From NCBI RefSeq assembly GCF_032337115.1, contig NZ_JAVXZY010000003.1, positions 211,959 through 275,958 on the forward strand: a DNA stretch of 64,000 nt, in the 5' to 3' direction. A program made the translations under genes and the position numbers. The stretch is from Roseateles aquae (GTDB lineage Bacteria; Pseudomonadota; Gammaproteobacteria; Burkholderiales; Burkholderiaceae_C). The notes beneath the pieces are model-generated. The model was given only the letters and a program-made list of their open reading frames with translations, was not told the origin of the DNA and ran no database searches. This document shows, one piece after another, positions 1-64,000 of this stretch. How positions within the stretch are numbered: the first letter of the stretch is position 1; every line of letters begins with the position of its first letter.

Positions 1-840
1 TTCGTGCCGGCGCTGTTGTTTCGCACCACAGCGAGGCTGGAGCTGGCCGCCTTGCCCTGGCTGACGCTGGCCGGCTTCTTCATCCCGGTGCTGGGCCTGA
101 TCGTCGCCGTCTACTTCTGGCAGCGCAGCCGGCTGCGCGCCGGCGCGCCTGTCGCCCGACCCAGCGTGCAGGCGATCACCGTCAGCTTCGGCAATACCTT
201 GCAGATCGGCGTGCCACTGGCGGCCAGTGTGTTCGGCGAAACCGGCTTGGCCATCCACATCACCGTTGTCAGCCTGCATGCGTTGACGATTCTGTCGCTG
301 CTGACCCTGCTGGTGGAGCTGGACCTGGCGCGTGAACAGGCCGAGGCCCAGGGCAGCAGTCTGCTGAGTACCTTGCTGGCAACGGTGCGCAACACGGTGA
401 TCCATCCGGTGGTGCTGCCGGTGCTCAGCGGCCTGGTTTTCAATGCCCTGGGCCTGCGCCTGCCGGCGCTGCTGGACGAGGTGCTGCAGCTGCTGGGCAC
501 GGCGGTTGTGCCCTTGTGCCTGACGCTGATCGGCATGTCGCTGGCCTATTACGGATGGCCGGCGGCCTGGCGTTCGGTAGTCTTGCTGGCGCTGCTGAAG
601 CTGCTGTTGCTGCCAGCCCTGGTGCTGGGCTTTGCCCATGGGGTGTTGGGCGTGGGCGGCATGCCGCTGGCGGTGATCGTGATGCTGGCGGCCTTGCCCT
701 CAGGGTCGAACGCGCTGATCTTTGCCCAGCGCTATCGCTGTGAGGAAGGCGAGACGACGGCGGCCATCGTGCTGTCGACGCTGGCTTTTGTGCTGACCGC
801 GCCGCTCTGGTTGGCCCTGTTGAGTTGGATGAAGTTTTAA
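1..840 (+). CDS. AEC-family (auxin efflux carrier-like) membrane transporter, 5'-truncated by the window edge
   Basis: The open frame runs from base 1 to the stop at 838-840. The product is hydrophobic and multi-TM, with typical AEC-family C-terminal half motifs (LLG...LPSGSNALIFAQRY). Confidence 0.6.
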   Translation, partial: FVPALLFRTTARLELAALPWLTLAGFFIPVLGLIVAVYFWQRSRLRAGAPVARPSVQAITVSFGNTLQIGVPLAASVFGETGLAIHITVVSLHALTILSLLTLLVELDLAREQAEAQGSSLLSTLLATVRNTVIHPVVLPVLSGLVFNALGLRLPALLDEVLQLLGTAVVPLCLTLIGMSLAYYGWPAAWRSVVLLALLKLLLLPALVLGFAHGVLGVGGMPLAVIVMLAALPSGSNALIFAQRYRCEEGETTAAIVLSTLAFVLTAPLWLALLSWMKF

Positions 841-1695
841 TTGATAGCGCAAGACCTGACCCTCATTACTGCCGCCGAACTGCCTCCAGAGCGTCTGCAC
901 ACGGCCTTCAACCTGGCATTTGCCGACTATGTTGCCGGCCCCTTCAACCTGGGGCTGGATCAGTGGCCGGCCCTGCTGCGCCGCCAGGGCGCGGACCTGG
1001 GACTGAGCCGGGCCGTGCTCAACGAGCATGGCGAGGTGCTCGCCTTTGCGCTGGTGGCGCCCCGCCCGCAGAGCCGGCGCTGGCGGCTGGCGACCATGGG
1101 CGCCGTGCCTGCCGCACGCGGCCGCGGAGCCGCACCGGCGCTGCTGGACGATTTTCTGCAGCGTGGTCGCGAGGCTGGGCTGGTGGCGCTGGAGCTGGAG
1201 GTCTTCGCGCAGAACGAGCGCGCCTTGCGGCTCTACCAGGGGCGTGGCTTCAGCGTGGTGCACGAGCTGCATGGCTATGTGGCCGAGCCTGGTCGCATGG
1301 CTGCAGAGCCGTGCGAGCACCGGCAGGTCGAGCTGCCTGCGGCCATGGGCTGGTTGAACCAGCTGGCAGCGGCGGGTTTCAGCGATCTGCCGCTGCAGGT
1401 GATGCCGGAATCGCTGCAAAGCGCCGTGGGCCTGCAGGCCTGGCAGCGCGGCTCGGCCCAGCTCTTGTTTACCGTGCCCGATGAGCACAGCGTGCAGATC
1501 GCCAGCCTGATCGACCGCGATGCGGCGCAGGGTGATGCCGAGGCCTTGCTGCAGGCGCTGGCCGCCGCCCATCCGCACCGGCGCATCCGCGTGCCGCAAC
1601 TGCAGCGCCTGGACCTGGGCGGGGCGGCGCTGCGCCGTGCGGGCGCCGAGCCGCTCAGCCTCTACCAGCTGCTGATGCGTCTGACGCTGAGCTGA
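841..1695 (+). CDS. GNAT-family N-acetyltransferase
   Basis: The acetyl-CoA binding core reads VPAARGRGAAPALLDDFLQRGREAGLVALELEVFAQNERALRLYQGRGF. The only in-frame start after the upstream stop is TTG at 841, so the start is uncertain. Confidence 0.55.
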   Translation: MIAQDLTLITAAELPPERLHTAFNLAFADYVAGPFNLGLDQWPALLRRQGADLGLSRAVLNEHGEVLAFALVAPRPQSRRWRLATMGAVPAARGRGAAPALLDDFLQRGREAGLVALELEVFAQNERALRLYQGRGFSVVHELHGYVAEPGRMAAEPCEHRQVELPAAMGWLNQLAAAGFSDLPLQVMPESLQSAVGLQAWQRGSAQLLFTVPDEHSVQIASLIDRDAAQGDAEALLQALAAAHPHRRIRVPQLQRLDLGGAALRRAGAEPLSLYQLLMRLTLS

Positions 1696-1724
1696 TTTCT
1701 TCCACAAGCGCTGACAAGCACACC

Positions 1725-2216
1725 ATGAAACAAGCACTTCCCGCGCTGCTGGCGCTGACCGCCGCCTTGCTGATGACCACGCCTGTACGGGCTCAGGAGC
1801 CGGTGCTGGCCCAGTCCGATCACGCCGTGCTGCTGGCCAGTTCCGATGCCCGGCTGGCCGCCAACAAGCGCCTGGTCTACGACTTCTGGCGCGAGCTGAT
1901 CGAGGCCGGCCAGCTGGACCGCGCCGATCGCTACCTGGCCGAGGACTACCGGCAGCACAACCCGCTGGTGCCCACCGGCCGGGCCGGCTTCGTCAATTTC
2001 TTCAAGGCCTTCAGCAAGCCGCGCACCGTGGCGGAACGTGTGCGCACGCCGCTGGTGGCGATCACTGCCGAGGGCGATCTGGTCACGCTGGTGTTCCGCG
2101 CCGAGCATCCCGAACCGGCTGACGCCAGCAAGCGCTACACCACGACCTGGTTCGATATGTTCCGCGTCGTCGACGGCCGCATCGTCGAACACTGGGATCC
2201 GACGCTCAAGCAATGA
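1725..2216 (+). CDS. Secreted NTF2/SnoaL-like (ester-cyclase-like) family protein
   Basis: N-terminal signal peptide MKQALPALLALTAALLMTTPVRAQE. The 163-aa size and the pattern YLAEDYRQHNP...RIVEHWD match SnoaL-like domain proteins. Confidence 0.55.
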   Translation: MKQALPALLALTAALLMTTPVRAQEPVLAQSDHAVLLASSDARLAANKRLVYDFWRELIEAGQLDRADRYLAEDYRQHNPLVPTGRAGFVNFFKAFSKPRTVAERVRTPLVAITAEGDLVTLVFRAEHPEPADASKRYTTTWFDMFRVVDGRIVEHWDPTLKQ

Positions 2217-2264
2217 TCAAGCGATGACGAAGGCTGGGCGGCGGGGCTGGGTGAGAATCGAGCC

Positions 2265-3584
2265 ATGATGCATGCCGCCCAGTCCCCGACGCTTGTTCCC
2301 GCCCGCGCCCTGGAAGCCGGCGACATCCCCGCCTATATGGAGGCGCTGGGCCGTCAGGCCCGCGAGTCTGCCGCCCGCATGGCCGCTGCCAGCACGGCAC
2401 AGAAGAACAGCGCTCTGCTGGCGTTGGCACGCCGACTGCGCGAATCGGTGGCCGCGTTGACGGCCGCCAACGCGCGCGATCTGGCGGCGGCCGGTGCGCT
2501 GGACGCCGCGATGCGCGATCGCCTGGTGCTCAGCGAGAAGGTCATTGCCACCGTCGCCGAGGGCTGCGAGCAGCTGGCTGCCATGCCCGATCCGGTCGGC
2601 GAGATCAGCGGCCTGCGCCGCCGGCCCAGCGGCATCAGCGTCGGCCAGATGCGGGTGCCGCTGGGCGTGTTCGGCATGATTTACGAGAGCCGGCCCAATG
2701 TCACCATCGAGGCCGCGTCGCTGGCGATCAAGAGCGGCAATGCCTGCATCCTGCGCGGCGGCTCGGAGGCGATCCACTCCAATCTGGCCCTCGCCGCGCT
2801 GGTGCAGGCCGCCTTGCAAGAGGCCGGCCTGCCTGCCGAGGCGGTGCAGCTGGTGGCGACCACCGACCGCGCCGCCGTTGGCGCGCTGATCACGATGCCG
2901 GCCCATGTCGACGTGATCATTCCGCGTGGTGGCAAGGGCCTGATCGAGCGCATCAGTGCCGAGGCGCGGGTGCCGGTGATCAAGCACCTGGATGGCAACT
3001 GCCATTGCTATGTCGACGCCGAGGTCGAGCCGGAGCTGGCGCTTCGCGTGGTGATGAATGCCAAGACGCAGAAGTACAGCCCCTGCAATGCGACCGAGTC
3101 ACTGCTGGTTCATGCCGAACAAGCGCCCGATTTCCTGCCCCGCATCGGCGTGCTGTTGGCGGCCAGGGGCGTGGAGATGCGCGGCTGCCCGCGCACGCTG
3201 GCCTTGCTGGGGCCGCTGCCTGATGCGCGGCTGGCCGCGGCCAGCGAGGCCGACTGGTCGACCGAATACCTGGCGCCCATCATCAGCATCAAGGTGGTGG
3301 ACAGCCTGGACGAGGCCATCGCCCACATCAACCGCTATGGCTCGCACCACACCGATGCGATCCTGACGACGAATCACCCGAACGCGATGCGTTTCTTGCG
3401 CGAGGTCGATTCGGCCAGCGTGATGGTCAATGCCAGCACCCGTTTTGCCGACGGCTTCGAGTACGGCCTGGGCGCCGAGATCGGCATTTCGACCGACAAG
3501 TTCCACGCCCGCGGCCCGGTCGGGCTGGAGGGCCTGACCTCGCTGAAGTGGATCGTGCTGGGGCAGGGCGAGGTACGGGGCTGA
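2265..3584 (+). CDS. proA: Gamma-glutamyl phosphate reductase
   Basis: Full-length similarity to ProA, with motifs [44 protein letters not shown] and [22 protein letters not shown]. An alternative start lies at 2337 (MEALGRQ). Confidence 0.9.
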
Positions 3585-3603
3585 AGCCGCCCCGCACTCA
3601 GCG

Positions 3604-4236
3604 TCAGCCGGCCAGGCGGGCGCTGGGCAGCTCCGGCAGATCCTGCAGGGCGCTGTAGATGGTGTCTTCCGGTGTGCGCAGCAGCTGCTGGCTGAGCTTG
3701 CCGCGCATCACCGTCAGCCCGAAGCCGACAGCGAGCAGCACGAAAGCCGCGTACATGCCCATGAAGCCGGCGTAGCTGAGCAGCGGCACCAGCGCCTTGG
3801 CCACGCCCAGAAAGGCGGCGAACAGCCAGCTGGCGGCACTGATGGCGCCAAGCACGGCCGGCAGGCCTGCGGCGCGCTCGGGGTGTTCCTGCGGCGCGGC
3901 CAACGTCGGGAAGGCCCAGCGGTGCAGGGCCAAGCCGTTGAGCGTCAGCAGCGTGACGACACTGAGCTTGGCCAGTACCTTGCTCTTGGTGGCGATGACG
4001 GCGACGTCAAAGCCGGTGTCGATGCCGATCAGGGCAAGACCTGTCACCCACAGCACGATCAGCGCCATGCCCACCACGCGAGCCGCCTTGGACAGCAGCA
4101 GCCGGTCGACCCGCTTGGGCATGAAGATGGCGATGTCGCCGAGCACCACGCCGGCAGCCGCGGCGAAACAGGCCAGCACATGGCCATACAAGGTCACCAT
4201 GCGCAGCAGCGCTGCACTGTCGATCGAATCCATCAC
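3604..4236 (-). CDS. Hypothetical integral membrane protein (about 5 TM)
   Basis: 210-aa ORF with high coding GC3 and multiple hydrophobic helices. No family was recognised. Confidence 0.5.
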   Translation of the reverse strand: MMDSIDSAALLRMVTLYGHVLACFAAAAGVVLGDIAIFMPKRVDRLLLSKAARVVGMALIVLWVTGLALIGIDTGFDVAVIATKSKVLAKLSVVTLLTLNGLALHRWAFPTLAAPQEHPERAAGLPAVLGAISAASWLFAAFLGVAKALVPLLSYAGFMGMYAAFVLLAVGFGLTVMRGKLSQQLLRTPEDTIYSALQDLPELPSARLAG

Positions 4237-4325
4237 AACTCCCCTTGGACTGACATCCGGACCTGAGTGCGCCGTGGAAGCAGGCGGCCTACGGCTCTGC
4301 AGCGCGCCGGTTACCAGTGGCTCTA

Positions 4326-4345
4326 TTCGTGAATTTGTTCACGAA
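4326..4345. promoter_or_regulatory. Perfect inverted repeat TTCGTGAA-N4-TTCACGAA, a candidate operator upstream of the 3604-4236 membrane-protein gene
   Basis: Read directly as ttcgtgaatttgttcacgaa in the 200-bp intergenic region, about 90 bp upstream of the minus-strand start at 4236. Confidence 0.4.
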
Positions 4346-4437
4346 AGGTCGCGAGTATGCGAGTGAGGGGGTTCCCCGCGAATAGGGGGTTGCCTGGATG
4401 TAAGGTCTTCAGATACCCAAATGCGTCGAACTGCTGT

Positions 4438-6030
4438 TCAACGCAGCCCGCCGATGCGCGCGTCCTTGGGATAGCTGATCAAGTACTCGGCGCTGAAGCG
4501 TTGGCTCTGACCTGGGGTCAGGTCTTGCCTCCAGAGCACCATGCCGGGCAGCTTGTGCCAGTCCTGCTCGCTGACGGCGGGTTTGAACTGGGTCTGCACC
4601 CGGATGTCCTCGTGGCGTGGCGCCGGGGCGGCCTCCAGCAGTTGCAGCGTGATGGCCGTGCTGTGCAGGTTCTCGACCAGGTAGCCGTGGCTGATGCGCC
4701 GCTCGCTGCGGCTGGCGATGAAGCCGGTGCTGCCGGCATTGCGTTGCTCCGGCTCGATCTGCACACGCACCAGCTCATCGCGGCCGAAGAACAGCGCGAG
4801 GCGCTCGTCGCTGCCCAGCGTCAGGCGCGACTGGCCGATGAAGGCGCCGTCGCGGAACAGCTGCAAGGCGCCGTCGGGCCAGCTGCCCTTGGGGCGTTCG
4901 CTGTCAGCCAGCAGATAGGCCTGCGCCTCCTGCTGCGGCTGCACGCGGGTGACGAGCCGGGTGTTCAACGCGGCGCTGCCGAGCAGGAAACCGACGCGCT
5001 GGCCATCACTGGCCACTTGCACCTCGCCGGGCACCTCGTACTCGGCGGCATAGGCACCCTGCAGCTCGCTGACGTCAAAGCTGGGCAGCTCGGGCGCCGC
5101 ATAGCGCTTGGCCATGGGGGCGGGAGGGGGCGCCATGGCCATCGCCGGCGCCGGCGCGGCCATCTCGTAGGCGGCGTTCTGCACCGGTGGCGGCAGCAGG
5201 TCCAGCACCCAGGGCTGCGGCGGATTCAGGCTGCTGGCCTGGCGCGGCTGCACCGTCGAGAGGCGCAGGCGCACGCCGCGCCAGTCTTCGCCGCTGCTTT
5301 GCGCGACCTGGGCATGGCGCTCCAGGCGCAGGCTGGTCCGGGCGGTGTCCAGATAGGCGCGGTAGACCGGGCTCCAGCCGGCCTGGCTGCTGCGGTAGCT
5401 GATGCGCAGCTCGCCGTCGCGGCTGGCCGCCAGGTTCAGCACCAGGCTGCGCAGCTGCGGATTGGCAGCGCGCTGGGCCTCGCGTTCGGCGCTGAGCGGG
5501 CCGAGCTGCAGCTGCAGTTCATCGCGGCGCTTGGCCAGCTGCAGACGGCGCTGCAAGGCGTCCAGGCTGCTGCGCCGCAGGGTGTCGGCGGTGGCCGTGA
5601 TGGCGGCAGCGGGCAGCTTGTTGTCGCTGCCGACGCTCTTCAGAAAGCCCAGCACCAGCTCCTGTGATTCGTCCTCGGCCTTCAGCGCAGCCAGCTGGTC
5701 TTCCAGCTCGCGGATGCGGGCGTCAAGCGGGCTGTTGTTGCACTCGGGGCTGCGGGCACGGTCCAGCGTCTGCACACTGATCTCGCCGACGGCGATGCCG
5801 GCGTCGGCCTGCACCTGCAGCGAGTCCAGATCGAAGCGGGCCGGCAGGCAGTTCAGCTGTAGCTGGCGGCTGCCGGCGCTGACCCGGGCGATGCGCTCAA
5901 TCGTCGCTCCACCGGGGTAGACCAGCACGTTGCTGATTCTTGAACTGGCGCTGGCCGGCGGCGTGGTGGCGGCATGGCTCAGGGGGCTCAGCAGCAGCGC
6001 CAGAACGGCGCCAAGGGCTTGTTTTCGCAT
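4438..6030 (-). CDS. Secreted DUF4139-domain protein (mucoidy-inhibitor MuiA-like)
   Basis: The start was moved to the Met of [23 protein letters not shown] (signal peptide). The 804-aa track ORF extends over queC, which lies on the opposite strand. A coiled-coil segment is followed by a DUF4139-like C-terminal region, and there is an Ala/Pro/Met-rich low-complexity insert. Confidence 0.6.
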
Positions 6031-6132
6031 CGATGCTCTCCTCGTCGTGGCTGCACGGTAGCACGCCGCCCGGCCGCAGCGATGAAGGCCGCGCGACCGC
6101 TGGCACGTGCCGACCCTGGCACACTTGCGGCC

Positions 6133-6891
6133 ATGAACGCAGTTGCTGATCTTTCCTCCGCGGCGCCGCAGGCCAATGGCCGCCGCAAGGCCCTGGTGCT
6201 GTTCTCCGGCGGCCAGGATTCCACCGCCTGTCTGGCCTGGGCGCTGGACCGCTATGCCGAGGTCGAGACCCTGGGCTTTGACTATGGCCAGCGCCACCGC
6301 ATCGAGCTGGACTGCCGCGGCCAGGTGCGCCGCGAGCTGGCGGCGCAGTTTCCGCACTGGGGCGCCAAGCTGGGCGAGGACCATCTGCTCGACCTGAGCC
6401 TGCTGGGCCAGATTTCCGATACCGCGCTGACCGACGCCCGTGCGATCGAGCTGCAGGCCAACGGCCTGCCCAATACCTTTGTGCCGGGCCGCAATCTGCT
6501 CTTCCTGACCTTCGCCGCGACGCTGGCCTACCGGCGCGGCGCCTCGGTGCTGGTCGGCGGCATGTGCGAGACCGATTTTTCCGGCTATCCCGACTGCCGC
6601 GACAACACGCTGAAGGCCTTGCAGGTGGCGCTGAGCCTGGGCCTGGACACGCCGATGACGCTGGAGACGCCGCTGATGTTCATCACCAAGGCCGAGACCT
6701 GGGCGCTGACCGAGCGGCTGGGCGGTGCGGCGCTGAATGCGCTGATCGTCGAGCACACCCACACCTGCTATCTGGGCGAGCGCAGCCAGCGGCATGCCTG
6801 GGGCTACGGCTGCGGCAGCTGCCCGGCCTGCGAGCTGCGCGCGCGCGGCCATGCGCAGTGGCGCGAGGCGGCCGCCCAGGGTGCGGCATGA
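6133..6891 (+). CDS. queC: 7-cyano-7-deazaguanine synthase
   Basis: Motifs [18 protein letters not shown] and [13 protein letters not shown] (Zn-binding C-terminal cysteines). The start was trimmed to MNAVADL. Confidence 0.9.
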
Positions 6892-7433
6892 CGGACTGGA
6901 GCTGGGTCGGCTGGGGCCTGATGGCCGTGCTGCTGTTCTGGTCCATCGGGGCCTACAACCGCGTCATGCAGCTGCGCAACGCGATCGGCACGGCCTATGC
7001 GCAGCTCGACGAGGCGTTGGGCCAGCGGGCCACGCAGAGCGCCCGGCTGATCGCGCTGGCGCGGCCGGTGATGCTCAGCGAGCAGGCGACCTTCGATGCG
7101 CTGGAAACCGCCCAGGCCGAGGCCCATGCGGCCGCGCAGGCGGTGCGGGCCCGGCCTCACGCGGCCGATCCGGTGGCCACGCTGGCCGTCGCCGCGGCAG
7201 TACACGGTGCGGCGCTGACACGGCTGATGTCGCTGGTTGAGCATCACGGCGAGTTGCGCGAGCAGGCCGAGGTCGATGCGCTGATCGACGAGCTCAAGCT
7301 GATCGAGCGCCACCGCGCCTTCGCGCGCCAGGTCTTCAACCAGGCCGTCACCGCCTACAACGAGGCGGTGCAGCAGTTCCCGACGCGGGTGCTGTGCAGC
7401 TTTTTCGGTTTCACCGAAGCACGGTCGCTATGA
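6888..7433 (+). CDS. lemA: LemA family protein
   Basis: N-terminal TM segment ([23 protein letters not shown]), then LRN...Y..LD...Q and a C-terminal [13 protein letters not shown]...GFT motif typical of LemA. The ATGA start overlaps the queC stop. Confidence 0.8.
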
Positions 7434-7592
7434 CTCGCCCCCGACGCGCTGCGCGCGGCCCCGTCCGGGGGCGAGCCCGATGGACCGGCGGAGCCGGATC
7501 CATGGGCTCCGCTCGATCGTGTGGTGCCCTGCGGACGGCGTTGCAATTGCCTAGCAATCGCTAGCGGCTGGCGTGCGAAGGCTACTTCCCCA

Positions 7593-8015
7593 TCAGCTGC
7601 AGACGATGGCGCCGGAGCTGACGAGTTCCTGGAACAGCGCCATCACCGCGTGGCCGCTCATCGCATAGGGATCGAGGCGGGCGGTGTCGCAGTACTTCAG
7701 CACCAGGGCCGGGTTGAGGCGGTGCAGATTGACCTGGCCCATGCTCCAGCCGGCGAACTGGCGCTCGGCCACTTCTTCGTAGCTGAGCAGGATCACGTCG
7801 TGGTGGCGGGCGTCGCTGACGATGTGCTTGTAGCGCGCATTGACGGCATCGCGACCGCCTTCCAGCACCTGGATGAACACGCCATCGCTGTAGCAGAGCA
7901 GGCCGGTCAGCCCCTCGCTCGGGTTGTGTTCGCGCGATTGCTTGAGAATGGTGCCGAGATCGGCCTCACTGAGGGCGTGGACCGCGCGGCTGGCGTAGAG
8001 AAGTCGTACAAGCAT
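7593..8015 (-). CDS. BLUF-domain blue-light FAD photoreceptor (short, stand-alone)
   Basis: BLUF signature MLVRLLYASRA...EGLTGLLCYSDGVFIQVLEG...Y..I..D.RH in a 140-aa protein. Confidence 0.8.
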   Translation of the reverse strand: MLVRLLYASRAVHALSEADLGTILKQSREHNPSEGLTGLLCYSDGVFIQVLEGGRDAVNARYKHIVSDARHHDVILLSYEEVAERQFAGWSMGQVNLHRLNPALVLKYCDTARLDPYAMSGHAVMALFQELVSSGAIVCS

Positions 8016-8022
8016 GGTGGGC

Positions 8023-8736
8023 TCACTTCTTGCTGAGCAATGAAAGGAACTCGCGACGCAGATTCGGGTCCTTCAGGAAGGCGCCGCGCATTACACTATT
8101 GGTCATCATCGATTCGCTGTCCTTGACGCCGCGCCAATGCATGCAGAAATGGTCGGCCTCCATGACGATGGCCAGGCCGTCCGGCTGCACACGTTCCTGC
8201 AGTTCGTTGGCCAGCATGGTGACGGCCTCTTCCTGGATCTGCGGCCGGCTCATGATCCAGTCGCACAGCCGCGCATACTTGGACAGGCCGATCAGGTTTG
8301 AATGCTCGTTGGGCAAGAGGCCGATCCAGACCCGGCCCATGATGGGGCAGAGGTGGTGCGAGCAGGCGCTGCGCACGGTGATCGGGCCGACGATCATCAG
8401 CTCGTTCAGCCGCGTCACATTGGGGAACTCGGTGACCGCCGGGCTGGCCACATAGCGGCCCTTGAAGACCTCGCGGACGAACATCTTGGCGACCCGCTTG
8501 GCGGTCTCCTGGGTGTTGTGGTCGCTGTCGGTGTCGATCACCAGCGCGCGCAGCACCTCCTGCATCTTGGCCTGCACCTCGGCCTGGATCTGATCCAGCT
8601 CGCCGTCCTCGATGAAGGCGGCGATATTGTCATTGGCGTGGTGGCGTCGCTGGGCGTGGACCAGGCGGTAACGGACGCGTTCCGAGGCCGGCAGCGTGGC
8701 CAGTTCGGCCTCGTTCAGTTTGGGGGTGCGTGGCAT
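8023..8736 (-). CDS. folE: GTP cyclohydrolase I
   Basis: Strong FolE signature ...ITVRSACSHHLCPIMGRVWIGLLPNEH...SRPQIQEEAV. The start was moved to MPRTPKLN. Confidence 0.9.
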   Translation of the reverse strand: MPRTPKLNEAELATLPASERVRYRLVHAQRRHHANDNIAAFIEDGELDQIQAEVQAKMQEVLRALVIDTDSDHNTQETAKRVAKMFVREVFKGRYVASPAVTEFPNVTRLNELMIVGPITVRSACSHHLCPIMGRVWIGLLPNEHSNLIGLSKYARLCDWIMSRPQIQEEAVTMLANELQERVQPDGLAIVMEADHFCMHWRGVKDSESMMTNSVMRGAFLKDPNLRREFLSLLSKK

Positions 8737-8915
8737 GGGCGGAGGGTCACTTGTTGCCAAGCGCCCGGGTGATGATGGCTTGGCGGCATTGTGGCCGGAT
8801 TGCCTTAACCCTGCCACGGCCCCGGCTTGTGCCGGGGCCTGAGCAGCATTTGACGCAAGTTGCCTCGCCCATCCCGCTGCTCGGCGCGATCGGGCGCAGC
8901 CCCTACACTGGCGCC

Positions 8916-10298
8916 GTGTCGTCTCCCAAGCCCCCCATCTCCCACCCAGCCCCGCCGCTGCAGCGCCTCCTGCTGCAAACGGCCGATGCCGTCCAGGCCG
9001 TGCGCGCCGGCCAATCGCTGACCGAGCTGTTGGCCCGCTGCCCGACGCCGCTGCGGCCAGCCACGCAATCGCTGAGTTTTCATGTGCTGCGCCATTTGGG
9101 TGCCGCCGAGGCGCTGCGCCGCCTGCTGGTGCCCAAGGCGCCGCCGCCCAAGGTCGACAACCTGCTGATCTGCGCGCTGGCCTTGCTGTGGCCGCAGGCC
9201 GAACCGCCCTATGCCGACCACACGGTGGTCGACCAGGCGGTCGAGGCCGCCCGGCAGCGCGCCAAGAACAGCGCCGCCTTCGTCAACGCGGTGTTGCGAC
9301 GTTTCTTGCGCGAGCGCGAGGCGCTGGTGGCCGCCGTCGAGAAAGACGCGACGGCCCGCTACAACCATCCGGCCTGGTGGATCGCGCAGCTGCAGCGCGA
9401 CTGGCCCGAGCGCTGGCAGGCCATGCTGGCCGTCAACAACACCCGGCCGCCGATGACGCTGCGCGTTCATGCGCGCCAGCCGCTGGCGGCCTACCAGGCG
9501 CGCCTGGCCGAAGCCGGCATTGCCGCCCAGCCTTTTGGCGCGCTGGCGCCGCAGGCGCTGCTGCTGGAGCGGGCGGTGCCGGTGACCGAGCTGCCGGGCT
9601 TTGCCGCCGGCGATGTCTCGGTGCAAGACGCCGCCGCCCAGTTGGCCGCGCCGCTGACGGTGGGCGAGCTGCGGACGTGGACACAGCAAGACCTGACCCC
9701 GGCCACCGAGCTGCTGCTGCCCGCGCTGCCTTCTGGCGCCCGCGTGCTCGACGCCTGCTCGGCCCCCGGTGGCAAGACCGCGCACCTGCTGGAGCTGGGC
9801 GACTATGACTTGCTGGCGCTGGACGCCGATGCCGAGCGCCTGAGCCGGGTGCAGCAGAACCTCGACCGCCTGCAACAGCGTGCCCGGCTGAAGGCGGCCG
9901 ATGGCCGCGATACCGCCAGCTGGTGGGATGGCCAGCGCTTCGATGCCATCCTGTTGGATGCGCCTTGCAGCGCCTCGGGCATCGTGCGTCGCCACCCGGA
10001 TGTGCGCTGGCTGCGCCGCGCCACCGACATTGCCGCACTGGCCGAGACCCAGGCCCAGCTGCTGGACGCGCTGTGGCCGCTGCTCAAGCCGGGCGGCCGC
10101 CTGGTCTATGCCACCTGTTCGGTCTTCAAGGCCGAGGGTGAAGACCAGATCGACGCATTTTTGCAACGCCAGCCGGGCGCCAAGCGCCTGCATGTGTCCG
10201 CTACGACCGGCCATCTGCTGCCGCTGACTGACAATGGTCAAACGCAGCCGGTGGCGAGCCTGGACGGGTTCTTTTACGCGCTGCTGCTCAAACCGTAG
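8916..10298 (+). CDS. rsmB: 16S rRNA (cytosine967-C5)-methyltransferase
   Basis: NusB-like N-terminal domain plus the SAM-dependent MTase motifs VLDACSAPGGKTAHL, ILLDAPCSASGIVRRHPD and VYATCSVFKAEGEDQ. The proposed start is GTG at 8916, but an upstream ATG in the track ORF cannot be excluded. Confidence 0.8.
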   Translation: MSSPKPPISHPAPPLQRLLLQTADAVQAVRAGQSLTELLARCPTPLRPATQSLSFHVLRHLGAAEALRRLLVPKAPPPKVDNLLICALALLWPQAEPPYADHTVVDQAVEAARQRAKNSAAFVNAVLRRFLREREALVAAVEKDATARYNHPAWWIAQLQRDWPERWQAMLAVNNTRPPMTLRVHARQPLAAYQARLAEAGIAAQPFGALAPQALLLERAVPVTELPGFAAGDVSVQDAAAQLAAPLTVGELRTWTQQDLTPATELLLPALPSGARVLDACSAPGGKTAHLLELGDYDLLALDADAERLSRVQQNLDRLQQRARLKAADGRDTASWWDGQRFDAILLDAPCSASGIVRRHPDVRWLRRATDIAALAETQAQLLDALWPLLKPGGRLVYATCSVFKAEGEDQIDAFLQRQPGAKRLHVSATTGHLLPLTDNGQTQPVASLDGFFYALLLKP

Positions 10299-10328
10299 CA
10301 ACCCACCCGCCCGATCTGTTACCTGTCG

Positions 10329-10946
10329 ATGACGCGACCGCTGTCCCTCGCTGCCTTGCTGCCCCGGCCTGCCTTGATGCTGGCCCGCGGCATGGCGCTG
10401 CTGCTGGTGGGCTGGCTCTTGCTCGCGCCGCTGGCCCGGGCCGAGGGCGTCAGCCTCAGCCACTTCAGCACCGAGCGGGCCGAGGACGGCCTGCTCCTGA
10501 GCTTCAGTACCCGCTTCGAGCTGCCCAAGCCGGTCGAGGAGGCGCTGTCCAAGGGCGTGCCCATCTATTTCCAGGCCGAGGTCAGCGTGTTTCGCAACCG
10601 CTGGTACTGGCGCGATCTGCGCGTGGCCAAGCAGACGCGCAATTGGCGGCTCAGCTACCAGCCGCTGACGCACCAGTACCGTGTCAGCACCGGCGGGCTG
10701 AACCAGAATTTCGAGACCCTGTCCGAGGCCGTGGCGGCCGTACGCGGCGCCTCGCAGTGGCGCCTGGCCGAGGCCCGGGAGCTGGAGGACGACGGGCGCT
10801 ATTACCTGGAGTTCAGCTACAAGCTGGACACCAGCCAGTTGCCGCGGCCGATGCAGATCGGCCTGGGTGCGCCGCAGGGCTGGGCCCTGAGCGTGGAGCG
10901 CAATCAAGGCCTCAACGCTGATTTCAGCCTCAAGACGCAACCATGA
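10329..10946 (+). CDS. DUF4390-domain periplasmic protein
   Basis: Signal peptide. The conserved position between rsmB and the NtrY-like kinase and the pattern YFQAEVSVFRNRWYWRDL are typical of DUF4390. Confidence 0.7.
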   Translation: MTRPLSLAALLPRPALMLARGMALLLVGWLLLAPLARAEGVSLSHFSTERAEDGLLLSFSTRFELPKPVEEALSKGVPIYFQAEVSVFRNRWYWRDLRVAKQTRNWRLSYQPLTHQYRVSTGGLNQNFETLSEAVAAVRGASQWRLAEARELEDDGRYYLEFSYKLDTSQLPRPMQIGLGAPQGWALSVERNQGLNADFSLKTQP

Positions 10947-13216
10947 CCAGGTCGGCGCGTTGGGCCTGGGTGGTGTCGGCCATTGCCGTGACCGGCGCTT
11001 GCGTGGTGCTGGCGCTGCTGCTGTCGATTGGCGCCACGTCCGAACGTGATTTCTTCCAGCGCAACTACGTCTGGCTCTACCGCGTGACGCTGGCGCTGGC
11101 GGTGCTGCTGGTGTTGGTGATCGCCATCGCTGCGCTGCGGCTGGCGCTGCGGCTGCGCCAGGGCAAGTTCGGCAGCCGCTTGCTGCTCAAGCTGGCCGGC
11201 ATCTTTGCGCTGGTGGGGGTGGTGCCGGGCGTGCTGATCTATACCGTCAGCTACCAGTTCGTGAACCGCAGCATCGAGAGCTGGTTCGATCAGCAGCTGG
11301 CCGGCGCGCTGACCGCCGGGCTGTCGCTGGGCACCGACACGCTGGACGCGCTGAAGACCGATCTGGGCCTGAAGACCCGCAGCGCCGCCGAGCGGCTCAG
11401 CGATATCGGCAGCCTGCCACAGACGCTGGCGCTGGAGCGGGTGCGCGACCAGCTCGCGGCGCGCAGCGTCTCGCTGATCGGTGGCAATGGCCAGGTGCTG
11501 TTCTCCGTCGGTGAATCGAGCAGCGCGCTGGCGCCGGATCGCCCCGATGCGAGCTTGTTGCGCCTGGCTCGCGGCCCCAAGGGCTGGACCAGCAAGGTGG
11601 AAGACCTGGACGTCGAGACGCCGGCCTCGGTGGGGCACGCCCGCATCCGCGCGCTGGCCCTGCTGCCCAGCAGCAACTTCAGCCTGGGTGCCTCCGACCG
11701 TTATCTGATGGTGGTGCAGGGCCTGCCCAGCACCTTGGCCACCAATGCGCTGGCGGTGGCCGCCGCCAACAGCGAGTACCAGAAGCGGGCCTTGGGCCGC
11801 GAAGGCCTGCGCGAGTTCTACCTCGGCACGTTGACTCTGGTGCTGATCCTGGCCGTGTTCGGCGCGCTGCTCTTGGCGGTGACATTGGGCAATCAGCTGG
11901 CCCGGCCGCTGCTGCTGTTGGCCGATGGTGTGCGCCAGGTGGCGCAGGGCGATCTGACCGCCAAGCCGGTGCTGGCCTCGCGCGATGAACTGGGCGGCCT
12001 GACCCGCTCCTTTGCCGACATGACCCAGCAGCTGGCCGATGCCCGCGGCCTGGTCGAGAAAAGCGTGGTCCAGCTGGAGCGCGCCCGCACCAATCTGCAG
12101 ACGATTCTGGACAACCTGACCGCTGGCGTGATCGTCTTTGACGCCCAGGGCCTGATCGATACCGTCAACCCCGGCGCGACGCGCATCCTGCGCCTGCCCT
12201 TGTCGGCCTACCGTGGCCGCCGGCTCGACGAGGTGCCGCATCTGGAGGCCTTTGCGCGCGGCGTCTGGCAGCGCTTCGAGACCCAGGAAGACAGTCCCGA
12301 GGCGGGCGAGCGCGGCCACTGGCAGGAGTCTTTCGAGCTGCAGATGGATGCCAGCCAGGATGTGCTAACGCTGCTCGTGCGCGGCGCAGCGTTGCCGCAG
12401 TCGGCCCGGCTGATGGTGTTTGACGACATCAGCGAGGTCGTCTCGGCACAGCGCTCGGCCGCCTGGAGCGAGGTGGCGCGGCGCCTGGCCCACGAGATCA
12501 AGAACCCGCTGACGCCGATTCAGCTCTCCGCCGAGCGGCTGCAGCACAAGCTCGAGGCCAAGCTCGAAGGCACCGACCAGGCCATGCTGGTGCGCTCGGT
12601 CAGCACCATCGTCAACCAGGTGCAGGCGATGAAGCAGCTGGTCAACGAATTCCGCGACTACGCCCGGCTGCCCGCGGCGCGCCTGGTGCAACTTGATTTG
12701 AATGAGCTGGTGGCCGAGGTGCTGCAGCTCTATGTGTCGGCCCAGGAGGCAGGGCGGCTTCATGCCGAGCTGGACAGCGATCCGCCGCATATCGTTGGTG
12801 ACGCGACCCAGCTGCGCCAGGTCATCCACAATCTGGTGCAGAACGCGCTGGATGCGGTGAGCGAGCGCGAGCACGGCCATGTGCTGGTGCGCACGCAGAA
12901 GGCGCTGAATGAAAACGGCGAGTTGCGCGGTCTGCGTCTGCTGGTGACGGACAATGGCCCCGGCTTTGCCGACAAGGTGCTCAAACGCGCCTTTGAACCC
13001 TATGTCACCACCAAGTCCAAAGGCACCGGCCTGGGCTTGGCGGTGGTGAAGAAGATTGCAGATGAACACGGCGCTCGTATCAGGCTGGTGAACCTGCACA
13101 AACAAGGCGACGAGGCCGAGCCGGTGATAGGCGCGCAAGTTTCGTTATCATTTTCGAAACTCGCGACTGCACCGAGCCCGGCCGATGCGCCCAGCGACGA
13201 GCACAGGCCCGCGTGA
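10943..13216 (+). CDS. ntrY: NtrY-like sensor histidine kinase (TM-HAMP-PAS-HisKA-HATPase)
   Basis: Domain order is N-terminal TM helices, HAMP, PAS, the H-box LAHEIKNPLTPIQLSAERL, the N/G boxes (HNLVQNALDA, DNGPGF, GTGLGLAVVKKI). Its ATGA start overlaps the DUF4390 stop. Confidence 0.8.
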   Translation: MTRSARWAWVVSAIAVTGACVVLALLLSIGATSERDFFQRNYVWLYRVTLALAVLLVLVIAIAALRLALRLRQGKFGSRLLLKLAGIFALVGVVPGVLIYTVSYQFVNRSIESWFDQQLAGALTAGLSLGTDTLDALKTDLGLKTRSAAERLSDIGSLPQTLALERVRDQLAARSVSLIGGNGQVLFSVGESSSALAPDRPDASLLRLARGPKGWTSKVEDLDVETPASVGHARIRALALLPSSNFSLGASDRYLMVVQGLPSTLATNALAVAAANSEYQKRALGREGLREFYLGTLTLVLILAVFGALLLAVTLGNQLARPLLLLADGVRQVAQGDLTAKPVLASRDELGGLTRSFADMTQQLADARGLVEKSVVQLERARTNLQTILDNLTAGVIVFDAQGLIDTVNPGATRILRLPLSAYRGRRLDEVPHLEAFARGVWQRFETQEDSPEAGERGHWQESFELQMDASQDVLTLLVRGAALPQSARLMVFDDISEVVSAQRSAAWSEVARRLAHEIKNPLTPIQLSAERLQHKLEAKLEGTDQAMLVRSVSTIVNQVQAMKQLVNEFRDYARLPAARLVQLDLNELVAEVLQLYVSAQEAGRLHAELDSDPPHIVGDATQLRQVIHNLVQNALDAVSEREHGHVLVRTQKALNENGELRGLRLLVTDNGPGFADKVLKRAFEPYVTTKSKGTGLGLAVVKKIADEHGARIRLVNLHKQGDEAEPVIGAQVSLSFSKLATAPSPADAPSDEHRPA

Positions 13217-13229
13217 ACAGTAGGCAGAC

Positions 13230-13937
13230 ATGGCAACCATTCTTGTTGTAGACGATGAGCTGGGCATACGCGCCCTGCTGTCAGAGATCCTCTCCGACGA
13301 GGGGCACACGATCGAACTGGCAGAGAACGCCCAGCGCGCCCGCGCCGTCCGCGAGCGCATGCGGCCCGACCTCGTGCTGCTGGACATCTGGATGCCCGAT
13401 GTCGACGGCGTGACGCTGTTGAAGGAATGGGGCAGCAGCGGCCAGCTGACGATGCCGGTGATCATGATGAGCGGCCACGGCACCATCGACACCGCCGTCG
13501 AGGCCACCAAGTACGGCGCCATCGCCTTCCTGGAAAAGCCGATCACGCTGCAAAAGCTCTTGCGCGCGGTCGAGCAGGCGCTGGTGAAGACGGCGCCGCG
13601 GCCGGCCCCGGTGGTCGGCCTGCCCAGCTACAGCCGCAGCGAGATGCTGCTGCCACCGAGCCATCAGCCGGTCAGCCTGAACAGCGGCGTCAGCACTCCG
13701 CAGCCCAGCCTGCCTGCCCAGGGCCTGGCCTCGGAGCAACTGTTCGAGCTCGACCGCCCGCTGCGCGAAGCCCGCGACGCCTTCGAGAAGAGCTATTTCG
13801 AGTTCCATCTGGCCAAGGAGAACGGCTCGATGACCCGCGTGGCCGAGAAGACCGGCCTGGAACGGACCCATCTGTACCGCAAGCTCAAACAATTGGGCGT
13901 CGATCTTTCAAGAAATAAGCGCAGCAACGGAATTTAG
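13230..13937 (+). CDS. ntrX: NtrX-like response regulator (REC + Fis-type HTH, no AAA+ sigma54 module)
   Basis: REC motifs ILVVDDE...DLVLLDIWMPDVDG...IMMSGHG and a C-terminal HTH (MTRVAEKTGLERTHLYRKLKQLG). At 235 aa it cannot hold a central sigma54-activator domain. Confidence 0.75.
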   Translation: MATILVVDDELGIRALLSEILSDEGHTIELAENAQRARAVRERMRPDLVLLDIWMPDVDGVTLLKEWGSSGQLTMPVIMMSGHGTIDTAVEATKYGAIAFLEKPITLQKLLRAVEQALVKTAPRPAPVVGLPSYSRSEMLLPPSHQPVSLNSGVSTPQPSLPAQGLASEQLFELDRPLREARDAFEKSYFEFHLAKENGSMTRVAEKTGLERTHLYRKLKQLGVDLSRNKRSNGI

Positions 13938-14004
13938 TGTTATAGTCATGGTCTTCGCTGATTACGGCGCTGCAGCAGCAGGGCCAAAACAGTGAAGTGA
14001 AGAT

Positions 14005-14080
14005 GGCCTGGTAGCTCAGTTGGTAGAGCAGCGGATTGAAAATCCGCGTGTCGGTGGTTCGATTCCGCCCCAGGCCACCA
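14005..14080 (+). tRNA. tRNA-Phe (GAA)
   Basis: Cloverleaf read by eye. The acceptor pairs GGCCTGG/CCAGGCC, the anticodon loop is TTGAAAA, the T-arm is GGTTCGATTCC, and CCA is encoded. Confidence 0.85.
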
Positions 14081-14126
14081 AGACAATGGACTGCTGTTCA
14101 CCAAACAGCGGGCCGCAAAAGTCAAA

Positions 14127-14212
14127 GCGGGATTAGCTCAGTTGGTAGAGCGATACCTTGCCAAGGTATAGGTCGAGAGTTCGAGCCTCTTATCCCGCTC
14201 CATATCAGCCGC
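14127..14212 (+). tRNA. tRNA-Gly (GCC)
   Basis: The acceptor pairs GCGGGAT/ATCCCGC, the anticodon loop is TTGCCAA, the T-arm is AGTTCGAGCCT, and CCA is encoded. Confidence 0.85.
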
Positions 14213-14223
14213 TCAGGCATCTT

Positions 14224-14298
<75 letters not shown>

Positions 14299-14337
14299 GT
14301 CAGAAGGCAGCCCGGGTAGAGCCGGCAAAAAATTGAA

Positions 14338-14372
14338 AGCCCCGCACAGTTCGCTGTCCGGGGCTTTTCTGT
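14338..14372 (+). terminator. Rho-independent terminator of the tRNA cluster
   Basis: The GC stem GCCCCGCACAG...CTGTCCGGGGC is followed by TTTTCTGTTT. Confidence 0.7.
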
Positions 14373-14684
14373 TTCTGGCTGTTCATCTACAAGCTGTGGA
14401 GGCGCATAGCGCGGCCTTGGACGAGTGACGAGGCGAGTGCGCCAAGTTGCCAACGTCGGTTGCAGGCTTGGCCCGAGTCTCCCGAAACTTGAACTCCACG
14501 CCGGCCGCACGCCGCGCCATGTCGAAGCGCGAGCGCAGGCCGAACATGCCCCGCACCTTGTCGTCATCGTCCTGAATCAGTCAAGCGCCATGTAGGGCTG
14601 TGCTGGCAAAAAGGGGCAAGCCCCGGACGGCGCGCTGTCCAGGGCTTCTTGGGCGGGTGATCGATGTTCGTCTGGCGCAGGGGC

Positions 14685-15515
14685 TCAGGCCGCAGGCGCT
14701 TCAAACGCCGTCATGACCCGCTGGCGCACGTCGCGTGAGGCTGAGCGTTTCCAGTGCAGGCTCAGAATGAGCCGGCCGACGAGTTTGAGTGCCACGGCCA
14801 GGCTCGCCCATGCAAACAGCGTGAAAAGCAGCAGGCTGAACAGATTTGCTGGCAGCTTGTCCTTGCCAGGTTGGCTGCTTGAGGCCGACCACTGACTGAG
14901 GTCGGCAATCAGGGAGGCGCCGCCCGAAGCGGCCTGGCTCAGCACCAGCTGCGCGCCCTCGAGTAGCGAAATGGGGCCGTGCGCAGGCTCCAGCAAGACC
15001 GCCAGTGCGCCGCTGTTGCTCGGGTGCTTGTGGGCATAGACGATGAGCAGCGCCGCGATCACGGCGATGGCCAGCGTCAGCCAGTTGCTGAGCAGACGGT
15101 ACCAAAGCGGACGGCGCAGCAGCCCTTGCGCCATCGCCCAGTTCAGCCAGTCCGGCACCAGGGCATGGGTCTCGCCACTGGCGAAGTTCTGAGTCAGCAG
15201 GGGCGTGCCTGGCTTGGAGCCAAGCTTGCCCCCGCGGGCGATCCGCACCCGTTGTCCGGCACGCAGTGCCAGGCCGGTGTCGGCCAGTCGGAAGGCGGTC
15301 TCCTTGCCATCGTCGGACCTGACCCAGAACTCCAGCTGCTCGCTGCTTGAAGTGCTGAGCTGGACATCGCTGATCAAACCTGAGCCCTGATTGATGTAGC
15401 CGCCACCGCCCGTGGCGCGGATCTGCGTCTCGCTCCACTTCTGCTGCGAGACGACCTCGCCCTCAATGAGCTCCATCCACATCTGGCCCGCCGGCATGTT
15501 GATGGTTCTTTGCAT
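14685..15515 (-). CDS. Hypothetical membrane protein (N-terminal soluble domain, then TM helices)
   Basis: 276-aa ORF with good coding GC3. Central hydrophobic segments are LTLAIAVIAALLIVYA and LFSLLLFTLFAWASLAVALKLVG. No family was recognised. Confidence 0.45.
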   Translation of the reverse strand: MQRTINMPAGQMWMELIEGEVVSQQKWSETQIRATGGGGYINQGSGLISDVQLSTSSSEQLEFWVRSDDGKETAFRLADTGLALRAGQRVRIARGGKLGSKPGTPLLTQNFASGETHALVPDWLNWAMAQGLLRRPLWYRLLSNWLTLAIAVIAALLIVYAHKHPSNSGALAVLLEPAHGPISLLEGAQLVLSQAASGGASLIADLSQWSASSSQPGKDKLPANLFSLLLFTLFAWASLAVALKLVGRLILSLHWKRSASRDVRQRVMTAFEAPAA

Positions 15516-15823
15516 CTCCCCCCCCCGTCCCAATTGAAAGCGGCGTCCAGCCTAACAGCTGTTGTGCATGAGCTCCGGCCAGTCGAGCATGGCGCTTGCA
15601 AATCGTCACAGCTGTGCTCGTTGGGGCGTGGGGCATTGGCCGACCTTGATGCCTGGCAAGCGTCGTTTGCCACGGCTACGTCCGCATCGGCGCGGCCACC
15701 GAAGTCGCGGGCCGGCTGCGCCCCTTCAGCGAGCGAGCCGCGAGGACTGTTGGCCCTGCTTTCGGGGCAGGGTCGCTGGCCGGACAATAGCGCCGATGCC
15801 CACTGCGATTCCGCCCACTACCG

Positions 15824-16240
15824 ATGCGCTCCTCCATCCATATCGTCGACGTTGACCGCCTTGAGACCTGGACACGCTATCGCGCCGGGCTCTGCGACAG
15901 TTGCGCGGCGAATTGCTGCACGATGCCGGTGGAGATACGACTCGCTGATCTGGTGCGCCTGGAACTGGTCGACGCTTTCGAGGCCGAGCACGAGGAAGTG
16001 CGGCTGATTGCGCGGCGCCTGGTCAAGGCCAAGCTGGTCGAGCGCTACAACCACAAGGATGGCATCTTCACGCTGGCCCGCCGCGCCAATGGCGACTGCC
16101 AGTTTCTCGACGCGAAGTCGCGCCGCTGCACCGTCTACGAGCGGCGGCCGAACACCTGCCGCAAGCATCCGCAGGTGGGGCCGCGGCCGGGCTTTTGCCC
16201 CTACGGCGAGCGGCGCAGCGAGCAGAAGCCTGGGCGCTGA
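15824..16240 (+). CDS. YkgJ-family cysteine-cluster protein (UPF0153)
   Basis: Carries the CxxCxxCC signature (CDSCAANCC) plus downstream cysteines, and has the YkgJ size of 138 aa. Confidence 0.65.
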   Translation: MRSSIHIVDVDRLETWTRYRAGLCDSCAANCCTMPVEIRLADLVRLELVDAFEAEHEEVRLIARRLVKAKLVERYNHKDGIFTLARRANGDCQFLDAKSRRCTVYERRPNTCRKHPQVGPRPGFCPYGERRSEQKPGR

Positions 16241-16427
16241 ATCGAGCAGGCCTTGGCGGGATCTGAGCGTTCCAATTGAATGCGCTTTGCACGCCGCGCA
16301 GCGTGGTGCCTGCAGCAAGGCTAGCGCGACGGCGCTATGCGCCCAAGCTCTCGACGCATGACGCTAGCATGTCGGCCTTTGCTGCCAGGGTGCCAGCGCG
16401 CCCAGGCTCTGGTATGGGGACAAGACG

Positions 16428-17141
16428 ATGAGTCGAGAAGCGCAGAGCTCGCAAACGAATCACCTGCATCAGTGGATACAGGCCAATGAACTGGATCCGG
16501 CGCGGCGCGGCGCGCTGTGGCAGGCGCTGCTGACCGTGGCGCTGGCGATCGCTGCGCTGATTGGCGGCTCCATCGTGCAGGGCATGCTGAAGCTGCCCGT
16601 GGTGATGGGCTGGGGCCAGCAACTGGCAGCGCTGCTCGCGAGCGTGCTGATCGCCTGGGCGCTGGGTGAACCGCGCGCGCTGCTGGGCCTGCGCTGGCCG
16701 GCGCGGCAGGCCTGGTTGCATGCGGTGTGGGTCGGTCTGTCGATCACGGCCGTGGGCTGGGTCGCCGAGCGCTTCTTGCCGCCCGATCCGGCGCCGCTGA
16801 CGATCGAGTATTTCCTATACGAAGCGACGATGCCTGGCCTGGGCGAGGAGTTCAGCATGCGTGGCGCCTGGCTGTGCCTGCTGGTTGTGGGCTTGAGTCG
16901 CTTCGAGCGCCTGCCGGGGCGCGCTGCGCTGGCGCTCGCCATATCGGCGCTGCCCTTTGCCGCCCTGCATGTGCTTGAGGTCTCGGGCCTGCAACTGGTG
17001 GTGATCTTTCTCTACACCTTCTATGCCGCCGTGGCGCTGGGTTGGCTGCGCCTGAGCAGCGCGTCGATCTGGCCGGCCGTGCTGGCTCACAACGTGGCCA
17101 ATGTGGCCGGTGGCGTGATCAGTCTGCTGCTGCGCCACTGA
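16428..17141 (+). CDS. CPBP-family intramembrane metalloprotease (CAAX protease/Abi)
   Basis: Multi-TM protein with the CPBP motifs EEFSMRG, FAALH and HNVAN. Confidence 0.75.
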   Translation: MSREAQSSQTNHLHQWIQANELDPARRGALWQALLTVALAIAALIGGSIVQGMLKLPVVMGWGQQLAALLASVLIAWALGEPRALLGLRWPARQAWLHAVWVGLSITAVGWVAERFLPPDPAPLTIEYFLYEATMPGLGEEFSMRGAWLCLLVVGLSRFERLPGRAALALAISALPFAALHVLEVSGLQLVVIFLYTFYAAVALGWLRLSSASIWPAVLAHNVANVAGGVISLLLRH

Positions 17142-17148
17142 GCGGCAA

Positions 17149-18102
17149 CTACTCTGCCGCGGCCTCGCCCAGCAGTCGCAGCTGGGCAGGCGCCACGCCC
17201 AACACACGGCGCATCGCGCGGCGCAACCGTTCGCTATCGCCAAAGCCGCAGTCACGTGCCAGCTCTTGCAGTGAATGAACGCGCCCGGATGCCAGCGCGG
17301 CGCGCGCGGCCTCGACACGAAGGCGCTCAACCGCCTTGGCTGGCGTGGTGCCGGTTTCGGCGCTGAAGGCGCGGCTGAAATGGCGCGGGCTCATGCAGGC
17401 CCAGTCGGCCAGTTGTTCGACGCTGAGCGGCTCGCGCAGCGAGCGCCGCATGCGTTCCAGCAGCGCCGCGAAGCGCTCGCCCTGCAGTGCGGCCAGGGTC
17501 GAGAACTGCGATTGCCCACCCGGGCGCTGGTAGTAGACGACCAGCTCCTGCGCGACGCGACGCGCCAGCTCGGCGTCGCGGTCGCGGCTGAGCATGGCCA
17601 GGGCCAGGTCGATGCCGGCGCTGACGCCCGCGCTGCTCCAGATCTGGCCGTCCTGCACATGCAGGCTATTGGCCTCGAGCTGGACCTGCGGATGCTGACG
17701 TCGGAACTGCTCGACACGGCTCCAGTGGGTGCTGGCTCGCCGGCCATTGAGCAGCCCGGCCGCGGCCAGCAACAGGCTGCCCGAGCAGACGCTGGCAAGG
17801 CGCTTGTGCGCTGCGACAGCGCGCTGCAGCAGGCGCAGCAGCGCGGGGCGCTGGCAGGCCGCGTCGACCCCGCGGCCGCCAACGACCATCAAGGTGTCAA
17901 AGCTGTCCGTTCTCGGCAGCGCCTGCGCCTGCCAGGCGACGCCGGCCGAGCTGCGCACCAGGCCGGCCTGTTCGGCGACCACGCGCAGCTGGTAGGCGCC
18001 GGCCTCGTCAAACACGGACAGCGGCCCGGCGGCATCGAGCAGATGAAAGCCAGGGAAGATCAGCAGGGCAATACGGTGTTCGGCAGGCATGGCGAACATC
18101 AT
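17149..18102 (-). CDS. GlxA-family transcriptional regulator (DJ-1/PfpI domain + AraC HTH)
   Basis: The start was trimmed to MMFAMPAEHRIALLIFPGF. A DJ-1-like N-terminal domain precedes an AraC-type HTH in the C-terminal 100 aa (LSVEQLADWACMSPRHFSRAFSAETGTTPAKAVERLRVEAAR). It is divergent from a DJ-1/PfpI gene. Confidence 0.8.
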   Translation of the reverse strand: MMFAMPAEHRIALLIFPGFHLLDAAGPLSVFDEAGAYQLRVVAEQAGLVRSSAGVAWQAQALPRTDSFDTLMVVGGRGVDAACQRPALLRLLQRAVAAHKRLASVCSGSLLLAAAGLLNGRRASTHWSRVEQFRRQHPQVQLEANSLHVQDGQIWSSAGVSAGIDLALAMLSRDRDAELARRVAQELVVYYQRPGGQSQFSTLAALQGERFAALLERMRRSLREPLSVEQLADWACMSPRHFSRAFSAETGTTPAKAVERLRVEAARAALASGRVHSLQELARDCGFGDSERLRRAMRRVLGVAPAQLRLLGEAAAE

Positions 18103-18180
18103 GGCAGAAATTGCTTGAATAGCGACATTGCTGCCATCGGCGCACGATGCGAAGCTACAGGCTTTCAAGCCGAGGTAGCC

Positions 18181-18807
18181 ATGCCGATCGCCCAGCAGAG
18201 CAATAGCCGCAATGTCGCCATCCTGGTGTTCGACGAGGTCGAGGTGCTCGATTTCGCCGGCCCCTTCGAGGTCTTCTCGGTGGCCGGCAGCGAACTGCCC
18301 GCGGCGCCGTATGCGCCGTTCTTTCCCTATCTGATCGGTCTGAATACCCAGCCGGTGCAGGCGCGGGGCGGCTTTGTCGTGCAGCCACGCTATCGCTTCG
18401 ACGACGCACCGGCGCCCGATGTGCTGCTGATACCGGGCGGTAACGGCACGCGCCGGCTGCTCAAGCACCCGGCGCTCTTGCAATGGCTGCGCGAACAGGC
18501 AGCGCGTGTCGAGGTGCTGGCCAGCGTCTGCACCGGCGCACTGGTGCTGGGCGCGTCAGGCCTGCTGGACGGGCGCCGCGTCTGCACCCATCACCAGGCC
18601 TACGAGCGTCTGCGCGAGCTGGCCCCAGGCGCTCTGCCCCAAGAGGGCCGCCGCTTTGTGCAGGACGGTGCGCTGTGGACCTCCGGCGGCATTTCGGCTG
18701 GCATCGATATGTCGCTGGCCCTGGTGCAGGCGCTGGTCGGTGACACAGCGCCGGTGCGCGCGGAGATGGAATGGATGTGGGTGGATCAAGGAGACGCCGC
18801 AGCCTGA
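18181..18807 (+). CDS. DJ-1/PfpI family protein
   Basis: Motifs VAILVFDEVEVLDFAGPFEVF and the nucleophile elbow LASVCTGALVLGASGLLDGRRVCTHH. The start was trimmed to MPIAQQ at 18181. Confidence 0.8.
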   Translation: MPIAQQSNSRNVAILVFDEVEVLDFAGPFEVFSVAGSELPAAPYAPFFPYLIGLNTQPVQARGGFVVQPRYRFDDAPAPDVLLIPGGNGTRRLLKHPALLQWLREQAARVEVLASVCTGALVLGASGLLDGRRVCTHHQAYERLRELAPGALPQEGRRFVQDGALWTSGGISAGIDMSLALVQALVGDTAPVRAEMEWMWVDQGDAAA

Positions 18808-18981
18808 AGAGCGCGGCTTTCGTTGCTGTGCTTCAGCGCGGTCTGCCTGGCAAGGTGTTGAGCCTGATGCGCCTTGCCGTCAATCCCCATTTCTTACATC
18901 GTGATCGACCGCAACTGCGCTTGCCCTGACCCTGGGCCGCTCCCATAATCGCCCGCAATTCAACGGGGGGAGGTGCTGCCC

Positions 18982-19656
18982 ATGTTCAATATCGCCGGCA
19001 AGGCCTATGCGATGAATGTGATCACGCCGGTGCGACCGCGCCTGGCCTGGGTCAACAAGCTGATCTTCTGGTTCGCACTGAAATTTCCGTCCACGCTCAA
19101 GGGCCTGATCACGCTGTCGCTGATCCACTATGCGCGCTGGGTCATCATCGGCCGCGATCAGTTCCCGCATCTGTCGTCCGATCAGCCACGCGAGAAGCTG
19201 CGCTACAGCTACATGCTGTTCTTCAGCAACTTCAATGGCAGCTGGGATCAGTACGTCGATTCCTTCACCTTCTCCATCCCCAGCGGCCTGGACATGTTCT
19301 GGAAATGGAACATCCGCTACTCCAAATCGGTAGCGCTGACGCCCTTCCATCGCTACATCCAGTACAACCAGATCGAGACCCAGCATTACTACAACGCCTA
19401 TCCGCTGGCCGCCTCGAATGATGTGAAGAGCGCCAAGACGGTCAAGGACGCATTGATCGCCTTTGACGAAAAAGCCGACAAGGGCAGCGACGAAGAGTTC
19501 CAGAAGCGCTACCACACGCTGCTGCGTGGCCTGCAGCACGACCTCGGCGATATGTACCCGACGCCCATCGTCAGCATGGCGGCCTACCAGGTCGACCGGC
19601 GCAGCCACCATCTTCATCCGCAATCCCAGGGCATCAGCGACGGAGGGCAGGAATAA
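18982..19656 (+). CDS. Hypothetical protein, paralog A of a tandem pair upstream of a DyP peroxidase
   Basis: Starts at an ATG 10 nt after the RBS GGGGGAGG. Paralogous to the next gene (MFNIAGKAYAMNVITPV vs MGNISGNAYALTVLCPI, and YMLFFSNFNGSWDQYVDSF vs YLVFSCNFHGGPSANLDGY). No family was recognised. Confidence 0.6.
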   Translation: MFNIAGKAYAMNVITPVRPRLAWVNKLIFWFALKFPSTLKGLITLSLIHYARWVIIGRDQFPHLSSDQPREKLRYSYMLFFSNFNGSWDQYVDSFTFSIPSGLDMFWKWNIRYSKSVALTPFHRYIQYNQIETQHYYNAYPLAASNDVKSAKTVKDALIAFDEKADKGSDEEFQKRYHTLLRGLQHDLGDMYPTPIVSMAAYQVDRRSHHLHPQSQGISDGGQE

Positions 19657-20360
19657 TGGGAAACATCAGCGGCAATGCCTATGCACTCACGGTGCTGTGC
19701 CCGATCAAGGCCGGGCTGGCGCCGGGCCGTGAGATCGCCCGCGCCGATGCGGTGCGCGAAACCATTCAGGACTGGAACCTGCTGCCAAACAGCCCGATGA
19801 CGCTGGTGCCGCAGACCTATCTCTGCCGTTTCTTTGTGCTTGATGACGTCTACACCGAGTCGCTGCCCGGTGGCAGCGCGCTGGACACGCTGGCCGATTT
19901 CCTGCCGGTTACGCCCGATGCCATGCGGCGCCGCGCGATGCCGGCGCAGGACCGGCTGCAGTCACGCTACCTGGTGTTCTCCTGCAACTTCCACGGTGGG
20001 CCGTCGGCCAATCTGGACGGCTACCTGGCCGGCATGTGGAGCAATATCCGCGCCGAGATCGAGTCGGTCTGGCAGCACTGCTACGGTTTCGAGCAGGTGC
20101 ATGACGCCGCGGGCTTCGTCGCCTACATGAAGAAGTGCCAGCTGGAGACCACGCTGTTCTTCGTCGGCTCCAACGACGAGCCCTTGCCCGAGCAGCTCAA
20201 GGCCCTGTATTTGAAGCAGGAGCTGGCCAAGTTCGCCGTCGAGAACCAGGGCCTGGATGCTGCCACGCTGCGCGCCAACTACCGCGCCTTCATCCGCCGC
20301 GTGCAGCCGCGCGAGCTCGCCGGCCCGACCTGGGCGCCGGGCAAGTACCGCGTCGAGTGA
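19656..20360 (+). CDS. Hypothetical protein, paralog B (translationally coupled to paralog A)
   Basis: Its ATG overlaps the TAA stop of paralog A (TAATG). The coding GC3 signal is good and the similarity to paralog A is clear. Confidence 0.6.
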   Translation: MGNISGNAYALTVLCPIKAGLAPGREIARADAVRETIQDWNLLPNSPMTLVPQTYLCRFFVLDDVYTESLPGGSALDTLADFLPVTPDAMRRRAMPAQDRLQSRYLVFSCNFHGGPSANLDGYLAGMWSNIRAEIESVWQHCYGFEQVHDAAGFVAYMKKCQLETTLFFVGSNDEPLPEQLKALYLKQELAKFAVENQGLDAATLRANYRAFIRRVQPRELAGPTWAPGKYRVE

Positions 20361-20400
20361 GCAGACCCAAGAGCATCCATCTACCGGGAGCGAAGACACC

Positions 20401-22002
20401 ATGACCCAGCAACTGGATCTGCCGGATATCCAAGGCAATGTGATCCGCCCCTACGGCCGCTTCGGCTATCCGGTCGGGCGCTATGTGTTCTACAACATCA
20501 AGGACTCGACCCTGGGCCGGGCCTTCGTTGCCGCACTGACTGCCAGAGTGACCACCTCGGTCGACTGGGGGCCAGGGCCGGACCAACGCCCGCAGCCCGA
20601 CTGGACGCTGAACCTGGCCTTCAGCTACCAGGGGCTGAAGAACCTGGACCTGCCGGTGGCCTCGCTGATCGGCTTTTCGCCCGAGTTCGTGCAGGGCATG
20701 AAGGACAGGCATGACATCCTCGGCGACAACGGCCCCAGCGCGCCCGAGCACTGGGACCCGATCTGGCGCGAGAACCGCGAAATCCGCGAGCGCGATGTGC
20801 ACATCTTTGTGCAGATCAATGCCCGCACGCCGGCGCTGCGCGAGGCCGGCTACCAATGGCTGCAGGCGCGGGTGGCGCAGTACGCCGAGGGCGTGAGCCT
20901 GCTGTCAGGCCATCGCGCAGACGAAGGTGCGTTGATCGACTATCAAGACGTCGAGATCATCTTCGAGAACGGCAAGCCCACCTCCAAGGAGCATTTCGGC
21001 TATACCGATGGCATCGGCGACCCGGCCTTCGAAGGCATGCCCAATGCCCCCGACTACGTGCTGGGCCGCGGCAAGCAGATGGCCGATGGCAGCTGGGCGC
21101 CGCTGGCCACCGGCGAATTTCTGCTCGGCCATATCGACGAGGCGCAGGAATACCCGCCGGCGCCGGACCCGCAGCTGCTTTCGCGCAATGGCAGCTATAT
21201 GGTCTATCGCAAGCTGCATGAAAACGTCGCCAGCTTCGAGGCCTATCTGGACCAGCATGCCGAGGCCTATGCGCGCAGCTGTGGCCAACATGGCGCCAGC
21301 GCCGCTGAACGGCGCGAGCTGCTGGCGGCCAAGTTCGTCGGCCGCTGGCGCGACAACGGCGCACCGCTGGTCAAGGCGCACGATTTCGCGGCCAAAAAGG
21401 TCTTCGATGCCCAGCTGGCCGCGGCCAACGATGCCGAGCAGGACAAGCTGCTCAGCAACTGGACCTATGACGAAGACATGAGCGGTGGCAAATGCCCGTT
21501 CTCGTCCCATATCCGCCGCATCAACCCACGCGCCTCTCTGCAGATGATCCGTGACCCCGGCGACAAACCCGGCTCGCTGAAGGTCAGCACCGATGCCTTC
21601 GACACGCCCGGTGCACTGAGCAACCGCCGCCGCGTGCTGCGCCGCGGCCTGCCCTATGGCCGCGTCAAGGACCGCAGCCGCAACGACGGCAACCACGGCA
21701 TCGTCATCATGATGCTCAACGCTGACATCAACCGCCAGTTCGAATTCGTTCAGCAGCAGTGGATCAACTACGGCAACGACTTCAAGGCCGGCAACGACAA
21801 GGAAATCCTGCTCGGCAACCACAGCGTCGATGAACGCTACCCGAGCAAGGCGGTGCTGCAGGTTGAGCCCGACAGCGAACATGCGCCTTACTTCCTCAGC
21901 AAGATCCCCCGCCTGGTCGAAACCCGCGGCGGCGAGTACTTCTTCGTACCCAGCATGACGGCGCTGCGGATGATCGCGAAGGGGCTGATTGATCCGACGT
22001 GA
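20401..22002 (+). CDS. DyP-type (dye-decolorizing) haem peroxidase, long form (533 aa)
   Basis: DyP hallmarks are an N-terminal DIQGNVI, the GxxDG motif (FGYTDGIGDP), GSYMVYRKLHENV, a proximal-His region (CPFSSHIRRINPR), RRGLPYG, and the C-terminal NRQFEFVQQQWIN...RGGEYFFVPS. The start was trimmed to MTQQLDL at 20401. Confidence 0.8.
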   Translation: MTQQLDLPDIQGNVIRPYGRFGYPVGRYVFYNIKDSTLGRAFVAALTARVTTSVDWGPGPDQRPQPDWTLNLAFSYQGLKNLDLPVASLIGFSPEFVQGMKDRHDILGDNGPSAPEHWDPIWRENREIRERDVHIFVQINARTPALREAGYQWLQARVAQYAEGVSLLSGHRADEGALIDYQDVEIIFENGKPTSKEHFGYTDGIGDPAFEGMPNAPDYVLGRGKQMADGSWAPLATGEFLLGHIDEAQEYPPAPDPQLLSRNGSYMVYRKLHENVASFEAYLDQHAEAYARSCGQHGASAAERRELLAAKFVGRWRDNGAPLVKAHDFAAKKVFDAQLAAANDAEQDKLLSNWTYDEDMSGGKCPFSSHIRRINPRASLQMIRDPGDKPGSLKVSTDAFDTPGALSNRRRVLRRGLPYGRVKDRSRNDGNHGIVIMMLNADINRQFEFVQQQWINYGNDFKAGNDKEILLGNHSVDERYPSKAVLQVEPDSEHAPYFLSKIPRLVETRGGEYFFVPSMTALRMIAKGLIDPT

Positions 22003-22062
22003 GGCTGTCTGTCATTGGGCACTGCCGGGCCGCGCCGCCATGGCTGTGATCGCGCGTCAAGC

Positions 22063-22542
22063 ATGAGTCTGTTCCTGTCTGCTTGCAAAGACGCCTTCCT
22101 GAATATGTGGGAAGGGCGGAGTGTGTTTGAGTTGCGCGCGGCCAGACGCGCTGCCATCGTCGCTGCAAGCCCTTGTCGGATTGCTGCCGCTGGGCTGCTC
22201 TGGCCCGCGACCGAAACGGTCGACGCCGCCCTCGTTGATCCAGCGACGCGATTTCCCCACACGGCGCAAGCCCATCACGGGATCGCGGACAGCCTGCGCT
22301 GCGCCGCTGATGTCGTCTGGCTTTCTGTGTCCGCGGGCGAAGCCCGACGTTACTTGGATGCCTGTGAGGGCGTCGACCTTGCGATCGAGCGCCTCAAGAC
22401 TTGCTTTGCCAAGCTGGAGGCGATCTTCATCGAAGATGACTTCCTCAGTGACTGGGAAATTGCGCGGATCGCTGCAAGCGTGGCTCCCATTCGTCTGGAA
22501 TGGCGACAGGGGCTTTGCGTCGATGGCCGGTATGGGCGTTAG
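22063..22542 (+). CDS. Hypothetical protein (atypical codon usage, low confidence)
   Basis: 159-aa ORF in a locally lower-GC stretch with many A/T-ending codons, unlike neighbouring genes. No family was recognised. Its stop lies directly against the left palindromic repeat. Confidence 0.3.
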   Translation: MSLFLSACKDAFLNMWEGRSVFELRAARRAAIVAASPCRIAAAGLLWPATETVDAALVDPATRFPHTAQAHHGIADSLRCAADVVWLSVSAGEARRYLDACEGVDLAIERLKTCFAKLEAIFIEDDFLSDWEIARIAASVAPIRLEWRQGLCVDGRYGR

Positions 22543-22545
22543 TTT

Positions 22546-22654
22546 CGTAGGGCGGGTCATTAGACCCGCGCTGCGCCCTAGCAAATAGCTGGTCAGTGAC
22601 GTGCTATTGAAAAAGGCGGGTTACGCCTTTGGCTAACCCGGCCTACGTGGCTCG
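22546..22654. repeat. Composite palindromic repeat, copy 1 (hairpin GCGGGTC-N3-GACCCGC plus hairpin GGCGGGTTACGCC...GGCTAACCCGGCC), ends CGTAGGG...CCTACG
   Basis: About 85% identical to a second copy at 24605-24738. The two copies are in direct orientation and bracket a two-gene segment. Confidence 0.7.
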
Positions 22655-22659
22655 ATGAC

Positions 22660-23313
22660 TCAGACCGTCTCGACCTGCCTGTCCAGCTTTTGCTGCGCCC
22701 AGTAGCCGAAGTTCACGCTGATGTTCTCGTCCAGATTGGCCAGGTCCGCGGCCTGCTGGCTGAACAGCTCCATCATCTGCCCGAGCAGATTGAACTGCTC
22801 TTCGGTCCATTTGGACATGGTGTTCGGCTCGCCGAGGTCGCGCTGGTGTTGCAGCAGGCTGGCCCAGCTTTGTGCCCATTGCTGCAGCAGCTGCTGGCTC
22901 TGCTGGCGGCTGGCTTGCTGCAGTGCGTTCAGCTCGTCCAGCGTCTGCAAGGGTTGGGTGTTCCAGCTCCAGACGGAGGCGGCGAGCACCGCGTTGTCGC
23001 GGCTGCGCTGGACCCAGGCCGCCCAGGGGCGCAGACCGCGCAGCGGCAGCTTGATGTGGACGCTGGCCCAGTCGGCCCAGTTCGGCAGCTCGGCAGTGTC
23101 GGCCTGCGCGATGCCAGTTGGCGACAGCAGCGCGGGCAGCTGCCTCCCGGCTGGCAGCGACACAAGGGCGTGGGAACTGGCCTCGTCATCAACCTCGGTG
23201 AGCGATTCGGATGAGTGCCAGTCGCCACTCTCGGGAGCGGTCTCGTCGATGTCTTCAAAGTCGGTTGAGTGGGTCGAATGGGCCGTGCTGCTGCGGCGTT
23301 TGGACGTGGACAT
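22660..23313 (-). CDS. Hypothetical Gln/Trp-rich protein (possibly PHA-granule associated)
   Basis: Starts at an ATG (MSTSKRR) 7 nt after a GGAG RBS. Acidic N-terminus and Q/W-rich C-terminus. Co-directional with and downstream of the PHB-depolymerase-family gene. Function is a guess. Confidence 0.45.
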   Translation of the reverse strand: MSTSKRRSSTAHSTHSTDFEDIDETAPESGDWHSSESLTEVDDEASSHALVSLPAGRQLPALLSPTGIAQADTAELPNWADWASVHIKLPLRGLRPWAAWVQRSRDNAVLAASVWSWNTQPLQTLDELNALQQASRQQSQQLLQQWAQSWASLLQHQRDLGEPNTMSKWTEEQFNLLGQMMELFSQQAADLANLDENISVNFGYWAQQKLDRQVETV

Positions 23314-23382
23314 GAGCTTCTCCAATCAAAAGGGGGGTGAGGAACCAGTCTGTCGATCAGCGTGCTGCCAGCGCTCAGGCGC

Positions 23383-24456
23383 TCAGGCGCCCAGGCAGCT
23401 GAGCATGTCGTGGATCGCCTTGATCTGCACGGCCTGCTGCGAGAAGTAGTCAGGGGCCCTGGCGTCGGCGGCGCTATAGCCCCACCAGTCCCAGCAACCA
23501 TCGGGGTTCTGGGCCTTGTTGTTGTCGCGCCCCTCGGCCTGGGGATAGAGCACGATCAGATGGTTGCTGTCTGCCATCTGGTTGTAGCCGGTGCTGGTGA
23601 CGTAGCGGGTGCCGTAGGGGGGCTGATTGGCCTTGTCGAGGCGGCCGTAGAGAAAGTCGGTATAGGCGTAGCCCTGCTTGCAGCCGTGCAGCGCGATATG
23701 CACGCGCGCTGGCGCGCCGTCGAGCACGGCCTGCGGGATGTAGATATAGCCCAAGCGGCTCATGCTGGCGCGGTCGCGGTCGCCAATGAAGGGGCTTTGA
23801 TCGAAGCGCAGCAGCTGGCCGGTGAGCCGCTCGGCCGGAGCTTGGAGGTCGGGATAGAGATGGCGCAGGATGTCGTGCGATTGCATGAAGCCGCCGTTGT
23901 TCAGGTAGGGCGGGCAGTTCTGCGACAGCTCGGAATCCTCGGGGTTGCTGGTGATCAGCGAATGCCCGGCCGGCACATTGTCCACATAGGCCAGGCGCTC
24001 GCCGCTGATGCCCAGCGCCTCGTAGAAGGCGCGGGTCTGCGCCACCACCAGCGGATGCACGACCTGATCGCGGCTGCCGGTGAACAGGTAGACACGCTGG
24101 GACGCCAGATGGCTGAGCGGGTCGATCAGCCGGTCGGCCTCGGCCTCGCGGGCCAGCTGCAGGCAGCGCCGGGCGCTGGGTGCCGTGCTCTCGGTCAGCG
24201 GTGCCATGCCGATCTGCATGGCGGTGAGGATGCAGGCATCCTCGGCCAGCGGCGCCGCAGCCGGAAACAACTCGGCGCAGCGATACGGCCCGCCGGCGAC
24301 GATGCCGGCGCCAACGAAGCTGGCCGAGTGCGCAAGGTGCAGCTGCACCGTCATGAAGGCGCCCGAGGACAGGCCGGAGACCGAGCTTTGCCCGCGCTCC
24401 ACCTTGAGCTTGAGGGTGGACAGATCGAGCACCTCGGACGAAGAAAATGCTGTCAT
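23383..24456 (-). CDS. PHB-depolymerase-family esterase (alpha/beta hydrolase)
   Basis: C-terminal motifs LHGCKQGY, NHLIVLYPQAEG and NPDGCWDWWGY are typical of the esterase/PHB depolymerase family. The start was trimmed to MTAFSSS and there is no signal peptide. Confidence 0.7.
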   Translation of the reverse strand: MTAFSSSEVLDLSTLKLKVERGQSSVSGLSSGAFMTVQLHLAHSASFVGAGIVAGGPYRCAELFPAAAPLAEDACILTAMQIGMAPLTESTAPSARRCLQLAREAEADRLIDPLSHLASQRVYLFTGSRDQVVHPLVVAQTRAFYEALGISGERLAYVDNVPAGHSLITSNPEDSELSQNCPPYLNNGGFMQSHDILRHLYPDLQAPAERLTGQLLRFDQSPFIGDRDRASMSRLGYIYIPQAVLDGAPARVHIALHGCKQGYAYTDFLYGRLDKANQPPYGTRYVTSTGYNQMADSNHLIVLYPQAEGRDNNKAQNPDGCWDWWGYSAADARAPDYFSQQAVQIKAIHDMLSCLGA

Positions 24457-24604
24457 ACACCGCTCCTTGCGCGATGGAATCGAAGCGAAGCGAATCGAAG
24501 CAAGGTCAGGCCTTGGAGACCCAGGGCAGCTGCTTCGTACTGGAGCGTATGGTGGACTGCGAGACTTGTCGTTTTGATGACGCCGCAATGACGCGGCTAC
24601 GCAG

Positions 24605-24738
24605 TAGGGCGGGTCAATCGACCCGCGCGGCACCTTTGGCTCGGCTACTGTTCGTCACAAGGGCTTCCGACGCGTACCGGTAAATGACGTGCCGTTGGGG
24701 AAGGCGGGTTACGCCGTTGGCTAACCCGGCCTACGCCG
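24605..24738. repeat. Composite palindromic repeat, copy 2
   Basis: Shares GTAGGGCGGGTCA(AT)CGACCCGCGC and ...GACGTGCCGTTGGGGAAGGCGGGTTACGCCGTTGGCTAACCCGGCCTACG with copy 1. The middle section is longer. Confidence 0.7.
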
Positions 24739-24779
24739 TGACACGGTGCGTGACCGCGCCAGCGAACGCGCAGCTGCGC

Positions 24780-25796
24780 TCAGATCGTCCAGTCCACCGG
24801 CTCCCGCCGCGGCACGCCGTTCTGCGCATGCCTGAAGGTCGAGATCGCCGCATAGACGATCTTGCGGGCGCGGTTGATGCCGCCCAGCGGCCGGTGTTCA
24901 GGCAGGCTGTGCCAGGGCGTGAAGGACAGGTTCTCGCCGAACACGCGCTGGGCCGGGCTGTCGAACTGCTGGGCCGGGATGCGGATGGCGGCCACTTTGC
25001 GAAACGTCGATAGCGCCTCCGGCCACTCGATGCTGGGGTCTTCGATCGGCATGGCGGCGGCATCGGTCTGCAGCTGCACGGCGAAGTCGTAGACCACCTC
25101 CTTGCGGGCCAGCTGGCGGACCATGGCCTCGCGCAGATAGTCGTCGCCAGGTGAATCGGGAATCGTGTCGGTGGCGGGCGCGCGCGGGATGGCCGAGTAC
25201 TTGACGGCCCGCGTGCCCAGCAGATACGGCGTGGTGCTCCAGTAGCGCAGCTGCAGCGGATTGGCATGTTTCTTCATCGAGCGCAGCAGATTGCCGGCCA
25301 CATGCCAGTGGGTCAAAAAGAAGCAGAGCTTGGCCCACAGGCTGCCGGTCAAGGCCTTGATCAAATCGTCGAACTCCTCGACATCGCGGGTCACGAAAAC
25401 CGGCGTGCTGATGACGATGAAATCCTGCGTGCGCTCCTGCCGCTCGGCCTCCAGCAGCTTGTCGCCGGGCACGCCCATCAGCTTGATGGCCATGCCGCGG
25501 ATATCGGCGTTGATGTCGGGCTGAATCGTGCCATCCTGGTTGGAAAAACGTATCCAGGCCGGGTAGGTCTTGCCGGGCTCGGCGAACACGCCAATGCGCA
25601 GTTCTTCCGGCAGATCGGGTTCGACGATGAACTCGGCGCGCACCAGCCCGTGCATCTTGGGATGGGCATCGCGGCGCATCGGGCCGCCGGCGTTGTCGCG
25701 AACGATCTTGGCCTGCAGGCGCGCCGCCAGATCGTTGATGCACTGGGCTTCATTGGCGGGTGGAGATTCCAGCGCGGAGAGTTTGCTATCGCTCAT
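24780..25796 (-). CDS. Catalase-related haem protein (small catalase-like peroxidase/allene-oxide-synthase-like family)
   Basis: Distal-His region RRDAHPKMHGLVRAEF as in catalase-core proteins, in a 338-aa protein that is too short for a true catalase. The start was trimmed to MSDSKLS. Confidence 0.55.
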   Translation of the reverse strand: MSDSKLSALESPPANEAQCINDLAARLQAKIVRDNAGGPMRRDAHPKMHGLVRAEFIVEPDLPEELRIGVFAEPGKTYPAWIRFSNQDGTIQPDINADIRGMAIKLMGVPGDKLLEAERQERTQDFIVISTPVFVTRDVEEFDDLIKALTGSLWAKLCFFLTHWHVAGNLLRSMKKHANPLQLRYWSTTPYLLGTRAVKYSAIPRAPATDTIPDSPGDDYLREAMVRQLARKEVVYDFAVQLQTDAAAMPIEDPSIEWPEALSTFRKVAAIRIPAQQFDSPAQRVFGENLSFTPWHSLPEHRPLGGINRARKIVYAAISTFRHAQNGVPRREPVDWTI

Positions 25797-25946
25797 GCAT
25801 TCATCCTCGATCTGTGCTGCCCGTTCAAGTGGGCGGAGTATGTCACTCGCTGCCTGCGGCTGCCAGCGCCACCTCGATGATCGGCAATCTTGCGGATGTG
25901 CTGCGTGCCCGGCTGTGTCAGAGTCCAGCGTCGGGAGGCTTTGTTT

Positions 25947-27236
25947 ATGACGAATTGCTCTGTGCGGCTGTCTACAACCCTGCGGTCTTTGCTGGCGCGC
26001 TTCATCGCTGCCGCGCTGTTGCCGGCGAGCCTGCTCTGCCATGCAGCGGGTGCCGAGCCCTCGGCCACTGCCGCGTCGAACCCTCAGGCTTCCGCCAGCG
26101 CGGCCCAGGGTGACAGCAAGCAGGGCAACAACGAGAAGGGCAATAAGGATTCGAATCCGGAGGGCAAGAACAGCGGGCCCAATCCAGCGCCCAACCAAGG
26201 GCCCAGAAAACCTGAAGCGCCGGCAAGTCCGGCGAGCGCAGCGACGCTGCAACTGCATGCTGCGCCGGCGCAGCTGCGCAGCTGGCCTCTAGCGGTGTTT
26301 GTGGCTACTGACCTGACGGCAGCGGAGCAGCCTGTACTGAAGCTCCATTTTGGTCATTCGGTACGCACCGCAGAAGACAGCTATTGCGTGTTGGAAAACC
26401 CCCAGGTGCAGCGACATGCCAAATGGATGGATGGGCCTGCAACGATGCGCGGAGTGGAAACTCAGAATGCTGGTCCACATGTTTCAACAACGACGGAGCT
26501 GAACGGAACCCTGCTGCTCTTCAATGCGGAACAGAACACTGACAAGTGCCATATTCCTCTGAGCAATTCGGTGACGCGAGTGCGGCCTCAGCTGCTCTGG
26601 CAGCAGCCGGGCTGCACGGATTGCAGCGTGATCGCCGAGCAGCCCCTGCTGCTGGGGACGCCTTTGATAGCTGCCGGCTGGAGTGCATTGCTGTTGATTG
26701 GCTTTACCGGCCTGCTCAAGCTGCTGTGTGGGCGCCAGCACCGCTTGATCGAACTCTTGCTAAAGGATGGCAGGCTCTCGCTGGCCAAATGGCAGATGGC
26801 CTTGTGGACCTATGCGATCGGTTTCGTGCTGCTCTACATCTTCTTGCTCCGGCTCGATTTCAGCAGTCCACCGGAAACGCTCTACCTCTTGATGTTCTCG
26901 GCAACGGCAACCGCCTGGATCAGCCGCCTTGCCGGCCCGCCGCTGCCACCGGCAGGGGCTTTGGCAATGCCCCTGCCGGAGACCCGTGGCGCCGAGCTGC
27001 CTGTTTGGCGCTGGAGCGATCTGCTGTCGGCGCCGGACGGCGATCCCGAGGGCGCCCGACTGGCATTGAGCCGAGCGCAGATGTTTTTCTGGACTGTGGT
27101 CTTGGCCTTGGCATTTGTCGTCAAGAGCATGTTGCTGTCTGCCGTTTGGAGCATTCCTATAGAGGTCCTGGCGCTGATGGGGGTCAGCCAACTTGGCTAC
27201 CTCGGCGGCAAGTATGGGGGAGGCCTCGCGCGCTGA
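25947..27236 (+). CDS. Hypothetical secreted/membrane protein (signal peptide, N/P/K/G-rich disordered region, Cys-containing periplasmic domain, 4 C-terminal TM helices)
   Basis: The RBS GGGAGG precedes ATG at 25947. The signal peptide is ...ASLLCHAAG. Four hydrophobic helices follow residue about 230. No family was recognised. Confidence 0.55.
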   Translation: MTNCSVRLSTTLRSLLARFIAAALLPASLLCHAAGAEPSATAASNPQASASAAQGDSKQGNNEKGNKDSNPEGKNSGPNPAPNQGPRKPEAPASPASAATLQLHAAPAQLRSWPLAVFVATDLTAAEQPVLKLHFGHSVRTAEDSYCVLENPQVQRHAKWMDGPATMRGVETQNAGPHVSTTTELNGTLLLFNAEQNTDKCHIPLSNSVTRVRPQLLWQQPGCTDCSVIAEQPLLLGTPLIAAGWSALLLIGFTGLLKLLCGRQHRLIELLLKDGRLSLAKWQMALWTYAIGFVLLYIFLLRLDFSSPPETLYLLMFSATATAWISRLAGPPLPPAGALAMPLPETRGAELPVWRWSDLLSAPDGDPEGARLALSRAQMFFWTVVLALAFVVKSMLLSAVWSIPIEVLALMGVSQLGYLGGKYGGGLAR

Positions 27237-27322
27237 CCTGCGGTGTGCTGGCAAATGGGGATGGCCAGCGCCGGTGCCCACGCTAGAGTCAGGGCCTCCT
27301 ATGCATGCAAGGAGTCCCAGCC

Positions 27323-28366
27323 ATGCCCAGCTATCAATCCCCCGGCCTGACCCTGAGCCTGAACTGCACGGCGCCGCGCGACACCATCGTCGAGCTGCAG
27401 CGTGATCTGCGCGCCTTGGGCTATCTGCGCGGGGGCATCGATGGCAGCTTCGGGCCGGGCACACAGGCGGCGGTGGCGGCCCTGCAGTACGATCTGCTAC
27501 ACAACGATGGCAGTTCCAAGGGCGGCGACGGCGCGGCGCCGGTGGCCATCAAGAGTTTCAACGGCGCGGGCGGCGTGGCGCCGGTGGCGGCCGTCACCGG
27601 CGTGTTCGATCAGTCGCTGGCGGCCTGCCTGGTGGCGCTGCGCGGCGATACGCGCATCCCCACGCTGCCGGAGGCGCAGGACCCGGCGGCCGAGAACGCC
27701 CGCGCGATGGCCGCGGTGGCCAACAGCCGCAGCACGGTGGCACCGACGCCCTTCATCCTGGCCATCGTCAAGCAGGAAAGCAGCGGCCAGCATTTCCAGC
27801 TGCCCACCCACAGCAGCAGCGACAGCTTCATCACCGTCGGCCTGGACCGCAACAATGCCGCCAGCCCGCAGCAGATCACCTCGCGCGGCTTTGGCCTGGG
27901 CCAGTACACGCTGTTCCATCACCCGCCACGCGCCGAGGAGGTGGCCGACTTCATGCTCGATCCGGTGCGCAATGTCGAACGGGCGCAGCAGGAGCTGCGC
28001 GACAAGTTCGATCACTTCGTTGCCGGGCCGAGCGACACGGCCGACGACCGTCTGGCCGAGCACCCGCTGATCAGCCTGCGCCTGTGCCGCTATCAGCCGA
28101 GCGACAGCCGCTATATGCGCGACTGCGCCAACTGCGCGCGCGCGGTGCGCACGCTCACCCTTGGCGTTGGCACGCCGTTTTTTGCCGGCGCCAGCGGCAG
28201 CTATCAAACCACGCAGTACTACAGCACGCTGCCCTACCTGAACGTGCCGGACCGGGCCGAGTTCCTCTGCGACTGGCCCTATGCGGTGCGGCGCTACAAC
28301 GGCTCGGGCGTCAATTCCTTCCACTACCAGACCCGCGTGCTGCTGAACCTCGCAGCGCAGGCGTGA
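27323..28366 (+). CDS. Peptidoglycan-binding-domain protein with a lytic-transglycosylase (SLT/lysozyme-like) domain, no signal peptide
   Basis: RBS AAGGAG. The N-terminal PG_binding_1-like repeat reads ELQRDLRALGYLRGGIDGSFGPGTQAAVAALQ. The SLT-like motifs are AIVKQESSGQHFQ and SRGFGLGQYT. Confidence 0.6.
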   Translation: MPSYQSPGLTLSLNCTAPRDTIVELQRDLRALGYLRGGIDGSFGPGTQAAVAALQYDLLHNDGSSKGGDGAAPVAIKSFNGAGGVAPVAAVTGVFDQSLAACLVALRGDTRIPTLPEAQDPAAENARAMAAVANSRSTVAPTPFILAIVKQESSGQHFQLPTHSSSDSFITVGLDRNNAASPQQITSRGFGLGQYTLFHHPPRAEEVADFMLDPVRNVERAQQELRDKFDHFVAGPSDTADDRLAEHPLISLRLCRYQPSDSRYMRDCANCARAVRTLTLGVGTPFFAGASGSYQTTQYYSTLPYLNVPDRAEFLCDWPYAVRRYNGSGVNSFHYQTRVLLNLAAQA

Positions 28367-28388
28367 ACAAGAAACTTTGGAGCTTCCC

Positions 28389-29375
28389 ATGTCCTTCGGC
28401 GTCATCATCGATGTGGCCATCGGCCTGATCTTTGTCTACCTCTTGCTGGGCCTGGTCGGCTCGGCTGCGCAGGAGGCCTGTGCCAGCCTGTTGAACTGGC
28501 GCGGCAAGCATCTGCAGCAGGGCCTGCGCGCACTCTTGGCCCACGAGGGCTTTGGCGGCAAGGCCGGCAACTGGCTGTTCGAGGCGGTCAGCGGCCATGG
28601 CATGCTGTCCACGGCCGGCGGCACGCGGGCGCCGTCCTATGTGGCGGCCGGCAACTTCGGCATGGCGCTGATCGAGTCGCTGATGGATGGCTCGCAGGCG
28701 CCGGTGTTCACGCAGGTGGAACGCAGCGTCGCGCAGCTGCCCGCCGGGCGACTGAAGCAGGCGCTGACGGCGCTGCTGAACCAGGCGGGCGGGGATCTGG
28801 ACAAGTTCCGCGGTGGCGTCGAGCGCTGGTTTGACGACGGCATGGACCGCGTCAGCGGCGCCTACAAGCGCTTCTCGCAGAACTTCATGCTGATCTTCGG
28901 TTTCGTGATCGCCTTTGGCGGCAATTTCGACACCATCGAGATGACCAAGAAGCTCTGGGCCGACCCGGTCGCCCGCGCGCAGGTGATGGAACAGGCCAAG
29001 ACCTTTGCCAAGGAGCATCCGGATGGCGTGGCGCCGGCTCCTGCTGCGGCGGCGTCGAGCGTGGCGGCAGCGCAAGTCGCGAGTGGTGCGAGCGCTGCAG
29101 CGGCCAAGCCAGCCGCCGCCGAGCCCAAGTCGCTGCGCGACACCGTGGCGCCGGTGCAGGCGGCCTTTGATCCGGTCAAGCAGCTGCCGCTGCCTTTCGG
29201 CTGGCCCAATGGTTTTGACTGCGCGGCCTTCTGGTCGCTGAGCAAGCTGCTGGGCTGCGCGATCACCGCGCTGGCCGTCGCGCTGGGTGCGCCGTTCTGG
29301 TTCGACACGCTGCAGAAGTTCCTCAATCTGCGGGCGGCCGGGCCGAAGCCGGCGAAGTCGGACAGCGTGGCTTGA
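28389..29375 (+). CDS. Hypothetical membrane protein (3 TM, Ala-rich linker)
   Basis: Starts 22 nt after the previous stop, behind a GGAG RBS. N-terminal TM VIIDVAIGLIFVYLLLGLVG, a central TM, and a C-terminal TM. No family was recognised. Confidence 0.5.
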   Translation: MSFGVIIDVAIGLIFVYLLLGLVGSAAQEACASLLNWRGKHLQQGLRALLAHEGFGGKAGNWLFEAVSGHGMLSTAGGTRAPSYVAAGNFGMALIESLMDGSQAPVFTQVERSVAQLPAGRLKQALTALLNQAGGDLDKFRGGVERWFDDGMDRVSGAYKRFSQNFMLIFGFVIAFGGNFDTIEMTKKLWADPVARAQVMEQAKTFAKEHPDGVAPAPAAAASSVAAAQVASGASAAAAKPAAAEPKSLRDTVAPVQAAFDPVKQLPLPFGWPNGFDCAAFWSLSKLLGCAITALAVALGAPFWFDTLQKFLNLRAAGPKPAKSDSVA

Positions 29376-29393
29376 GCCTGGCGCAGGCGGGCC

Positions 29394-30851
29394 TCAGTGC
29401 TTGTGCGCCTCGGGCTGCAGCTTGCGCAGGGTGTCGGCCAGCTTGAGCGACTGGCGCAGCTCGGCCAGCGTGCCCGAGCGGCCATGCACGCCGACGATCA
29501 GCTGCACCGGCAGGGCCTCGCGCTGGATCAGCTGATCCAAGTCCTTGCTCATCGCGAAAGCGGCCGGCACCGGGCCGACATCGGGGATGTAGAACAGATC
29601 GCCCTGGAACAGCGCGCCGCAGGCACTGTCAAAGGCGACCAGTGATTCGTTGGCATGGCTGTTGGCCAGTGGCATCAGCCGGATGCGGCGGTCGCCAAGG
29701 TCCAGCTCATTGACCTCGCGCAGCTCGCTGACCCGCGCCGCCAGCGCCTCGCCGTGCTGGCGGCGTACAGCCTGCGTGGCCTCGGGGCCGGCCAGGATCT
29801 GCAACTGCTCGCTGGCGAAGGCCGGCAGCCCGGCAATGTGGTCACGGTGCGTGTGCGAGATGAGCACATGACTGACCGGCCGCCCCGGCGCCAGCTGCGC
29901 GATCTGCGCGCGCACCTGATTCGCCTCGGCAACGCTGACCGGCGCGTCATAAACGACGATGCCGCGCTCGCCGATCGAGAAGGCGCTGTGGTAAGACGAA
30001 GCCGCGCCATCTACGCGGTAGCAGCCCGGCCCGATGGGCGTGGCACGCAGACCGCTCGCAGCCGTGGCTTCCACATAGCCGGCCGGCAGATCGAACACCC
30101 CGGGCAGCGGACCGGCCATGGTTTGCGCCTGCAGCTGCCAGCGCACCAGCGTCTTCTCGGCGCGTGACTCGCTGATGCGGCGCGGCTGGCGCAGGCCATC
30201 GGCGAGCGGCTGGAAGTCGGCATAGTCATAGCGTCGGCTGGCGCTGATGGCGGCACGCGGCTCGCCCGTGCCGGCGTCCAGCAGCAGCTGGGCCGGGCGG
30301 CCGGCCAGATCCTTGAAGTCCAGCTGGCTCGCGCCCGCTGCGGGCCGAAGGCCCTGGCTGGCGGCCAGCTCCAGCAGCAGCGCCGGTGCGAGGAACTGCA
30401 GCTCGGCCAGATCGGCGCGTGCGGCCTCGGCGTTCTTGCGCAAGATCTCCGTGCCGTTGCGCCACTTCAGCAGGTCCACGGTCGCGCTGCCGTCGGGGCC
30501 GCCGGTCTGCAGAAAGCTGAACTGGATCGGGCCGGGGTACTGGCTGCCCGTCACCAGCCGGAAGCGGCCATCGCGATCCAGCAGCAGCGTCTGGCTGACG
30601 GGCACCGGCACCTCGGCCTGTGATGGCCGCGGCGCCTGCTCGCCGACCAGGCGCTCGCCGCTCATCGCCAGGCTCAGCAACTGCCAGCGGGCGGATGGGC
30701 TGGCCGCTTGCTGAACCGGCGTAGTGCCACTTGGCGCAGGCTCGGCTGCTGCGGCAGGCAGGCCGGCGAGGGCCAGGCAGACGGACAGTAGCTGGGGCAG
30801 CAGGCCGCCAGTCAGGCGGGGCGGGGCAGGCAGGCGTGAGAGGTGCTTCAT
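29394..30851 (-). CDS. Secreted MBL-fold metallo-hydrolase with an N-terminal domain of unknown function
   Basis: Signal peptide ...LALAGLPAAAAEP and the HxHxDH motif (ISHTHRDHIAG) in the C-terminal half. The start was trimmed to MKHLSRL. Confidence 0.65.
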   Translation of the reverse strand: MKHLSRLPAPPRLTGGLLPQLLSVCLALAGLPAAAAEPAPSGTTPVQQAASPSARWQLLSLAMSGERLVGEQAPRPSQAEVPVPVSQTLLLDRDGRFRLVTGSQYPGPIQFSFLQTGGPDGSATVDLLKWRNGTEILRKNAEAARADLAELQFLAPALLLELAASQGLRPAAGASQLDFKDLAGRPAQLLLDAGTGEPRAAISASRRYDYADFQPLADGLRQPRRISESRAEKTLVRWQLQAQTMAGPLPGVFDLPAGYVEATAASGLRATPIGPGCYRVDGAASSYHSAFSIGERGIVVYDAPVSVAEANQVRAQIAQLAPGRPVSHVLISHTHRDHIAGLPAFASEQLQILAGPEATQAVRRQHGEALAARVSELREVNELDLGDRRIRLMPLANSHANESLVAFDSACGALFQGDLFYIPDVGPVPAAFAMSKDLDQLIQREALPVQLIVGVHGRSGTLAELRQSLKLADTLRKLQPEAHKH

Positions 30852-31034
30852 GGTGGCGCCGATTATCTGCACCCGCTTCGCCTTGGCTCCGTGCTTGAAG
30901 TCAGCCCCCGCACTTACTTATGTGTTCCTGATGCAGCCGGGAGGACAAACGCGTCTGACGAGGCGGGAGCTGTGCCCACCTCGGGCGATGCAGCGGCGCC
31001 GGGCGGTGCCGCGCAGAACAACAGGAGGACAACA

Positions 31035-32966
31035 ATGAGTTTCGATTTCCTGGGCAGCAACGCTGTGCTGCTCTATGCACTGCTGGGCCTGGCCCTGCTG
31101 GCGCTGCTGGTGCTGGCCAGCGGCATGGTGCGCTACATCCCGAATGACCGCATCGGCGTGATCGAAAAGCTGTGGAGCGCGCATGGCTCGGTGCAGGCGG
31201 GCTTGCTGGCCATGCAGGGCGAGGCCGGCCTGCAGCCCGAGCTGCGCCGCGGCGGCTTTCATTTCTTCACCCCTTTCCAGTACCGCGTGCACATCCATCC
31301 GATGGTGTCCATCACCCAGGGCAAGATCGGCTATGTGTTTGCCCGCGACGGCATCGACCTGCCGGCTGGCCAGACCCTGGCCAGCAACGCCCAGACCGAT
31401 AACTTTCTCGATGTGCGCGCCTTCCTGCAGGGCGGCGGCCAGAAGGGCCCGCAACGCAAGGTGCTGCGCGAAGGCACCCACATCATCAACCCGGCGCTGT
31501 TCGTGGTGATGAGCGAGGAAACCACCTACGCGCTGAATATGGACGCGCAGGAGCGGGCCTATTACGACCGCATGCGCGAGCTGCTCGACGAACGCCAGGC
31601 CTTCACCCCGGTGGTGATCAAGGAGAAGAGCGGCACGCATGAGTCGGACCAGCTGGCCATCGTCACCGTGCAGGACGGCCCGGCGCTGTCGCGCGACGAG
31701 CTGCTGGCGCCCGATGTGGGCGATGCGCACAACAGCTTCCAGGAGCCGGAGCGCTTTCTCGCTGCCGGTGGCCGCCGCGGCCGCCAGGAGCGGGTGCTGG
31801 TCGAAGGCACGTACTACATCAACCGGCTCTTCGCAACGGTGGAGTTCATCAGCAAGACCATCATCCCGGTCGGCTTTGTCGGCGTGGTCGTGTCCTACAC
31901 CGGCAGCCGCGGCGAGGATGTGTCGGGCAGCGAGTACAGCCATGGCGAGCTGGTCAACGCCGGCTGCCGCGGTGTCTGGCGCGAGCCGCTGATGCCCGGC
32001 AAGTACGCCTTCAACACCTATGCCGGCAAGATCGAGCTGGTGCCGACGACCAATTTCGTGCTGATGTGGAAAAGCGGCGAGAGCGGCTCCAGTTTCGACT
32101 CGAACCTGCGCGAGATCACGCTGATCACCAAGGATGCCTTCGAGCCGCAGCTGCCGTTGTCGGTCGTCGTGCACATCGACTACCGCAAGGCGCCGATGGT
32201 GGTGCAGCGCTTTGGCAATGTGAAGCAGCTGGTCGAGCAGACATTGGACCCGATGGTGTCCAGCTACTTCAAGAATGTGTCGCAGACGCACACCTTCATC
32301 GAGCTGATCCAGTCGCGTTCGGAGCTGCAGACCAATGCCTCGCGCGATATGCGCGAACGCTTCCTGGCCTATTCGCTGGAGTTCCAGGAGGTGCTGATCG
32401 GCACGCCGCGCCCGCAAGCCGGCGACCACAAGATCGAGGCCATCATGGCCCAGCTGCGCGACCGCCAGATCGCCCGCGAGCAGGTCGAGACCTTTGCGCA
32501 AAAGGAGATCGCCGCCAACAAGCAGCGCGAGTTGAATGAGGCCGAGAAGCGGGCCGAGAAGCAGGCCGAGCTGACGGCGTCGCTGGTCGACATCTCGATC
32601 AAGGAGAACCAGGGCGCCGCCGCCGTCAAGGCCGCGGAAAAGAAGCGTCAGGAGATCGAGGCCTTGGCCCAGGCCGACCGCTTCCGCCAGGAGGCCGAGG
32701 GTCAGGGCCGTGCGGCTGCCATCCGCTCGGTCGGCGAGGCCGAAGGCGCGGCCATCCAGGCCAAGTCAGACGCCTTGCAGGGCGAGGGCGCCGACAAGCA
32801 GCTGATGCAGACGGTGATGCTGCGCCTGGCCGAGGCCTTCGAGGCGGCCAAGGTGCCGCTGGTGCCGCAGATCCAGCTCGGTGCTCAGTCCGATGGCGGC
32901 AATGCCTTCGGCACCTTGCTGGGCCTGATGAGCGCGCTCAAGGCGCAGGAACTGCGCCGCGATTGA
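31035..32966 (+). CDS. Flotillin-family (SPFH/band-7, YqiK-like) membrane protein
   Basis: The RBS AGGAGGA precedes ATG at 31035. An N-terminal TM is followed by an SPFH domain and a long charged EA-rich coiled-coil C-terminus (AEKRAEKQAELTASL..., AEKKRQEIEALAQADRFRQEAEGQGRAAA). Confidence 0.8.
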   Translation: MSFDFLGSNAVLLYALLGLALLALLVLASGMVRYIPNDRIGVIEKLWSAHGSVQAGLLAMQGEAGLQPELRRGGFHFFTPFQYRVHIHPMVSITQGKIGYVFARDGIDLPAGQTLASNAQTDNFLDVRAFLQGGGQKGPQRKVLREGTHIINPALFVVMSEETTYALNMDAQERAYYDRMRELLDERQAFTPVVIKEKSGTHESDQLAIVTVQDGPALSRDELLAPDVGDAHNSFQEPERFLAAGGRRGRQERVLVEGTYYINRLFATVEFISKTIIPVGFVGVVVSYTGSRGEDVSGSEYSHGELVNAGCRGVWREPLMPGKYAFNTYAGKIELVPTTNFVLMWKSGESGSSFDSNLREITLITKDAFEPQLPLSVVVHIDYRKAPMVVQRFGNVKQLVEQTLDPMVSSYFKNVSQTHTFIELIQSRSELQTNASRDMRERFLAYSLEFQEVLIGTPRPQAGDHKIEAIMAQLRDRQIAREQVETFAQKEIAANKQRELNEAEKRAEKQAELTASLVDISIKENQGAAAVKAAEKKRQEIEALAQADRFRQEAEGQGRAAAIRSVGEAEGAAIQAKSDALQGEGADKQLMQTVMLRLAEAFEAAKVPLVPQIQLGAQSDGGNAFGTLLGLMSALKAQELRRD

Positions 32967-32985
32967 GTGCGCGACCGGCGCCTGC

Positions 32986-33444
32986 TCAGCGCTTGACGAT
33001 GTCACGGTGCATCGGTGCCAGCAGCGCCAGCAGGCGGTTCTGGGTGGCAAAGGGGATCTGCGCGGCGTCCATCGCCGCCTGCAGGTCCTCGACCACGGCG
33101 TTGAAGTCGCCCGCCTTGATTGCCATATCGGCGTGCACCGCCTTCATCGCGCCGCCCTCGTAGGTGCAGGGGCCGCCGCTGGCCGCGCAGAGTTGGTCGC
33201 TCAGTTGCTCGACCAGGTTCTTGGCGTTGGCGTCCTTGAAAAAATGCTTGATGCGCGGATCGGCGAACAGCCGCGGCACCACGTCGGCGCTAAGCCGCGC
33301 AATGCCCTCGCGGCCGCCCAAGGCCTGGAACAACTCATCCGGCCGGGGCTGGGCGCCGGCGTTCATGCCGATCAGCAGGGCGCTGATGGCGCTGATGGCA
33401 GTGGCGTGGGCGTGTCCTTGCAGCGTCAATGGGAGCTCCGTCAA
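32986..33444 (-). CDS. Group-I truncated haemoglobin (trHbN-like) with an N-terminal extension
   Basis: 2/2-Hb motifs ELFQALGGREGIARL...F...Y.GG and the proximal region MKAVHADMAI. The 30-aa hydrophobic N-terminal extension may be a signal or anchor. Confidence 0.65.
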   Translation of the reverse strand: MTELPLTLQGHAHATAISAISALLIGMNAGAQPRPDELFQALGGREGIARLSADVVPRLFADPRIKHFFKDANAKNLVEQLSDQLCAASGGPCTYEGGAMKAVHADMAIKAGDFNAVVEDLQAAMDAAQIPFATQNRLLALLAPMHRDIVKR

Positions 33445-33471
33445 TCATCTGGCGCAGCCCCGGATGCTGAA

Positions 33472-33918
33472 TCACCAGCTGCCGACATTGGGCATCGAGG
33501 CCCAGGGTTCGGCCGGGGGCAGGGCGGGGCCGTCCTGCAGCAGTTCCACCGAGATGTTATCGGGCGAGCGCACAAATGCCATGCGGCCATCGCGCGGCGG
33601 GCGTGAAATCGTCACGCCGTGGTCGGCCAGGCGCTGGCAGGCCGCATAGATATCGGGCACGGCATAGGCCAGATGGCCGAAGTTGCGCCCGCCGGTATAG
33701 GTCTCGGCCTTGCCATCGGCATCGGGCCAGTTGTAGGTCAGCTCCAGCTGGGGCTGGAAGCGGCCGGCTTCATCGCCAGGGGCGGCCAGGTAGACCAGGG
33801 TGAAGCGGCCGGCCTCATGCTCGGTACGGCGCACCTCGACCAGGCCGAGGGCATCGCGATAGAAGGTCAGGCTCTGGTCCAGATCGGTGACGCGCACCAT
33901 CGTGTGCAGGTATTTCAT
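33472..33918 (-). CDS. gloA: Lactoylglutathione lyase (glyoxalase I, VOC family)
   Basis: [25 protein letters not shown]...LELTYNW....Y..G..FGHLAY...DI parallels E. coli GloA end-to-end. Confidence 0.8.
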
Positions 33919-33927
33919 CATTGCGTT

Positions 33928-35130
33928 TCAAGACTCCGTGCGGGGTGCCGCCATTGTGGCCGCAGCAGCCAGGGCTTGCCGGTCCGGGGTCTTGCGGCGA
34001 TCTGGCACGCCCATCAACAGTCGCAGCACCGGCACCTGGCGTACCGCCAGATAGCCCAGCGCGCTGAGCGCCAGCGTCAACACGATCAGCAGCGGGCCCT
34101 CCAGCGCGGCCGGCCAGTGCAGCGGCAGCAGCAGGCGGGTCAGCAGCACGATCAGGGTCTGGTGCAGGATGTAGACGCAGAACACGCCGTCGCTGAGCGG
34201 CTGGCGCCAAGCGCTGTCTGCATCCAGATGCTGGCGGGCAAAGCCGCAGGCGGCCATCAGGCAGCACCATTGCATGGTGCCGTAGACGACTCGCATGAAG
34301 AGGCGCAGCGCCATCGGCGGCTCGACATCCGCATAGACCTTGAAGTAGGCCTGCACCGCCAGCCAGGCGATCAGCGCCAGGGCGAGCGCCGGCCAGCGGG
34401 CTCGTTGCGCCTGCGCCCACAAGCTGCTGCGGGCAGCCAGCAGGCCGATCAGGAACAGGCTGAGGTACTGCGCGTGGTTGTACCAGTCCCAGCTCAGGTT
34501 GTGAGTGCTTTCAAACAGTGGGGCGAGGTTGCGTGCGGCGATCAGCGGCAACGCGCCGACGATCAGCAGCTGCCAGCGGCTGGCACCCTCAATCCACTCG
34601 CTGAACCGCTCGCTGAGCCGGGGCCAGGCCTTCAGCAGCGCCCAGCCGATCAGGCTGTAGACCCACAGATAGGGCAGGAACCAGAGGTGGTTCCAGGTCG
34701 GCAGGCTCAGGCAGTGCCCGTCCTTGCAGAAGCCGTGATAGGCGCGCAGATACAGGCCCATGAAGTCCAGGTAGCTGCCTTCGTAGGCCACCTTGGTGAC
34801 GACCTCGTAGTAGGCCTGTGGCGGCACGATCACCAGCATGCCGAACAACAGGGGCCAGAGCAGGCGCTTGCTGCGTGAGCGCACAAAGCCGGGGCCGCGC
34901 TGCATCAGGCCGGCGCTGGCGGCGCCAGCAATCAGGAACAAGAGGCCCATGCGCCATGGTGAGCTGAGCGCCATCAGCGGCTCCAGCGCCGGGATGATCT
35001 CGCTGCTCTTCACATGCCAGTCCCAGGGCACGTAGTACATGCCGACGTGGTAGGGCACGAGCAGCGCGAAGGCCAGGATGCGCAGCCAGTCCAGGAAGTA
35101 CTGGCGGCCTTGAGTGGTGCTTGTGTTCAT
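33928..35130 (-). CDS. Acyltransferase family 3 (OpgC-like) integral membrane protein
   Basis: Multi-TM protein with the acyltransferase-3 N-terminal motif LDWLRILAFALLVPYHVGMYY. The start was trimmed to MNTSTT. Confidence 0.7.
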   Translation of the reverse strand: MNTSTTQGRQYFLDWLRILAFALLVPYHVGMYYVPWDWHVKSSEIIPALEPLMALSSPWRMGLLFLIAGAASAGLMQRGPGFVRSRSKRLLWPLLFGMLVIVPPQAYYEVVTKVAYEGSYLDFMGLYLRAYHGFCKDGHCLSLPTWNHLWFLPYLWVYSLIGWALLKAWPRLSERFSEWIEGASRWQLLIVGALPLIAARNLAPLFESTHNLSWDWYNHAQYLSLFLIGLLAARSSLWAQAQRARWPALALALIAWLAVQAYFKVYADVEPPMALRLFMRVVYGTMQWCCLMAACGFARQHLDADSAWRQPLSDGVFCVYILHQTLIVLLTRLLLPLHWPAALEGPLLIVLTLALSALGYLAVRQVPVLRLLMGVPDRRKTPDRQALAAAATMAAPRTES

Positions 35131-35265
35131 GGGGCGGATGATCGCCTCGCCCGGAGTCGGCGCCCAGCGGCCGGTGGCGAGTTGCATGCAGGCTGGGGCG
35201 AATCGCAGGGGCCCTCGTTTCGACTACAGTGCTGGCCGCTACGTAGGGAGAGCCCGGTGAGAAGA

Positions 35266-35808
35266 ATGTCTACAGCGCTGCTGCTGCTGAGCCTGATGTA
35301 CCCGCTGTGTGCGCAGGCGCAGTCGAACGACTGTGCTGCGCTGCTGCGCGAGCATCTGAAGACCGATCTGACGCTCAGCGTCCAGGCCTTTGACCAGACC
35401 GAGGGCCAGGGTTTCCGTGCTCTGGCCGAGGGCGCGCTCTGCGCCCGCGAGGCCGGCGACCTGATCGAAGCCTATATCGCCGCCACGGGCGCCAAGGCCT
35501 CGTCCCTGCGCTGGCATCTGGCCCAGATGCGCGCCACCCAGGGTGATAGCGAGGCGGCCATACGCGCCGCGCGAACGGTGCTGGACGAGCCCAAGGACCG
35601 TCAGCCTGGCCAACTGCGCTGGAACGACTATGTGCTGGCCACGATCGCATTTCTGGAGCGGGATCGCGAGGCGCTGCAACGCCACCGGGATGCAGTGGCG
35701 GCCGGTCGCGAGGAGCATTTCGGCAATGCGCTGAACCTGAAGCTGTTGGACGCGCTGCTGAGCCACTACGAGCGAAGCTATGCCTACGCGACGGCGCACA
35801 TCGAGTGA
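35266..35808 (+). CDS. Hypothetical secreted protein
   Basis: Signal peptide MSTALLLLSLMYPLCAQAQS. 180 aa, no family recognised. An alternative GTG start lies at 35257. Confidence 0.5.
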   Translation: MSTALLLLSLMYPLCAQAQSNDCAALLREHLKTDLTLSVQAFDQTEGQGFRALAEGALCAREAGDLIEAYIAATGAKASSLRWHLAQMRATQGDSEAAIRAARTVLDEPKDRQPGQLRWNDYVLATIAFLERDREALQRHRDAVAAGREEHFGNALNLKLLDALLSHYERSYAYATAHIE

Positions 35809-35845
35809 GGCACCGAGGCCGCTGCGCGCCTAGGAGGTGCCTTCC

Positions 35846-36577
35846 TCAGCCGCGCAACTGCTCGCGGTAGCCGCGCGAGACGCGCAGCGTCTGGCCGCTG
35901 GAGAGCGTCAGCTCGGCCTCGCCATGGGGCAGCGGCTGGATGCGCTGGATGTGCGCGGCGTTCACCGCATGGCAGCGGTGCACGCGCACAAAGCCCTGCG
36001 CGGCCGGCTGTGCCAGGAAGCTGGCCAGGCTGCGCCGCTCCAGGTAGTGCTGCGGCGGTGCGTGCAGCTCGATGTAGTTGTCGGCGGCCGCCACCCATTC
36101 GATCGCGGAGATTGGCAGCTTGACGAGCGCACCGCGCTGTTCGACCAGCCAGTGCGCGTCGATAGGCTGCTGCTGCTGCAAGGCGCTGCGCAGGCCGGCG
36201 CCGGCAGCGGCCGCCGCCTCGGGGCGCAGCAGCTGTTGGCGCAGTCGCTGCAGCGCGGCGGCCAGGCGCTCCGGCGTGTAGGGTTTGAGCAGGTAGTCGG
36301 CGGCGCCGAGGTCGAAGGCCTGCAGCGCATGGGCCTGGTGCGCGGTGCAGAACACCCAGGCCAGGCCGGTGGGCAGCTGCTGCGCGAGCGACAGGCCATC
36401 AAGGCCGGGCATCTCGATGTCCAGGAACGCGCCATCGAAGCGCTCGCGCTGCAACAGCGCCAGCGCGCTCAGGCCGTCGGCGGCCTCGACCAGCTCGGTA
36501 ATGCCCGGCTGCGCCTGCAGCAGGCGGCGCAGCTTGGCGCGCGCCGGGGCTTCGTCATCGATCAGCAGCAGTCGCAT
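35846..36577 (-). CDS. LytTR-family response regulator (LytR/AlgR type)
   Basis: REC domain (LLIDDE...FLDIEMPGLDGL...VFCTAH) plus a C-terminal LytTR DNA-binding domain. Confidence 0.8.
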   Translation of the reverse strand: MRLLLIDDEAPARAKLRRLLQAQPGITELVEAADGLSALALLQRERFDGAFLDIEMPGLDGLSLAQQLPTGLAWVFCTAHQAHALQAFDLGAADYLLKPYTPERLAAALQRLRQQLLRPEAAAAAGAGLRSALQQQQPIDAHWLVEQRGALVKLPISAIEWVAAADNYIELHAPPQHYLERRSLASFLAQPAAQGFVRVHRCHAVNAAHIQRIQPLPHGEAELTLSSGQTLRVSRGYREQLRG

Positions 36578-37697
36578 CGTTCGTCGGAGTCATGGTCGAG
36601 GGAAGATCCAGCAGCAGCTCGCTGCCGCCCTCGGGCGCGGCACCGAAATGCAGAGCCGCTGCATCGCCATAAGCGGCCTGCAGCCGGGCGCGCAGATTGG
36701 GCAGGCCGATGCTGCCTTCGCGCGAAAGCCGCTGTGGCGCCGTGCCGCTGTTGTGAACGCGGAGTTTCAACCGATCACCATCAGGGCTCGTTGGTCCAGT
36801 TTCGCACCAGGCCCGCAGGCTGACGCAGCTGTTCTGCAGGGCCTGGGCCACGTCGTGCTTGATCGCGTTCTCCAGCGGCGTGATCAGCAGCAGCGCCGGC
36901 AGCCGGCAGCGCCGCGCGTCCGGCGCGATGTCCAGCTGCACCTGCAGGCGCTCGCCAAAGCGCGCCTGCATGATCTCCAGAAACGGCTGCACCAGCGTCA
37001 GTTCTTCGTCCAGGCTGTGCCAGCCCTGGCGCTCGGCGTCGAGTGCCTGGCGCAGCAAGGTGGCCAGCTGGCAGAGGATGCGATCGGCTTTGGCGACATC
37101 CTCATACATCACCGAGGAGATCAGGTTCAGCGTGTTGAACAGAAAGTGCGGTTGCACCTGCTCGGCGAGCCGCGCAAAACGCGCCTCGGCCAGCTCCTGC
37201 TGCAGGCGCTGCAGCTGCAAGGCCTGGCGCTGGCTGCTGAAGAACAGATGGATGCCGTGGCAGATGACGACGAAGAGACCGTAGGCGACCAGATCCTTGC
37301 CCAGCTCATAGCTGAGCACGTTGGCGGCAGAGCCGGGGTGGTACTCGACCCCAACAACAGCGTAGACAGCGAAACGGATCGCGAACATGCCGCCGACATG
37401 CGCGAAGAAGTAGACCGCAGCGCCGAGCGCATGGCGGCCGATCTGCAGCAGCCGCGGCCGACCCAGGCCCGCCACATGCCAACGGTACAGCGCAACGCCT
37501 AGCAGCCCGTTGCACAGCAGCGAGCTGAGCTCCCACAAGAATGGCTCCCAGGGGTGGGGGCCGCCGTGCTCCAGATAGCGCTGCAGCTGCGGCGCGGTCA
37601 GCAGCAGGCCGAAGACCAGCAGCGTGGCGGCGTAGGCGAGCCAGAGGCGCAGGCGCTGAGCGCTCTCCGGCAGCGGTGAAGGTGTAGGGCTTGGCAT
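36555..37697 (-). CDS. LytS/YehU-type sensor histidine kinase (5TM-His_kinase-HATPase)
   Basis: N-terminal TM helices, the histidine region FLFNTLNLISSVMYED and the HATPase motifs. Its end overlaps the response-regulator start by 23 nt. Confidence 0.75.
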   Translation of the reverse strand: MPSPTPSPLPESAQRLRLWLAYAATLLVFGLLLTAPQLQRYLEHGGPHPWEPFLWELSSLLCNGLLGVALYRWHVAGLGRPRLLQIGRHALGAAVYFFAHVGGMFAIRFAVYAVVGVEYHPGSAANVLSYELGKDLVAYGLFVVICHGIHLFFSSQRQALQLQRLQQELAEARFARLAEQVQPHFLFNTLNLISSVMYEDVAKADRILCQLATLLRQALDAERQGWHSLDEELTLVQPFLEIMQARFGERLQVQLDIAPDARRCRLPALLLITPLENAIKHDVAQALQNSCVSLRAWCETGPTSPDGDRLKLRVHNSGTAPQRLSREGSIGLPNLRARLQAAYGDAAALHFGAAPEGGSELLLDLPSTMTPTNDATAADR

Positions 37698-37783
37698 GAT
37701 GTGCCCGGCACGATATCAGCCTTGCGCCTGGCCGCGCGGGCGGCTGGCCCCGCCTGTGGCTCAGTTCGCCACAAGACGCGGGA

Positions 37784-38245
37784 TCAATCCTCGTCGACCG
37801 GTTCTTGCAAGCCGCCCAGCCGGGCGATCGTGGCGTCCAGCACCGCATAAAGCTGCTCCAGCTCCTCGGCGCCCAGGCGCGCCTCGATCTCGCGGTACTG
37901 CGCTTCCATGCCCTCACGCATGGCCTCGAACAAGGCCTCGGCGCGGGGCAAGAGGGCGATGCGGAACTTGCGCTGGTCCTCGATCAGGCGGCTGCGGCTG
38001 ATCAGCGCGGCGGCTTCCATCCGCGTCAGCATGCCGCTGAGGCTGGGGCCGTGCAGCGAACACAGATCGGCCAGCTTGGTGGTTTCCATCGGCCCTTGCG
38101 CCTTCAGTGCGCGGATGACCCGCCACTGCTGTTCACTGACGCCATGTTCGCGCAGCAGCGGCCGGAAGTAGCCCATCACCGTCTCACGGGTCTGCATCAG
38201 CAGCAGGGGCAGGCTGCGGCGGGAGCTGGCGGGGGCTTTGGACAT
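37784..38245 (-). CDS. hpaR: MarR-family regulator, homoprotocatechuate operon repressor-like
   Basis: MarR wHTH (QQWRVIRALKAQGPMETTKLADLCSLHGPSLSGMLTRME). It is divergent from the hpa meta-cleavage operon, as in E. coli hpaR. Confidence 0.7.
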   Translation of the reverse strand: MSKAPASSRRSLPLLLMQTRETVMGYFRPLLREHGVSEQQWRVIRALKAQGPMETTKLADLCSLHGPSLSGMLTRMEAAALISRSRLIEDQRKFRIALLPRAEALFEAMREGMEAQYREIEARLGAEELEQLYAVLDATIARLGGLQEPVDED

Positions 38246-38339
38246 GCGGCTTGCGGTGGCGGAAAACGGGTTTTATGATAATACTTAACTTATTAAATAA
38301 ATAAACCGCCGGACACCCAGGTGCGCGGCAAACCGAGAC
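38246..38339. promoter_or_regulatory. AT-rich divergent promoter/operator region between hpaR and hpaG1
   Basis: The tract TTTTATGATAATACTTAACTTATTAAATAAATAAA lies within a genome of about 68% GC. Confidence 0.45.
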
Positions 38340-39062
38340 ATGATTCCCCTTCCTTCTTCCTGGGCCACGCTGGTGGATGAGGCCGACGAGCGTGATGCGG
38401 CCTCTGACAAGTTCGCCGGCTGGCCGCTGCCGCCGGGCCATGTCTATGGCACGCTGCTGAACCGCCAGGCCGATGTGGCGCGCCTGCAGCAGCTCGCTGG
38501 CGGGGGCTGGAAGGACTCGGTCTACAAGGCCGCGCCGCAGGCGCCGGTGCTGTACCTGAAGACGCCCAATACCTATGCCGAGGACGGCGCCCGCGTGGCG
38601 CTTGACGGGCTGGAAGCGGTGGAGCTGGGCGCCTGTCTGGGCCTGGTGTTCGCGCGCCGTGCCTGCCGCGTCAGCCGCGCCGAGGCGCTGTCCTGCCTGG
38701 CCGGCTATGTGCTGATGCTGGATCTGGCCGAACCGCATCTGCAGGTGCACCGCCCGGCCGTGCGCCAGCGCTGCCGCGATGGCTTTTGCGTGATGGGGCC
38801 GCAGCTGCTGGTCGAGGCGCCGGCACTCCTGCAGCTGGAAATCAACGGCACGCCGGTGCAGCAGCTGGCACCGCTGCAGGGTCTGGTGCGCGACGCGGCG
38901 CAGCTGATTGCCGACGTCAGCGCCTTCATGACGCTGGAGCCGGGCGATGTGTTGCACCTCGGCGCGCCGCTGGATGCGCCACGCGGCCGTGCCGGCGACC
39001 GGGTGCGCTTGAGCGCTGGCGCGGCGCAGCTGACGCTTCAACTGGCCGAGGAGTGGGCATGA
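38340..39062 (+). CDS. hpaG: HpaG N-terminal-type FAH-family enzyme (2-hydroxyhepta-2,4-diene-1,7-dioate isomerase/OPET decarboxylase subunit)
   Basis: FAH fold motifs and position in the hpa operon. Its stop overlaps the next start (ATGA). Confidence 0.7.
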   Translation: MIPLPSSWATLVDEADERDAASDKFAGWPLPPGHVYGTLLNRQADVARLQQLAGGGWKDSVYKAAPQAPVLYLKTPNTYAEDGARVALDGLEAVELGACLGLVFARRACRVSRAEALSCLAGYVLMLDLAEPHLQVHRPAVRQRCRDGFCVMGPQLLVEAPALLQLEINGTPVQQLAPLQGLVRDAAQLIADVSAFMTLEPGDVLHLGAPLDAPRGRAGDRVRLSAGAAQLTLQLAEEWA

Positions 39063-39859
39063 GCGGCATCGCTTCGCTGCGGCCGCTGGCCGAGGGCGCG
39101 CGTGGCTGGGTGCGCTGGCAGGGGCGGGTGCATGAGGTGCGCCCCCATCCCGCCGGGGTGCAGCTGCTCGGGGGCCAGGTTTTGCACGAGGGCGAGTTCG
39201 ACTGGCTGCCGGCGCTGCCACCGCTGCAGGGCCGCCGCGCGCGCAGCTGCTTTGCGCTGGGCCTGAACTATGCCGACCATGCCCGTGAGCTGGACTTCAA
39301 GCCGCCCAGCGAGCCGCTGCTGTTCCTGAAGGGCGCCAACACCCTGTGCGGCCACCGCGGGCAGACGCCGCGGCCGCCTGGCGCCCGGCATATGCACTAT
39401 GAATGCGAGCTGGTCGCGGTGATCGGCCGCGAGGCGCGCCGCGTCAGCCGCGCGCAGGCGCTGGACCATGTGGCCGGCTACACGATTGCCAACGACTACG
39501 CGGTGCGCGACTACCTGGAGAACTTCTACCGGCCCAATCTTCGCGTCAAGAACCGTGACGCTTGCACGCCCATCGGTCCCTGGCTGGTGCCGGCCGCGCA
39601 GATCGGCGACCCGCAGGGCTTGAGCCTGCGCAGCTGGGTCAATGGCGAGTTGAAGCAATCGGGCAGCACACGCGACATGGTCTTCGGCGTGGCCGAGCTG
39701 ATCGAGTACCTGAGCGGTTTCATGACGCTCTCGCCCGGCGACCTGATCCTGACCGGCACGCCCGATGGCGTGGTTGACTGCCCGGTGGGCAGCGAAGTCG
39801 TCTGCGAGATCGACGGCCTGGGCCGCCTGCACAACACCATCATCGAGGGTCAGCCATGA
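39059..39859 (+). CDS. hpaG: HpaG C-terminal-type FAH-family enzyme (5-carboxymethyl-2-oxo-hex-3-ene-1,7-dioate decarboxylase)
   Basis: FAH motifs CFALGLNYADHARE, YECELVAVIG and LSPGDLILTGTPDGV. The start was trimmed to MSGIASL at 39059. Confidence 0.75.
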   Translation: MSGIASLRPLAEGARGWVRWQGRVHEVRPHPAGVQLLGGQVLHEGEFDWLPALPPLQGRRARSCFALGLNYADHARELDFKPPSEPLLFLKGANTLCGHRGQTPRPPGARHMHYECELVAVIGREARRVSRAQALDHVAGYTIANDYAVRDYLENFYRPNLRVKNRDACTPIGPWLVPAAQIGDPQGLSLRSWVNGELKQSGSTRDMVFGVAELIEYLSGFMTLSPGDLILTGTPDGVVDCPVGSEVVCEIDGLGRLHNTIIEGQP

Positions 39860-41316
39860 CGCGCATCGAGCATCTGATCAACGGCAAGCCGCTTGCGGGC
39901 AAGCGCTATTTCGAGACCGTCAATCCGGCCACCCAAGCGGTGCTGGCCGAGGTGGCGCAGGGTGGCGAGGCCGAGGTGAACGCAGCAGTGGCAGCGGCCA
40001 AGGCGGCCTTCCCGGCCTGGGCCGCCTTGCCGGCGCCGCGCCGCGCCGCGCTGATGCGCAAGCTCGGTGAGCTGATTGCGGCTGAGGTGCCGCAGCTCTC
40101 GGCCACCGAGACGGCCGACACCGGCCAGGTGATCGCACAGACCCGCAAGCAGCTGGTGCCGCGCGCGGCCGACAACTTCAACTACTTTGCCGAGATGTGT
40201 GTGCGCGTCGACGGGCACACCTACCCGACCGACACGCACCTGAACTACACGCTGTTCCATCCGGTCGGCGTGTGCGCGCTGATCTCGCCCTGGAACGTGC
40301 CCTTCATGACCAGCACCTGGAAGGTTGCGCCGGCGCTGGCCTTCGGCAACACGGCGGTGCTGAAGATGAGCGAGCTGTCGCCGCTGACGGCATCGCGCCT
40401 GGGCGAACTGGCGCTGGAGGCTGGCATCCCGGCCGGCGTGCTGAACATCGTGCACGGTTATGGCCCCGAGGCCGGCGAGCCGCTGGTGCGCCACCCCGAT
40501 GTGCGGGCTATCTCCTTCACCGGCTCCACCGCCACCGGCAACCGCATCGTGCAGGCGGCCGGCCTGAAGAAGTTCAGCATGGAGCTGGGCGGCAAGAGCC
40601 CCTTCGTGATCTTCGACGATGCCGATCTGGACCGCGCGCTCGACGCCGCCGTGTTCATGATCTTCTCGAACAATGGCGAGCGCTGCACCGCTGGTTCGCG
40701 CATCCTGGTGCAGCAAAGCATCTACGCCGACTTTGCCGAGCGCTTCGCGGCGCGGGCGCGGCGCATCCGTGTGGGCGACCCGATGGACGAGCAGACCATC
40801 ATCGGCCCGATGATTAGCGCCGCCCATCTCGCCAAGGTGCGCCGCTACATCGAGCTGGGCAGCCAGGAGGGCGCGACGCTCTTGTGCGGAGGCCTGGGCG
40901 CGCCCGAGCTGCCGCCCGAACTGTGCGCCGGCAACTATGTGCTGCCGACGGTGTTCGCCGATGTCGACAACCGGATGAAGATTGCGCAGGACGAGATCTT
41001 CGGCCCGGTCGCCTGCCTGATCCCTTTCAAGGACGAGACCGACGCGATCCGCATCGCCAACGACACCGCCTACGGCCTGTCCAGCTATGTCTGGACCGAG
41101 AACATCGGCCGCGCCACGCGGGTGGCCGCCGCCATCGAGGCCGGCATGTGTTTCGTCAACAGCCAGAACGTCCGCGACCTGCGCCAGCCCTTTGGTGGCA
41201 GCAAGGCCTCCGGCACCGGCCGCGAGGGCGGCACCTGGAGCTACGAGGTGTTCCTGGAGCCGAAGAACGTCTGTGTTTCTCTCGGCAGCCACCACATTCC
41301 TCACTGGGGAACCTGA
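39856..41316 (+). CDS. hpaE: 5-carboxymethyl-2-hydroxymuconate semialdehyde dehydrogenase
   Basis: ALDH superfamily motifs (the ELGGKSP glycine motif and ERCTAGSRIL with the catalytic Cys). The order hpaG-E-D is conserved. Confidence 0.8.
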   Translation: MTRIEHLINGKPLAGKRYFETVNPATQAVLAEVAQGGEAEVNAAVAAAKAAFPAWAALPAPRRAALMRKLGELIAAEVPQLSATETADTGQVIAQTRKQLVPRAADNFNYFAEMCVRVDGHTYPTDTHLNYTLFHPVGVCALISPWNVPFMTSTWKVAPALAFGNTAVLKMSELSPLTASRLGELALEAGIPAGVLNIVHGYGPEAGEPLVRHPDVRAISFTGSTATGNRIVQAAGLKKFSMELGGKSPFVIFDDADLDRALDAAVFMIFSNNGERCTAGSRILVQQSIYADFAERFAARARRIRVGDPMDEQTIIGPMISAAHLAKVRRYIELGSQEGATLLCGGLGAPELPPELCAGNYVLPTVFADVDNRMKIAQDEIFGPVACLIPFKDETDAIRIANDTAYGLSSYVWTENIGRATRVAAAIEAGMCFVNSQNVRDLRQPFGGSKASGTGREGGTWSYEVFLEPKNVCVSLGSHHIPHWGT

Positions 41317-41317
41317 G

Positions 41318-42190
41318 ATGGGAACACTAGCCCTAGCCGCCAAGATCACCCACGTGCCCTCGATGTACCTGAGCGAGCAGCCCGGGCCGCACCAGGGCTG
41401 CCGGCAGGCGGCGATCGACGGGCACAAGGAGATCGCGCGGCGCTGTGCGGAAGCGGGGGTGGACAGCATCGTGGTGTTCGACACCCACTGGCTGGTCAAC
41501 AGCGAATACCACCTCAATGGCGCGGCTCGCTTTGCCGGCCGCTACACCAGCAACGAGCTGCCGCACTTCATCAAGAACCTCGATTACGAGGTGCCCGGCA
41601 ACCCGCTGCTGGCCGAGGCGATAGCGGCCGAGGCGAATGCGCTGGGGGTCAAGAGCCGCGCCCATGTCGACACCTCGCTGGACCTGGAGTACGGCAGCCT
41701 GGTGCCGATGCGCTATATGAATGCCAACCAGCGTTTCAAGCTGGTCAGCGTGGCGGCCTGGTGCGTCTGGCACGATCTGCAGGAAAGCCTGCGCTTCGGC
41801 CTGGCGGTGCGCCGCGCCATCGAGCAGCGCTACGAGGGCCGCGTGGCGGTGCTGGCCAGCGGTTCGTTGTCGCACCACTTCGCTAACAACGGCACGGCGC
41901 CGGAGTTCATGCACAGGGTTTGGGACCCATTCCTGGAGCAGGTCGATTGCCGTGTCGTCGAGCTCTGGCAGCAGGGCGACTTCGCCACCTTCACCGCGAT
42001 GCTGCCGATGTACGCCGAGAAATGCTGGGGCGAGGGCGGCATGCACGACACGGCCATGCTGCTGGGCCTGCTCGGCGGCGCGCAGTACCGCGGGCAGGTC
42101 GAGGTGATCACGCCCTATTTCGGCAGTTCGGGCACCGGGCAGATCAACGCGATCTTTCCCGTGCTGCCCCTGCCTGAGAAGGAGGCCTGA
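41318..42190 (+). CDS. hpaD: 3,4-dihydroxyphenylacetate 2,3-dioxygenase (LigB-type extradiol)
   Basis: Class III extradiol dioxygenase signature (VVFDTHW, SGSLSHHF). The start was trimmed to MGTLALA at 41318. Confidence 0.75.
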   Translation: MGTLALAAKITHVPSMYLSEQPGPHQGCRQAAIDGHKEIARRCAEAGVDSIVVFDTHWLVNSEYHLNGAARFAGRYTSNELPHFIKNLDYEVPGNPLLAEAIAAEANALGVKSRAHVDTSLDLEYGSLVPMRYMNANQRFKLVSVAAWCVWHDLQESLRFGLAVRRAIEQRYEGRVAVLASGSLSHHFANNGTAPEFMHRVWDPFLEQVDCRVVELWQQGDFATFTAMLPMYAEKCWGEGGMHDTAMLLGLLGGAQYRGQVEVITPYFGSSGTGQINAIFPVLPLPEKEA

Positions 42191-42191
42191 G

Positions 42192-42602
42192 ATGCCGCAC
42201 CTGACGCTTGAATACTCGGCCAATCTGCGCGAGCAGGGCCGCTTCGATCAGCTTTGCCGCAGCCTGGCGCAGACCCTGGTGGCGCAGCGCAACGAGGCCG
42301 GTGAGCCGGTCTTTCCGATCGGCGGCGTGCGGGTGCGCGCCATCGCCTGCGAGGACTGGTGTGTTGCCGATGGCAGCGTGCCCGAGGCCGGCTTCGTGCA
42401 CGCCCGGCTGCTGATCGGCGCCGGCCGCAGCGCCGCGCAGCAGCAGGCCTGCGGCGACGCGCTGTTCGCGCAGATGAAGACGCATTTCGCCGCCCTCTAT
42501 GAACGCCAGGGCCTGGCGCTGTCGCTGGAACTGGGCGAGTTCAGCGAGGCGGGCACCTGGAAGCACAACAACCTCCATCAACGCTTCAAGCCAAAGGCTT
42601 GA
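42192..42602 (+). CDS. hpaF: 5-carboxymethyl-2-hydroxymuconate isomerase
   Basis: MPHLTLEYSANL opening and the 136-aa size are typical of CHM isomerase. Confidence 0.75.
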   Translation: MPHLTLEYSANLREQGRFDQLCRSLAQTLVAQRNEAGEPVFPIGGVRVRAIACEDWCVADGSVPEAGFVHARLLIGAGRSAAQQQACGDALFAQMKTHFAALYERQGLALSLELGEFSEAGTWKHNNLHQRFKPKA

Positions 42603-42613
42603 ACGCCCAAGGG

Positions 42614-42712
42614 AACCGACCACAGAGACATGGAGACACAGAGAAGTCAGCCTCAAAGCCTTGCTGTCTCCTTGCATTCCTCTGTGGCTCTGTGGCTCTG
42701 TGACTCAGTGGT
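42614..42712 (+). repeat. CACAGAGACA(C/T)GGAG hairpin repeat, copy A (hpaF-hpaH gap)
   Basis: The arms ACCACAGAGACATGGAGACACAGAG ... CCTCTGTGGCTCTGTGGCTCTGTG form a long imperfect inverted repeat. Confidence 0.8.
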
Positions 42713-42760
42713 TTTGTTTTGTGTGTCACGCGCAAAGCGCCGAAAGAATGGAATTCCGAC

Positions 42761-43567
42761 ATGGCCCTTGCACCCGAACTGATCAACACCCTGGCCCGCC
42801 AGCTGTTTGAGGCGCGCCAGCAGCGCCAGTCGCTGCGGCAGTTCTCGCGCCAGCATTCGGAGATGACGCTGGCCGATGGCTATGCGATCCAGCGGGCCTG
42901 GGTGGCGCTGGAGCTGGCGGCGGGGCGGCGGGTGCGTGGGCACAAGATCGGCTTGACCTCGCGGGCGATGCAGCTGAGCTCGCAGATCGACGAGCCCGAT
43001 TACGCGCCGCTGATGGACGATATGCTCTTTGAGCCCGGGGGCGACATCCCCATCGATCGATTCATCGCGCCGCGGGTCGAGGTCGAACTGGCTTTCATCC
43101 TCGGTCGCGATCTGCAGGGGCCTGGCGTGACGCTGTTTGATGTGCTGGCCGCGACCGAGTGGGTGACCCCGGCGATCGAGATCATCGATGCGCGGCTGGA
43201 ACAGTTCGACCGCGACACCCGCGCGCCACGCAAGGTCTTCGACACCATTGCCGACTTCGCCGCCTGCGCCGGCATCGTCATGGGCGGCCGGCCGGTGCGT
43301 GTCGATTCGCACGACCTGCGCTGGATCGGCGCCATGCTGTTCAAGAACGGCGTCATCGAAGAGACCGGCCTGGCCGCCGGCGTGCTCAACCACCCTGCGA
43401 TGGGCATCGTCTGGCTGGCCAACAAGCTGGCCGCGCATGGCGAGGGCCTGAAGGCCGGCGAGGTGGTGTTGGCCGGCTCCTTCACCCGCCCCACACCGGC
43501 CGTGGCCGGTGACAGCTTCCATGTCGACTACGGCCCGCTGGGCGTGGTCGCGTTCCGTTTTGCCTGA
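42761..43567 (+). CDS. hpaH: 2-oxo-hept-4-ene-1,7-dioate hydratase
   Basis: MhpD/HpaH hydratase family motifs ([23 protein letters not shown]). The start was trimmed to MALAPEL. Confidence 0.8.
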
Positions 43568-43572
43568 TCTAT

Positions 43573-43668
43573 GGAAGGAATGCAGACCACAGAGACACGG
43601 AGCCACAGAGGAAAACCAAGTGCTGTTTTGAATTCCTCTGTGTCTCCGTGTCTCTGTGGTTGGTTCTG
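43573..43668 (+). repeat. CACAGAGACACGGAG hairpin repeat, copy B (hpaH-hpaI gap)
   Basis: Arms ACCACAGAGACACGGAGCCACAGAGG ... CCTCTGTGTCTCCGTGTCTCTGTGGT. Confidence 0.8.
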
Positions 43669-43690
43669 ATTTCAATGGCGAGGATGAACA

Positions 43691-44506
43691 ATGAAGATGC
43701 CCCGCAACACCTTCGCCGCCGCGCTGCGCGCCGGCCGTCCGCAGATCGGCCTCTGGCTCGGTCTGGCCAGCAGCTATTCGGCCGAGTTGCTGGCCGGCTG
43801 CGGCTATGACTGGCTGCTGATCGACGGCGAGCATGCGCCCAACACGGTGCCCAGCATGCTCACGCAGCTGCAGGCGCTGGCCGCCTATCCGGTGCAGCCC
43901 ATCATCCGCCCGGTGCAGGGGGAGACGGCGCTGATCAAGCAGCTGCTGGACATCGGCGCACAGACGCTCCTGGTGCCCATGGTCGACAGCGCAGAGCAGG
44001 CCCGTGCGCTGGTGGCGGCGACCCGCTATCCGCCACAGGGCATCCGCGGTGTGGGTGCGGCGCTGGCGCGGGCCTCGCGCTGGAACCAGATCCCCGGCTA
44101 TCTGCAACAGGCCAACGAGGAGGTCTGCCTGCTGGTGCAGGTGGAGACGGTGTCAGGTCTTGCCCAGCTCGATGCGATCACCGCGGTGGATGGCGTCGAT
44201 GGCGTGTTCTTCGGCCCGGCCGATCTGTCGGCGTCTATGGGCCATCTGGGCCAGCCCGGCCATCCCGAGGTGCAGCGCGCGCTGATCGACGGCATCGCCC
44301 GCGTTCGCGCCGCCGGCAAGGCGCCGGGCATTCTGGCCACCGATCCCCTGATGGCGCGCCAGTACCTGGCGGCCGGGGCGCTGTTCGTCGCCGTCGGCCT
44401 CGATACCGCCTTGCTGCAGCGCGGCGCCACCGAGCTGCGCCGCCAGTTCAAGCCCGATGACAGTGCGCCCACCGAGGGCGCCGCCAGCCCGCGAGGAGGC
44501 TATTGA
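43691..44506 (+). CDS. hpaI: 4-hydroxy-2-oxoheptanedioate aldolase
   Basis: HpcH/HpaI aldolase motifs ([41 protein letters not shown]). Confidence 0.8.
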
Positions 44507-45261
44507 TGAGCGATCTGGAGCGCATGGACATCAGCCCGCAGGAGCGCGAGGCGCGCATCCAGCTGGCCGCCGCCTACCGCATCTTCGACATGCTGGGCTG
44601 GAGCGAGCTGATCTACAACCACATCTCGCTGCGCGTGCCGGGCGAGCCGCAGCACTTCCTGCTCAACCCCTTTGGCCTGCGCTATGACGAGGTTTGCGCC
44701 TCGAACCTGGTCAAGGTCGACGGCGAGGGCCGCATCATCGGCAGCAGCCGCTGGCCGATCAATCCGGCCGGCTTCACCTTCCACGGCGCCATCCATCGCA
44801 CACTGCCCGAGGCGCATTGCGTGATGCATGTGCACACGACGCCAACGATGGCCGTCTGCTGCCTGGACAGCGGCCTGGACTTCAGCAACTTCTACGCGGC
44901 CCAGCTGTGGGGCAAGGTCGCGTATCACGAGTTCGAGGGCATCACCGTCCATGCCGAGGAGGGCGCGCGCATCCTCGCCAGCGCCGTGGGCAAGCCGGTG
45001 CTGCTGCTGCGCAACCATGGCCCGGTGGTGATCGGCTTTGGCCTTGCCCAGGCCTTCTCGCTGATGTGGCTGCTGCAGCGCGCCTGCGAGGTGCAGTTGG
45101 CCACGGCCAGCATGGGCGCGGCGCGACAGATCGCCGAGCCGGTGCTGGCCGGCTGCGTGCGCGACTCGCTGAACTTCAACCCCAAGTTCGGCGCGGGGCA
45201 GGATGCTTTCGATGCGCTGCGGCGCAAGGTCGAGCGGATGGATCCGTCTTACCGCGATTGA
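44506..45261 (+). CDS. Class II aldolase/adducin-family protein
   Basis: Metal-binding His pattern of FucA/adducin-type class II aldolases (HVHTTP...H). The ATG at 44506 follows a GAGGAGG RBS and overlaps the hpaI stop. Confidence 0.7.
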   Translation: MSDLERMDISPQEREARIQLAAAYRIFDMLGWSELIYNHISLRVPGEPQHFLLNPFGLRYDEVCASNLVKVDGEGRIIGSSRWPINPAGFTFHGAIHRTLPEAHCVMHVHTTPTMAVCCLDSGLDFSNFYAAQLWGKVAYHEFEGITVHAEEGARILASAVGKPVLLLRNHGPVVIGFGLAQAFSLMWLLQRACEVQLATASMGAARQIAEPVLAGCVRDSLNFNPKFGAGQDAFDALRRKVERMDPSYRD

Positions 45262-45640
45262 TTGAATGAATGCAAACCACAGAGACACGGAGACACGGAG
45301 GAAAACAGGAGGATTGCGTCCGTTCAAACTCTGTGTTCCCTCTGTGTCTCCGTGTCTCTGTGGTCGTTTCCCCGCGCCGCGCGATCGAGTGAAGGAATGA
45401 ATGCAAACCACAGAGACACGGAGACACGGAGGAAAACAGGAGGATTGCGTCCGTTCAAACTCTGTGATCCCTCTGTGTCTCCGTGTCTCTGTGGTCGGTT
45501 CCCCGCGCAGCGCGATCGAGAGAAGGAACGAATGCGAACCACAGAGACACAGAGCCACGGAGGAATGCAGGACGATGACATCCGTTCAAGCTCTGTGTTC
45601 CCTCTGTGTCTCCGTGTCTCTGTGGTCGGTTCCCCAAGCG
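45262..45640 (+). repeat. Tandem array of three CACAGAGACACGGAG hairpin-repeat units of about 125 bp each
   Basis: Three head-to-tail units. Each has the arms CCACAGAGACACGGAGACACGGAGG ... CCTCTGTGTCTCCGTGTCTCTGTGG, then a short spacer (GGTTCCCCGCGC(A/C)GCGCGATCGAG(A/T)GAAGGAA). Confidence 0.85.
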
Positions 45641-45672
45641 GCAGGGGACAATAAGCGCTTCGGAGTGAAGAG

Positions 45673-46680
45673 ATGACAGCAGTCAAGAAAATGAGAATTT
45701 GCATTGTTGGGGCGGGCGCCATTGGCGGCTGGTTCGCGGCCCATTGCGGGCACAAGCTGGCTGGCGAAGTGCAGCTCAGCGCGCTGGCCCGCGGCGCCAC
45801 GCTGGCGGCGCTGCGTGAGCACGGCCTGCGCATGGACAGCGGCGGCGAGCGCATCGTCGTGCCGATCACGGCCAGCGATGTGCCGGCCGAGCTGGGCGCG
45901 CAGGATCTGATCGTGCTGGCCGTCAAGGGCCCGGCGCTGGCCGGCGTGGCGCCGGCCGTGCGCCAGCTGCTCGATCAATCGCCCGGCGCCCATGTGCTGG
46001 TGGCGATGAACGGCGTGCCCTGGTGGTTCTTTGATGGCCTGGAGGGCCCCTGCCGCGGCCTGCGCCTGCAGTCGGTCGATGCCGGCGGCGTGGTGGCCGG
46101 CCTGATCCCGGCCGAGCGGGTGATCGGCTCGGTCGTCCATGCCAGCTGCGCCGTGCCCGAGCCGGGCCTGGTGCGCCATGTGATGGGCATGGGCCTGATC
46201 CTCGGCGATCCGGCCGGTGGCCGGCCGGCGCATATCGAGGCACTGGCCGCGCTGCTGCAGCGCGCCGGTTTCAACGCGACGGTGTCGGAGCGCATCCAGA
46301 AGGACATCTGGTACAAGCTCTGGGGCAATATGACGGTCAACCCGATCTCGGCGCTGACCGGCGCGACCACCGACCGCATCATGAACGACGAGCTGGTGCT
46401 GGGCTTTGTCTCGGCGGTGATGCGCGAGGCCTCGGCCATCGGCGATCAGATCGGCTGCCCGGTCGGCCAGACGCCCGAGCAGCGCCACGAGATCACCCGC
46501 AAGCTCGGCGCCTTCAAGAGCTCGATGCTGCAGGACGTCGAGGCCGGCCGCACGATCGAGCTCGATGCCCTGGTCAGCTCGGTGCGCGAGATCGGCCAGC
46601 ACATCGGCACGGCCACGCCCAATATCGACGCGATGCTGGGCCTGACCCGGCTGATGGCGCAGACCCGCGGCCTGCTCTGA
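45673..46680 (+). CDS. 2-dehydropantoate 2-reductase family (PanE/ApbA-like) oxidoreductase
   Basis: Rossmann motif ICIVGAGAIGG and the ApbA C-terminal domain. It is the last gene of the hpa-linked block. Confidence 0.7.
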   Translation: MTAVKKMRICIVGAGAIGGWFAAHCGHKLAGEVQLSALARGATLAALREHGLRMDSGGERIVVPITASDVPAELGAQDLIVLAVKGPALAGVAPAVRQLLDQSPGAHVLVAMNGVPWWFFDGLEGPCRGLRLQSVDAGGVVAGLIPAERVIGSVVHASCAVPEPGLVRHVMGMGLILGDPAGGRPAHIEALAALLQRAGFNATVSERIQKDIWYKLWGNMTVNPISALTGATTDRIMNDELVLGFVSAVMREASAIGDQIGCPVGQTPEQRHEITRKLGAFKSSMLQDVEAGRTIELDALVSSVREIGQHIGTATPNIDAMLGLTRLMAQTRGLL

Positions 46681-46690
46681 TTCGCGGCAG

Positions 46691-47641
46691 TCAGACCGCC
46701 GGCCGGCGCCGCTTGTCGCGGAAGAATTCAAACGCGACTTCGGCGCTGTCGACATCGGCGTTCTGCGCGCCGGTCAGGGCATTGATCCACCACGGATAGC
46801 GATGCCGCGCGCTCGGTTCGGCATGGCCGGCACCGTCGACGCGCAAGAGCACGGCCTGCAGCGACGCACCAGGCTCGCCCCATTGCAGGCGCGTCACCTC
46901 AGTCTTGCAATCGCTGGATGTGAGCGTCTCGCTACGCGGCGCGCCGCCAAGGCCGGCCAGCTCGCGCCAGACCTGCAGCGAGGCCTCGATGCCCAGCATC
47001 TCGCCGGCCTGGCGGCGGTTCTTGCGAAAGGCGCCGCCCTCGTAGCGCACCAGCGGGTCGTGGCGGCTGGCGATCATCAGCAGCGGCAGCGCATGGCGCG
47101 GCGCCGGTACGCGGCTGTTTTTCGGCATCGAGGCCAGCACCGGCGCGAAGGCGGCGAGCCGCGGGCCCAGCTCCGCGGCGAGGCGAAAGCTCATCATGCC
47201 GCCCTTGGACACGCCCATCAGGTAGATGCGTTCGGCATCGGCGCCGTGCGCGGCGATCAAGGTGCTGATCAGTCCATCGATGAAACCGACATCGTCCCAA
47301 TCGCCGCTGGCGCTGGCGTCGGCAAAGCCGTCGTTCCAGCGCTGGCGCTGGCCGTCCGGCGCGGCGATGAGCCAGCCCTCGCGTTCGGCGATCTCACGCC
47401 AATGGGCCAGCGGCGAGGGCGGGAAAGCCTCGCCGAGCAGCTGCTTGCCGGAGGCGCCAAAGCCGTGCAGAAGAATGACTGTCGGGCGTGCGGCCGTGCT
47501 GGGCTGCGAAGGCGCGGCCAGCCAGACCTGGCGCGGGCCGTTCGGGCTCGGCTGGCTCAGCGCCTGCAGCGCAGCGCGCGGGCCGCTCCAAGCGCTGCCG
47601 CCCAACAGCAGGCGACGCCAGAATGGAGTTGCAGCGCTCAT
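46691..47641 (-). CDS. Secreted alpha/beta hydrolase, LpqC/PHB-depolymerase-family esterase
   Basis: Signal peptide, oxyanion region VILLHGFGASG, and nucleophile elbow GVSKGG. The start was trimmed to MSAATPF. Confidence 0.7.
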   Translation of the reverse strand: MSAATPFWRRLLLGGSAWSGPRAALQALSQPSPNGPRQVWLAAPSQPSTAARPTVILLHGFGASGKQLLGEAFPPSPLAHWREIAEREGWLIAAPDGQRQRWNDGFADASASGDWDDVGFIDGLISTLIAAHGADAERIYLMGVSKGGMMSFRLAAELGPRLAAFAPVLASMPKNSRVPAPRHALPLLMIASRHDPLVRYEGGAFRKNRRQAGEMLGIEASLQVWRELAGLGGAPRSETLTSSDCKTEVTRLQWGEPGASLQAVLLRVDGAGHAEPSARHRYPWWINALTGAQNADVDSAEVAFEFFRDKRRRPAV

Positions 47642-49410
47642 GCTTGTTCCCCGGTCTGCAACCGCCACAGCGCCGCGTAAGCGCCGCCACGGGCCAGCAG
47701 ATCCTCATGGCGGCCGCTCTCGATGATGCGGCCGCGTTCCAGGAGGTGGATGCAGTCGGCCTGGCGCACGGTCGAAAGCCGGTGGGCAATGATCAGCGTC
47801 GTGCGGCCCTGGCTGACGACCGCCAGTGAGCGCTGGATCGCGGCTTCGGTTTCGTTGTCGACCGCGCTGGTCGCCTCGTCGAGGATCAGCAGCGGCGGGT
47901 TCTTCAGGATGGCGCGGGCCAGGGCCAGGCGCTGGCGCTGGCCGCCACTGAGCTTCTGGCCGCGCTCGCCGACGCGGGTGGCAAAACCCAGCGGCAAGCG
48001 CTCGATGAACTCCAGGCTTTCCGAGAGGCGCGCCGCCTCGAGGATCTGCGCCTCGCTGGCACCGTCGACGCCATAGGCGATGTTCTCGGCAATGGTGCCG
48101 TCGGTCAGGAAGCTGTCCTGCGCGACATAGCCGATGCAGCGGCGCAGATCCTGCAGATTCAGCTCGGCAATGGCAATGCCGTCGAACAGGATGCGGCCCT
48201 GCTGCGGCTCGTAAAACCGCAAGAGCAGCTTGACCAGCGTGGACTTGCCCGAGCCGGTGCTGCCGACGAAGGCCACCGTCTGGCCGGGGGCGATGCTGAG
48301 GGTCAGGTCTTGCAGCGTCGGCGTTTCGGCATAGGCAAAGTTCACGCCCTCAAACTGCAAGGCGGCGCGGGCCTGCTCGGGGCGCAGATGCTGGCCCTCG
48401 TAGGCAATGCCGATCGGCGTTTCCAGCAGGCCCAGTGCCCGCTGGGTCGAGGCCATCGAGCGCTGGTACATATCGGCGACCTCGGCCAGCCGCGTCATCG
48501 GCCAGAGCAGGCGCTGGGTCAGGAAGACCAGCACCGAATAGGCGCCCACCTCCAGGCCGCCATGCAGGGTCAGCCAGCCGCCATAGACCAGCGTTGCGGT
48601 GAAGCCGGCCAGGATGGCCATGCGAATCACCGGCGTGATCGCCGAGCTGAAGCGGATCGCCCGGGCGTTGGCGCTGCGATAGCGGTCGCTGGCCTCGCGG
48701 ATGTGTTCGGCCTCCAGCGCCTCGGTGGCAAAAGCCTTGATCGTGGCCAGGCCGAGCAGGTTGTTGTTCAGCCGGGCGCTGACATCACCAGCCGCCTCGC
48801 GCACCTCGGCATAGCGTGGCGCCAGCCGCTTCTGGAACCAGAAGGCGCCGAACAGGATCAGCGGAATCGGCAGCAGCGCGATCAGCGCAATGCCCGGCTG
48901 CAGCGCAAAGAACACCGCGCTGATCATCACCGAGGAGCACAGCACCTGGATGATCTGGGTGGCGCCGCCGTTGAGGAAGCGCTCCATCTGGTTGATGTCG
49001 TCATTGAGCACCGACATCAGCGCGCCGGTGCGCTGGTTCTCAAAGAAGGACAGCGAGAGCTTTTGCACATGCTGGTAGCTGTCCAGCCGCAGATCGTGCT
49101 GGATGTCCTGCGCCAGGCCGCGCCATTTCAGCTCCAGCAGGTATTCGAAGAAGGACTCGCCGCACCAGACCAGCACGTTCAAGCTGCCCAACACCAGCAG
49201 CTGCTGCCAGGTGTCGCTGATGCCAAAGCCGAGCAGCACCTTGCGCGCCAGAAAGCTTTGGTCGCCACGGACGACGACGTCGACCGCCGCGCCGATCAGC
49301 ACCTCGGGCAGGATGTCGAAGAACTTGTTGAGGACGGTGTACAGCGTGGCCAGGCGGATCTGGGCACGGTAGGCGCTGGCATAGGCCAGCAGCATTTTCA
49401 ATGGATGCAT
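47638..49410 (-). CDS. ABC transporter ATP-binding/permease fusion (MsbA-like type I exporter)
   Basis: Six-TM N-terminal domain plus NBD with Walker A (GSTGSGKST), signature LSGGQRQRLALARA and Walker B (ILDEATSAVD). Confidence 0.85.
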   Translation of the reverse strand: MHPLKMLLAYASAYRAQIRLATLYTVLNKFFDILPEVLIGAAVDVVVRGDQSFLARKVLLGFGISDTWQQLLVLGSLNVLVWCGESFFEYLLELKWRGLAQDIQHDLRLDSYQHVQKLSLSFFENQRTGALMSVLNDDINQMERFLNGGATQIIQVLCSSVMISAVFFALQPGIALIALLPIPLILFGAFWFQKRLAPRYAEVREAAGDVSARLNNNLLGLATIKAFATEALEAEHIREASDRYRSANARAIRFSSAITPVIRMAILAGFTATLVYGGWLTLHGGLEVGAYSVLVFLTQRLLWPMTRLAEVADMYQRSMASTQRALGLLETPIGIAYEGQHLRPEQARAALQFEGVNFAYAETPTLQDLTLSIAPGQTVAFVGSTGSGKSTLVKLLLRFYEPQQGRILFDGIAIAELNLQDLRRCIGYVAQDSFLTDGTIAENIAYGVDGASEAQILEAARLSESLEFIERLPLGFATRVGERGQKLSGGQRQRLALARAILKNPPLLILDEATSAVDNETEAAIQRSLAVVSQGRTTLIIAHRLSTVRQADCIHLLERGRIIESGRHEDLLARGGAYAALWRLQTGEQA

Positions 49411-49508
49411 GGCGGCCGCGCGGCCCGTCTGGCCGCGCTTGAATCAGAGCTGGGAACGGCCGCCAGTATCGGTGCAGTCCTGCTTTGATCAGCCTTGATC
49501 AACTTTGA

Positions 49509-50087
49509 TCAACCCAGGGGCCGCACACCGATCAGCAGTGCATGGGCCCAGAAGGCGAACAGCGCCCAGAGCGCCGCGCCGATCAGCACGGTGAGCAGCG
49601 TGGCGCCGATGCGGGGCGTGATGGCGGCGGGCGGATTCAGACGGTCACGCTGGCGTGCCGAGCGGAAGCACAGCACCGACCAGATCAGAAAGCCGCCGAA
49701 CAGCAGCAGCTCGGGCAGGGTGTTGTTGGCGAGCAGATGCGCCAGCGCCCAGACCTTGACGCCCAGCAGCATCGGATGCCCCAGCCGCGCCTTCAGATGG
49801 TTGTGGGGCACATAGGCGGCCACCAGCAGCACCAAGCTCAGCAGCATCAGCAGGGCGGCCAGGTGGTTCATACCGCGCGGCGTGGCCCAGAGCACCAGCG
49901 CGTCCTGGCGGGCCTGACCGAAACCCCAGATGATCAGGGCAAAGCCCAGCAGCGATATCGCCGTGTAGCCCAGCTTCCAGGCGTTTTCGCCGATGGCGGC
50001 GCGGCGCGCGCTGCGCCAGTCTTCGGCAATGATGCGCGTCGAGTGCACGCCAAGGAAGAGGATCAGGCCAAGAATCAAGGCAGTCAT
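49509..50087 (-). CDS. NnrU-family integral membrane protein
   Basis: About 190 aa with 5 TM and NnrU-like conserved His/Trp-rich helices. The start was trimmed to MTALILG. Confidence 0.55.
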   Translation of the reverse strand: MTALILGLILFLGVHSTRIIAEDWRSARRAAIGENAWKLGYTAISLLGFALIIWGFGQARQDALVLWATPRGMNHLAALLMLLSLVLLVAAYVPHNHLKARLGHPMLLGVKVWALAHLLANNTLPELLLFGGFLIWSVLCFRSARQRDRLNPPAAITPRIGATLLTVLIGAALWALFAFWAHALLIGVRPLG

Positions 50088-50279
50088 GCGGGGCTTTCTG
50101 CGTCGTTGCGCCACCTGGCAGGGGGCTGTACCGGGGTTGGAGATTCAGGCCGCTTTGTACGCGATTGCTGGCTTGGCTGCAGCGGTGTGTGCGGAAACAC
50201 AGCGTTTGCGTTTTTGCGGGCAGTCCTTGAATGCTGTATTCTGTAAATATATTTAACCGATTGATCTCGGAGGCAAGAC

Positions 50280-51512
50280 ATGACCCTGGGTGTGGGCGGC
50301 AAGACCGCGGCGGCCGCTTTGGCTTCTCTCGACAACATGATGGCCGGTGTGCAGCCGATTGGCCTGGCCGAGTACCAGGCCCGCATCGCACGCGCCCAGG
50401 CGCTGATGCGTGAGCAGGGCTGGGCCGCGATCTATGTCCATGCCGGCACCAATCTGCGTTATTTCACCGGCACCGTCTGGCATCCGAGCGAACGGCTGGT
50501 CGGTGCGCTGATCCCGGCCGAAGGGGCGCCGCAGTACCTGGCGCCGGCCTTCGAGGAGGGCACGCTGCGCGAGTACATGGTCGTGCCCGGCGCCTTGCAT
50601 TTGTGGCAGGAGCACGAGAGCCCTTATGCCTTGCTGCTGCGCGTGCTGCGCGAGATGGGGGTGGTCGAAACCGCGCCGGTCGGGCTCAGCGAAGACTGCC
50701 CGTTCTTCGTCGTCGACGGCCTGCGCGAGCAGTCGGAGCGCCAAGCCTGGCGCAATGCCAAGCCGGTGACGGCCGGCTGCCGGATGCGCAAGAGCGCCGC
50801 CGAGCTGGCGCTGATGCAGCGCGCCCATGACATGACGCTGGCCGTGCACCGCGCCACCGCCAGCATGCTGCACGAGGGCATCAAGACGACCGAGGTCGAG
50901 GCCTTCATCGCTGAGGCCCATCGCAAGGTCGGCGCCAGCGGCTCCTACTTCTGCATCGTGCTGTTCGGTGGCGCCACGGCCTTTCCGCATGGCGTCAAGG
51001 AGGCGCAGCAGCTGCGCGACGGCGATATGGTGCTGATCGACACCGGCTGCCTGGTGCAGGGCTATATGTCCGACATCACGCGCAGCTATGTGTTCGGCAC
51101 GCCCACGGCGCGGCAGCGCGAGATCTGGAATCTGGAGAAGGCGGCGCAGGCGGCGGCTTTTCAAGCGGCGCAGCTGGGCGTGCCCTGCTGCGAGGTCGAT
51201 CGCGCGGCGCGCCGCGTGCTGCGCGCCGGCGGCTTGCTGCCGGGCGCGGACAGTCCGAGCTATGCCTTGCCGGGCCTGCCGCACCGCACCGGCCACGGCT
51301 GCGGCCTGGACATCCACGAATGGCCCTATCTGGTCGACAACGACAGCACGCCGCTGGCCGAGGGCATGTGCTTCAGCAACGAGCCGATGATCGTCTGCCC
51401 GGGCGAATTCGGCGTCCGCCATGAAGACCATGTCTTCATGAGCGCCAGCGGCCCGCGCTGGTTCACGCAGCCCTCGCCCTCGATCGACGATCCCTTCGGC
51501 CTGGGGGCTTGA
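50280..51512 (+). CDS. M24-family Xaa-Pro peptidase (creatinase N-domain + pita-bread domain)
   Basis: Metal ligands in DTGCLVQGYMSDITRS and HRTGHGCGLDIHEWP, plus E in CFSNEPMI. Confidence 0.8.
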   Translation: MTLGVGGKTAAAALASLDNMMAGVQPIGLAEYQARIARAQALMREQGWAAIYVHAGTNLRYFTGTVWHPSERLVGALIPAEGAPQYLAPAFEEGTLREYMVVPGALHLWQEHESPYALLLRVLREMGVVETAPVGLSEDCPFFVVDGLREQSERQAWRNAKPVTAGCRMRKSAAELALMQRAHDMTLAVHRATASMLHEGIKTTEVEAFIAEAHRKVGASGSYFCIVLFGGATAFPHGVKEAQQLRDGDMVLIDTGCLVQGYMSDITRSYVFGTPTARQREIWNLEKAAQAAAFQAAQLGVPCCEVDRAARRVLRAGGLLPGADSPSYALPGLPHRTGHGCGLDIHEWPYLVDNDSTPLAEGMCFSNEPMIVCPGEFGVRHEDHVFMSASGPRWFTQPSPSIDDPFGLGA

Positions 51513-51518
51513 GCTGCT

Positions 51519-51713
51519 TCAGGCCAGGCGCTGAACTGAAGCGTCAGCACTGGCCTGGCTGACGTCGCCTTCGACCAGGCTGAGCAGCGAGAAGCCGCCG
51601 GCCAGCGTCAGTGCGGCAATCAACCAGCCCAGACCCTGCCAGGCCAGATGGCGCAGGGTGTCGCTCAGCGGCTCGGGCCGGGCGGGGCTGGCAGTGGCAA
51701 TCGACTTGTGCAT
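51519..51713 (-). CDS. Small hypothetical membrane protein (64 aa)
   Basis: Strong RBS (AAGGAG, 7 nt spacing) and one TM (LGWLIAALTLAGGFSLLSL). Confidence 0.35.
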   Translation of the reverse strand: MHKSIATASPARPEPLSDTLRHLAWQGLGWLIAALTLAGGFSLLSLVEGDVSQASADASVQRLA

Positions 51714-51744
51714 CGTGAACTCCTTGATGCAGTCAACAAGAAAG

Positions 51745-51882
51745 TCAGAGCGGCGCCAGGGCCCGCTCCAGGCTCCACAACAGGGCTGGATAGGCCAGGC
51801 CCCAAACGGCGGCGATCAGAACCAGGGCCTTCATCGCCAGCATCAGCTGCTGGCCGCGCTGGGCAAGGGGAAGTCGCTTCAT
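51745..51882 (-). CDS. Small hypothetical membrane protein (45 aa)
   Basis: RBS GAGGAG followed by ATG. One TM (LMLAMKALVLIAAVWGLAYPALLW). The track ORF was trimmed to the RBS-preceded Met. Confidence 0.35.
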   Translation of the reverse strand: MKRLPLAQRGQQLMLAMKALVLIAAVWGLAYPALLWSLERALAPL

Positions 51883-52076
51883 GGTGGTGCACTCCTCAAC
51901 AGGTAGGCATACAACGAGCAAGTGCCGTGCCAGGACGACAGCGGCCGAAAAACAAAACATTCGTCCTGGGCGCTGAATGAGGCGGCAGGCGCCGACAGGG
52001 CGGGCATCTCTGGGTTCAAGTCATGCCTTGGTGCTGCGGGCACCAGGCTGGGGCGCCGCCACATGGGCTGTGATGC

Positions 52077-52577
52077 TCAGGCGCTGCGATCCACCCGCAG
52101 CGCCAGCACCACCGAGGTGGTGGTCTTGATCACGCCCTCGATCTCGCCGATCTCATCGAGCAGCGCATCGAGCCGCATTGTTGTGTCGGCGCGCAGCAGG
52201 GCCATGTAGTCGAACTCGCCGCTGACCGAGGCGAGCTGGCGCAGCTCCGGCAACCGGCTCAGCTGGCGGATCACCTCGCGCTGCGCCTTGGGCTGCACGC
52301 TGATGCCGACAAAGGCCTGCACGCCGCGGTCGCTGGCCTCGGAGCCGAGCTTGGTTGTGTAGCCAACGATCACCCCTTCGCTTTCCAGCCGCGCCAGCCG
52401 GGCGACAACGGTGGTGCGCGCCACGCCCAGCTTGCGTGCCAGATTGGCGGTGCTTTCGCGCGCATTGGCCTGCAGCAGCGCGATCAGCTCGCGGTCGGTC
52501 TGGTCCTTGGCCGTGGCCGGTGCGGTGACGCTGGGCTGCACCGCCCGGGCGGCAACGGTCTTGCGCGTGCTGCTCAT
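52077..52577 (-). CDS. Lrp/AsnC-family transcriptional regulator
   Basis: HTH_AsnC (DRELIALLQANARESTANLARKLGVARTTVVARLARLE) plus a RAM domain. It is divergent from the lysine-catabolic genes. Confidence 0.8.
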   Translation of the reverse strand: MSSTRKTVAARAVQPSVTAPATAKDQTDRELIALLQANARESTANLARKLGVARTTVVARLARLESEGVIVGYTTKLGSEASDRGVQAFVGISVQPKAQREVIRQLSRLPELRQLASVSGEFDYMALLRADTTMRLDALLDEIGEIEGVIKTTTSVVLALRVDRSA

Positions 52578-52718
52578 GGATAACCCTTGTTTTTGCCGAT
52601 CTGGCGAAAGTGAATGACGAATCGTCAATTTCACCAGAAGTTTCGACGAACTTGCGCTTTTTTTCGTCAGCAGCTCTGCCTAGACTGCGTCCCATCAACC
52701 CGTATTGAGGAGCATCAA

Positions 52719-53810
52719 ATGAAGATCGCATTGTTGGGCGCTGGCCATATCGGTGAAACCATTGCACGTCTGCTGCATGGCTCGGGCCACTACGACGTGA
52801 CCGTGTTCGACAAGAACGCCGCGGCGCTGGCCGTGCTGTCGGGCGAGGGCATCAAGACCCAGGTCGTCAGCGAAATCGGTGCTGGCGCTGCCGCCCAGGT
52901 GCGTGGCTTCAATGCGATCGTCAATGCGCTGCCCTACCAGCTGGCCATCCCCGCTGCCCATATGGCGCTGGAAGCCGGCTGCCACTACTTCGACCTGACC
53001 GAGGACGTGGCCGCCACCAAGGAAATCATGCGCATCGCCGAAGGCGCCAAGACCGCCTTCATGCCGCAGTGCGGCCTGGCTCCTGGTTTCATCGGCATCG
53101 TCGCCGCTCACCTGGCCAAGAGCTTTGACAGCCTGCACGACGTGAAGATGCGCGTCGGCGCGCTGCCGGCCTTCCCGACCAATGCACTGAAGTACAACCT
53201 GACCTGGTCGGTCGATGGCCTGATCAACGAGTACTGCCATCCCTGCGAGTGCATCCACGACGGCGAGAAGATCGACGCGCTGCCGTTGGAAGGCCTGGAG
53301 CACTTCTCGCTCGACGGCACCGAGTACGAAGCCTTCAACACCTCGGGTGGCCTGGGCACGCTGTGCGAAACGCTGTCCGGCAAGGTGCGCAACCTCGACT
53401 ACAAGACGGTGCGCTACCCCGGCCACCGCGACCTGATGCAATTCCTGCTCGGCGATCTGGCACTGAAGAACGACCAGGAGCTGCTGAAGGACATCATGCG
53501 CAAGAGCATGCCGGCCACCATGCAGGACGTGGTGCTGGTGTTCGTGACCGTCTCCGGCATGAAGAACGGCCGCCTGGTGCAGGAAGTGTTCGCCCGCAAG
53601 ATCTTCGCCGAGCGCGATGGCGCCCGCCCGCTGTCGGCCATCCAGATCACCACCGCCGCCGGCATGTGCGCCGCGGTCGACCTGTTCCGCCAGGGCAAGC
53701 TGCCGCAGTCCGGCTTCATCTCGCAGGAAGAGGTCTCGCTGCCCGAATTCCTGGCCAATGAGTTCGGCAAGGCCTATCAGCAATCGCGCCAGGTCGAGTC
53801 CATCGGTTGA
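52719..53810 (+). CDS. Saccharopine dehydrogenase-family NAD(P) oxidoreductase (probable L-lysine 6-dehydrogenase/LysDH-like)
   Basis: Rossmann motif MKIALLGAGHIGETIA and the Sacchrp_dh C-terminal domain. It sits directly upstream of the P6C dehydrogenase. Confidence 0.65.
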   Translation: MKIALLGAGHIGETIARLLHGSGHYDVTVFDKNAAALAVLSGEGIKTQVVSEIGAGAAAQVRGFNAIVNALPYQLAIPAAHMALEAGCHYFDLTEDVAATKEIMRIAEGAKTAFMPQCGLAPGFIGIVAAHLAKSFDSLHDVKMRVGALPAFPTNALKYNLTWSVDGLINEYCHPCECIHDGEKIDALPLEGLEHFSLDGTEYEAFNTSGGLGTLCETLSGKVRNLDYKTVRYPGHRDLMQFLLGDLALKNDQELLKDIMRKSMPATMQDVVLVFVTVSGMKNGRLVQEVFARKIFAERDGARPLSAIQITTAAGMCAAVDLFRQGKLPQSGFISQEEVSLPEFLANEFGKAYQQSRQVESIG

Positions 53811-53825
53811 GCGGAGAATCCCGGG

Positions 53826-55331
53826 ATGACTACGCAAACCACTGATCTCCTGAACGCCCTGGGCGTTCCTTCCTCCGCTTACACCGGCGGCACGCTGAAG
53901 GTGCGCTCGCCCATCGATGGCGCGACCATCGGCGTCGTGCATGAGGCTTCGGCCGAGGACATGCGCGCCGCCGTCGAGCGCGGCCACGCCGCCTTCCTGC
54001 AATGGCGCAATGTGCCCGCTCCCAAGCGTGGCGAGCTGGTGCGCCTGTTCGGCGAAGAGCTGCGCAAGCACAAGGCCGATCTGGCCCGCCTGGTCTCGCT
54101 GGAAGCCGGCAAGGTGAGCAGCGAAGGCGAGGGCGAGGTCCAGGAGATGATCGACATCTGCGACTTCGCCGTCGGTCTCTCGCGCCAGCTGCATGGCCTG
54201 ACCATCGCCAGCGAGCGCCCCGGCCACCGCATGATGGAGCAGTACCTGCCGCTGGGCGTGGTCGGCATCATCTCGGCCTTCAACTTCCCCGTGGCCGTGT
54301 GGGCCTGGAACTCGGCGCTGGCCCTGGTCTGCGGCGATACCTGCATCTGGAAACCTTCCGAAAAGACGCCGCTGACGGCGCTCGCGACCCAGGCGCTGTT
54401 CGAGCGCGCGGTCGCCCGGTACGAGGGTGCGCCTGCCCATCTGTCGCAGCTGCTCAACGGCGACGCGGCGGTGGGCGAGGCGATGGTGGACCACCCCAAG
54501 GTGGCCCTGGTCTCGGCCACCGGTTCGACGCGCATGGGCCGTGCCGTCGGTCCGCGCGTGGCGGCCCGCTTCGGCCGTTGCCTGCTGGAACTGGGTGGCA
54601 ACAACGCCATCATCGTGACCCCCAGCGCCGACATGGACCTGGCCGTGCGCGGCATCCTGTTCGGCGCCTATGGCACGGCCGGCCAGCGCTGCACGACGAC
54701 GCGTCGCGTCATCGCTCACGAGAGCATCCATGACGAACTGGTGGCCCGTCTGGACAAGGCCCGCGCCCAGCTGAAGATCGGAAATCCGATGGAAGCCGGC
54801 AACCTGATCGGCCCGCTGATCGACAAGGGTTCCTTCGACGCGATGCAGGCCGCACTGGCCGCCGCGCGCGAGCAGGGTGGCCAGGTCAGCGGCGGTGAGC
54901 GCGCGCTGGCCGAGCAGCATCCGGACGCCTTCTACGCCGTGCCGGCGCTGGTGCGGATGCCGGCGCAGACCGAGATCGTCAAGCACGAGACCTTCGCGCC
55001 CATCCTGTACACGCTGAAGTACAAGACGCTGGACGAAGCGATCGCGCTGCAGAACGAGGTGCCGCAAGGCCTCTCGTCGGCGATCTTCACCAACGACATC
55101 CGTGAAGCCGAAACCTTTGTTTCGGCCAGCGGGTCGGACTGCGGCATCGCCAACGTCAATATCGGCACCTCCGGTGCCGAGATCGGTGGCGCTTTCGGTG
55201 GCGAGAAGGAAACCGGCGGCGGCCGCGAATCCGGCTCCGACGCCTGGAAGGCCTATATGCGCCGCACGACCAACACGGTCAACTACTCGCGCGAACTGCC
55301 CTTGGCTCAAGGTGTGAAGTTCGACATCTGA
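53826..55331 (+). CDS. amaB: L-piperideine-6-carboxylate (alpha-aminoadipic semialdehyde) dehydrogenase, ALDH7 family
   Basis: ALDH7-type signature (GLTIASERPGHRMMEQY, ELGGNNAIIV, RCTTTRRV) with the catalytic Cys, 501 aa. Confidence 0.75.
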   Translation: MTTQTTDLLNALGVPSSAYTGGTLKVRSPIDGATIGVVHEASAEDMRAAVERGHAAFLQWRNVPAPKRGELVRLFGEELRKHKADLARLVSLEAGKVSSEGEGEVQEMIDICDFAVGLSRQLHGLTIASERPGHRMMEQYLPLGVVGIISAFNFPVAVWAWNSALALVCGDTCIWKPSEKTPLTALATQALFERAVARYEGAPAHLSQLLNGDAAVGEAMVDHPKVALVSATGSTRMGRAVGPRVAARFGRCLLELGGNNAIIVTPSADMDLAVRGILFGAYGTAGQRCTTTRRVIAHESIHDELVARLDKARAQLKIGNPMEAGNLIGPLIDKGSFDAMQAALAAAREQGGQVSGGERALAEQHPDAFYAVPALVRMPAQTEIVKHETFAPILYTLKYKTLDEAIALQNEVPQGLSSAIFTNDIREAETFVSASGSDCGIANVNIGTSGAEIGGAFGGEKETGGGRESGSDAWKAYMRRTTNTVNYSRELPLAQGVKFDI

Positions 55332-55349
55332 GCGCGACCCGGCGTCGGA

Positions 55350-55430
55350 ACACGCCACAGAGACACAGAGACACGGAGATCCAGGGCTGAGGCTCTGCAT
55401 TCCTCTGTGTCTCCGTGGCTCTGTGGGTGC
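55350..55430 (+). repeat. CACAGAGACACGGAG hairpin repeat, copy D (amaB-hglS gap)
   Basis: Arms CCACAGAGACACAGAGACACGGAG ... CCTCTGTGTCTCCGTGGCTCTGTGG. Confidence 0.8.
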
Positions 55431-55457
55431 CTTCTTTGAATTTCTAGACTGACCCCC

Positions 55458-56477
55458 ATGCTGGATTCCGGACTCTTTCGTCTGCTGAGCTGCGCCATTG
55501 GCGAGAGCGCGGCCATTGAAACTTTTGCGCAACTGCAGGTGGCGCCGGCCTTGCTGAATCCGGTGACGGCCCAGGTCTCGCGTGCCGAGATCGCGCAGGC
55601 GCTGAACATGGCGCTGTTCCGCGACGTGACGCTGCGCGTGCCGGCCGCCGCCGCCTATGTGGCGGACCAGCAGCGTGCCGGCCAGAAGCTGTGCTTTGAC
55701 CATGGCGCGCTGCGCACCGTGGCCTGGCCCAGTGGCGCGCTGCCGGCGGGCGAAGCGGCCATCACCCGCGTGCTGCGGCCGCTGGGCTTTCGCTTCGCGG
55801 CGCCCTATCCGCTGCCCAAGCTGAAGATGACCGGCCGGGCCTGGTGCCATGAAGATTTCCCGGAAGAGATTGCACAGTTCTTCGTCTCCGAGCTGCATCC
55901 TGAGCAGTTCTCCAGCAGCTTCCAGGCCGCGGTGACCCGCGTGTTGTCGAGCTCGCGCGATCCGCTGCAACCGGGCGATATGGCACTGTTGGAGCAGCTG
56001 GCGCGCGACAAGAGCCTGCCCTGGGCCGGCGCGCTGGCGCTGCTGCCGCATCTGATCGCCTGCTTCGATCGACAGCATGGCCTGTTCTCGCTGGAGGACT
56101 ACCAGACCCTGCTGACCGAGTCGGCCGAGATGGCCTGGATCGCGACCGAGGGCAATGCCTTCAACCACGCGACCGATCGCGTCGAGGACCTCGAATCGCT
56201 GGCTGCCATGCAACGTGCGCTGGGCCGCCCGATCAAGGAACGCATCGAGGTCTCGGCCACCGGCCAGGTGCGCCAGACCGCCTTCCGCGCGGTCCAGGTG
56301 CAGCGTCAGTTCCTGCACGAGGGTCAGGTCTTGACCATGGAAGTGCCGGGTTCCTTCTACGAATTCATCCAGCGTGAACGCGACGGCGAGCGCCTGGACC
56401 TGCGCTTTGACGCCGCCAATGCCACCGGTATCTTCAAGATGACCACGCAGGCCAAGGCCCAGGCCGAAGCCTGCTGA
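55458..56477 (+). CDS. hglS: DUF1338-family 2-oxoadipate dioxygenase/decarboxylase (HglS/YdcJ-like)
   Basis: DUF1338 architecture and conserved His/Asp metal ligands (DHGALRT...HATDRVEDL). It is followed by an FAD oxidase, as in the characterised ydcJ-ydiJ pair. Confidence 0.65.
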   Translation: MLDSGLFRLLSCAIGESAAIETFAQLQVAPALLNPVTAQVSRAEIAQALNMALFRDVTLRVPAAAAYVADQQRAGQKLCFDHGALRTVAWPSGALPAGEAAITRVLRPLGFRFAAPYPLPKLKMTGRAWCHEDFPEEIAQFFVSELHPEQFSSSFQAAVTRVLSSSRDPLQPGDMALLEQLARDKSLPWAGALALLPHLIACFDRQHGLFSLEDYQTLLTESAEMAWIATEGNAFNHATDRVEDLESLAAMQRALGRPIKERIEVSATGQVRQTAFRAVQVQRQFLHEGQVLTMEVPGSFYEFIQRERDGERLDLRFDAANATGIFKMTTQAKAQAEAC

Positions 56478-56483
56478 AGCACG

Positions 56484-57890
56484 ATGGCGGCCCACGCGCT
56501 GGACAGCTTTCTGAGCCAGGCCGCAGCACGCTGCGGCGCAATGCCCGTCGCCACCGGCGCGGCGATTGAGCCTCGCTATCTGGAGGCGGCTCGTTATGGC
56601 GCCGGGCAGGCCGCGGCCTTGCTGCGGCCGGCCAGCGTGGCCGAACTGGCGGCGCTGCTGCCGCTGGCGGCGCGCCATGGCCTGCGCATCGTGCCGCAGG
56701 GGGCGCACACCGGCCTGGTGCGCGCCGGCACGCCCACCGATGCCCAGCGCGATCTGCTGCTCGCCACCGAGCGGCTGCGCGAGGTCTTCGAGCTGGATCT
56801 GCTTGACCGCACGCTGCGCGTCTCGGCCGGCTACCGGCTGTCCGAGATCAACGAGCGTCTGGCGCCGCATGGCTTGATGCTGCCCATCGACCTGAGCGCC
56901 GACCCCAGCGTCGGTGGCATGCTGGCCCATAACACCGGCGGTACGCGCATGCTGCGCTTTGGCGATGTACGCGCCAACACGCTGGGCCTGACGGTGGTGA
57001 CGGCCGAGGGCCAGGTCTTGCGCCTGGGCCGGGGTCTGCAGAAAGACAACGCGGCGCTGCCGCTGCAGCAGCTCTTCATCGGTTCCTCGGGCAGCCTAGG
57101 CGTGATCGCCGAGGCGACCTTCAAGCTGGCGCGCTTGCCTCGTCAGCAGGCCGTGGCGCTGGTGGCGCCCAACAGCCTGGACGCGGTGCTGCCGCTCTAC
57201 CAGCGGCTGATGGACGAGCTGGGCAGCCTGGTGAGCGCCTGCGAGGGCATCTCGCGTGCCGCCTTCGAGGCTGCGCTGAGCTGCGGCGGCGAGCGCTCCC
57301 GCTGGTTCGGCGGCGAGCTGCCGGACTACGCGCTGCTGATCGAACTCTCGTCCGATCTGCCGGCCGACAAGCTTGATCTGCAGGCACTGCTGCAGGGTTG
57401 GCTGGAGGCCGAGTTCGGCGAGCGCGTGGCCGATGCGGTGCTGGGCGCCGATGCCGCCTGCTGGGCGCTGCGCCACCACATCAGCGAGGGCTTGCGCGCG
57501 CGCGGCAAGGTGGTCGGCTTCGATGTGTCGCTGCCACGGCGGCATTTCATGGCCTTCCGCGAAGCCGGCCGGGCCTGGCTGGCCGAACACTTTGCACCTG
57601 CCGAGCTGGCCGACTTCGGCCATCTGGGCGATGGCGGCATGCACTTCAACCTGGTCTGGCCCAAGGATGCGCCGCTGCTCGACGAGGCCGCGCTGCGCGC
57701 CGGTGTCTATGCGCTGGTGCAGCGCTTCGAGGGCAGCTTCAGTGCCGAGCACGGCATCGGGCCGCAGCTGCAGCAGAGTTACTGGGACCTCAGCGCGCCC
57801 GAGTTGCTGGACTGGTCGGGCCGCGTGCAGCGCCTGTTTGATCCGGCTGCATGCCTGGGCTTGACGGTGTGGGGCCCTCCTCCGCGATAG
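56484..57890 (+). CDS. FAD-linked oxidase (D-2-hydroxyglutarate dehydrogenase/YdiJ-like)
   Basis: FAD_binding_4 N-terminal domain (RIVPQGAHTGLVRAG) plus an FAD-oxidase C-terminal domain (EHGIGPQLQQ). Confidence 0.7.
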   Translation: MAAHALDSFLSQAAARCGAMPVATGAAIEPRYLEAARYGAGQAAALLRPASVAELAALLPLAARHGLRIVPQGAHTGLVRAGTPTDAQRDLLLATERLREVFELDLLDRTLRVSAGYRLSEINERLAPHGLMLPIDLSADPSVGGMLAHNTGGTRMLRFGDVRANTLGLTVVTAEGQVLRLGRGLQKDNAALPLQQLFIGSSGSLGVIAEATFKLARLPRQQAVALVAPNSLDAVLPLYQRLMDELGSLVSACEGISRAAFEAALSCGGERSRWFGGELPDYALLIELSSDLPADKLDLQALLQGWLEAEFGERVADAVLGADAACWALRHHISEGLRARGKVVGFDVSLPRRHFMAFREAGRAWLAEHFAPAELADFGHLGDGGMHFNLVWPKDAPLLDEAALRAGVYALVQRFEGSFSAEHGIGPQLQQSYWDLSAPELLDWSGRVQRLFDPAACLGLTVWGPPPR

Positions 57891-59271
57891 CCGCTAGCCG
57901 GCTCAGCCCCTCCAGCGCCTGCGCGGCGGGCTGGGTGAAGGCCAGGCGCAGATGGCGTTGGAAGCCTGCGTGGGCACTCATGGCGCTGCCCGGTGTGAGC
58001 TTGACCCGCTGCGCCGCTGCGGCTTCGACCCAGGCCTCGGCATCCGGGCCGCGCGGCGGCAACTCGGCCCAGAGAAAGAGCCCGCCTTCAGGGCGCTGGA
58101 CGCGCCATTGCGGCAGCAGCCGGTGCAGGCCGTCGAGCAACAGCTCCGCCTGTGACTGCAGCTGCTCGCGCCGCGGCGCCAGCAAGGCGTCGTAGCGGTC
58201 CAGCAGATCGCAGGCCAGGGCAGAGCTCAGGGCGCTGCAGGCAATGTCGGCACTGGCCTTGGCGCGGCGCAGCGCCTCGATGAGCGGCTCGGGCGCTCGC
58301 AGCCAGCCGATGCGCAGCCCGGCCCACAGCGTCTTGGACAGGCTGCCGATATGGACGATGGGCGCGCCTCGCGGCACCGGCAGTGGCGCTGGCGTCTGCG
58401 CGAAATGCAGCTCGGCCAGCGAGTCGTCGACCAGCAGCAGGCCGCTGCCCTGGGCTGCCGTTCGGGCCAGCCGTTCCGACGCGCTGCGGCTCCAGCTGAT
58501 GCCACAGGGGTTGTGCAGCGAGGGGCAGACATAGGCCAGCTTGTGCCGGCCGCCGGCCAGTGCGGCGCTGAAGGCCGGCGCATGGGCTGCGCGTGCTTGC
58601 ACCGGCAGCTCGTCCAGGATGGCGCCGGCCGAGCGGAACACATCAAGCGCGCCGAAGTAGTTGGGCGACTCCAGCAAGACGCGATCGCCGCGCTGCAGAA
58701 AGTGCTGAGCGAGCAGGCTGATCGCCTGCTGGGCGCCGGCGCACACCAGCACCTGCGCCGGCATGGTCGGCAAGCCTTGGCGGCTGTAGCGCGCGGCGAT
58801 GCGCTCGCGCAGCGGCAGCATGCCCTCGGGCTGATAGGCGCTCTCGCGCAGCACCAGGCTGGCCGCCTGGGCACTGGGCTGCAGCCAGGCCAGTTCGGGC
58901 ACGGCCGTGGCCAAGGCGAAATCGACCCAGGCCGGATCGCCGCTGCCTTCGCGGCGCAGCGCCGGGTTGCCCAGTCGTACCGCACGCTTGCTGGCGGCGA
59001 CGTGGCCCGGTGGGCCCGCGCTGACGGTCGTGCCCTGGCCCTGCCGGGCGTTGACCCAGCCGGCTTCTGCCAGCCTCGCATAGGCCGCGACCACGGTGCT
59101 GCGGCTGATGCCCAGTCGCTCGGCCATCAGGCGTTCGGGCGGCAGTCGATCGCCGGGCAGCAGCTCACCGCCGAGTATCAGGCCCTGCATGGCGCTGGCC
59201 AGCGCGGCATAGAGGGGCGAGCCCTGCAGGGCGCGGATCAGCGCCGGGTGGCGCAGCAAGGACCAGTCCAT
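57790..59271 (-). CDS. MocR-type regulator (GntR HTH fused to PLP aminotransferase-fold domain)
   Basis: N-terminal GntR wHTH (RLPPERLMAERLGISRSTVVAAYARLAE) and a fold-type-I PLP domain with the Lys in SLSKTL. The 3' end overlaps the convergent FAD oxidase by 101 bp. Confidence 0.75.
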   Translation of the reverse strand: MDWSLLRHPALIRALQGSPLYAALASAMQGLILGGELLPGDRLPPERLMAERLGISRSTVVAAYARLAEAGWVNARQGQGTTVSAGPPGHVAASKRAVRLGNPALRREGSGDPAWVDFALATAVPELAWLQPSAQAASLVLRESAYQPEGMLPLRERIAARYSRQGLPTMPAQVLVCAGAQQAISLLAQHFLQRGDRVLLESPNYFGALDVFRSAGAILDELPVQARAAHAPAFSAALAGGRHKLAYVCPSLHNPCGISWSRSASERLARTAAQGSGLLLVDDSLAELHFAQTPAPLPVPRGAPIVHIGSLSKTLWAGLRIGWLRAPEPLIEALRRAKASADIACSALSSALACDLLDRYDALLAPRREQLQSQAELLLDGLHRLLPQWRVQRPEGGLFLWAELPPRGPDAEAWVEAAAAQRVKLTPGSAMSAHAGFQRHLRLAFTQPAAQALEGLSRLAAIAEEGPTPSSPGMQPDQTGAARGPTSPATRAR

Positions 59272-59343
59272 GATTGCTCAATTGGATTGCTTGAATCAGT
59301 CCAGTTGACTCTAGCATCTGTCCCTCATCTGCTGGAGAAAGCC

Positions 59344-60741
59344 ATGCACCCTGTCCTGCAAGACGACTTGCGCGCACTGCCCGAGCTCTTGAACCTGGCG
59401 CGCGACAGCGCGCTGCACAGCCTGCTCAAGCTCGCAGAGCAACCGGTGGCGATCCATCCGCTGCCCAGCGTCGGCCCGCTGGAGCGCAGTGTCGAGCCCG
59501 GCGCCGCCGCGGCACTGTGCCTGTTCGAGGCGCGCTGGCTGCCGCGGCTGGCCGCCAGTGCCGGGCCGCGCTATCTCGGCTTCGTGACCGGCGGCGCAAC
59601 GCCGGCCAGCCTGGTCGGCGACTGGCTGACCTCGGCGCTTGACCAGAACCCGACGGCCGGCTGGGACTCCGAGGCGCCCGAGCTGGAGCGGCAGACGGTG
59701 CGCGAACTGGCCGGCTGGTTCGGGCTTGGCGCCGCGCATGAGGGCGCTTTTGTTTCCGGCGCGACGATGTCGAACTTCGTCGGCCTTGCTATCGCCCGCG
59801 AGTGGCTGGGCGAGCAGCAGGGCGTGCGCGTCAGCGAAGTAGGTGTGGCCGCGCTGGGGCCGGTCACCGTACTGTCCGGCGCGGCGCATTCCAGCATTCA
59901 CAAGGCGCTGTCCATGCTGGGCTTGGGGCGCCAGGCGGTGCAGAAGCTCGCCACGCAGCCCGGGCGCGAGGCGGTCGATCTGCAGGCGCTCGAGGCGGCG
60001 CTGCAGGCCCAGCAGGGGCGACCGGTGATCGTGGTGGCCAATGCCGGTACGGTGAACAGCGGCGATTTCGATGATTTGCGCGCCATCGCGGCGTTGCGCC
60101 AGCGCTACCCCTTCTGGCTGCATGTCGATGCCGCCTTCGGCGCCTTCGCGGCGCTTGATGCACGGCTGGCCTCGCAGGTCGCGGGCCTGGACGCGGCGGA
60201 CTCGGTCTGCGTGGACTGCCACAAATGGATGAACGTGCCCTACGACAGCGCACTGCAGTTCACCCGTCACCGCGCGCTGCAGCTGAGGGTGTTCCAGAAC
60301 GCGGCGGCCTATCTGGGCGAGCCGGGCGAGCGGCCCGACTTCGTTCATCTGACGCCCGAGAACTCGCGCCGCTGGCGCGCCCTGGCCGCCTGGTTTGCGG
60401 TGCAGGCCTACGGACGCGAAGGGCAGGCGGACATCGTGGCGCGCAATATCGACTGCGCCCGGCTGCTGGGTGATCTGGTCGCCGCCGATGAGACGCTGGA
60501 GTTGCTGGCGCCGGTGCGGCTCAATATCGTTTGCTTTGCCGTGCGGGGCATGACGACCCAGGCCGAGGTGCAGGCGCTGCTCGAGCGGCTGCGTGATCGC
60601 GGCGAGGCCTTTCTGACGCCGACGCTGTACGCCGGCCGCTGGGCCATTCGCGCGGCTTTCAGCAACTGGCGCACCAGCGCCGACGACGTGCGGCGCGTCC
60701 ACAAGGCACTGCGCGCTGCGCTGAAGGCCGATCAGCCTTGA
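59344..60741 (+). CDS. PLP-dependent group II amino-acid decarboxylase family protein
   Basis: Motifs GGATPASLVGDW, SGATMSNFVGLAIAR and the PLP-Lys in VCVDCHKWMNVPYDSA. The start was trimmed to MHPVLQD at 59344. It is divergent from MocR. Confidence 0.7.
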   Translation: MHPVLQDDLRALPELLNLARDSALHSLLKLAEQPVAIHPLPSVGPLERSVEPGAAAALCLFEARWLPRLAASAGPRYLGFVTGGATPASLVGDWLTSALDQNPTAGWDSEAPELERQTVRELAGWFGLGAAHEGAFVSGATMSNFVGLAIAREWLGEQQGVRVSEVGVAALGPVTVLSGAAHSSIHKALSMLGLGRQAVQKLATQPGREAVDLQALEAALQAQQGRPVIVVANAGTVNSGDFDDLRAIAALRQRYPFWLHVDAAFGAFAALDARLASQVAGLDAADSVCVDCHKWMNVPYDSALQFTRHRALQLRVFQNAAAYLGEPGERPDFVHLTPENSRRWRALAAWFAVQAYGREGQADIVARNIDCARLLGDLVAADETLELLAPVRLNIVCFAVRGMTTQAEVQALLERLRDRGEAFLTPTLYAGRWAIRAAFSNWRTSADDVRRVHKALRAALKADQP

Positions 60742-60839
60742 AAGGTCAGCTTTTCCGAAATTTCAAGAAAAAGTTTGCGTAGATCAAAAATCCCGTGCTA
60801 TAGTAGCGGTCTTCGCTGCTGAAAAGCACTGAAGACAAA

Positions 60840-60924
<85 letters not shown>

Positions 60925-60930
60925 AACAAG

Positions 60931-60966
60931 AAAGGCCAGCACGAAAGTGCTGGCCTTTTGCGTTTT
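60931..60966 (+). terminator. Rho-independent terminator after tRNA-Leu (first copy of a 47-bp direct repeat)
   Basis: AAAGGCCAGCAC-GAAA-GTGCTGGCCTTTTGCGTTTT. Confidence 0.75.
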
Positions 60967-60974
60967 GGGGCTTG

Positions 60975-61248
60975 GGCAGCACTGAATCGGTCCCCGCATG
61001 CCGCGTTTGCGAGAGAAGCGGCCGGATCGAAGGCGCAGTGCGAAGGTCGGGCTGGCGGCCCGACAGCCGAGCGCTGCAACGCCCGAGACGGCCGCTTCTC
61101 TCGCAAACCCTTCAGGGGCGGACCTTTGCGGGCGCTGGCCGGCGTTGCAATCCTTGCACAGGCCAACCAGCCTGTGCTGCGGCTCGCGCCTTGCCCAGCC
61201 TCCCGCAAAGACCCCGCCGCGGCGCACGGGGACTGATTCAGTGCTGCC
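60975..61248. repeat. Nested-palindrome element (outer 22-bp and inner 20-25-bp inverted repeats), MITE-like or structured RNA
   Basis: The outer arms GGCAGCACTGAATCGGTCCCCG and CGGGGACTGATTCAGTGCTGCC match at 21 of 22. The inner arms are GTTTGCGAGAGAAGCGGCCG and CGGCCGCTTCTCTCGCAAAC. Confidence 0.6.
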
Positions 61249-61378
61249 TCAGGAAGTCCAGCCCACTGCAGGCTGGACGGGAGGACGAGAAAGGCGGCGC
61301 CTGCAAGCGCCGCCGGGGTCGCGCCGGTGTGACCGAGTCCTCTACTGGGCTGAGGCCGGCTCGCATGCAAGCGAGCCG

Positions 61379-61425
61379 GCACCAAACAAGAAAGGCCAGC
61401 ACGAAAGTGCTGGCCTTTTGCGTTT
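61379..61425 (+). repeat. Second copy of the 47-bp tRNA-Leu 3'-flank/terminator direct repeat, preceded by a degenerate tRNA T-arm/acceptor remnant
   Basis: CACCAAACAAGAAAGGCCAGCACGAAAGTGCTGGCCTTTTGCGTTTT is identical to 60920-60966. Upstream, GAGTCCTCTACTGGGC resembles the tRNA-Leu 3' end GAGTCCTCTCCTGGGC. Confidence 0.7.
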
Positions 61426-61472
61426 TCAGCGTCCCAATGGCTCAGTCGGCTGTTGCGCTGGCTGGCCGGAAG

Positions 61473-61775
61473 TCAGGCGTAGAGATCGACGTGCGCGCCG
61501 AGTCCGTTGGCGGCTGGTGCGGCCGGTGTGCTGCCGCGTTGTTCGCGCTGGCTGGCGTTGTGGGCGGCCTGGGCGCGTTGCATCCGGGCCTTGATGGTGG
61601 CCAGCTGTTCAGACAGGGCGTCGATCTTGGCCTTGCCCTCGGGGGTCTTGGCGGAGCCACAGTGGCTCCAGTCGGCCAGCTGGATCTCGCACTTGGCGCG
61701 TTCCGCATCCAGGCTGACCGGCACGCTGCCGGTCGACATCGCGCCGGCGGCGCTGACTGACGTGACTGAACTCAT
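61473..61775 (-). CDS. Hypothetical protein, DUF1090-like
   Basis: 100 aa. The pattern KCEIQLADWSHCGSAKTPEGKAKIDALSEQLATIKARM resembles YqjC/DUF1090 proteins. Weak. Confidence 0.4.
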   Translation of the reverse strand: MSSVTSVSAAGAMSTGSVPVSLDAERAKCEIQLADWSHCGSAKTPEGKAKIDALSEQLATIKARMQRAQAAHNASQREQRGSTPAAPAANGLGAHVDLYA

Positions 61776-61835
61776 GGCGGCCTCCTTGGCGAAGGTGGAC
61801 CGGGCCCCAAACCGCTGAGGCGCTCCGTGAAGTAT

Positions 61836-63983
61836 TTATCGGTCGCCGTCGCTGGAACTTGATGTCCGCTTGCGCAACAGCGTCTCGATGTCGGCGGCAC
61901 TCATCGGACGTGCAAACCAGAAGCCCTGGCCATAGTCGCAGCCGGCCTGCAACAAGAGCTCGTGCTGGGCCTGGGTCTCGACGCCCTCGGCCACCACCTT
62001 CAGGCCCAACTCGTGGGCCAGCGTGATGATGGCTTTGCAGACGGCAAAGTCCTTGCTGCCGACCTCGAGATGGCGAACAAAGCTTTGATCGATCTTGAGG
62101 CAGTCGATTTCATAGCGCTGCAGATAGGCCAGCGAGGAGTAACCGGTGCCGAAATCGTCCAGCGAGATGCTGATGCCGGCCGCGCGCAAGGCCTGGAGCT
62201 GTTGGTGAGCACCGCCGTCGCTGTCCAGCAGCAGGCCTTCGGTGATCTCCATGGCCAAGCCAGCCCCGGCCAGACCATTGGCAGCGAGGCGTAGCAGCCA
62301 GTGTTCATAGTGCTTGCTTTCGCCGCGGAACTGCAGCGGCGAGCGATTGATGCTGAGCTGGAAGTTGGCGTCGTGCTGCTTTCGCCAGCGCTGCGCCAGC
62401 CCGACGGCCTGCTCAAAGACCCAGGCGTCGATTTCCATGATCAGGCCGCTGCTTTCGGCCAGCGGGACGAAGTCGGCCGGGCTGATCAGGCCATGCTCGG
62501 GATGCAACCAGCGCAGCAAGGCCTCGGCCTTGTGGATCGCGCCTGTGCGCAGTTCGACGATGGGCTGAAACACCAGGCGGAACTGCTGGCGGGCCAGGGC
62601 CTCGCGCAAATCGTTGGTCAGCCGCATGCGCAGCTGCGCGGCTGCCTGCAGTGCCGGCGTGAACACGCTGTAGCGATTGCGCCCCGCCGCCTTGGCCACG
62701 TAGAGCGCCTGGTCGGCGTGCTTGAACAGGGTTTCGATCTGCTCGCCGTCGCGCGGGAACAGGCTGATGCCGATGCTGGCCGAGACGAAGGCACGGTCCT
62801 CGCCGAGCTCGAAGGGGCTGGCCAAGGTCTTGATCAAGGCATGGACAATGTCGCTCAGGGATTGCTCGTCGGGCACCGCGGGTAGCAGCACGGTGAATTC
62901 ATCGCCACCCATGCGCGCCACGGTGTCCTGCGGTCGCAGCGCTGCGCGGATGCGCTGAGCGGCCTGCACGAGCAGGGCGTCGCCGCGGTCGTGGCCCAGG
63001 CTGTCGTTGACCTCCTTGAAATGGTCGAGGTCGATGAACAGCACGGCCAGCTGCTCGCCGGCGGCGCGGGCCAGGGTCAGGTCTTGCTCGAGGCGCTCGC
63101 GCAGCATGCGGCGGTTGGGCAGCCCGGTCAGTGCGTCGAAATGAGCCTGTTTCCAGATCAGCGCCTCGGCGGCCTTGCGCTCGGTGATGTCGGTGTGGGT
63201 GCCGACCATGCGCAGTGGCCGCCCCTCGGCATCGCGGCTGATCACCATGCCGCGCGACAGCACCCATTTCCAGCTGCCATCCTTGCAGCGGACGCGATGC
63301 TCGTTCACATAGAGCGGGCTGCGGCCCTCGAAATGCGCGCGTCGGTCCAGCTCCATCTGCGCGATATCGTCGGGATGGGTGCGCTCATCAAAGGTACGCG
63401 AGATGTTCTCGATCTCATCGGCATCAAAGCCATACATCTGCAGATAGCGCTCGGAAAACAGCTCGACCCCGGTCTGCACATACCAGTCCCAGACACCGTC
63501 GCCGATGCTCTCCAGCGCCAGCTTCCACAAGGCATCGGCCTCGCGCAGCTGCTGCTCGGCCTCCTTGCGGGCGCTGATGTCGGTGAAGCTGCCCAGCCAG
63601 TGGCTGAGGCGGCCTTGTGCGTCGTGGCAGGGCGCGGCCAGGCAGAGCTGCCAGCGCGCGGCGGCGTTGTGGCCGCGCAGCCTGAGGTCTAGTGACAGGG
63701 CGGTCTTGGTGCGCAGGCAGTGTTGCCAGGCATCGTTGAACGCCGGCAGGTCTTTGTCATCGATCAGGGCCGCCCAGCCCTGCTGCAGCAACTGCTGCCG
63801 AGGCAGCTGGCTGTCAAGCAGCAGGCGGCTGCTGACGGCAAGCAACTGACCCTGCGCGTTGCTCATCCACAGCGCATGCGGCAACGCATCAATCAGCGCC
63901 AGGTGGTCTTGCCACGCCACGGGCGAGGCCGCTGCGTCGGCAGCAGGCCATGCGACTTCAGACCTGTCAGGCGCCATCCCCAT
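61836..63983 (-). CDS. PAS/PAC-GGDEF-EAL signalling protein (c-di-GMP turnover)
   Basis: Two PAS domains, GGDEF (active-site RMGGDEF present) and EAL (EALLRW, DDFGTGYSSL). Confidence 0.85.
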   Translation of the reverse strand: MGMAPDRSEVAWPAADAAASPVAWQDHLALIDALPHALWMSNAQGQLLAVSSRLLLDSQLPRQQLLQQGWAALIDDKDLPAFNDAWQHCLRTKTALSLDLRLRGHNAAARWQLCLAAPCHDAQGRLSHWLGSFTDISARKEAEQQLREADALWKLALESIGDGVWDWYVQTGVELFSERYLQMYGFDADEIENISRTFDERTHPDDIAQMELDRRAHFEGRSPLYVNEHRVRCKDGSWKWVLSRGMVISRDAEGRPLRMVGTHTDITERKAAEALIWKQAHFDALTGLPNRRMLRERLEQDLTLARAAGEQLAVLFIDLDHFKEVNDSLGHDRGDALLVQAAQRIRAALRPQDTVARMGGDEFTVLLPAVPDEQSLSDIVHALIKTLASPFELGEDRAFVSASIGISLFPRDGEQIETLFKHADQALYVAKAAGRNRYSVFTPALQAAAQLRMRLTNDLREALARQQFRLVFQPIVELRTGAIHKAEALLRWLHPEHGLISPADFVPLAESSGLIMEIDAWVFEQAVGLAQRWRKQHDANFQLSINRSPLQFRGESKHYEHWLLRLAANGLAGAGLAMEITEGLLLDSDGGAHQQLQALRAAGISISLDDFGTGYSSLAYLQRYEIDCLKIDQSFVRHLEVGSKDFAVCKAIITLAHELGLKVVAEGVETQAQHELLLQAGCDYGQGFWFARPMSAADIETLLRKRTSSSSDGDR

Positions 63984-64000
63984 CCACGACCCTCGACAAA

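What the first reader, a model, noticed from the sequence alone, without database searches (positions are those of the whole stretch)
18982..22002. Operon of two tandem paralogous unknown proteins translationally coupled upstream of a long DyP-type haem peroxidase
The two paralogs (224 and 234 aa) share about 25-30% identity with each other, which I aligned by eye (N-termini MFNIAGKAYAMNVITPV vs MGNISGNAYALTVLCPI, and YMLFFSNFNGSWDQYVDSF vs YLVFSCNFHGGPSANLDGYL). Paralog B's ATG overlaps paralog A's stop (TAATG), and the DyP gene starts 40 nt after B. I could not place the paralogs in any family I know, and they do not resemble DyP partners such as encapsulins or EfeUO. Their N-termini weakly echo the DIQGN-type N-terminus of DyP enzymes, so they may be divergent haem-free members of the DyP/chlorite-dismutase structural superfamily. 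If so, they could act as substrate-delivery or scaffold partners of the peroxidase, a possible new DyP accessory module. The DyP itself is unusually long, at 533 aa.
Basis: partly seen in the sequence, partly recalled or inferred. Interest (0 to 1): 0.7.

Follow-up and report, generated by a model that had tools for sequence, protein, structure and literature searches.

The report
Unannotated protein pair partnering DyP peroxidases
Two neighbouring genes of unknown function belong to a large, unannotated protein family that sits next to, or is fused to, one class of haem peroxidase in many bacterial phyla, which gives a concrete lead to what these poorly understood peroxidases do in the cell.

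Summary
A (18982-19656, 224 aa), B (19656-20360, 234 aa; its ATG overlaps A's TAA) and a 533-aa class V DyP (20401-22002) form a tight operon in Paucibacter sp. APW11.

A and B are true but distant paralogs: 20% identity, not 25-30%, and hhalign probability 95%. They have no Pfam, NCBIfam, PADLOC, PHROGs or PDB sequence match. Their family has at least 2,074 clusters at 50% identity.

The order A-B-DyP is kept in every locus with enough sequence (80 of 87). The trio or a fused A-B next to a DyP recurs in Acidobacteria and unassigned metagenome contigs, and a single family member sits beside the DyP in Alphaproteobacteria, Actinobacteria and Cyanobacteria. Single-chain A-B, A-B-DyP and catalase-A-B fusions exist.

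A small catalase-related haem protein (24780-25796, minus strand) is a fourth linked gene. In other lineages a special P450 plus a GST-like protein takes its place. Patatin-like lipases occur in two lineages.

The model of B has an ABM-like dimeric alpha+beta-barrel core. No specific relationship to DyP or chlorite dismutase was detectable.

Best reading: A and B form a haem-free heterodimer that works with the DyP and the catalase-like protein on a shared substrate, possibly a lipid-derived peroxide. The genetic link is well supported. The chemistry is inferred.

The parts
18921..18949 (+). Sigma-70-like promoter candidate (TTGCCC-17-CATAAT), 33 nt upstream of gene A
   Evidence: Consensus scan only. 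The upstream regions of six orthologous loci share no conserved motif, and Rfam finds nothing.
18982..19656 (+). Gene A (224 aa), the A-type member of the unannotated A/B family and the most conserved gene of the module
   Evidence: ORF and start codon. It has 2,045 homologs at 90% clustering, all named 'hypothetical'. Median identity to the window protein across 79 species loci is 74%, against 64% for the DyP. There is no Pfam, NCBIfam, PADLOC, PHROGs or PDB match.
19656..20360 (+). Gene B (234 aa), the B-type paralog, with a start codon overlapping A's stop
20401..22002 (+). Class V (former C/D-type) DyP haem peroxidase, 533 aa, with no signal peptide evident
   Evidence: Pfam DyP_N at 1.6e-7 and Dyp_perox_C at 4.9e-4; TIGR01413 scores 88 bits, below its cut-off. 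The nearest solved structure is Deinococcus DrDyP (8re3), E 2.6e-36. FGYTDGIGDP, SSHIRRINPR and LRRGLPYG align with the matching DrDyP segments and are invariant in six orthologs.
24780..25796 (-). Small catalase-related haem protein (338 aa from MSDSKLS), the fourth, genetically linked component
   Evidence: Pfam Catalase scores 30.9 bits, above the 25-bit cut-off. The nearest PDB entry is 3e4w, E 4.7e-6. Orthologs at 48-77% identity lie just downstream of the DyP in 40 loci, usually convergent. It is 43% identical over 361 aa to the catalase domain of a catalase-A-B fusion protein, P0386.

Best explanation
A and B are anciently duplicated members of a large, so far unannotated protein family. 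The core of the family is a ferredoxin-like dimeric alpha+beta barrel of the ABM type, followed by a helical C-terminal extension.

The two genes are translationally coupled. Their products most likely assemble 1:1 into an A-B heterodimer, the split equivalent of the single-chain A-B proteins found in other bacteria.

This haem-free pair is a dedicated partner of a clade of cytoplasmic class V DyP peroxidases and of a small catalase-related haem protein. The partnership is shown by comparative genomics.

How the pair works is inferred. It probably binds or transforms, without a cofactor, the same small hydrophobic molecule that the haem enzymes oxidise or rearrange. The molecule is most plausibly an organic, possibly lipid-derived, hydroperoxide or its precursor or product. 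The pair would act just before or after the DyP, possibly as a bound subunit.

My confidence is about 0.8 that A and B are obligate functional partners of the DyP. It is about 0.6 that they form a heteromer. It is about 0.25-0.3 that the chemistry concerns lipid or organic hydroperoxides.
For: Shown:
- A-B-DyP lie on one strand in all 80 of 87 loci that have enough sequence. The other 7 are cut by contig ends or, in one case, carry a split B gene.
- The flanking genes differ between lineages, so the trio travels as a unit.
- The gap from A's stop to B's start has a median of -4 nt, and the genes overlap in 50 of 80 loci. The median gap from B to the DyP is 18 nt.
- The trio recurs with very distant family members: a marine metagenome contig (L007), Acidobacteria (L088), and the cultured Granulicella tundricola plasmid pACIX901 (L095).
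- All 8 sampled plasmid loci carrying a DyP only 30-32% identical to this one have a single A/B-family ORF adjacent, with E from 6e-9 to 1e-26. They come from Sinorhizobium, Nostoc, Streptomyces, Rhodococcus, Paracoccus, Sphingomonas, Methylobacterium and Rhizobium.
- Fusion proteins exist: many 360-460 aa tandem proteins with an A-like N-terminal domain (37 of 43) and a B-like C-terminal domain (24 of 43, 12 ambiguous); three A-B-DyP triple fusions of 860-964 aa; and a catalase-A-B and an A-B-catalase fusion.
- The catalase-related gene follows the DyP in 40 of 80 species loci. It is also present in the Rhodococcus, Paracoccus, Sphingomonas, Methylobacterium and Rhizobium clusters.

Supporting the inferred chemistry:
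- The fold of B is ABM-like.
- Both paralogs keep the family-wide Arg52/58, Tyr77/105, Asn83/111, Trp107/139 and Tyr125/157 (A/B numbering).
- A dedicated P450 clade plus a GST-like protein replaces the catalase-related gene in 12 proteobacterial loci and in Acidobacteria. The two neighbour types are mutually exclusive among the 80 species loci.
- These P450s lack the I-helix acidic residue, and no redox-partner gene is seen in the clusters.
- Patatin-like phospholipases, once together with an acyl-CoA thioesterase, follow the DyP in two unrelated lineages.
- From established knowledge: catalase-related haem proteins of the coral allene-oxide-synthase and MAP_2744c type act on organic and fatty-acid hydroperoxides rather than on H2O2.
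Against: - No biochemical data exist for any member of the family.
- No heterodimer prediction could be run.
- The associated P450s resemble ordinary actinobacterial CYP105, CYP107 and CYP113-type enzymes. They do not resemble CYP74 or CYP152.
- Patatin is present in only 2 of about 100 loci, and none lies in this window.
- No lipoxygenase or other obvious source of hydroperoxide is in the clusters.
- The A/B domain also occurs without a DyP: in a prophage-like region (L093) and fused to a STAND NTPase (P0329). It is therefore not exclusively a peroxidase partner.
Confidence: 0.6

Rival explanations
1. One reading: A and B are divergent, haem-free relatives of the DyP/chlorite-dismutase lineage itself. 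They act as passive scaffold or substrate-delivery subunits of the peroxidase.
For: B has a ferredoxin-like dimeric alpha+beta-barrel core, the fold class to which DyP and chlorite-dismutase domains also belong. A plus B, or the fused A-B proteins, mimic the two-domain build of a DyP. The fusions to DyP suggest physical association.
Confidence: 0.2
2. A-B is a haem-handling protein, either an IsdG/HmoB-like haem binder or degrader or a chaperone, that loads or recycles haem for the two haem enzymes of the module.
Against: No histidine is conserved across the family. B has no invariant His, and the near-invariant family columns are Pro, Arg, Tyr, Gly and Tyr. Covalent fusion of a chaperone to its client in a fixed 1:1 ratio is atypical. 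The hosts already have standard haem pathways.
Confidence: 0.12
3. A-B is a cofactor-independent oxidase or oxygenase. Its job is to generate the peroxide, either H2O2 or a substrate hydroperoxide, that the DyP consumes. It would be a built-in peroxide supply, not a partner acting on the DyP's product.
For: The fold is ABM-like, and known ABM enzymes oxygenate activated substrates without a cofactor (the enzymology is from established knowledge). The gene order A-B-DyP is strict. No other peroxide-generating enzyme is in the clusters.
Against: No Pfam ABM match. Cofactor-free oxygenases need easily deprotonated aromatic substrates, and no biosynthetic genes for such substrates are nearby. The presence of a catalase-like protein argues as much for peroxide removal as for peroxide supply.
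Confidence: 0.15
4. The A/B domain is a small-molecule sensor or regulatory domain that switches partner proteins on or off. It would not be an enzyme of the pathway.
For: The domain is fused to the C-terminus of an nSTAND1 NTPase (P0329). It occurs in a 661-aa protein in a prophage-like region with no DyP. DrDyP, the closest solved relative, is reported inactive at physiological pH with low-spin haem, which leaves room for an activating partner (PMC10820274).
Against: Such contexts are rare next to the hundreds of DyP-linked cases. The pairing of two distinct paralogs and their very high conservation point to a defined structural or enzymatic role.
Confidence: 0.1

Closest known systems
ABM-type dimeric alpha+beta-barrel proteins (ActVA-Orf6, YgiN, IsdG/MhuD, rhamnose/fucose mutarotases, and tandem forms such as AbxO 9ltx and WhiE-ORFI 9lmn)
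   Different: There is no sequence or Pfam relationship. Each A/B domain is about 200-230 aa, against about 100 aa, with an extra C-terminal helical part and, in B, a roughly 40-residue insertion. A/B are obligately linked to DyP genes, which is not known for ABM proteins.
Known DyP partner systems: encapsulin nanocompartments (class P cargo DyPs) and EfeUOB/FepABC iron-uptake operons (class I, Tat-exported EfeB)
   Same: A DyP is encoded in a small operon with dedicated non-peroxidase partners.
   Different: The DyP class differs (class V, cytoplasmic, no Tat signal seen). No encapsulin shell gene and no EfeU or EfeO gene appears in any of the annotated neighbourhoods. The 2021 DyP review lists only EfeUOB/FepABC, encapsulin and Cu-related contexts (PMC8197335).
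Deinococcus radiodurans DR_A0145 (DrDyP, PDB 8re2/8re3) with its neighbour DR_A0146 (a catalase-like protein without catalase activity)
   Same: DrDyP is the closest solved structure to the window's DyP (E 2.6e-36). It is a class V/C DyP encoded next to a catalase-like gene (PMC6300522), the same pairing as in 40 of the 80 species loci here.
   Different: DrDyP is about 90 residues shorter. Whether an A/B-family gene lies beside DR_A0145 could not be checked with the collections available.
Oxylipin pathways that pair a fatty-acid dioxygenase with a catalase-related or CYP74 P450 hydroperoxide-converting enzyme (coral AOS-LOX, plant LOX-CYP74)
   Same: A catalase-related haem protein and a P450 occur as mutually exclusive alternatives in the same pathway slot. 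Patatin-type lipases that could release fatty acids are present in two lineages. The P450s have no redox-partner gene nearby and lack the I-helix acidic residue.
   Different: There is no lipoxygenase. The P450s are not CYP74-like by sequence. A DyP and the A/B pair have no counterpart in known oxylipin pathways. The analogy is a hypothesis, not a classification.

Membership tests
DyP-type peroxidase, class V (third gene) | Match to DyP family models and homology with solved class V (C/D) DyPs over both domains | tested here: met
   PF21105 scores 32 bits (cut-off 27.5) and PF20628 scores 20.3 bits (cut-off 20). TIGR01413 scores 88 bits, below its 100.5 cut-off. Matches to 8re3, 7anv, 5c2i, 4g2c and fungal DyPs range from E 2.6e-36 to about 1e-14.
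DyP-type peroxidase, class V (third gene) | Catalytic residues: the Asp of the GXXDG motif, the proximal His and the distal Arg | tested here: met
   FGYTDGIGDP (D203), SSHIRRINPR (H370) and RRGLPYG (R414/R415) align with the corresponding DrDyP segments. They are invariant in six orthologs. Which residue does what follows from family knowledge and PMC10820274.
DyP-type peroxidase, class V (third gene) | Haem b binding and peroxidase activity | not testable with these tools
   Needs expressed protein. The closest solved homolog, DrDyP, is reported inactive at physiological pH (PMC10820274).
DyP/chlorite-dismutase structural superfamily (proposed for A and B) | Ferredoxin-like dimeric alpha+beta-barrel fold | tested here: inconclusive
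DyP/chlorite-dismutase structural superfamily (proposed for A and B) | Detectable sequence or profile homology, or closest structural neighbours, among DyP, chlorite-dismutase or EfeB proteins | tested here: not met
DyP/chlorite-dismutase structural superfamily (proposed for A and B) | Conserved haem ligand (proximal His) | tested here: not met
   No His is conserved across the family. B has no invariant His, and the near-invariant family columns are P16, R52, Y77, G86 and Y125. This agrees with 'haem-free' but gives no positive tie to the lineage.
ABM (antibiotic biosynthesis monooxygenase) family | Match to the Pfam ABM model and a domain of about 100 residues | tested here: not met
   No Pfam match at E<=1 for A or B, and no family shared among 78 relatives at E<=0.1. 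The domains are 200-230 aa. Only the fold is shared.
Encapsulin cargo or EfeUOB-type DyP systems | An adjacent encapsulin shell gene, or EfeU/EfeO genes with a Tat-exported DyP | tested here: not met
   None of the annotated neighbourhoods contains such genes. The DyP begins MTQQLDLPDIQGN with no twin-arginine leader.
Small catalase-related haem proteins (MAP_2744c / coral allene-oxide-synthase type) (fourth gene) | Homology with the catalase core in a protein of about 320-370 aa that lacks the C-terminal catalase domains | tested here: met
   PF00199 scores 30.9 bits, above the 25-bit cut-off, over residues 43-149. 3e4w matches at E 4.7e-6 over residues 74-262. The protein is 338 aa. Its activity on organic hydroperoxides was not testable.

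The most novel reading that the evidence does not exclude
The A-B pair is the missing oxygen-activating or hydroperoxide-rearranging enzyme of a bacterial lipid-oxidation (oxylipin-type) pathway that works without a lipoxygenase. A patatin or thioesterase would release a fatty acid. A-B, cofactor-free, and the class V DyP would make or convert its hydroperoxide. A catalase-related protein or a redox-partner-less P450 would finish the conversion. That would give bacterial class V DyPs a defined physiological substrate for the first time.
Probability: 0.12. Interest if true: 0.9.

Novelty: new variant of a known kind. Interest (0 to 1): 0.7.

Why it matters
The natural substrates and cellular roles of bacterial DyPs remain unclear, and the authors of the DrDyP study call class C 'unexplored' (PMC10820274). 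These enzymes are usually studied alone, with dyes or lignin models as substrates.

This work shows that a large clade of these enzymes never travels alone. The DyP comes with an unannotated two-protein (or fused) partner family. It usually also comes with a catalase-like protein or a P450, and sometimes with lipases.

This turns 'what do these peroxidases do?' into a testable question. The partners can be co-expressed and the operon can be knocked out in tractable hosts such as Granulicella tundricola, Paracoccus yeei, Sphingomonas sp. AAP5 and Undibacterium.

It also defines a new domain family of more than 2,000 sequence clusters that deserves a database entry. It may further explain why isolated class V DyPs such as DrDyP look inactive.

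Tried and rejected
- **Sequence link between A/B and DyP.** hhalign of the A, B and 78-member family profiles against a 6-sequence and a 10-sequence DyP alignment gave nothing.
- **Foldseek of the B model against the PDB.** No significant hits. The AFDB library was not available.
- **Oxylipin-type P450s.** The idea that the associated P450s are CYP74- or CYP152-type enzymes was rejected by sequence. Their nearest PDB relatives are CYP105, CYP107 and CYP113-type enzymes.
- **Conserved upstream element or riboswitch.** None found in an alignment of six upstream regions or in Rfam.
- **Anti-phage defence or phage-family membership.** No PADLOC or PHROGs hit for A, B or the fused forms.
- **Conserved regulator.** The AraC/DJ-1 genes upstream in the window do not recur elsewhere.
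- **Literature.** Searches for this module found nothing.
- **Tool limits.** Exact look-up of the window's own A protein in the contig index failed.
Full report
**1. The observation**

The window comes from Paucibacter sp. APW11: A and B are identical to RQP53_09860 and RQP53_09865.
- A runs 18982-19656 (224 aa). Its ATG is preceded by GGGGGGAGG, and all homologs begin MSNIAGK or MFNIAGK.
- B runs 19656-20360 (234 aa). The junction reads GAATAATGG, so B's ATG shares its A with A's TAA.
- The DyP runs 20401-22002 (533 aa). Its ATG lies 40 nt after B's TGA, and five orthologs start at the same MT..LDL residues.

A and B are genuine paralogs, but more distant than stated. BLASTP gives 20% identity with E 2e-5. 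The family profiles match with hhalign probability 95% and E 3.7e-8. A joint alignment of 28 sequences is collinear from end to end, with 11 invariant columns: G6, Y9, R52, L73, Y77, F80, N83, W107, F122, Y125 and F161 in A numbering.

**2. No known family**

Neither protein matches any Pfam or NCBIfam model, even at E<=1. Neither matches any PDB sequence, PADLOC or PHROGs. None of 78 diverse relatives shares a Pfam family: the only matches are 15 isolated single-member hits at E>=0.005. A family profile finds nothing in the PDB. Every source name seen is 'hypothetical protein'.

The family is nevertheless large. A profile of A plus B finds 2,074 clusters at 50% identity with E<=1e-3, and 997 with E<=1e-10.

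**3. The third gene**

It is a canonical class V (former C/D) DyP. It matches DyP_N and Dyp_perox_C weakly. Its best solved relative is the Deinococcus radiodurans DrDyP, 8re3, at E 2.6e-36. After that come an ancestral D-type DyP, Anabaena AnaPX, Amycolatopsis DyP2 and fungal DyPs.

The GXXDG aspartate (FGYTDGIGDP), the proximal histidine (SSHIRRINPR) and the distal arginine (RRGLPYG) all align with DrDyP. They are invariant among orthologs. The 533-aa length, against 442-493 aa for the solved enzymes, comes from several loop insertions and not from an extra domain. No signal peptide is evident.

**4. Conservation of the arrangement**

The 80 best loci were kept. They come from Undibacterium, Herminiimonas, Oxalicibacterium, Polaromonas, Ramlibacter, Ideonella, Nitrosomonas, Methylococcaceae, Thiodictyon and others.

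Together with seven loci fetched earlier, 80 of 87 show A, B and DyP in that order on one strand. The other seven are cut by contig ends or, in one case, have a frameshifted B. Flanking genes differ completely between lineages.

The genes are tightly spaced. The median gap from A's stop to B's start is -4 nt, with overlap in 50 of 80 loci. The median gap from B to the DyP is 18 nt. A is the most conserved gene of the three: median identity to the window proteins is 74% for A, 60% for B and 64% for the DyP. GC3 is like that of the host genome, so nothing points to recent import.

**5. Distant lineages and fusions**

The trio recurs with family members that share only about 20-40% identity:
- a marine metagenome contig, with proteins of 204 and 197 aa followed by a 469-aa DyP;
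- an acidobacterial contig, with 198 and 207 aa followed by a 462-aa DyP;
- the plasmid pACIX901 of the cultured Granulicella tundricola, genes ACIX9_RS19085, RS19090 and RS19095.

Eight plasmid loci were sampled whose DyP is only 30-32% identical to this one. All eight carry one A/B-family ORF directly beside the DyP, with E from 6e-9 to 1e-26. The hosts are Sinorhizobium, Nostoc, Streptomyces, Rhodococcus, Paracoccus, Sphingomonas, Methylobacterium and Rhizobium.

Many relatives are single chains of 360-460 aa with two copies of the domain. The N-terminal copy scores as A-like in 37 of 43 cases. The C-terminal copy scores as B-like in 24 of 43, with 12 ambiguous. These proteins are A-B fusions in gene order.

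Three clusters of 860-964 aa are A-B-DyP triple fusions. Two others join the pair to a catalase-like domain in either order. One of them, P0386, is itself followed by a DyP gene.

Together, the fusions and the invariant adjacency are the strongest kind of genomic evidence that A, B and the DyP work together. They also indicate that A and B act as a 1:1 pair.

**6. A fourth component**

Clustering the flanking ORFs showed that 37 loci carry the same protein of about 340-365 aa immediately after the DyP, usually convergent. A direct search raised this to 40 of the species loci, at 48-77% identity to a window ORF.

That ORF lies at 24780-25796 on the minus strand and is 338 aa from MSDSKLS. It is a small catalase-related haem protein. 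Pfam Catalase scores 30.9 bits, above the cut-off. The nearest solved structure is 3e4w.

In this window it is separated from the DyP by an unassigned 221-aa ORF and a type-2 short-chain PHA depolymerase. It is 43% identical over 361 aa to the catalase domain of the catalase-A-B fusion.

'Catalase family' genes also sit in the Rhodococcus, Paracoccus, Sphingomonas, Methylobacterium and Rhizobium clusters. [quoted passage not shown]

**7. Other recurrent neighbours**

In 12 proteobacterial loci (Methylococcaceae and Nitrosomonas) and in Acidobacteria, a P450 and a GST-like protein take the place of the catalase-related gene. Among the 80 species loci the two sets never overlap.

These P450s form their own clade. 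They are 53% identical between Methylococcaceae and Acidobacteria, and 26% identical to a third lineage. They lack the acidic residue of the I-helix acid-alcohol pair (GAIPTT, AWVTSV), and no redox-partner gene is nearby. By sequence, however, they resemble ordinary CYP105, CYP107 and CYP113-type enzymes, not CYP74 or CYP152.

A patatin-like phospholipase follows DyP-P450 in one lineage. In Sphingomonas sp. AAP5, an acyl-CoA thioesterase and a patatin-like phospholipase follow the DyP.

**8. Fold**

- fucose and rhamnose mutarotases;
- ABM monooxygenases;
- TcmI;
- IsdG and MhuD.

**9. Interpretation**

Shown:
- the operon;
- the paralogy;
- the absence of any annotation;
- the universal linkage to class V DyPs;
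- the A-B and A-B-DyP fusions;
- the linkage to catalase-related proteins.

Inferred:
- A and B form a haem-free heterodimeric barrel;
- the pair binds or transforms, without a cofactor, a small hydrophobic molecule shared with the haem enzymes;
- the residues conserved in both paralogs (Arg, Tyr, Asn, Trp, Tyr) line the ligand pocket.

By recollection, not by test, this set of residues resembles the pocket residues of ActVA-Orf6-type ABM enzymes.

The accessory genes are the catalase-related protein or a partner-less P450, the GST-like protein, patatin and the thioesterase. They point most plausibly to organic, possibly lipid-derived, hydroperoxides. This rests on context alone, and patatin is rare.

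Rival readings are set out separately:
- true DyP/chlorite-dismutase relatives acting as a scaffold;
- haem handling;
- peroxide supply;
- a sensor domain.

None is excluded, and the first is weakened by the negative profile comparisons. The domain also occurs fused to a STAND NTPase and in a prophage-like region without a DyP. Its role is therefore not restricted to peroxidases.

**10. Novelty**

The literature searched lists only EfeUOB/FepABC, encapsulin and copper-related contexts for DyPs (PMC8197335). It states that physiological roles and substrates remain unclear, and it calls class C 'unexplored' (PMC10820274). Four other searches found no description of this module.

The fold class is known and peroxidase operons with accessory genes are known. 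I therefore rate this a new variant of a known kind: a new protein family and a new DyP partnership. It is of solid interest because it makes the function of class V bacterial DyPs experimentally approachable.

Noticed in passing
window 24780-25796 (-), and 22015-24633: The catalase-related gene that normally abuts the DyP is displaced here by about 2.8 kb. The intervening DNA holds an unassigned 221-aa ORF (22660-23325, minus strand), a type-2 extracellular short-chain PHA depolymerase (23383-24633, minus strand; NF050059, 344 bits) and an unassigned stretch at 22015-22584. Five other loci (L054, L058, L059, L066, L073) also have the catalase-like gene 2-3 kb away.
   Followed up: partly
L030 9338-11389 (-); L088 5870-6658 (-) and 9630-10916 (+); L090 6463-7719 (+): A dedicated P450 clade, usually with a GST-like protein, accompanies the A-B-DyP module in Methylococcaceae, Nitrosomonas, Acidobacteria and one more lineage. 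Among the 80 species loci it never co-occurs with the catalase-related gene. These P450s lack the I-helix acidic residue and have no redox-partner gene nearby.
   Followed up: partly
L090 7716-9407 (+); L101 5331-6928 (+): A patatin-like phospholipase gene is packed directly behind the DyP (or DyP-P450) in two unrelated lineages. In Sphingomonas sp. AAP5 p213 an acyl-CoA thioesterase sits between the DyP and the patatin gene. This hints at a lipid substrate.
   Followed up: partly
P0329 (719 aa); L093 7001-8986 (+): The A/B domain also occurs at the C-terminus of an nSTAND1 NTPase. A 661-aa protein with two copies lies in a prophage-like region (tail-fibre, Amidase_2 and HTH genes) with no DyP nearby. 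A further class of 560-660 aa proteins carries an unassigned C-terminal extension of 200-300 residues.
   Followed up: no
window 17149-18099 (-) and 18181-18807 (+): Immediately upstream of gene A lie an FtrA/GlxA-like AraC regulator with a DJ-1 domain and, divergently, a stand-alone DJ-1/PfpI family protein. This pair does not recur beside the module in other genomes, so it is probably unrelated or a local regulator.
   Followed up: partly
L096 7359-7682 (+) and 7746-8267 (+): In the Sinorhizobium chiapasense plasmid, the DyP is followed by a NIPSNAP family protein, another protein of the dimeric alpha+beta-barrel fold. After that comes a second, very weak A/B-family ORF (E 7e-5). A hemA gene lies about 1.1 kb upstream of the first A/B-family gene.
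   Followed up: no
P0044 (269 aa, from the eukprot source): A Trinity transcript from a eukaryotic transcriptome is 77% identical to A. This is most likely bacterial contamination of that data set, not a eukaryotic homolog.
   Followed up: no
window 24780-25796 (-), residues about 130-140 of the protein: Read by eye, the catalase-related protein keeps the distal-His motif (RRDAHPK) and a C-terminal R...Y motif. It has ...VISTPVF... where typical catalases have ...GNNTPVF..., so the catalytic Asn may be replaced. That would fit the lack of catalase activity reported for the Deinococcus homolog. It was not verified by alignment to a solved catalase.
   Followed up: no

Follow-up and report, generated by a model that had tools for sequence, protein, structure and literature searches.

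MITEs, including Correia elements and ERIC, are short intergenic copies that lack an open reading frame (ORF) and have terminal inverted repeats in common with an ORF-bearing relative. Elements of the Correia and ERIC type are cotranscribed with neighboring genes and form RNA hairpins that RNases can attack. REP units, which are palindromes with a GTAG head, flank a transposase gene of the Y1 (IS200-like) type. In phage operons, free-standing homing endonuclease genes are not known to be bounded by inverted repeats; they spread through homing to the cognate allele. The intervening sequences (IVSs) found in the rRNA of Leptospira, Coxiella, and Salmonella carry an S23p/four-helix-bundle ORF, and RNase III excises such hairpin-bounded, ORF-bearing intervening sequences from rRNA (PMC4990558).

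We analyzed a 64,000-nucleotide stretch of the Roseateles aquae genome (the window), in which an initial annotation had described seven hairpin repeats in intergenic gaps of two catabolic operons. The hairpins lie where that annotation placed them, and matches to the 25-mer CCACAGAGACACGGAGACACGGAGG cluster there (11 window matches with ≤3 mismatches versus 0.00 expected from 100 shuffles). The count came down from seven units to six, which occupy four intergenic sites: hpaF/hpaH, hpaH/hpaI, class II aldolase/panE-like, and piperideine-6-carboxylate (P6C) dehydrogenase/HglS-like (Table 1). A search of the window with the 12-mer arm core gave no further copies beyond these units and one chance match in a tRNA. 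The arms are 24 to 25 nt long with three 8-nt units each (CCACAGAG ACACGGAG ACACGGAG), the left arm being free of T and the right arm free of A. The loops, put at 30 to 45 nt before, measured 22 to 37 nt. Units u3 to u5 form a tandem array with a period of 131 nt (45255-45647; direct-repeat family D1). The single orientation of all six units was confirmed by direct-repeat families D3 to D5, which all lie on the + strand, and every unit sits between + strand genes, codirectional with its operon.

Table 1. Hairpin units of the window and the gene that follows the tandem array
Feature	Position	Strand	Loop (nt)	Fold (kcal/mol)	z	Description
u1	42611..42718	+	34	-40.6	-1.5	hpaF/hpaH gap; degraded copy; inverted repeats I9, I10, I13
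u1 parts			34			Outer stem GGGAACCGA; left arm 42620-42644; right arm ~42679-42711, four 8-mers
u2	43573..43668	+	23	-57	-8.8	hpaH/hpaI gap; left flank GGAAGGAATGCAGA; arms 43587-43611 and 43635-43659
u3	45255..45385	+	37	-61	-7.7	First tandem unit 3' of class II aldolase gene; arms 45277-45301 and 45339-45363
u4	45386..45516	+	37	-62.3	-7.3	95% identity to u3; arms 45408-45432 and 45470-45494
u5	45517..45647	+	37	-58.6	-6.4	82% identity to u3; arms 45539-45563 and 45601-45625
u6	55347..55433	+	22	-50.2	-5.3	P6C dehydrogenase/HglS-like gap; arms 55355-55379 and 55402-55426
panE-like gene	start 45673	+				3' of u5

The expectation of very stable stem-loops held for u2 to u6 (-50 to -62 kcal/mol; z, -5.3 to -8.8) but not for u1, which folded no better than its shuffles. 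Mismatches in the stems showed no excess of sense-strand G.U (97 versus 92; p = 0.77). Variable arm positions paired slightly above shuffle expectation, and covariation was weak, confined to outer positions -1 and -2 and inner positions 22 to 24, where subfamilies may account for it. Since there was no G.U excess and pairing was close to that of shuffles, pairing at the RNA level is not demonstrably selected. The proposed role as termination sites was not borne out: a terminator scan, which counts only loops of 3 to 8 nt, found nothing at the hairpins, and when the sequence was read directly, no unit was followed by a clean U-tract and only u1 by a T-rich run. A promoter scan also found nothing at the hairpins. 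An effect of the hairpins on mRNA stability or processing is plausible.

A relative (L120; HpaI, 77% identical) provided a hairpin-free comparison. It keeps the same hpa gene order with tight junctions of 1, 23, 1, and -4 nt, and the window junctions with hairpins are 160, 123, and 411 nt. This comparison shows that the units were inserted into an operon whose genes are otherwise tightly packed. The best database match to the window HpaI was 90% identical and lies on a 940-bp contig. We found no target-site duplication at the unit flanks, where the tetranucleotides TTCA, TGAA, and TTAA mostly prolong the inverted repeat rather than form direct repeats.

At least 119 stretches of genome, belonging to about a dozen phyla, contained the arm 20-mer, in most cases as part of a hairpin whose loop was unrelated to the others. 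Among the matches listed, about 150 seed arms had an inverted partner within 200 nt in 89 cases and at 200 to 700 nt in 15. Arms 420 to 580 nt apart enclose a GxxExxY protein of about 125 amino acids (TIGR04256/PF13366; PD-(D/E)XK nuclease fold), and the ORFs between distant arms matched TIGR04256 at E values of 1e-44 to 1e-46 and PF13366 at 1e-42. When we started from the protein, 73 of the 87 GxxExxY genes analyzed, drawn from 80 metagenome loci and from genome loci, had periodic inverted arms on both sides, a fixed short distance away. The arm consensus of the window units is that of 78 hairpins from other genomes and that of the arms around GxxExxY genes. All six units fit the arm pattern of this cassette family (CC[AG]C..AG / [AG]C[AG]C..AG units, 5' arm without T) in being inverted, with about three 8-nt units each and the CC end outermost. 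GxxExxY genes of many phyla are flanked by the very sequence of the window arms; the initial annotation overlooked that these arms are the cross-phylum boundary of GxxExxY gene cassettes. No second recurrent cargo was found between arms, larger arm distances spanning ordinary host genes between neighboring hairpins. Three loci (L074, L187, and L194) had a nested arrangement, with a cassette and its own arms inside another arm pair.

The full-length cassette is about 430 to 480 bp, with one small GxxExxY gene between arms of three T-free CCACRGAG-type units. The arms around these genes fall into subtypes (CACAGAG, CACGGAG, CGCAGAG, CGCCGAG, and others), and the 5' and 3' arms belonged to the same class, CAC or CGC, in 65 of 71 cassettes. 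The link between protein clade and arm class was only weak (43 of 72 versus 33 expected), with no signal in distant pairs. Full-length cassettes are placed a few nucleotides 3' of the upstream stop codon, promoter-side co-oriented with the host genes; the cassette ORF shared the strand of its upstream neighbor in 53 of 56 cases and of its downstream neighbor in 48 of 56. They occur at the trpE/trpG, trpD/trpC, carA/carB, and moxR/DUF58 junctions, and the trpE/trpG cassette lies 4 nt past the stop codon and 15 nt ahead of the ATG. ORF-less relatives lie in codirectional, convergent, and divergent gaps at 37:12:12. The apparent restriction of the hairpins to catabolic operons was a small-sample effect and is no property of the family, which has members in trp, carA/carB, and moxR/DUF58 junctions. 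Many cassettes are syntenic across genomes of only 75 to 83% identity, which favors long residence over frequent movement.

The protein family is very large (matches to GxxExxY/PDDEXK_3 at E ≤1e-3 number 21,984 among representatives of 50%-identity clusters), and its function is given as unknown in a survey of the superfamily (PMC3424549). A fold search confirmed the general PD-(D/E)XK fold alone, with Cas4 nearest and no substrate indicated, and a PDB sequence search with the GxxExxY protein detected no solved structure. A literature search on GxxExxY, PDDEXK_3, TIGR04256, and TIGR02436 found no description of a hairpin-bounded element, and a full-text search with the arm sequence yielded nothing but eukaryotic primers of no relevance. 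No Rfam family covers the units; only tRNAs reached the gathering threshold in the window, and at E ≤10 there were only generic microRNA-hairpin look-alikes (37 to 41 bits versus thresholds of 58 to 100). We rejected integron attC sites, as no GTTRRRY was present at the flanks of the six units and 78 relatives, which have TTCA/TGAA-type ends. CRISPR was rejected on the lack of repeat-spacer regularity. A location like that of rRNA IVSs was also rejected: in the window the units occupy intergenic gaps of mRNAs, and there was no rRNA in 20 related loci.

The six units are ORF-less relatives of GxxExxY cassettes and not full members, having no gene between their arms; a local hmmsearch found no GxxExxY ORF in the window. 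They do create spurious ORFs, as the initial annotation noted. The one at 45262-45654 (130 amino acids) is real and is long because the T-free left arm and the A-free right arm exclude + strand stop codons, and u2 has a mini-ORF from the ATG at 43580 (MQTTETRSHRG...). In a 130-amino-acid betaproteobacterial subfamily of GxxExxY proteins, the left arm lies within the coding sequence and the start codon outside the arm, so that the N terminus MNHRDTE(T/A)QR is the translated left arm. Units u3 and u4 retain this cassette start: an ATG just 5' of the left arm, followed by AAC CAC AGA GAC, gives MNANHRDTE in the same arm reading frame as that N terminus. The relic start at 45266 in u3 reads MNANHRDTETRR, as does the one at 45397 in u4. 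The ATG of u2 and u5 lies in a different frame. With the cassette start in place, u3 and u4 are therefore most likely ORF-less derivatives. The loop sequences of ORF-less copies bear no relation to one another, and their lengths run from 8 to 155 nt, so simple internal deletion of one parent is not an easy explanation.

We consider it probable, at roughly 70%, that all six units are non-autonomous copies, without the ORF, of a GxxExxY mini-cassette bounded by a hairpin. The cassette would be a selfish element riding on host operon transcription, and its spread at the DNA level would require the predicted nuclease that it encodes to act at the arms or through them. It is the sequence of each arm that is conserved, as in terminal inverted repeats. 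The window copies would then be mobile only with the nuclease supplied in trans, or not at all. In a polycistronic mRNA, the arms are predicted to pair into a 25- to 35-bp duplex, a type of stem that RNase III cleaves in rRNA intervening sequences and might cut here as well, separating the upstream and downstream cistrons and leaving their ends capped by stems. Any altered relative mRNA stability would be a side effect and not the reason for the presence of the hairpins.

Such cassettes, as probably selfish insertions, resemble rRNA IVSs in having complementary ends that form a long stem with a small ORF, or none, in the loop, in their sporadic, horizontally patterned distribution, and in an ORF prone to decay. 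IVSs, however, lie in 23S/16S rRNA helices and are proven RNase III substrates, while the cassettes lie in operon gaps of mRNA and their stems are predicted; IVSs carry S23p, while the cassettes carry a PD-(D/E)XK nuclease fold between arms that are conserved, periodic, and cross-phylum. The window units are like the ORF-less members of MITE pairs in being intergenic and presumably cotranscribed with neighboring genes, with terminal inverted repeats common to an ORF-bearing relative. They differ in the absence of a detected target-site duplication, in a partner that encodes a 125-amino-acid PD-(D/E)XK fold protein and no known transposase, in the three T-free 8-nt subrepeats of each cross-phylum arm, and in unconserved loops. 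With phage homing endonuclease genes, the cassettes share the codirectional placement of small nuclease genes between host genes and the use of host transcription, but cassette copies are scattered over many unrelated sites, and there is also a form without the ORF.

The hairpin could instead be the primary, independent repeat, with the GxxExxY gene a later invader homing into its loops, much as homing endonuclease genes occupy intron loops, and the window units never invaded. Among the arm matches listed, hairpins without an ORF are about 10 times as numerous as those with one, their loops are hypervariable, and they occur in every gap type while ORF-bearing copies are strongly co-oriented with host genes; the three nested cassettes also fit. 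We nevertheless regard this order of events as unlikely. The left arm is coding in the 130-amino-acid subfamily, with the start codon outside it, the start and frame in u3 and u4 are expected of a deletion derivative and not of a hairpin never invaded, and the arms keep their fixed short distance in 73 of 87 genes.

Less likely still is a reading in line with the initial annotation, in which the hairpins are host-selected RNA stem-loops that, by stabilizing mRNA or serving as processing sites, adjust enzyme stoichiometry in the hpa and lysine-catabolic pathways. The units do lie exactly between cistrons, past stop codons and ahead of the next ribosome-binding site, with very stable predicted stems and three tandem copies 3' of the aldolase gene. 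Yet the relative with the same operon has no hairpins, identical arms occur in unrelated contexts and phyla, the loops are unconserved, and both a sense-strand G.U bias and an Rfam match are absent; any regulatory effect is better read as a consequence of insertion. The same annotation called the repeats REP/MITE-like. They are indeed dispersed, inserted, MITE-like palindromes, and like REPs and REPINs they are intergenic, form long hairpins as doublets, and may affect mRNA stability. They are not of the REP type: a 25-nt arm made of A, C, and G only has no self-complementarity, and neither a palindromic GTAG-head unit nor, between the arms of 200 related loci, a Y1 gene was found. That a RAYT transposase moves them as REPs or REPINs, or that they are classical MITEs belonging to a DDE insertion sequence, is highly improbable, even with short imperfect palindromes, a tandem cluster, and outer GTGG/CCAC tetranucleotides in its favor. 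Against it, PF13366 was the only recurrent gene between arms in 200 related loci, with no Y1 or DDE transposase gene seen there, and no target-site duplication was found. A different repeat in the window, at 22591 and 24679, is closer to the REP type.

Returning to the mini-cassette reading, we suggest, tentatively and with less than even odds, that GxxExxY cassettes are a class of minimal mobile elements across bacterial phyla that has gone unrecognized, with the window hairpins as its non-autonomous form. Such an element would consist of a gene for a 125-amino-acid Cas4/RecB-like nuclease between T-free, 8-nt-periodic inverted repeats that colonizes operon junctions. It could be nearly harmless because its arms are stop free and its transcribed stem would be cleavable by RNase III, making the cassette an mRNA counterpart of the rRNA intervening sequence. 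The non-autonomous form would be commoner than the autonomous one among the arm matches listed.

The link to a defined, conserved DNA/RNA structure gives the GxxExxY family a concrete candidate substrate. For annotation, the hairpins explain many spurious or N-terminally extended ORFs (HRDTETQR and LCVSVSLW peptides) and fused double-domain proteins. The natural 25- to 35-bp duplex insertions between hpa, trp, and car cistrons offer test cases for RNase III-dependent uncoupling within mRNAs. The cassettes suggest a mode of genome parasitism that lies between MITEs, homing endonuclease genes, and rRNA intervening sequences.

We read the sequence at 42500-45800 and 55250-55550 of the window and confirmed the hairpins described in the initial annotation, but we count six units (u1 to u6) rather than seven, and their loops measure 22 to 37 nt, not 30 to 45 nt. 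Each arm is built of three 8-nt repeats (CCACAGAG ACACGGAG ACACGGAG), and the 25-mer arm matches the window 11 times with up to three mismatches, versus 0.00 matches expected from 100 dinucleotide-preserving shuffles. The 12-mer arm core gave only one further window match, a chance match in a tRNA. Within the tandem, u4 and u5 are 95% and 82% identical to u3. Five of the units have RNA folding energies of −50 to −62 kcal/mol (z of −5.3 to −8.8); the u1 RNA folds no better than shuffles, and its right arm consists of four degraded 8-mers. The left halves and the right halves of the units form direct-repeat families that are all on the + strand, so all units share one orientation, as initially described. 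All four sites are flanked by + strand genes. The window hairpins matched no Rfam family.

Hairpin units in the window and the intergenic gaps that hold them
Unit	Position	Strand	Location
u1	42611-42718	+	hpaF/hpaH gap
u2	43573-43668	+	hpaH/hpaI gap
u3-u5	45255-45647	+	class II aldolase/panE-like gap; tandem, 131-nt period
u6	55347-55433	+	piperideine-6-carboxylate dehydrogenase/HglS-like gap

The window holds other repeats. The sole further run of three 8-nt periods, at 23370-23396 (AGCGCTCAGGCGCTCAGGCGCCCAGGC), has no inverted partner, lies in GC-rich, coding-looking sequence and is probably unrelated to the hairpins. The 3′ end of a tRNA gene (60840-60921) and the adjoining 42-nt terminator-like palindrome (AAACAAGAAAGGCCAGCACGAAAGTGCTGGCCTTTTGCGTTT, 60924-60965) recur as a direct repeat at ∼61335-61425; the ∼460 bp between the repeats contain their own 41-nt inverted repeat (60989-61029/61084-61124), and the whole span (60840-61427) resembles an attL/attR scar left by integration of a small element at the tRNA. 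After a three-tRNA cluster at 14005-14295 come two inverted, terminator-like repeats of 41 nt (14337-14377/14607-14647).

The best relative of the window HpaI in the protein collection (90% identity) lies on a 940-bp contig, and the second is 77% identical; named relatives at ∼70% include those from Roseateles, Ideonella, Sphaerotilus, Bordetella, and Paraburkholderia, which places the source organism in the Burkholderiales, with no close relative represented in this collection. The initial annotation had proposed comparing a relative's orthologous operon, and stretch L120, which encodes the 77% identical HpaI, allowed this comparison. L120 keeps the window's gene order (hpaE-D-F-H-I, class II aldolase, panE-like) with junctions of 1, 23, 1, and −4 nt, versus 160, 123, and 411 nt at the three hairpin-holding junctions of the window hpa operon. 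At each of these three, hairpin units fill the space that separates the upstream stop codon from the following ribosome-binding site. The window units are insertions into a compact operon.

We scanned one genome per species (596 Gb) for the arm sequence CCACAGAGMCACRGAGMCAC and found it in at least 119 stretches, where by our own arithmetic ∼9 matches are expected under uniform base composition. Among the matches listed, carriers belong to the Acidobacteriota, Planctomycetota, Verrucomicrobiota, Chlamydiota, Chloroflexota, Desulfobacterota, Spirochaetota, Bacillota, Bacteroidota, Armatimonadota, and alpha-, beta-, and gammaproteobacteria. Again among the matches listed, the inverted partner of ∼150 seed arms lies less than 200 nt away in 89 and at 200 to 700 nt in 15, and 40 (about 27%) are solo arms. 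The short hairpins have loops of 8 to 155 nt without sequence kinship to each other. Arms ∼420 to 580 nt apart enclose one ORF, which matches TIGR04256 (GxxExxY protein; E of 1e-44 to 1e-46) and PF13366 (PDDEXK_3; E of 1e-42); the window units are ORF-less relatives of these cassettes within one family. A full-text literature search did not find the arm sequence, and we found no description of a periodic-arm GxxExxY element in the searchable literature. Database curators regard GxxExxY as a multicopy family. It comprises 21,984 representatives at 50% identity (E up to 1e-3), and sequence comparison detects no solved structure for the protein. A superfamily survey gives the function of GxxExxY/PDDEXK_3 as unknown, with multiple transfers (PMC3424549).

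In the reverse test, we took 80 metagenome loci at 59 to 74% identity, from a metagenome scan that used an alignment of the cassette proteins as the query, plus genome loci. Sufficient flanking sequence was available for 87 GxxExxY genes; in 73 of them, periodic 8- to 9-nt units with the outer end (T)TCACC form an inverted repeat around the gene, so the periodic-arm hairpin is the general boundary of GxxExxY genes. The arm subtypes are CACGGAG (19), CACAGAG (17), CGCAGAG (12), CGCCGAG (7), CGCGGAG (7), and rarer ones, and the window subtype is among the two commonest. The arm-to-arm length is mainly 426 to 480 nt. In 65 of 71 cassettes, the 5′ arm belongs to the same class (CAC or CGC) as the 3′ arm; both arms therefore change in concert, and something keeps them matched.

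Full-length cassettes are co-oriented with host transcription and sit a few nucleotides from the flanking genes. When the neighboring gene was crudely called as the longest flanking ORF, the GxxExxY ORF shared the strand of its upstream neighbor in 53 of 56 cases (p of 8e-13) and that of its downstream neighbor in 48 of 56; called-gene contexts agree. The trpE/trpG cassette lies 4 nt past the stop codon and 15 nt short of the ATG in six of the places listed. Other cassettes occupy trpD/trpC, carA/carB, moxR/DUF58, and a leucine-catabolism-like operon. Because trp, car, and moxR junctions are used, the restriction to catabolic operons that the initial annotation remarked on in the window is not a family property. 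Outside the window, the ratio of co-directional to convergent to divergent gaps that hold ORF-less hairpins is 37:12:12, close to the usual gene-pair background.

Directly outside the right arm of the trpE/trpG cassette (L201 ∼4395-4450, L050) stands GTGG-TGAAAGG-N8-ATG, in which the Shine-Dalgarno-like GAAAGG serves the downstream host gene. Cassettes share one host junction in genomes of only 75 to 83% DNA identity (L130/L154/L163/L180/L158/L138; L074/L165/L146/L187/L194; L201-L206), sometimes with different arm subtypes, as with CACAGAG in L074 and CGCCGAG in L165. Such sharing of junctions could reflect vertical inheritance over long periods, with both arms changing in concert, or else hot spots at which insertion recurred.

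The left arm lacks T and the right arm lacks A, and therefore neither can contain a sense-strand stop codon. The left arm is open in frame in 46 of 69 cassettes, and in 13 the only plausible ATG lies immediately upstream of it. In a large, mainly betaproteobacterial subfamily of exactly 130 aa, the N terminus MNHRDTE(T/A)QRDPLTEKVIG is the translated arm. Units u3 and u4 retain a relic start: a GAAGGA-like sequence is followed by ATGAATGCAAAC-CACAGAGAC..., translated MNANHRDTETRR, with the arm in the same frame as in this subfamily. Their sense orientation is therefore the + strand, the direction of the operon, and the relic is what a deletion derivative of a 130-aa-type cassette would retain. 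In units u2 and u5, the ATG is in a different frame. Because the arms are free of stops, a 130-aa ORF also spans u3 to u5, in agreement with the spurious ORFs noted initially. The best-scoring representatives (P0241-P0251; 266 to 295 aa) have two GxxExxY domains and are probably two tandem cassettes read through, or fused by gene callers, as stop-free arms would permit.

We favor the reading that the window units are nonautonomous derivatives of the cassette; the diversity of loops counts against simple deletion from one parent. The reverse order, in which the hairpin is primary and the nuclease gene later invaded its loop, would fit with ORF-less copies outnumbering ORF-bearing ones by 10:1 and with the existence of nested cassettes, but we consider it unlikely because u3 and u4 retain a relic start codon and an arm lies within the coding sequence. 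Sister hairpins with different 8- to 9-nt periodic arms (CCACGAAG, CCACCAAG, CACGGAGG, CCACGAAA) occur at L071 ∼1370-1440, L095 ∼6715-6800, L042 ∼4630-4700, L074 7290-7720, L022, and L037. Because such arms exist and some are nested directly within CCACAGAG-type hairpins, periodic-arm hairpins may form a superfamily whose elements insert into one another. At "inside-out" loci (L008 4098-4161, L012 738-810, L032, L075, L089), a right arm is followed after ∼20 to 25 nt by a left arm, with CCAC ends toward the loop and matching inner extensions; distal arm partners were not found within 8 kb. The cassette model as formulated accounts for neither these loci nor the solo arms.

That the hairpins originated as host-selected mRNA stabilizers or processing sites is quite improbable, although such effects are plausible as a by-product. 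Across the 73 cassettes there is no sense-strand G.U excess (97 sense versus 92 antisense transition mismatches, p = 0.77; 181 transversion mismatches). Across 78 short hairpins, the core positions of each arm are almost invariant, and at the variable positions, which are the first and fifth of each 8-mer, pairing reaches 0.72 to 0.74 versus 0.67 to 0.71 in shuffles, a slight excess. Clear covariation in these hairpins is confined to outer flank positions −1 and −2 and inner positions 22 to 24, where it may reflect subfamilies. Since there is no G.U excess and pairing at variable positions is near that of shuffles, the arms act more like two copies of a recognized sequence, as in terminal inverted repeats, than like a stem maintained through pairing alone. 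An assignment to REP/RAYT elements or DDE-type MITEs, close to the initial REP/MITE-like label, is very improbable, as the hairpins lack the defining REP features and neither a Y1 nor a DDE transposase gene was seen between arms in 200 related loci. Two 86% identical copies of a 57-nt unit ending in ...GGCGGGTTACGCCTTTGGCTAACCCGGCCTACG (22591-22647 and 24679-24735), a short, imperfectly palindromic sequence whose tail reads CTAC (GTAG on the opposite strand), come closer to the classical REP description than u1 to u6.

Under the derivative reading, the element would be a promoterless selfish gene expressed by read-through and spread through the activity of its encoded nuclease at the arms, and the window copies would be mobile only in trans, if at all. 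Frequent mobility is disfavored, as no target duplication was found at arm flanks and the synteny of many cassettes extends to genomes that are only 75 to 83% identical. When transcribed, the arms would form a 25- to 35-bp duplex with a predicted RNase III cut, by analogy with rRNA intervening sequences, which have complementary borders, an optional ORF, and RNase III excision (PMC4990558). The family resembles two familiar kinds of element, nonautonomous palindromic repeats with an ORF-bearing selfish relative and intervening sequences bounded by a hairpin, but differs from them in its periodic T-free arms conserved across phyla, its PD-(D/E)XK cargo, and its residence at operon junctions.
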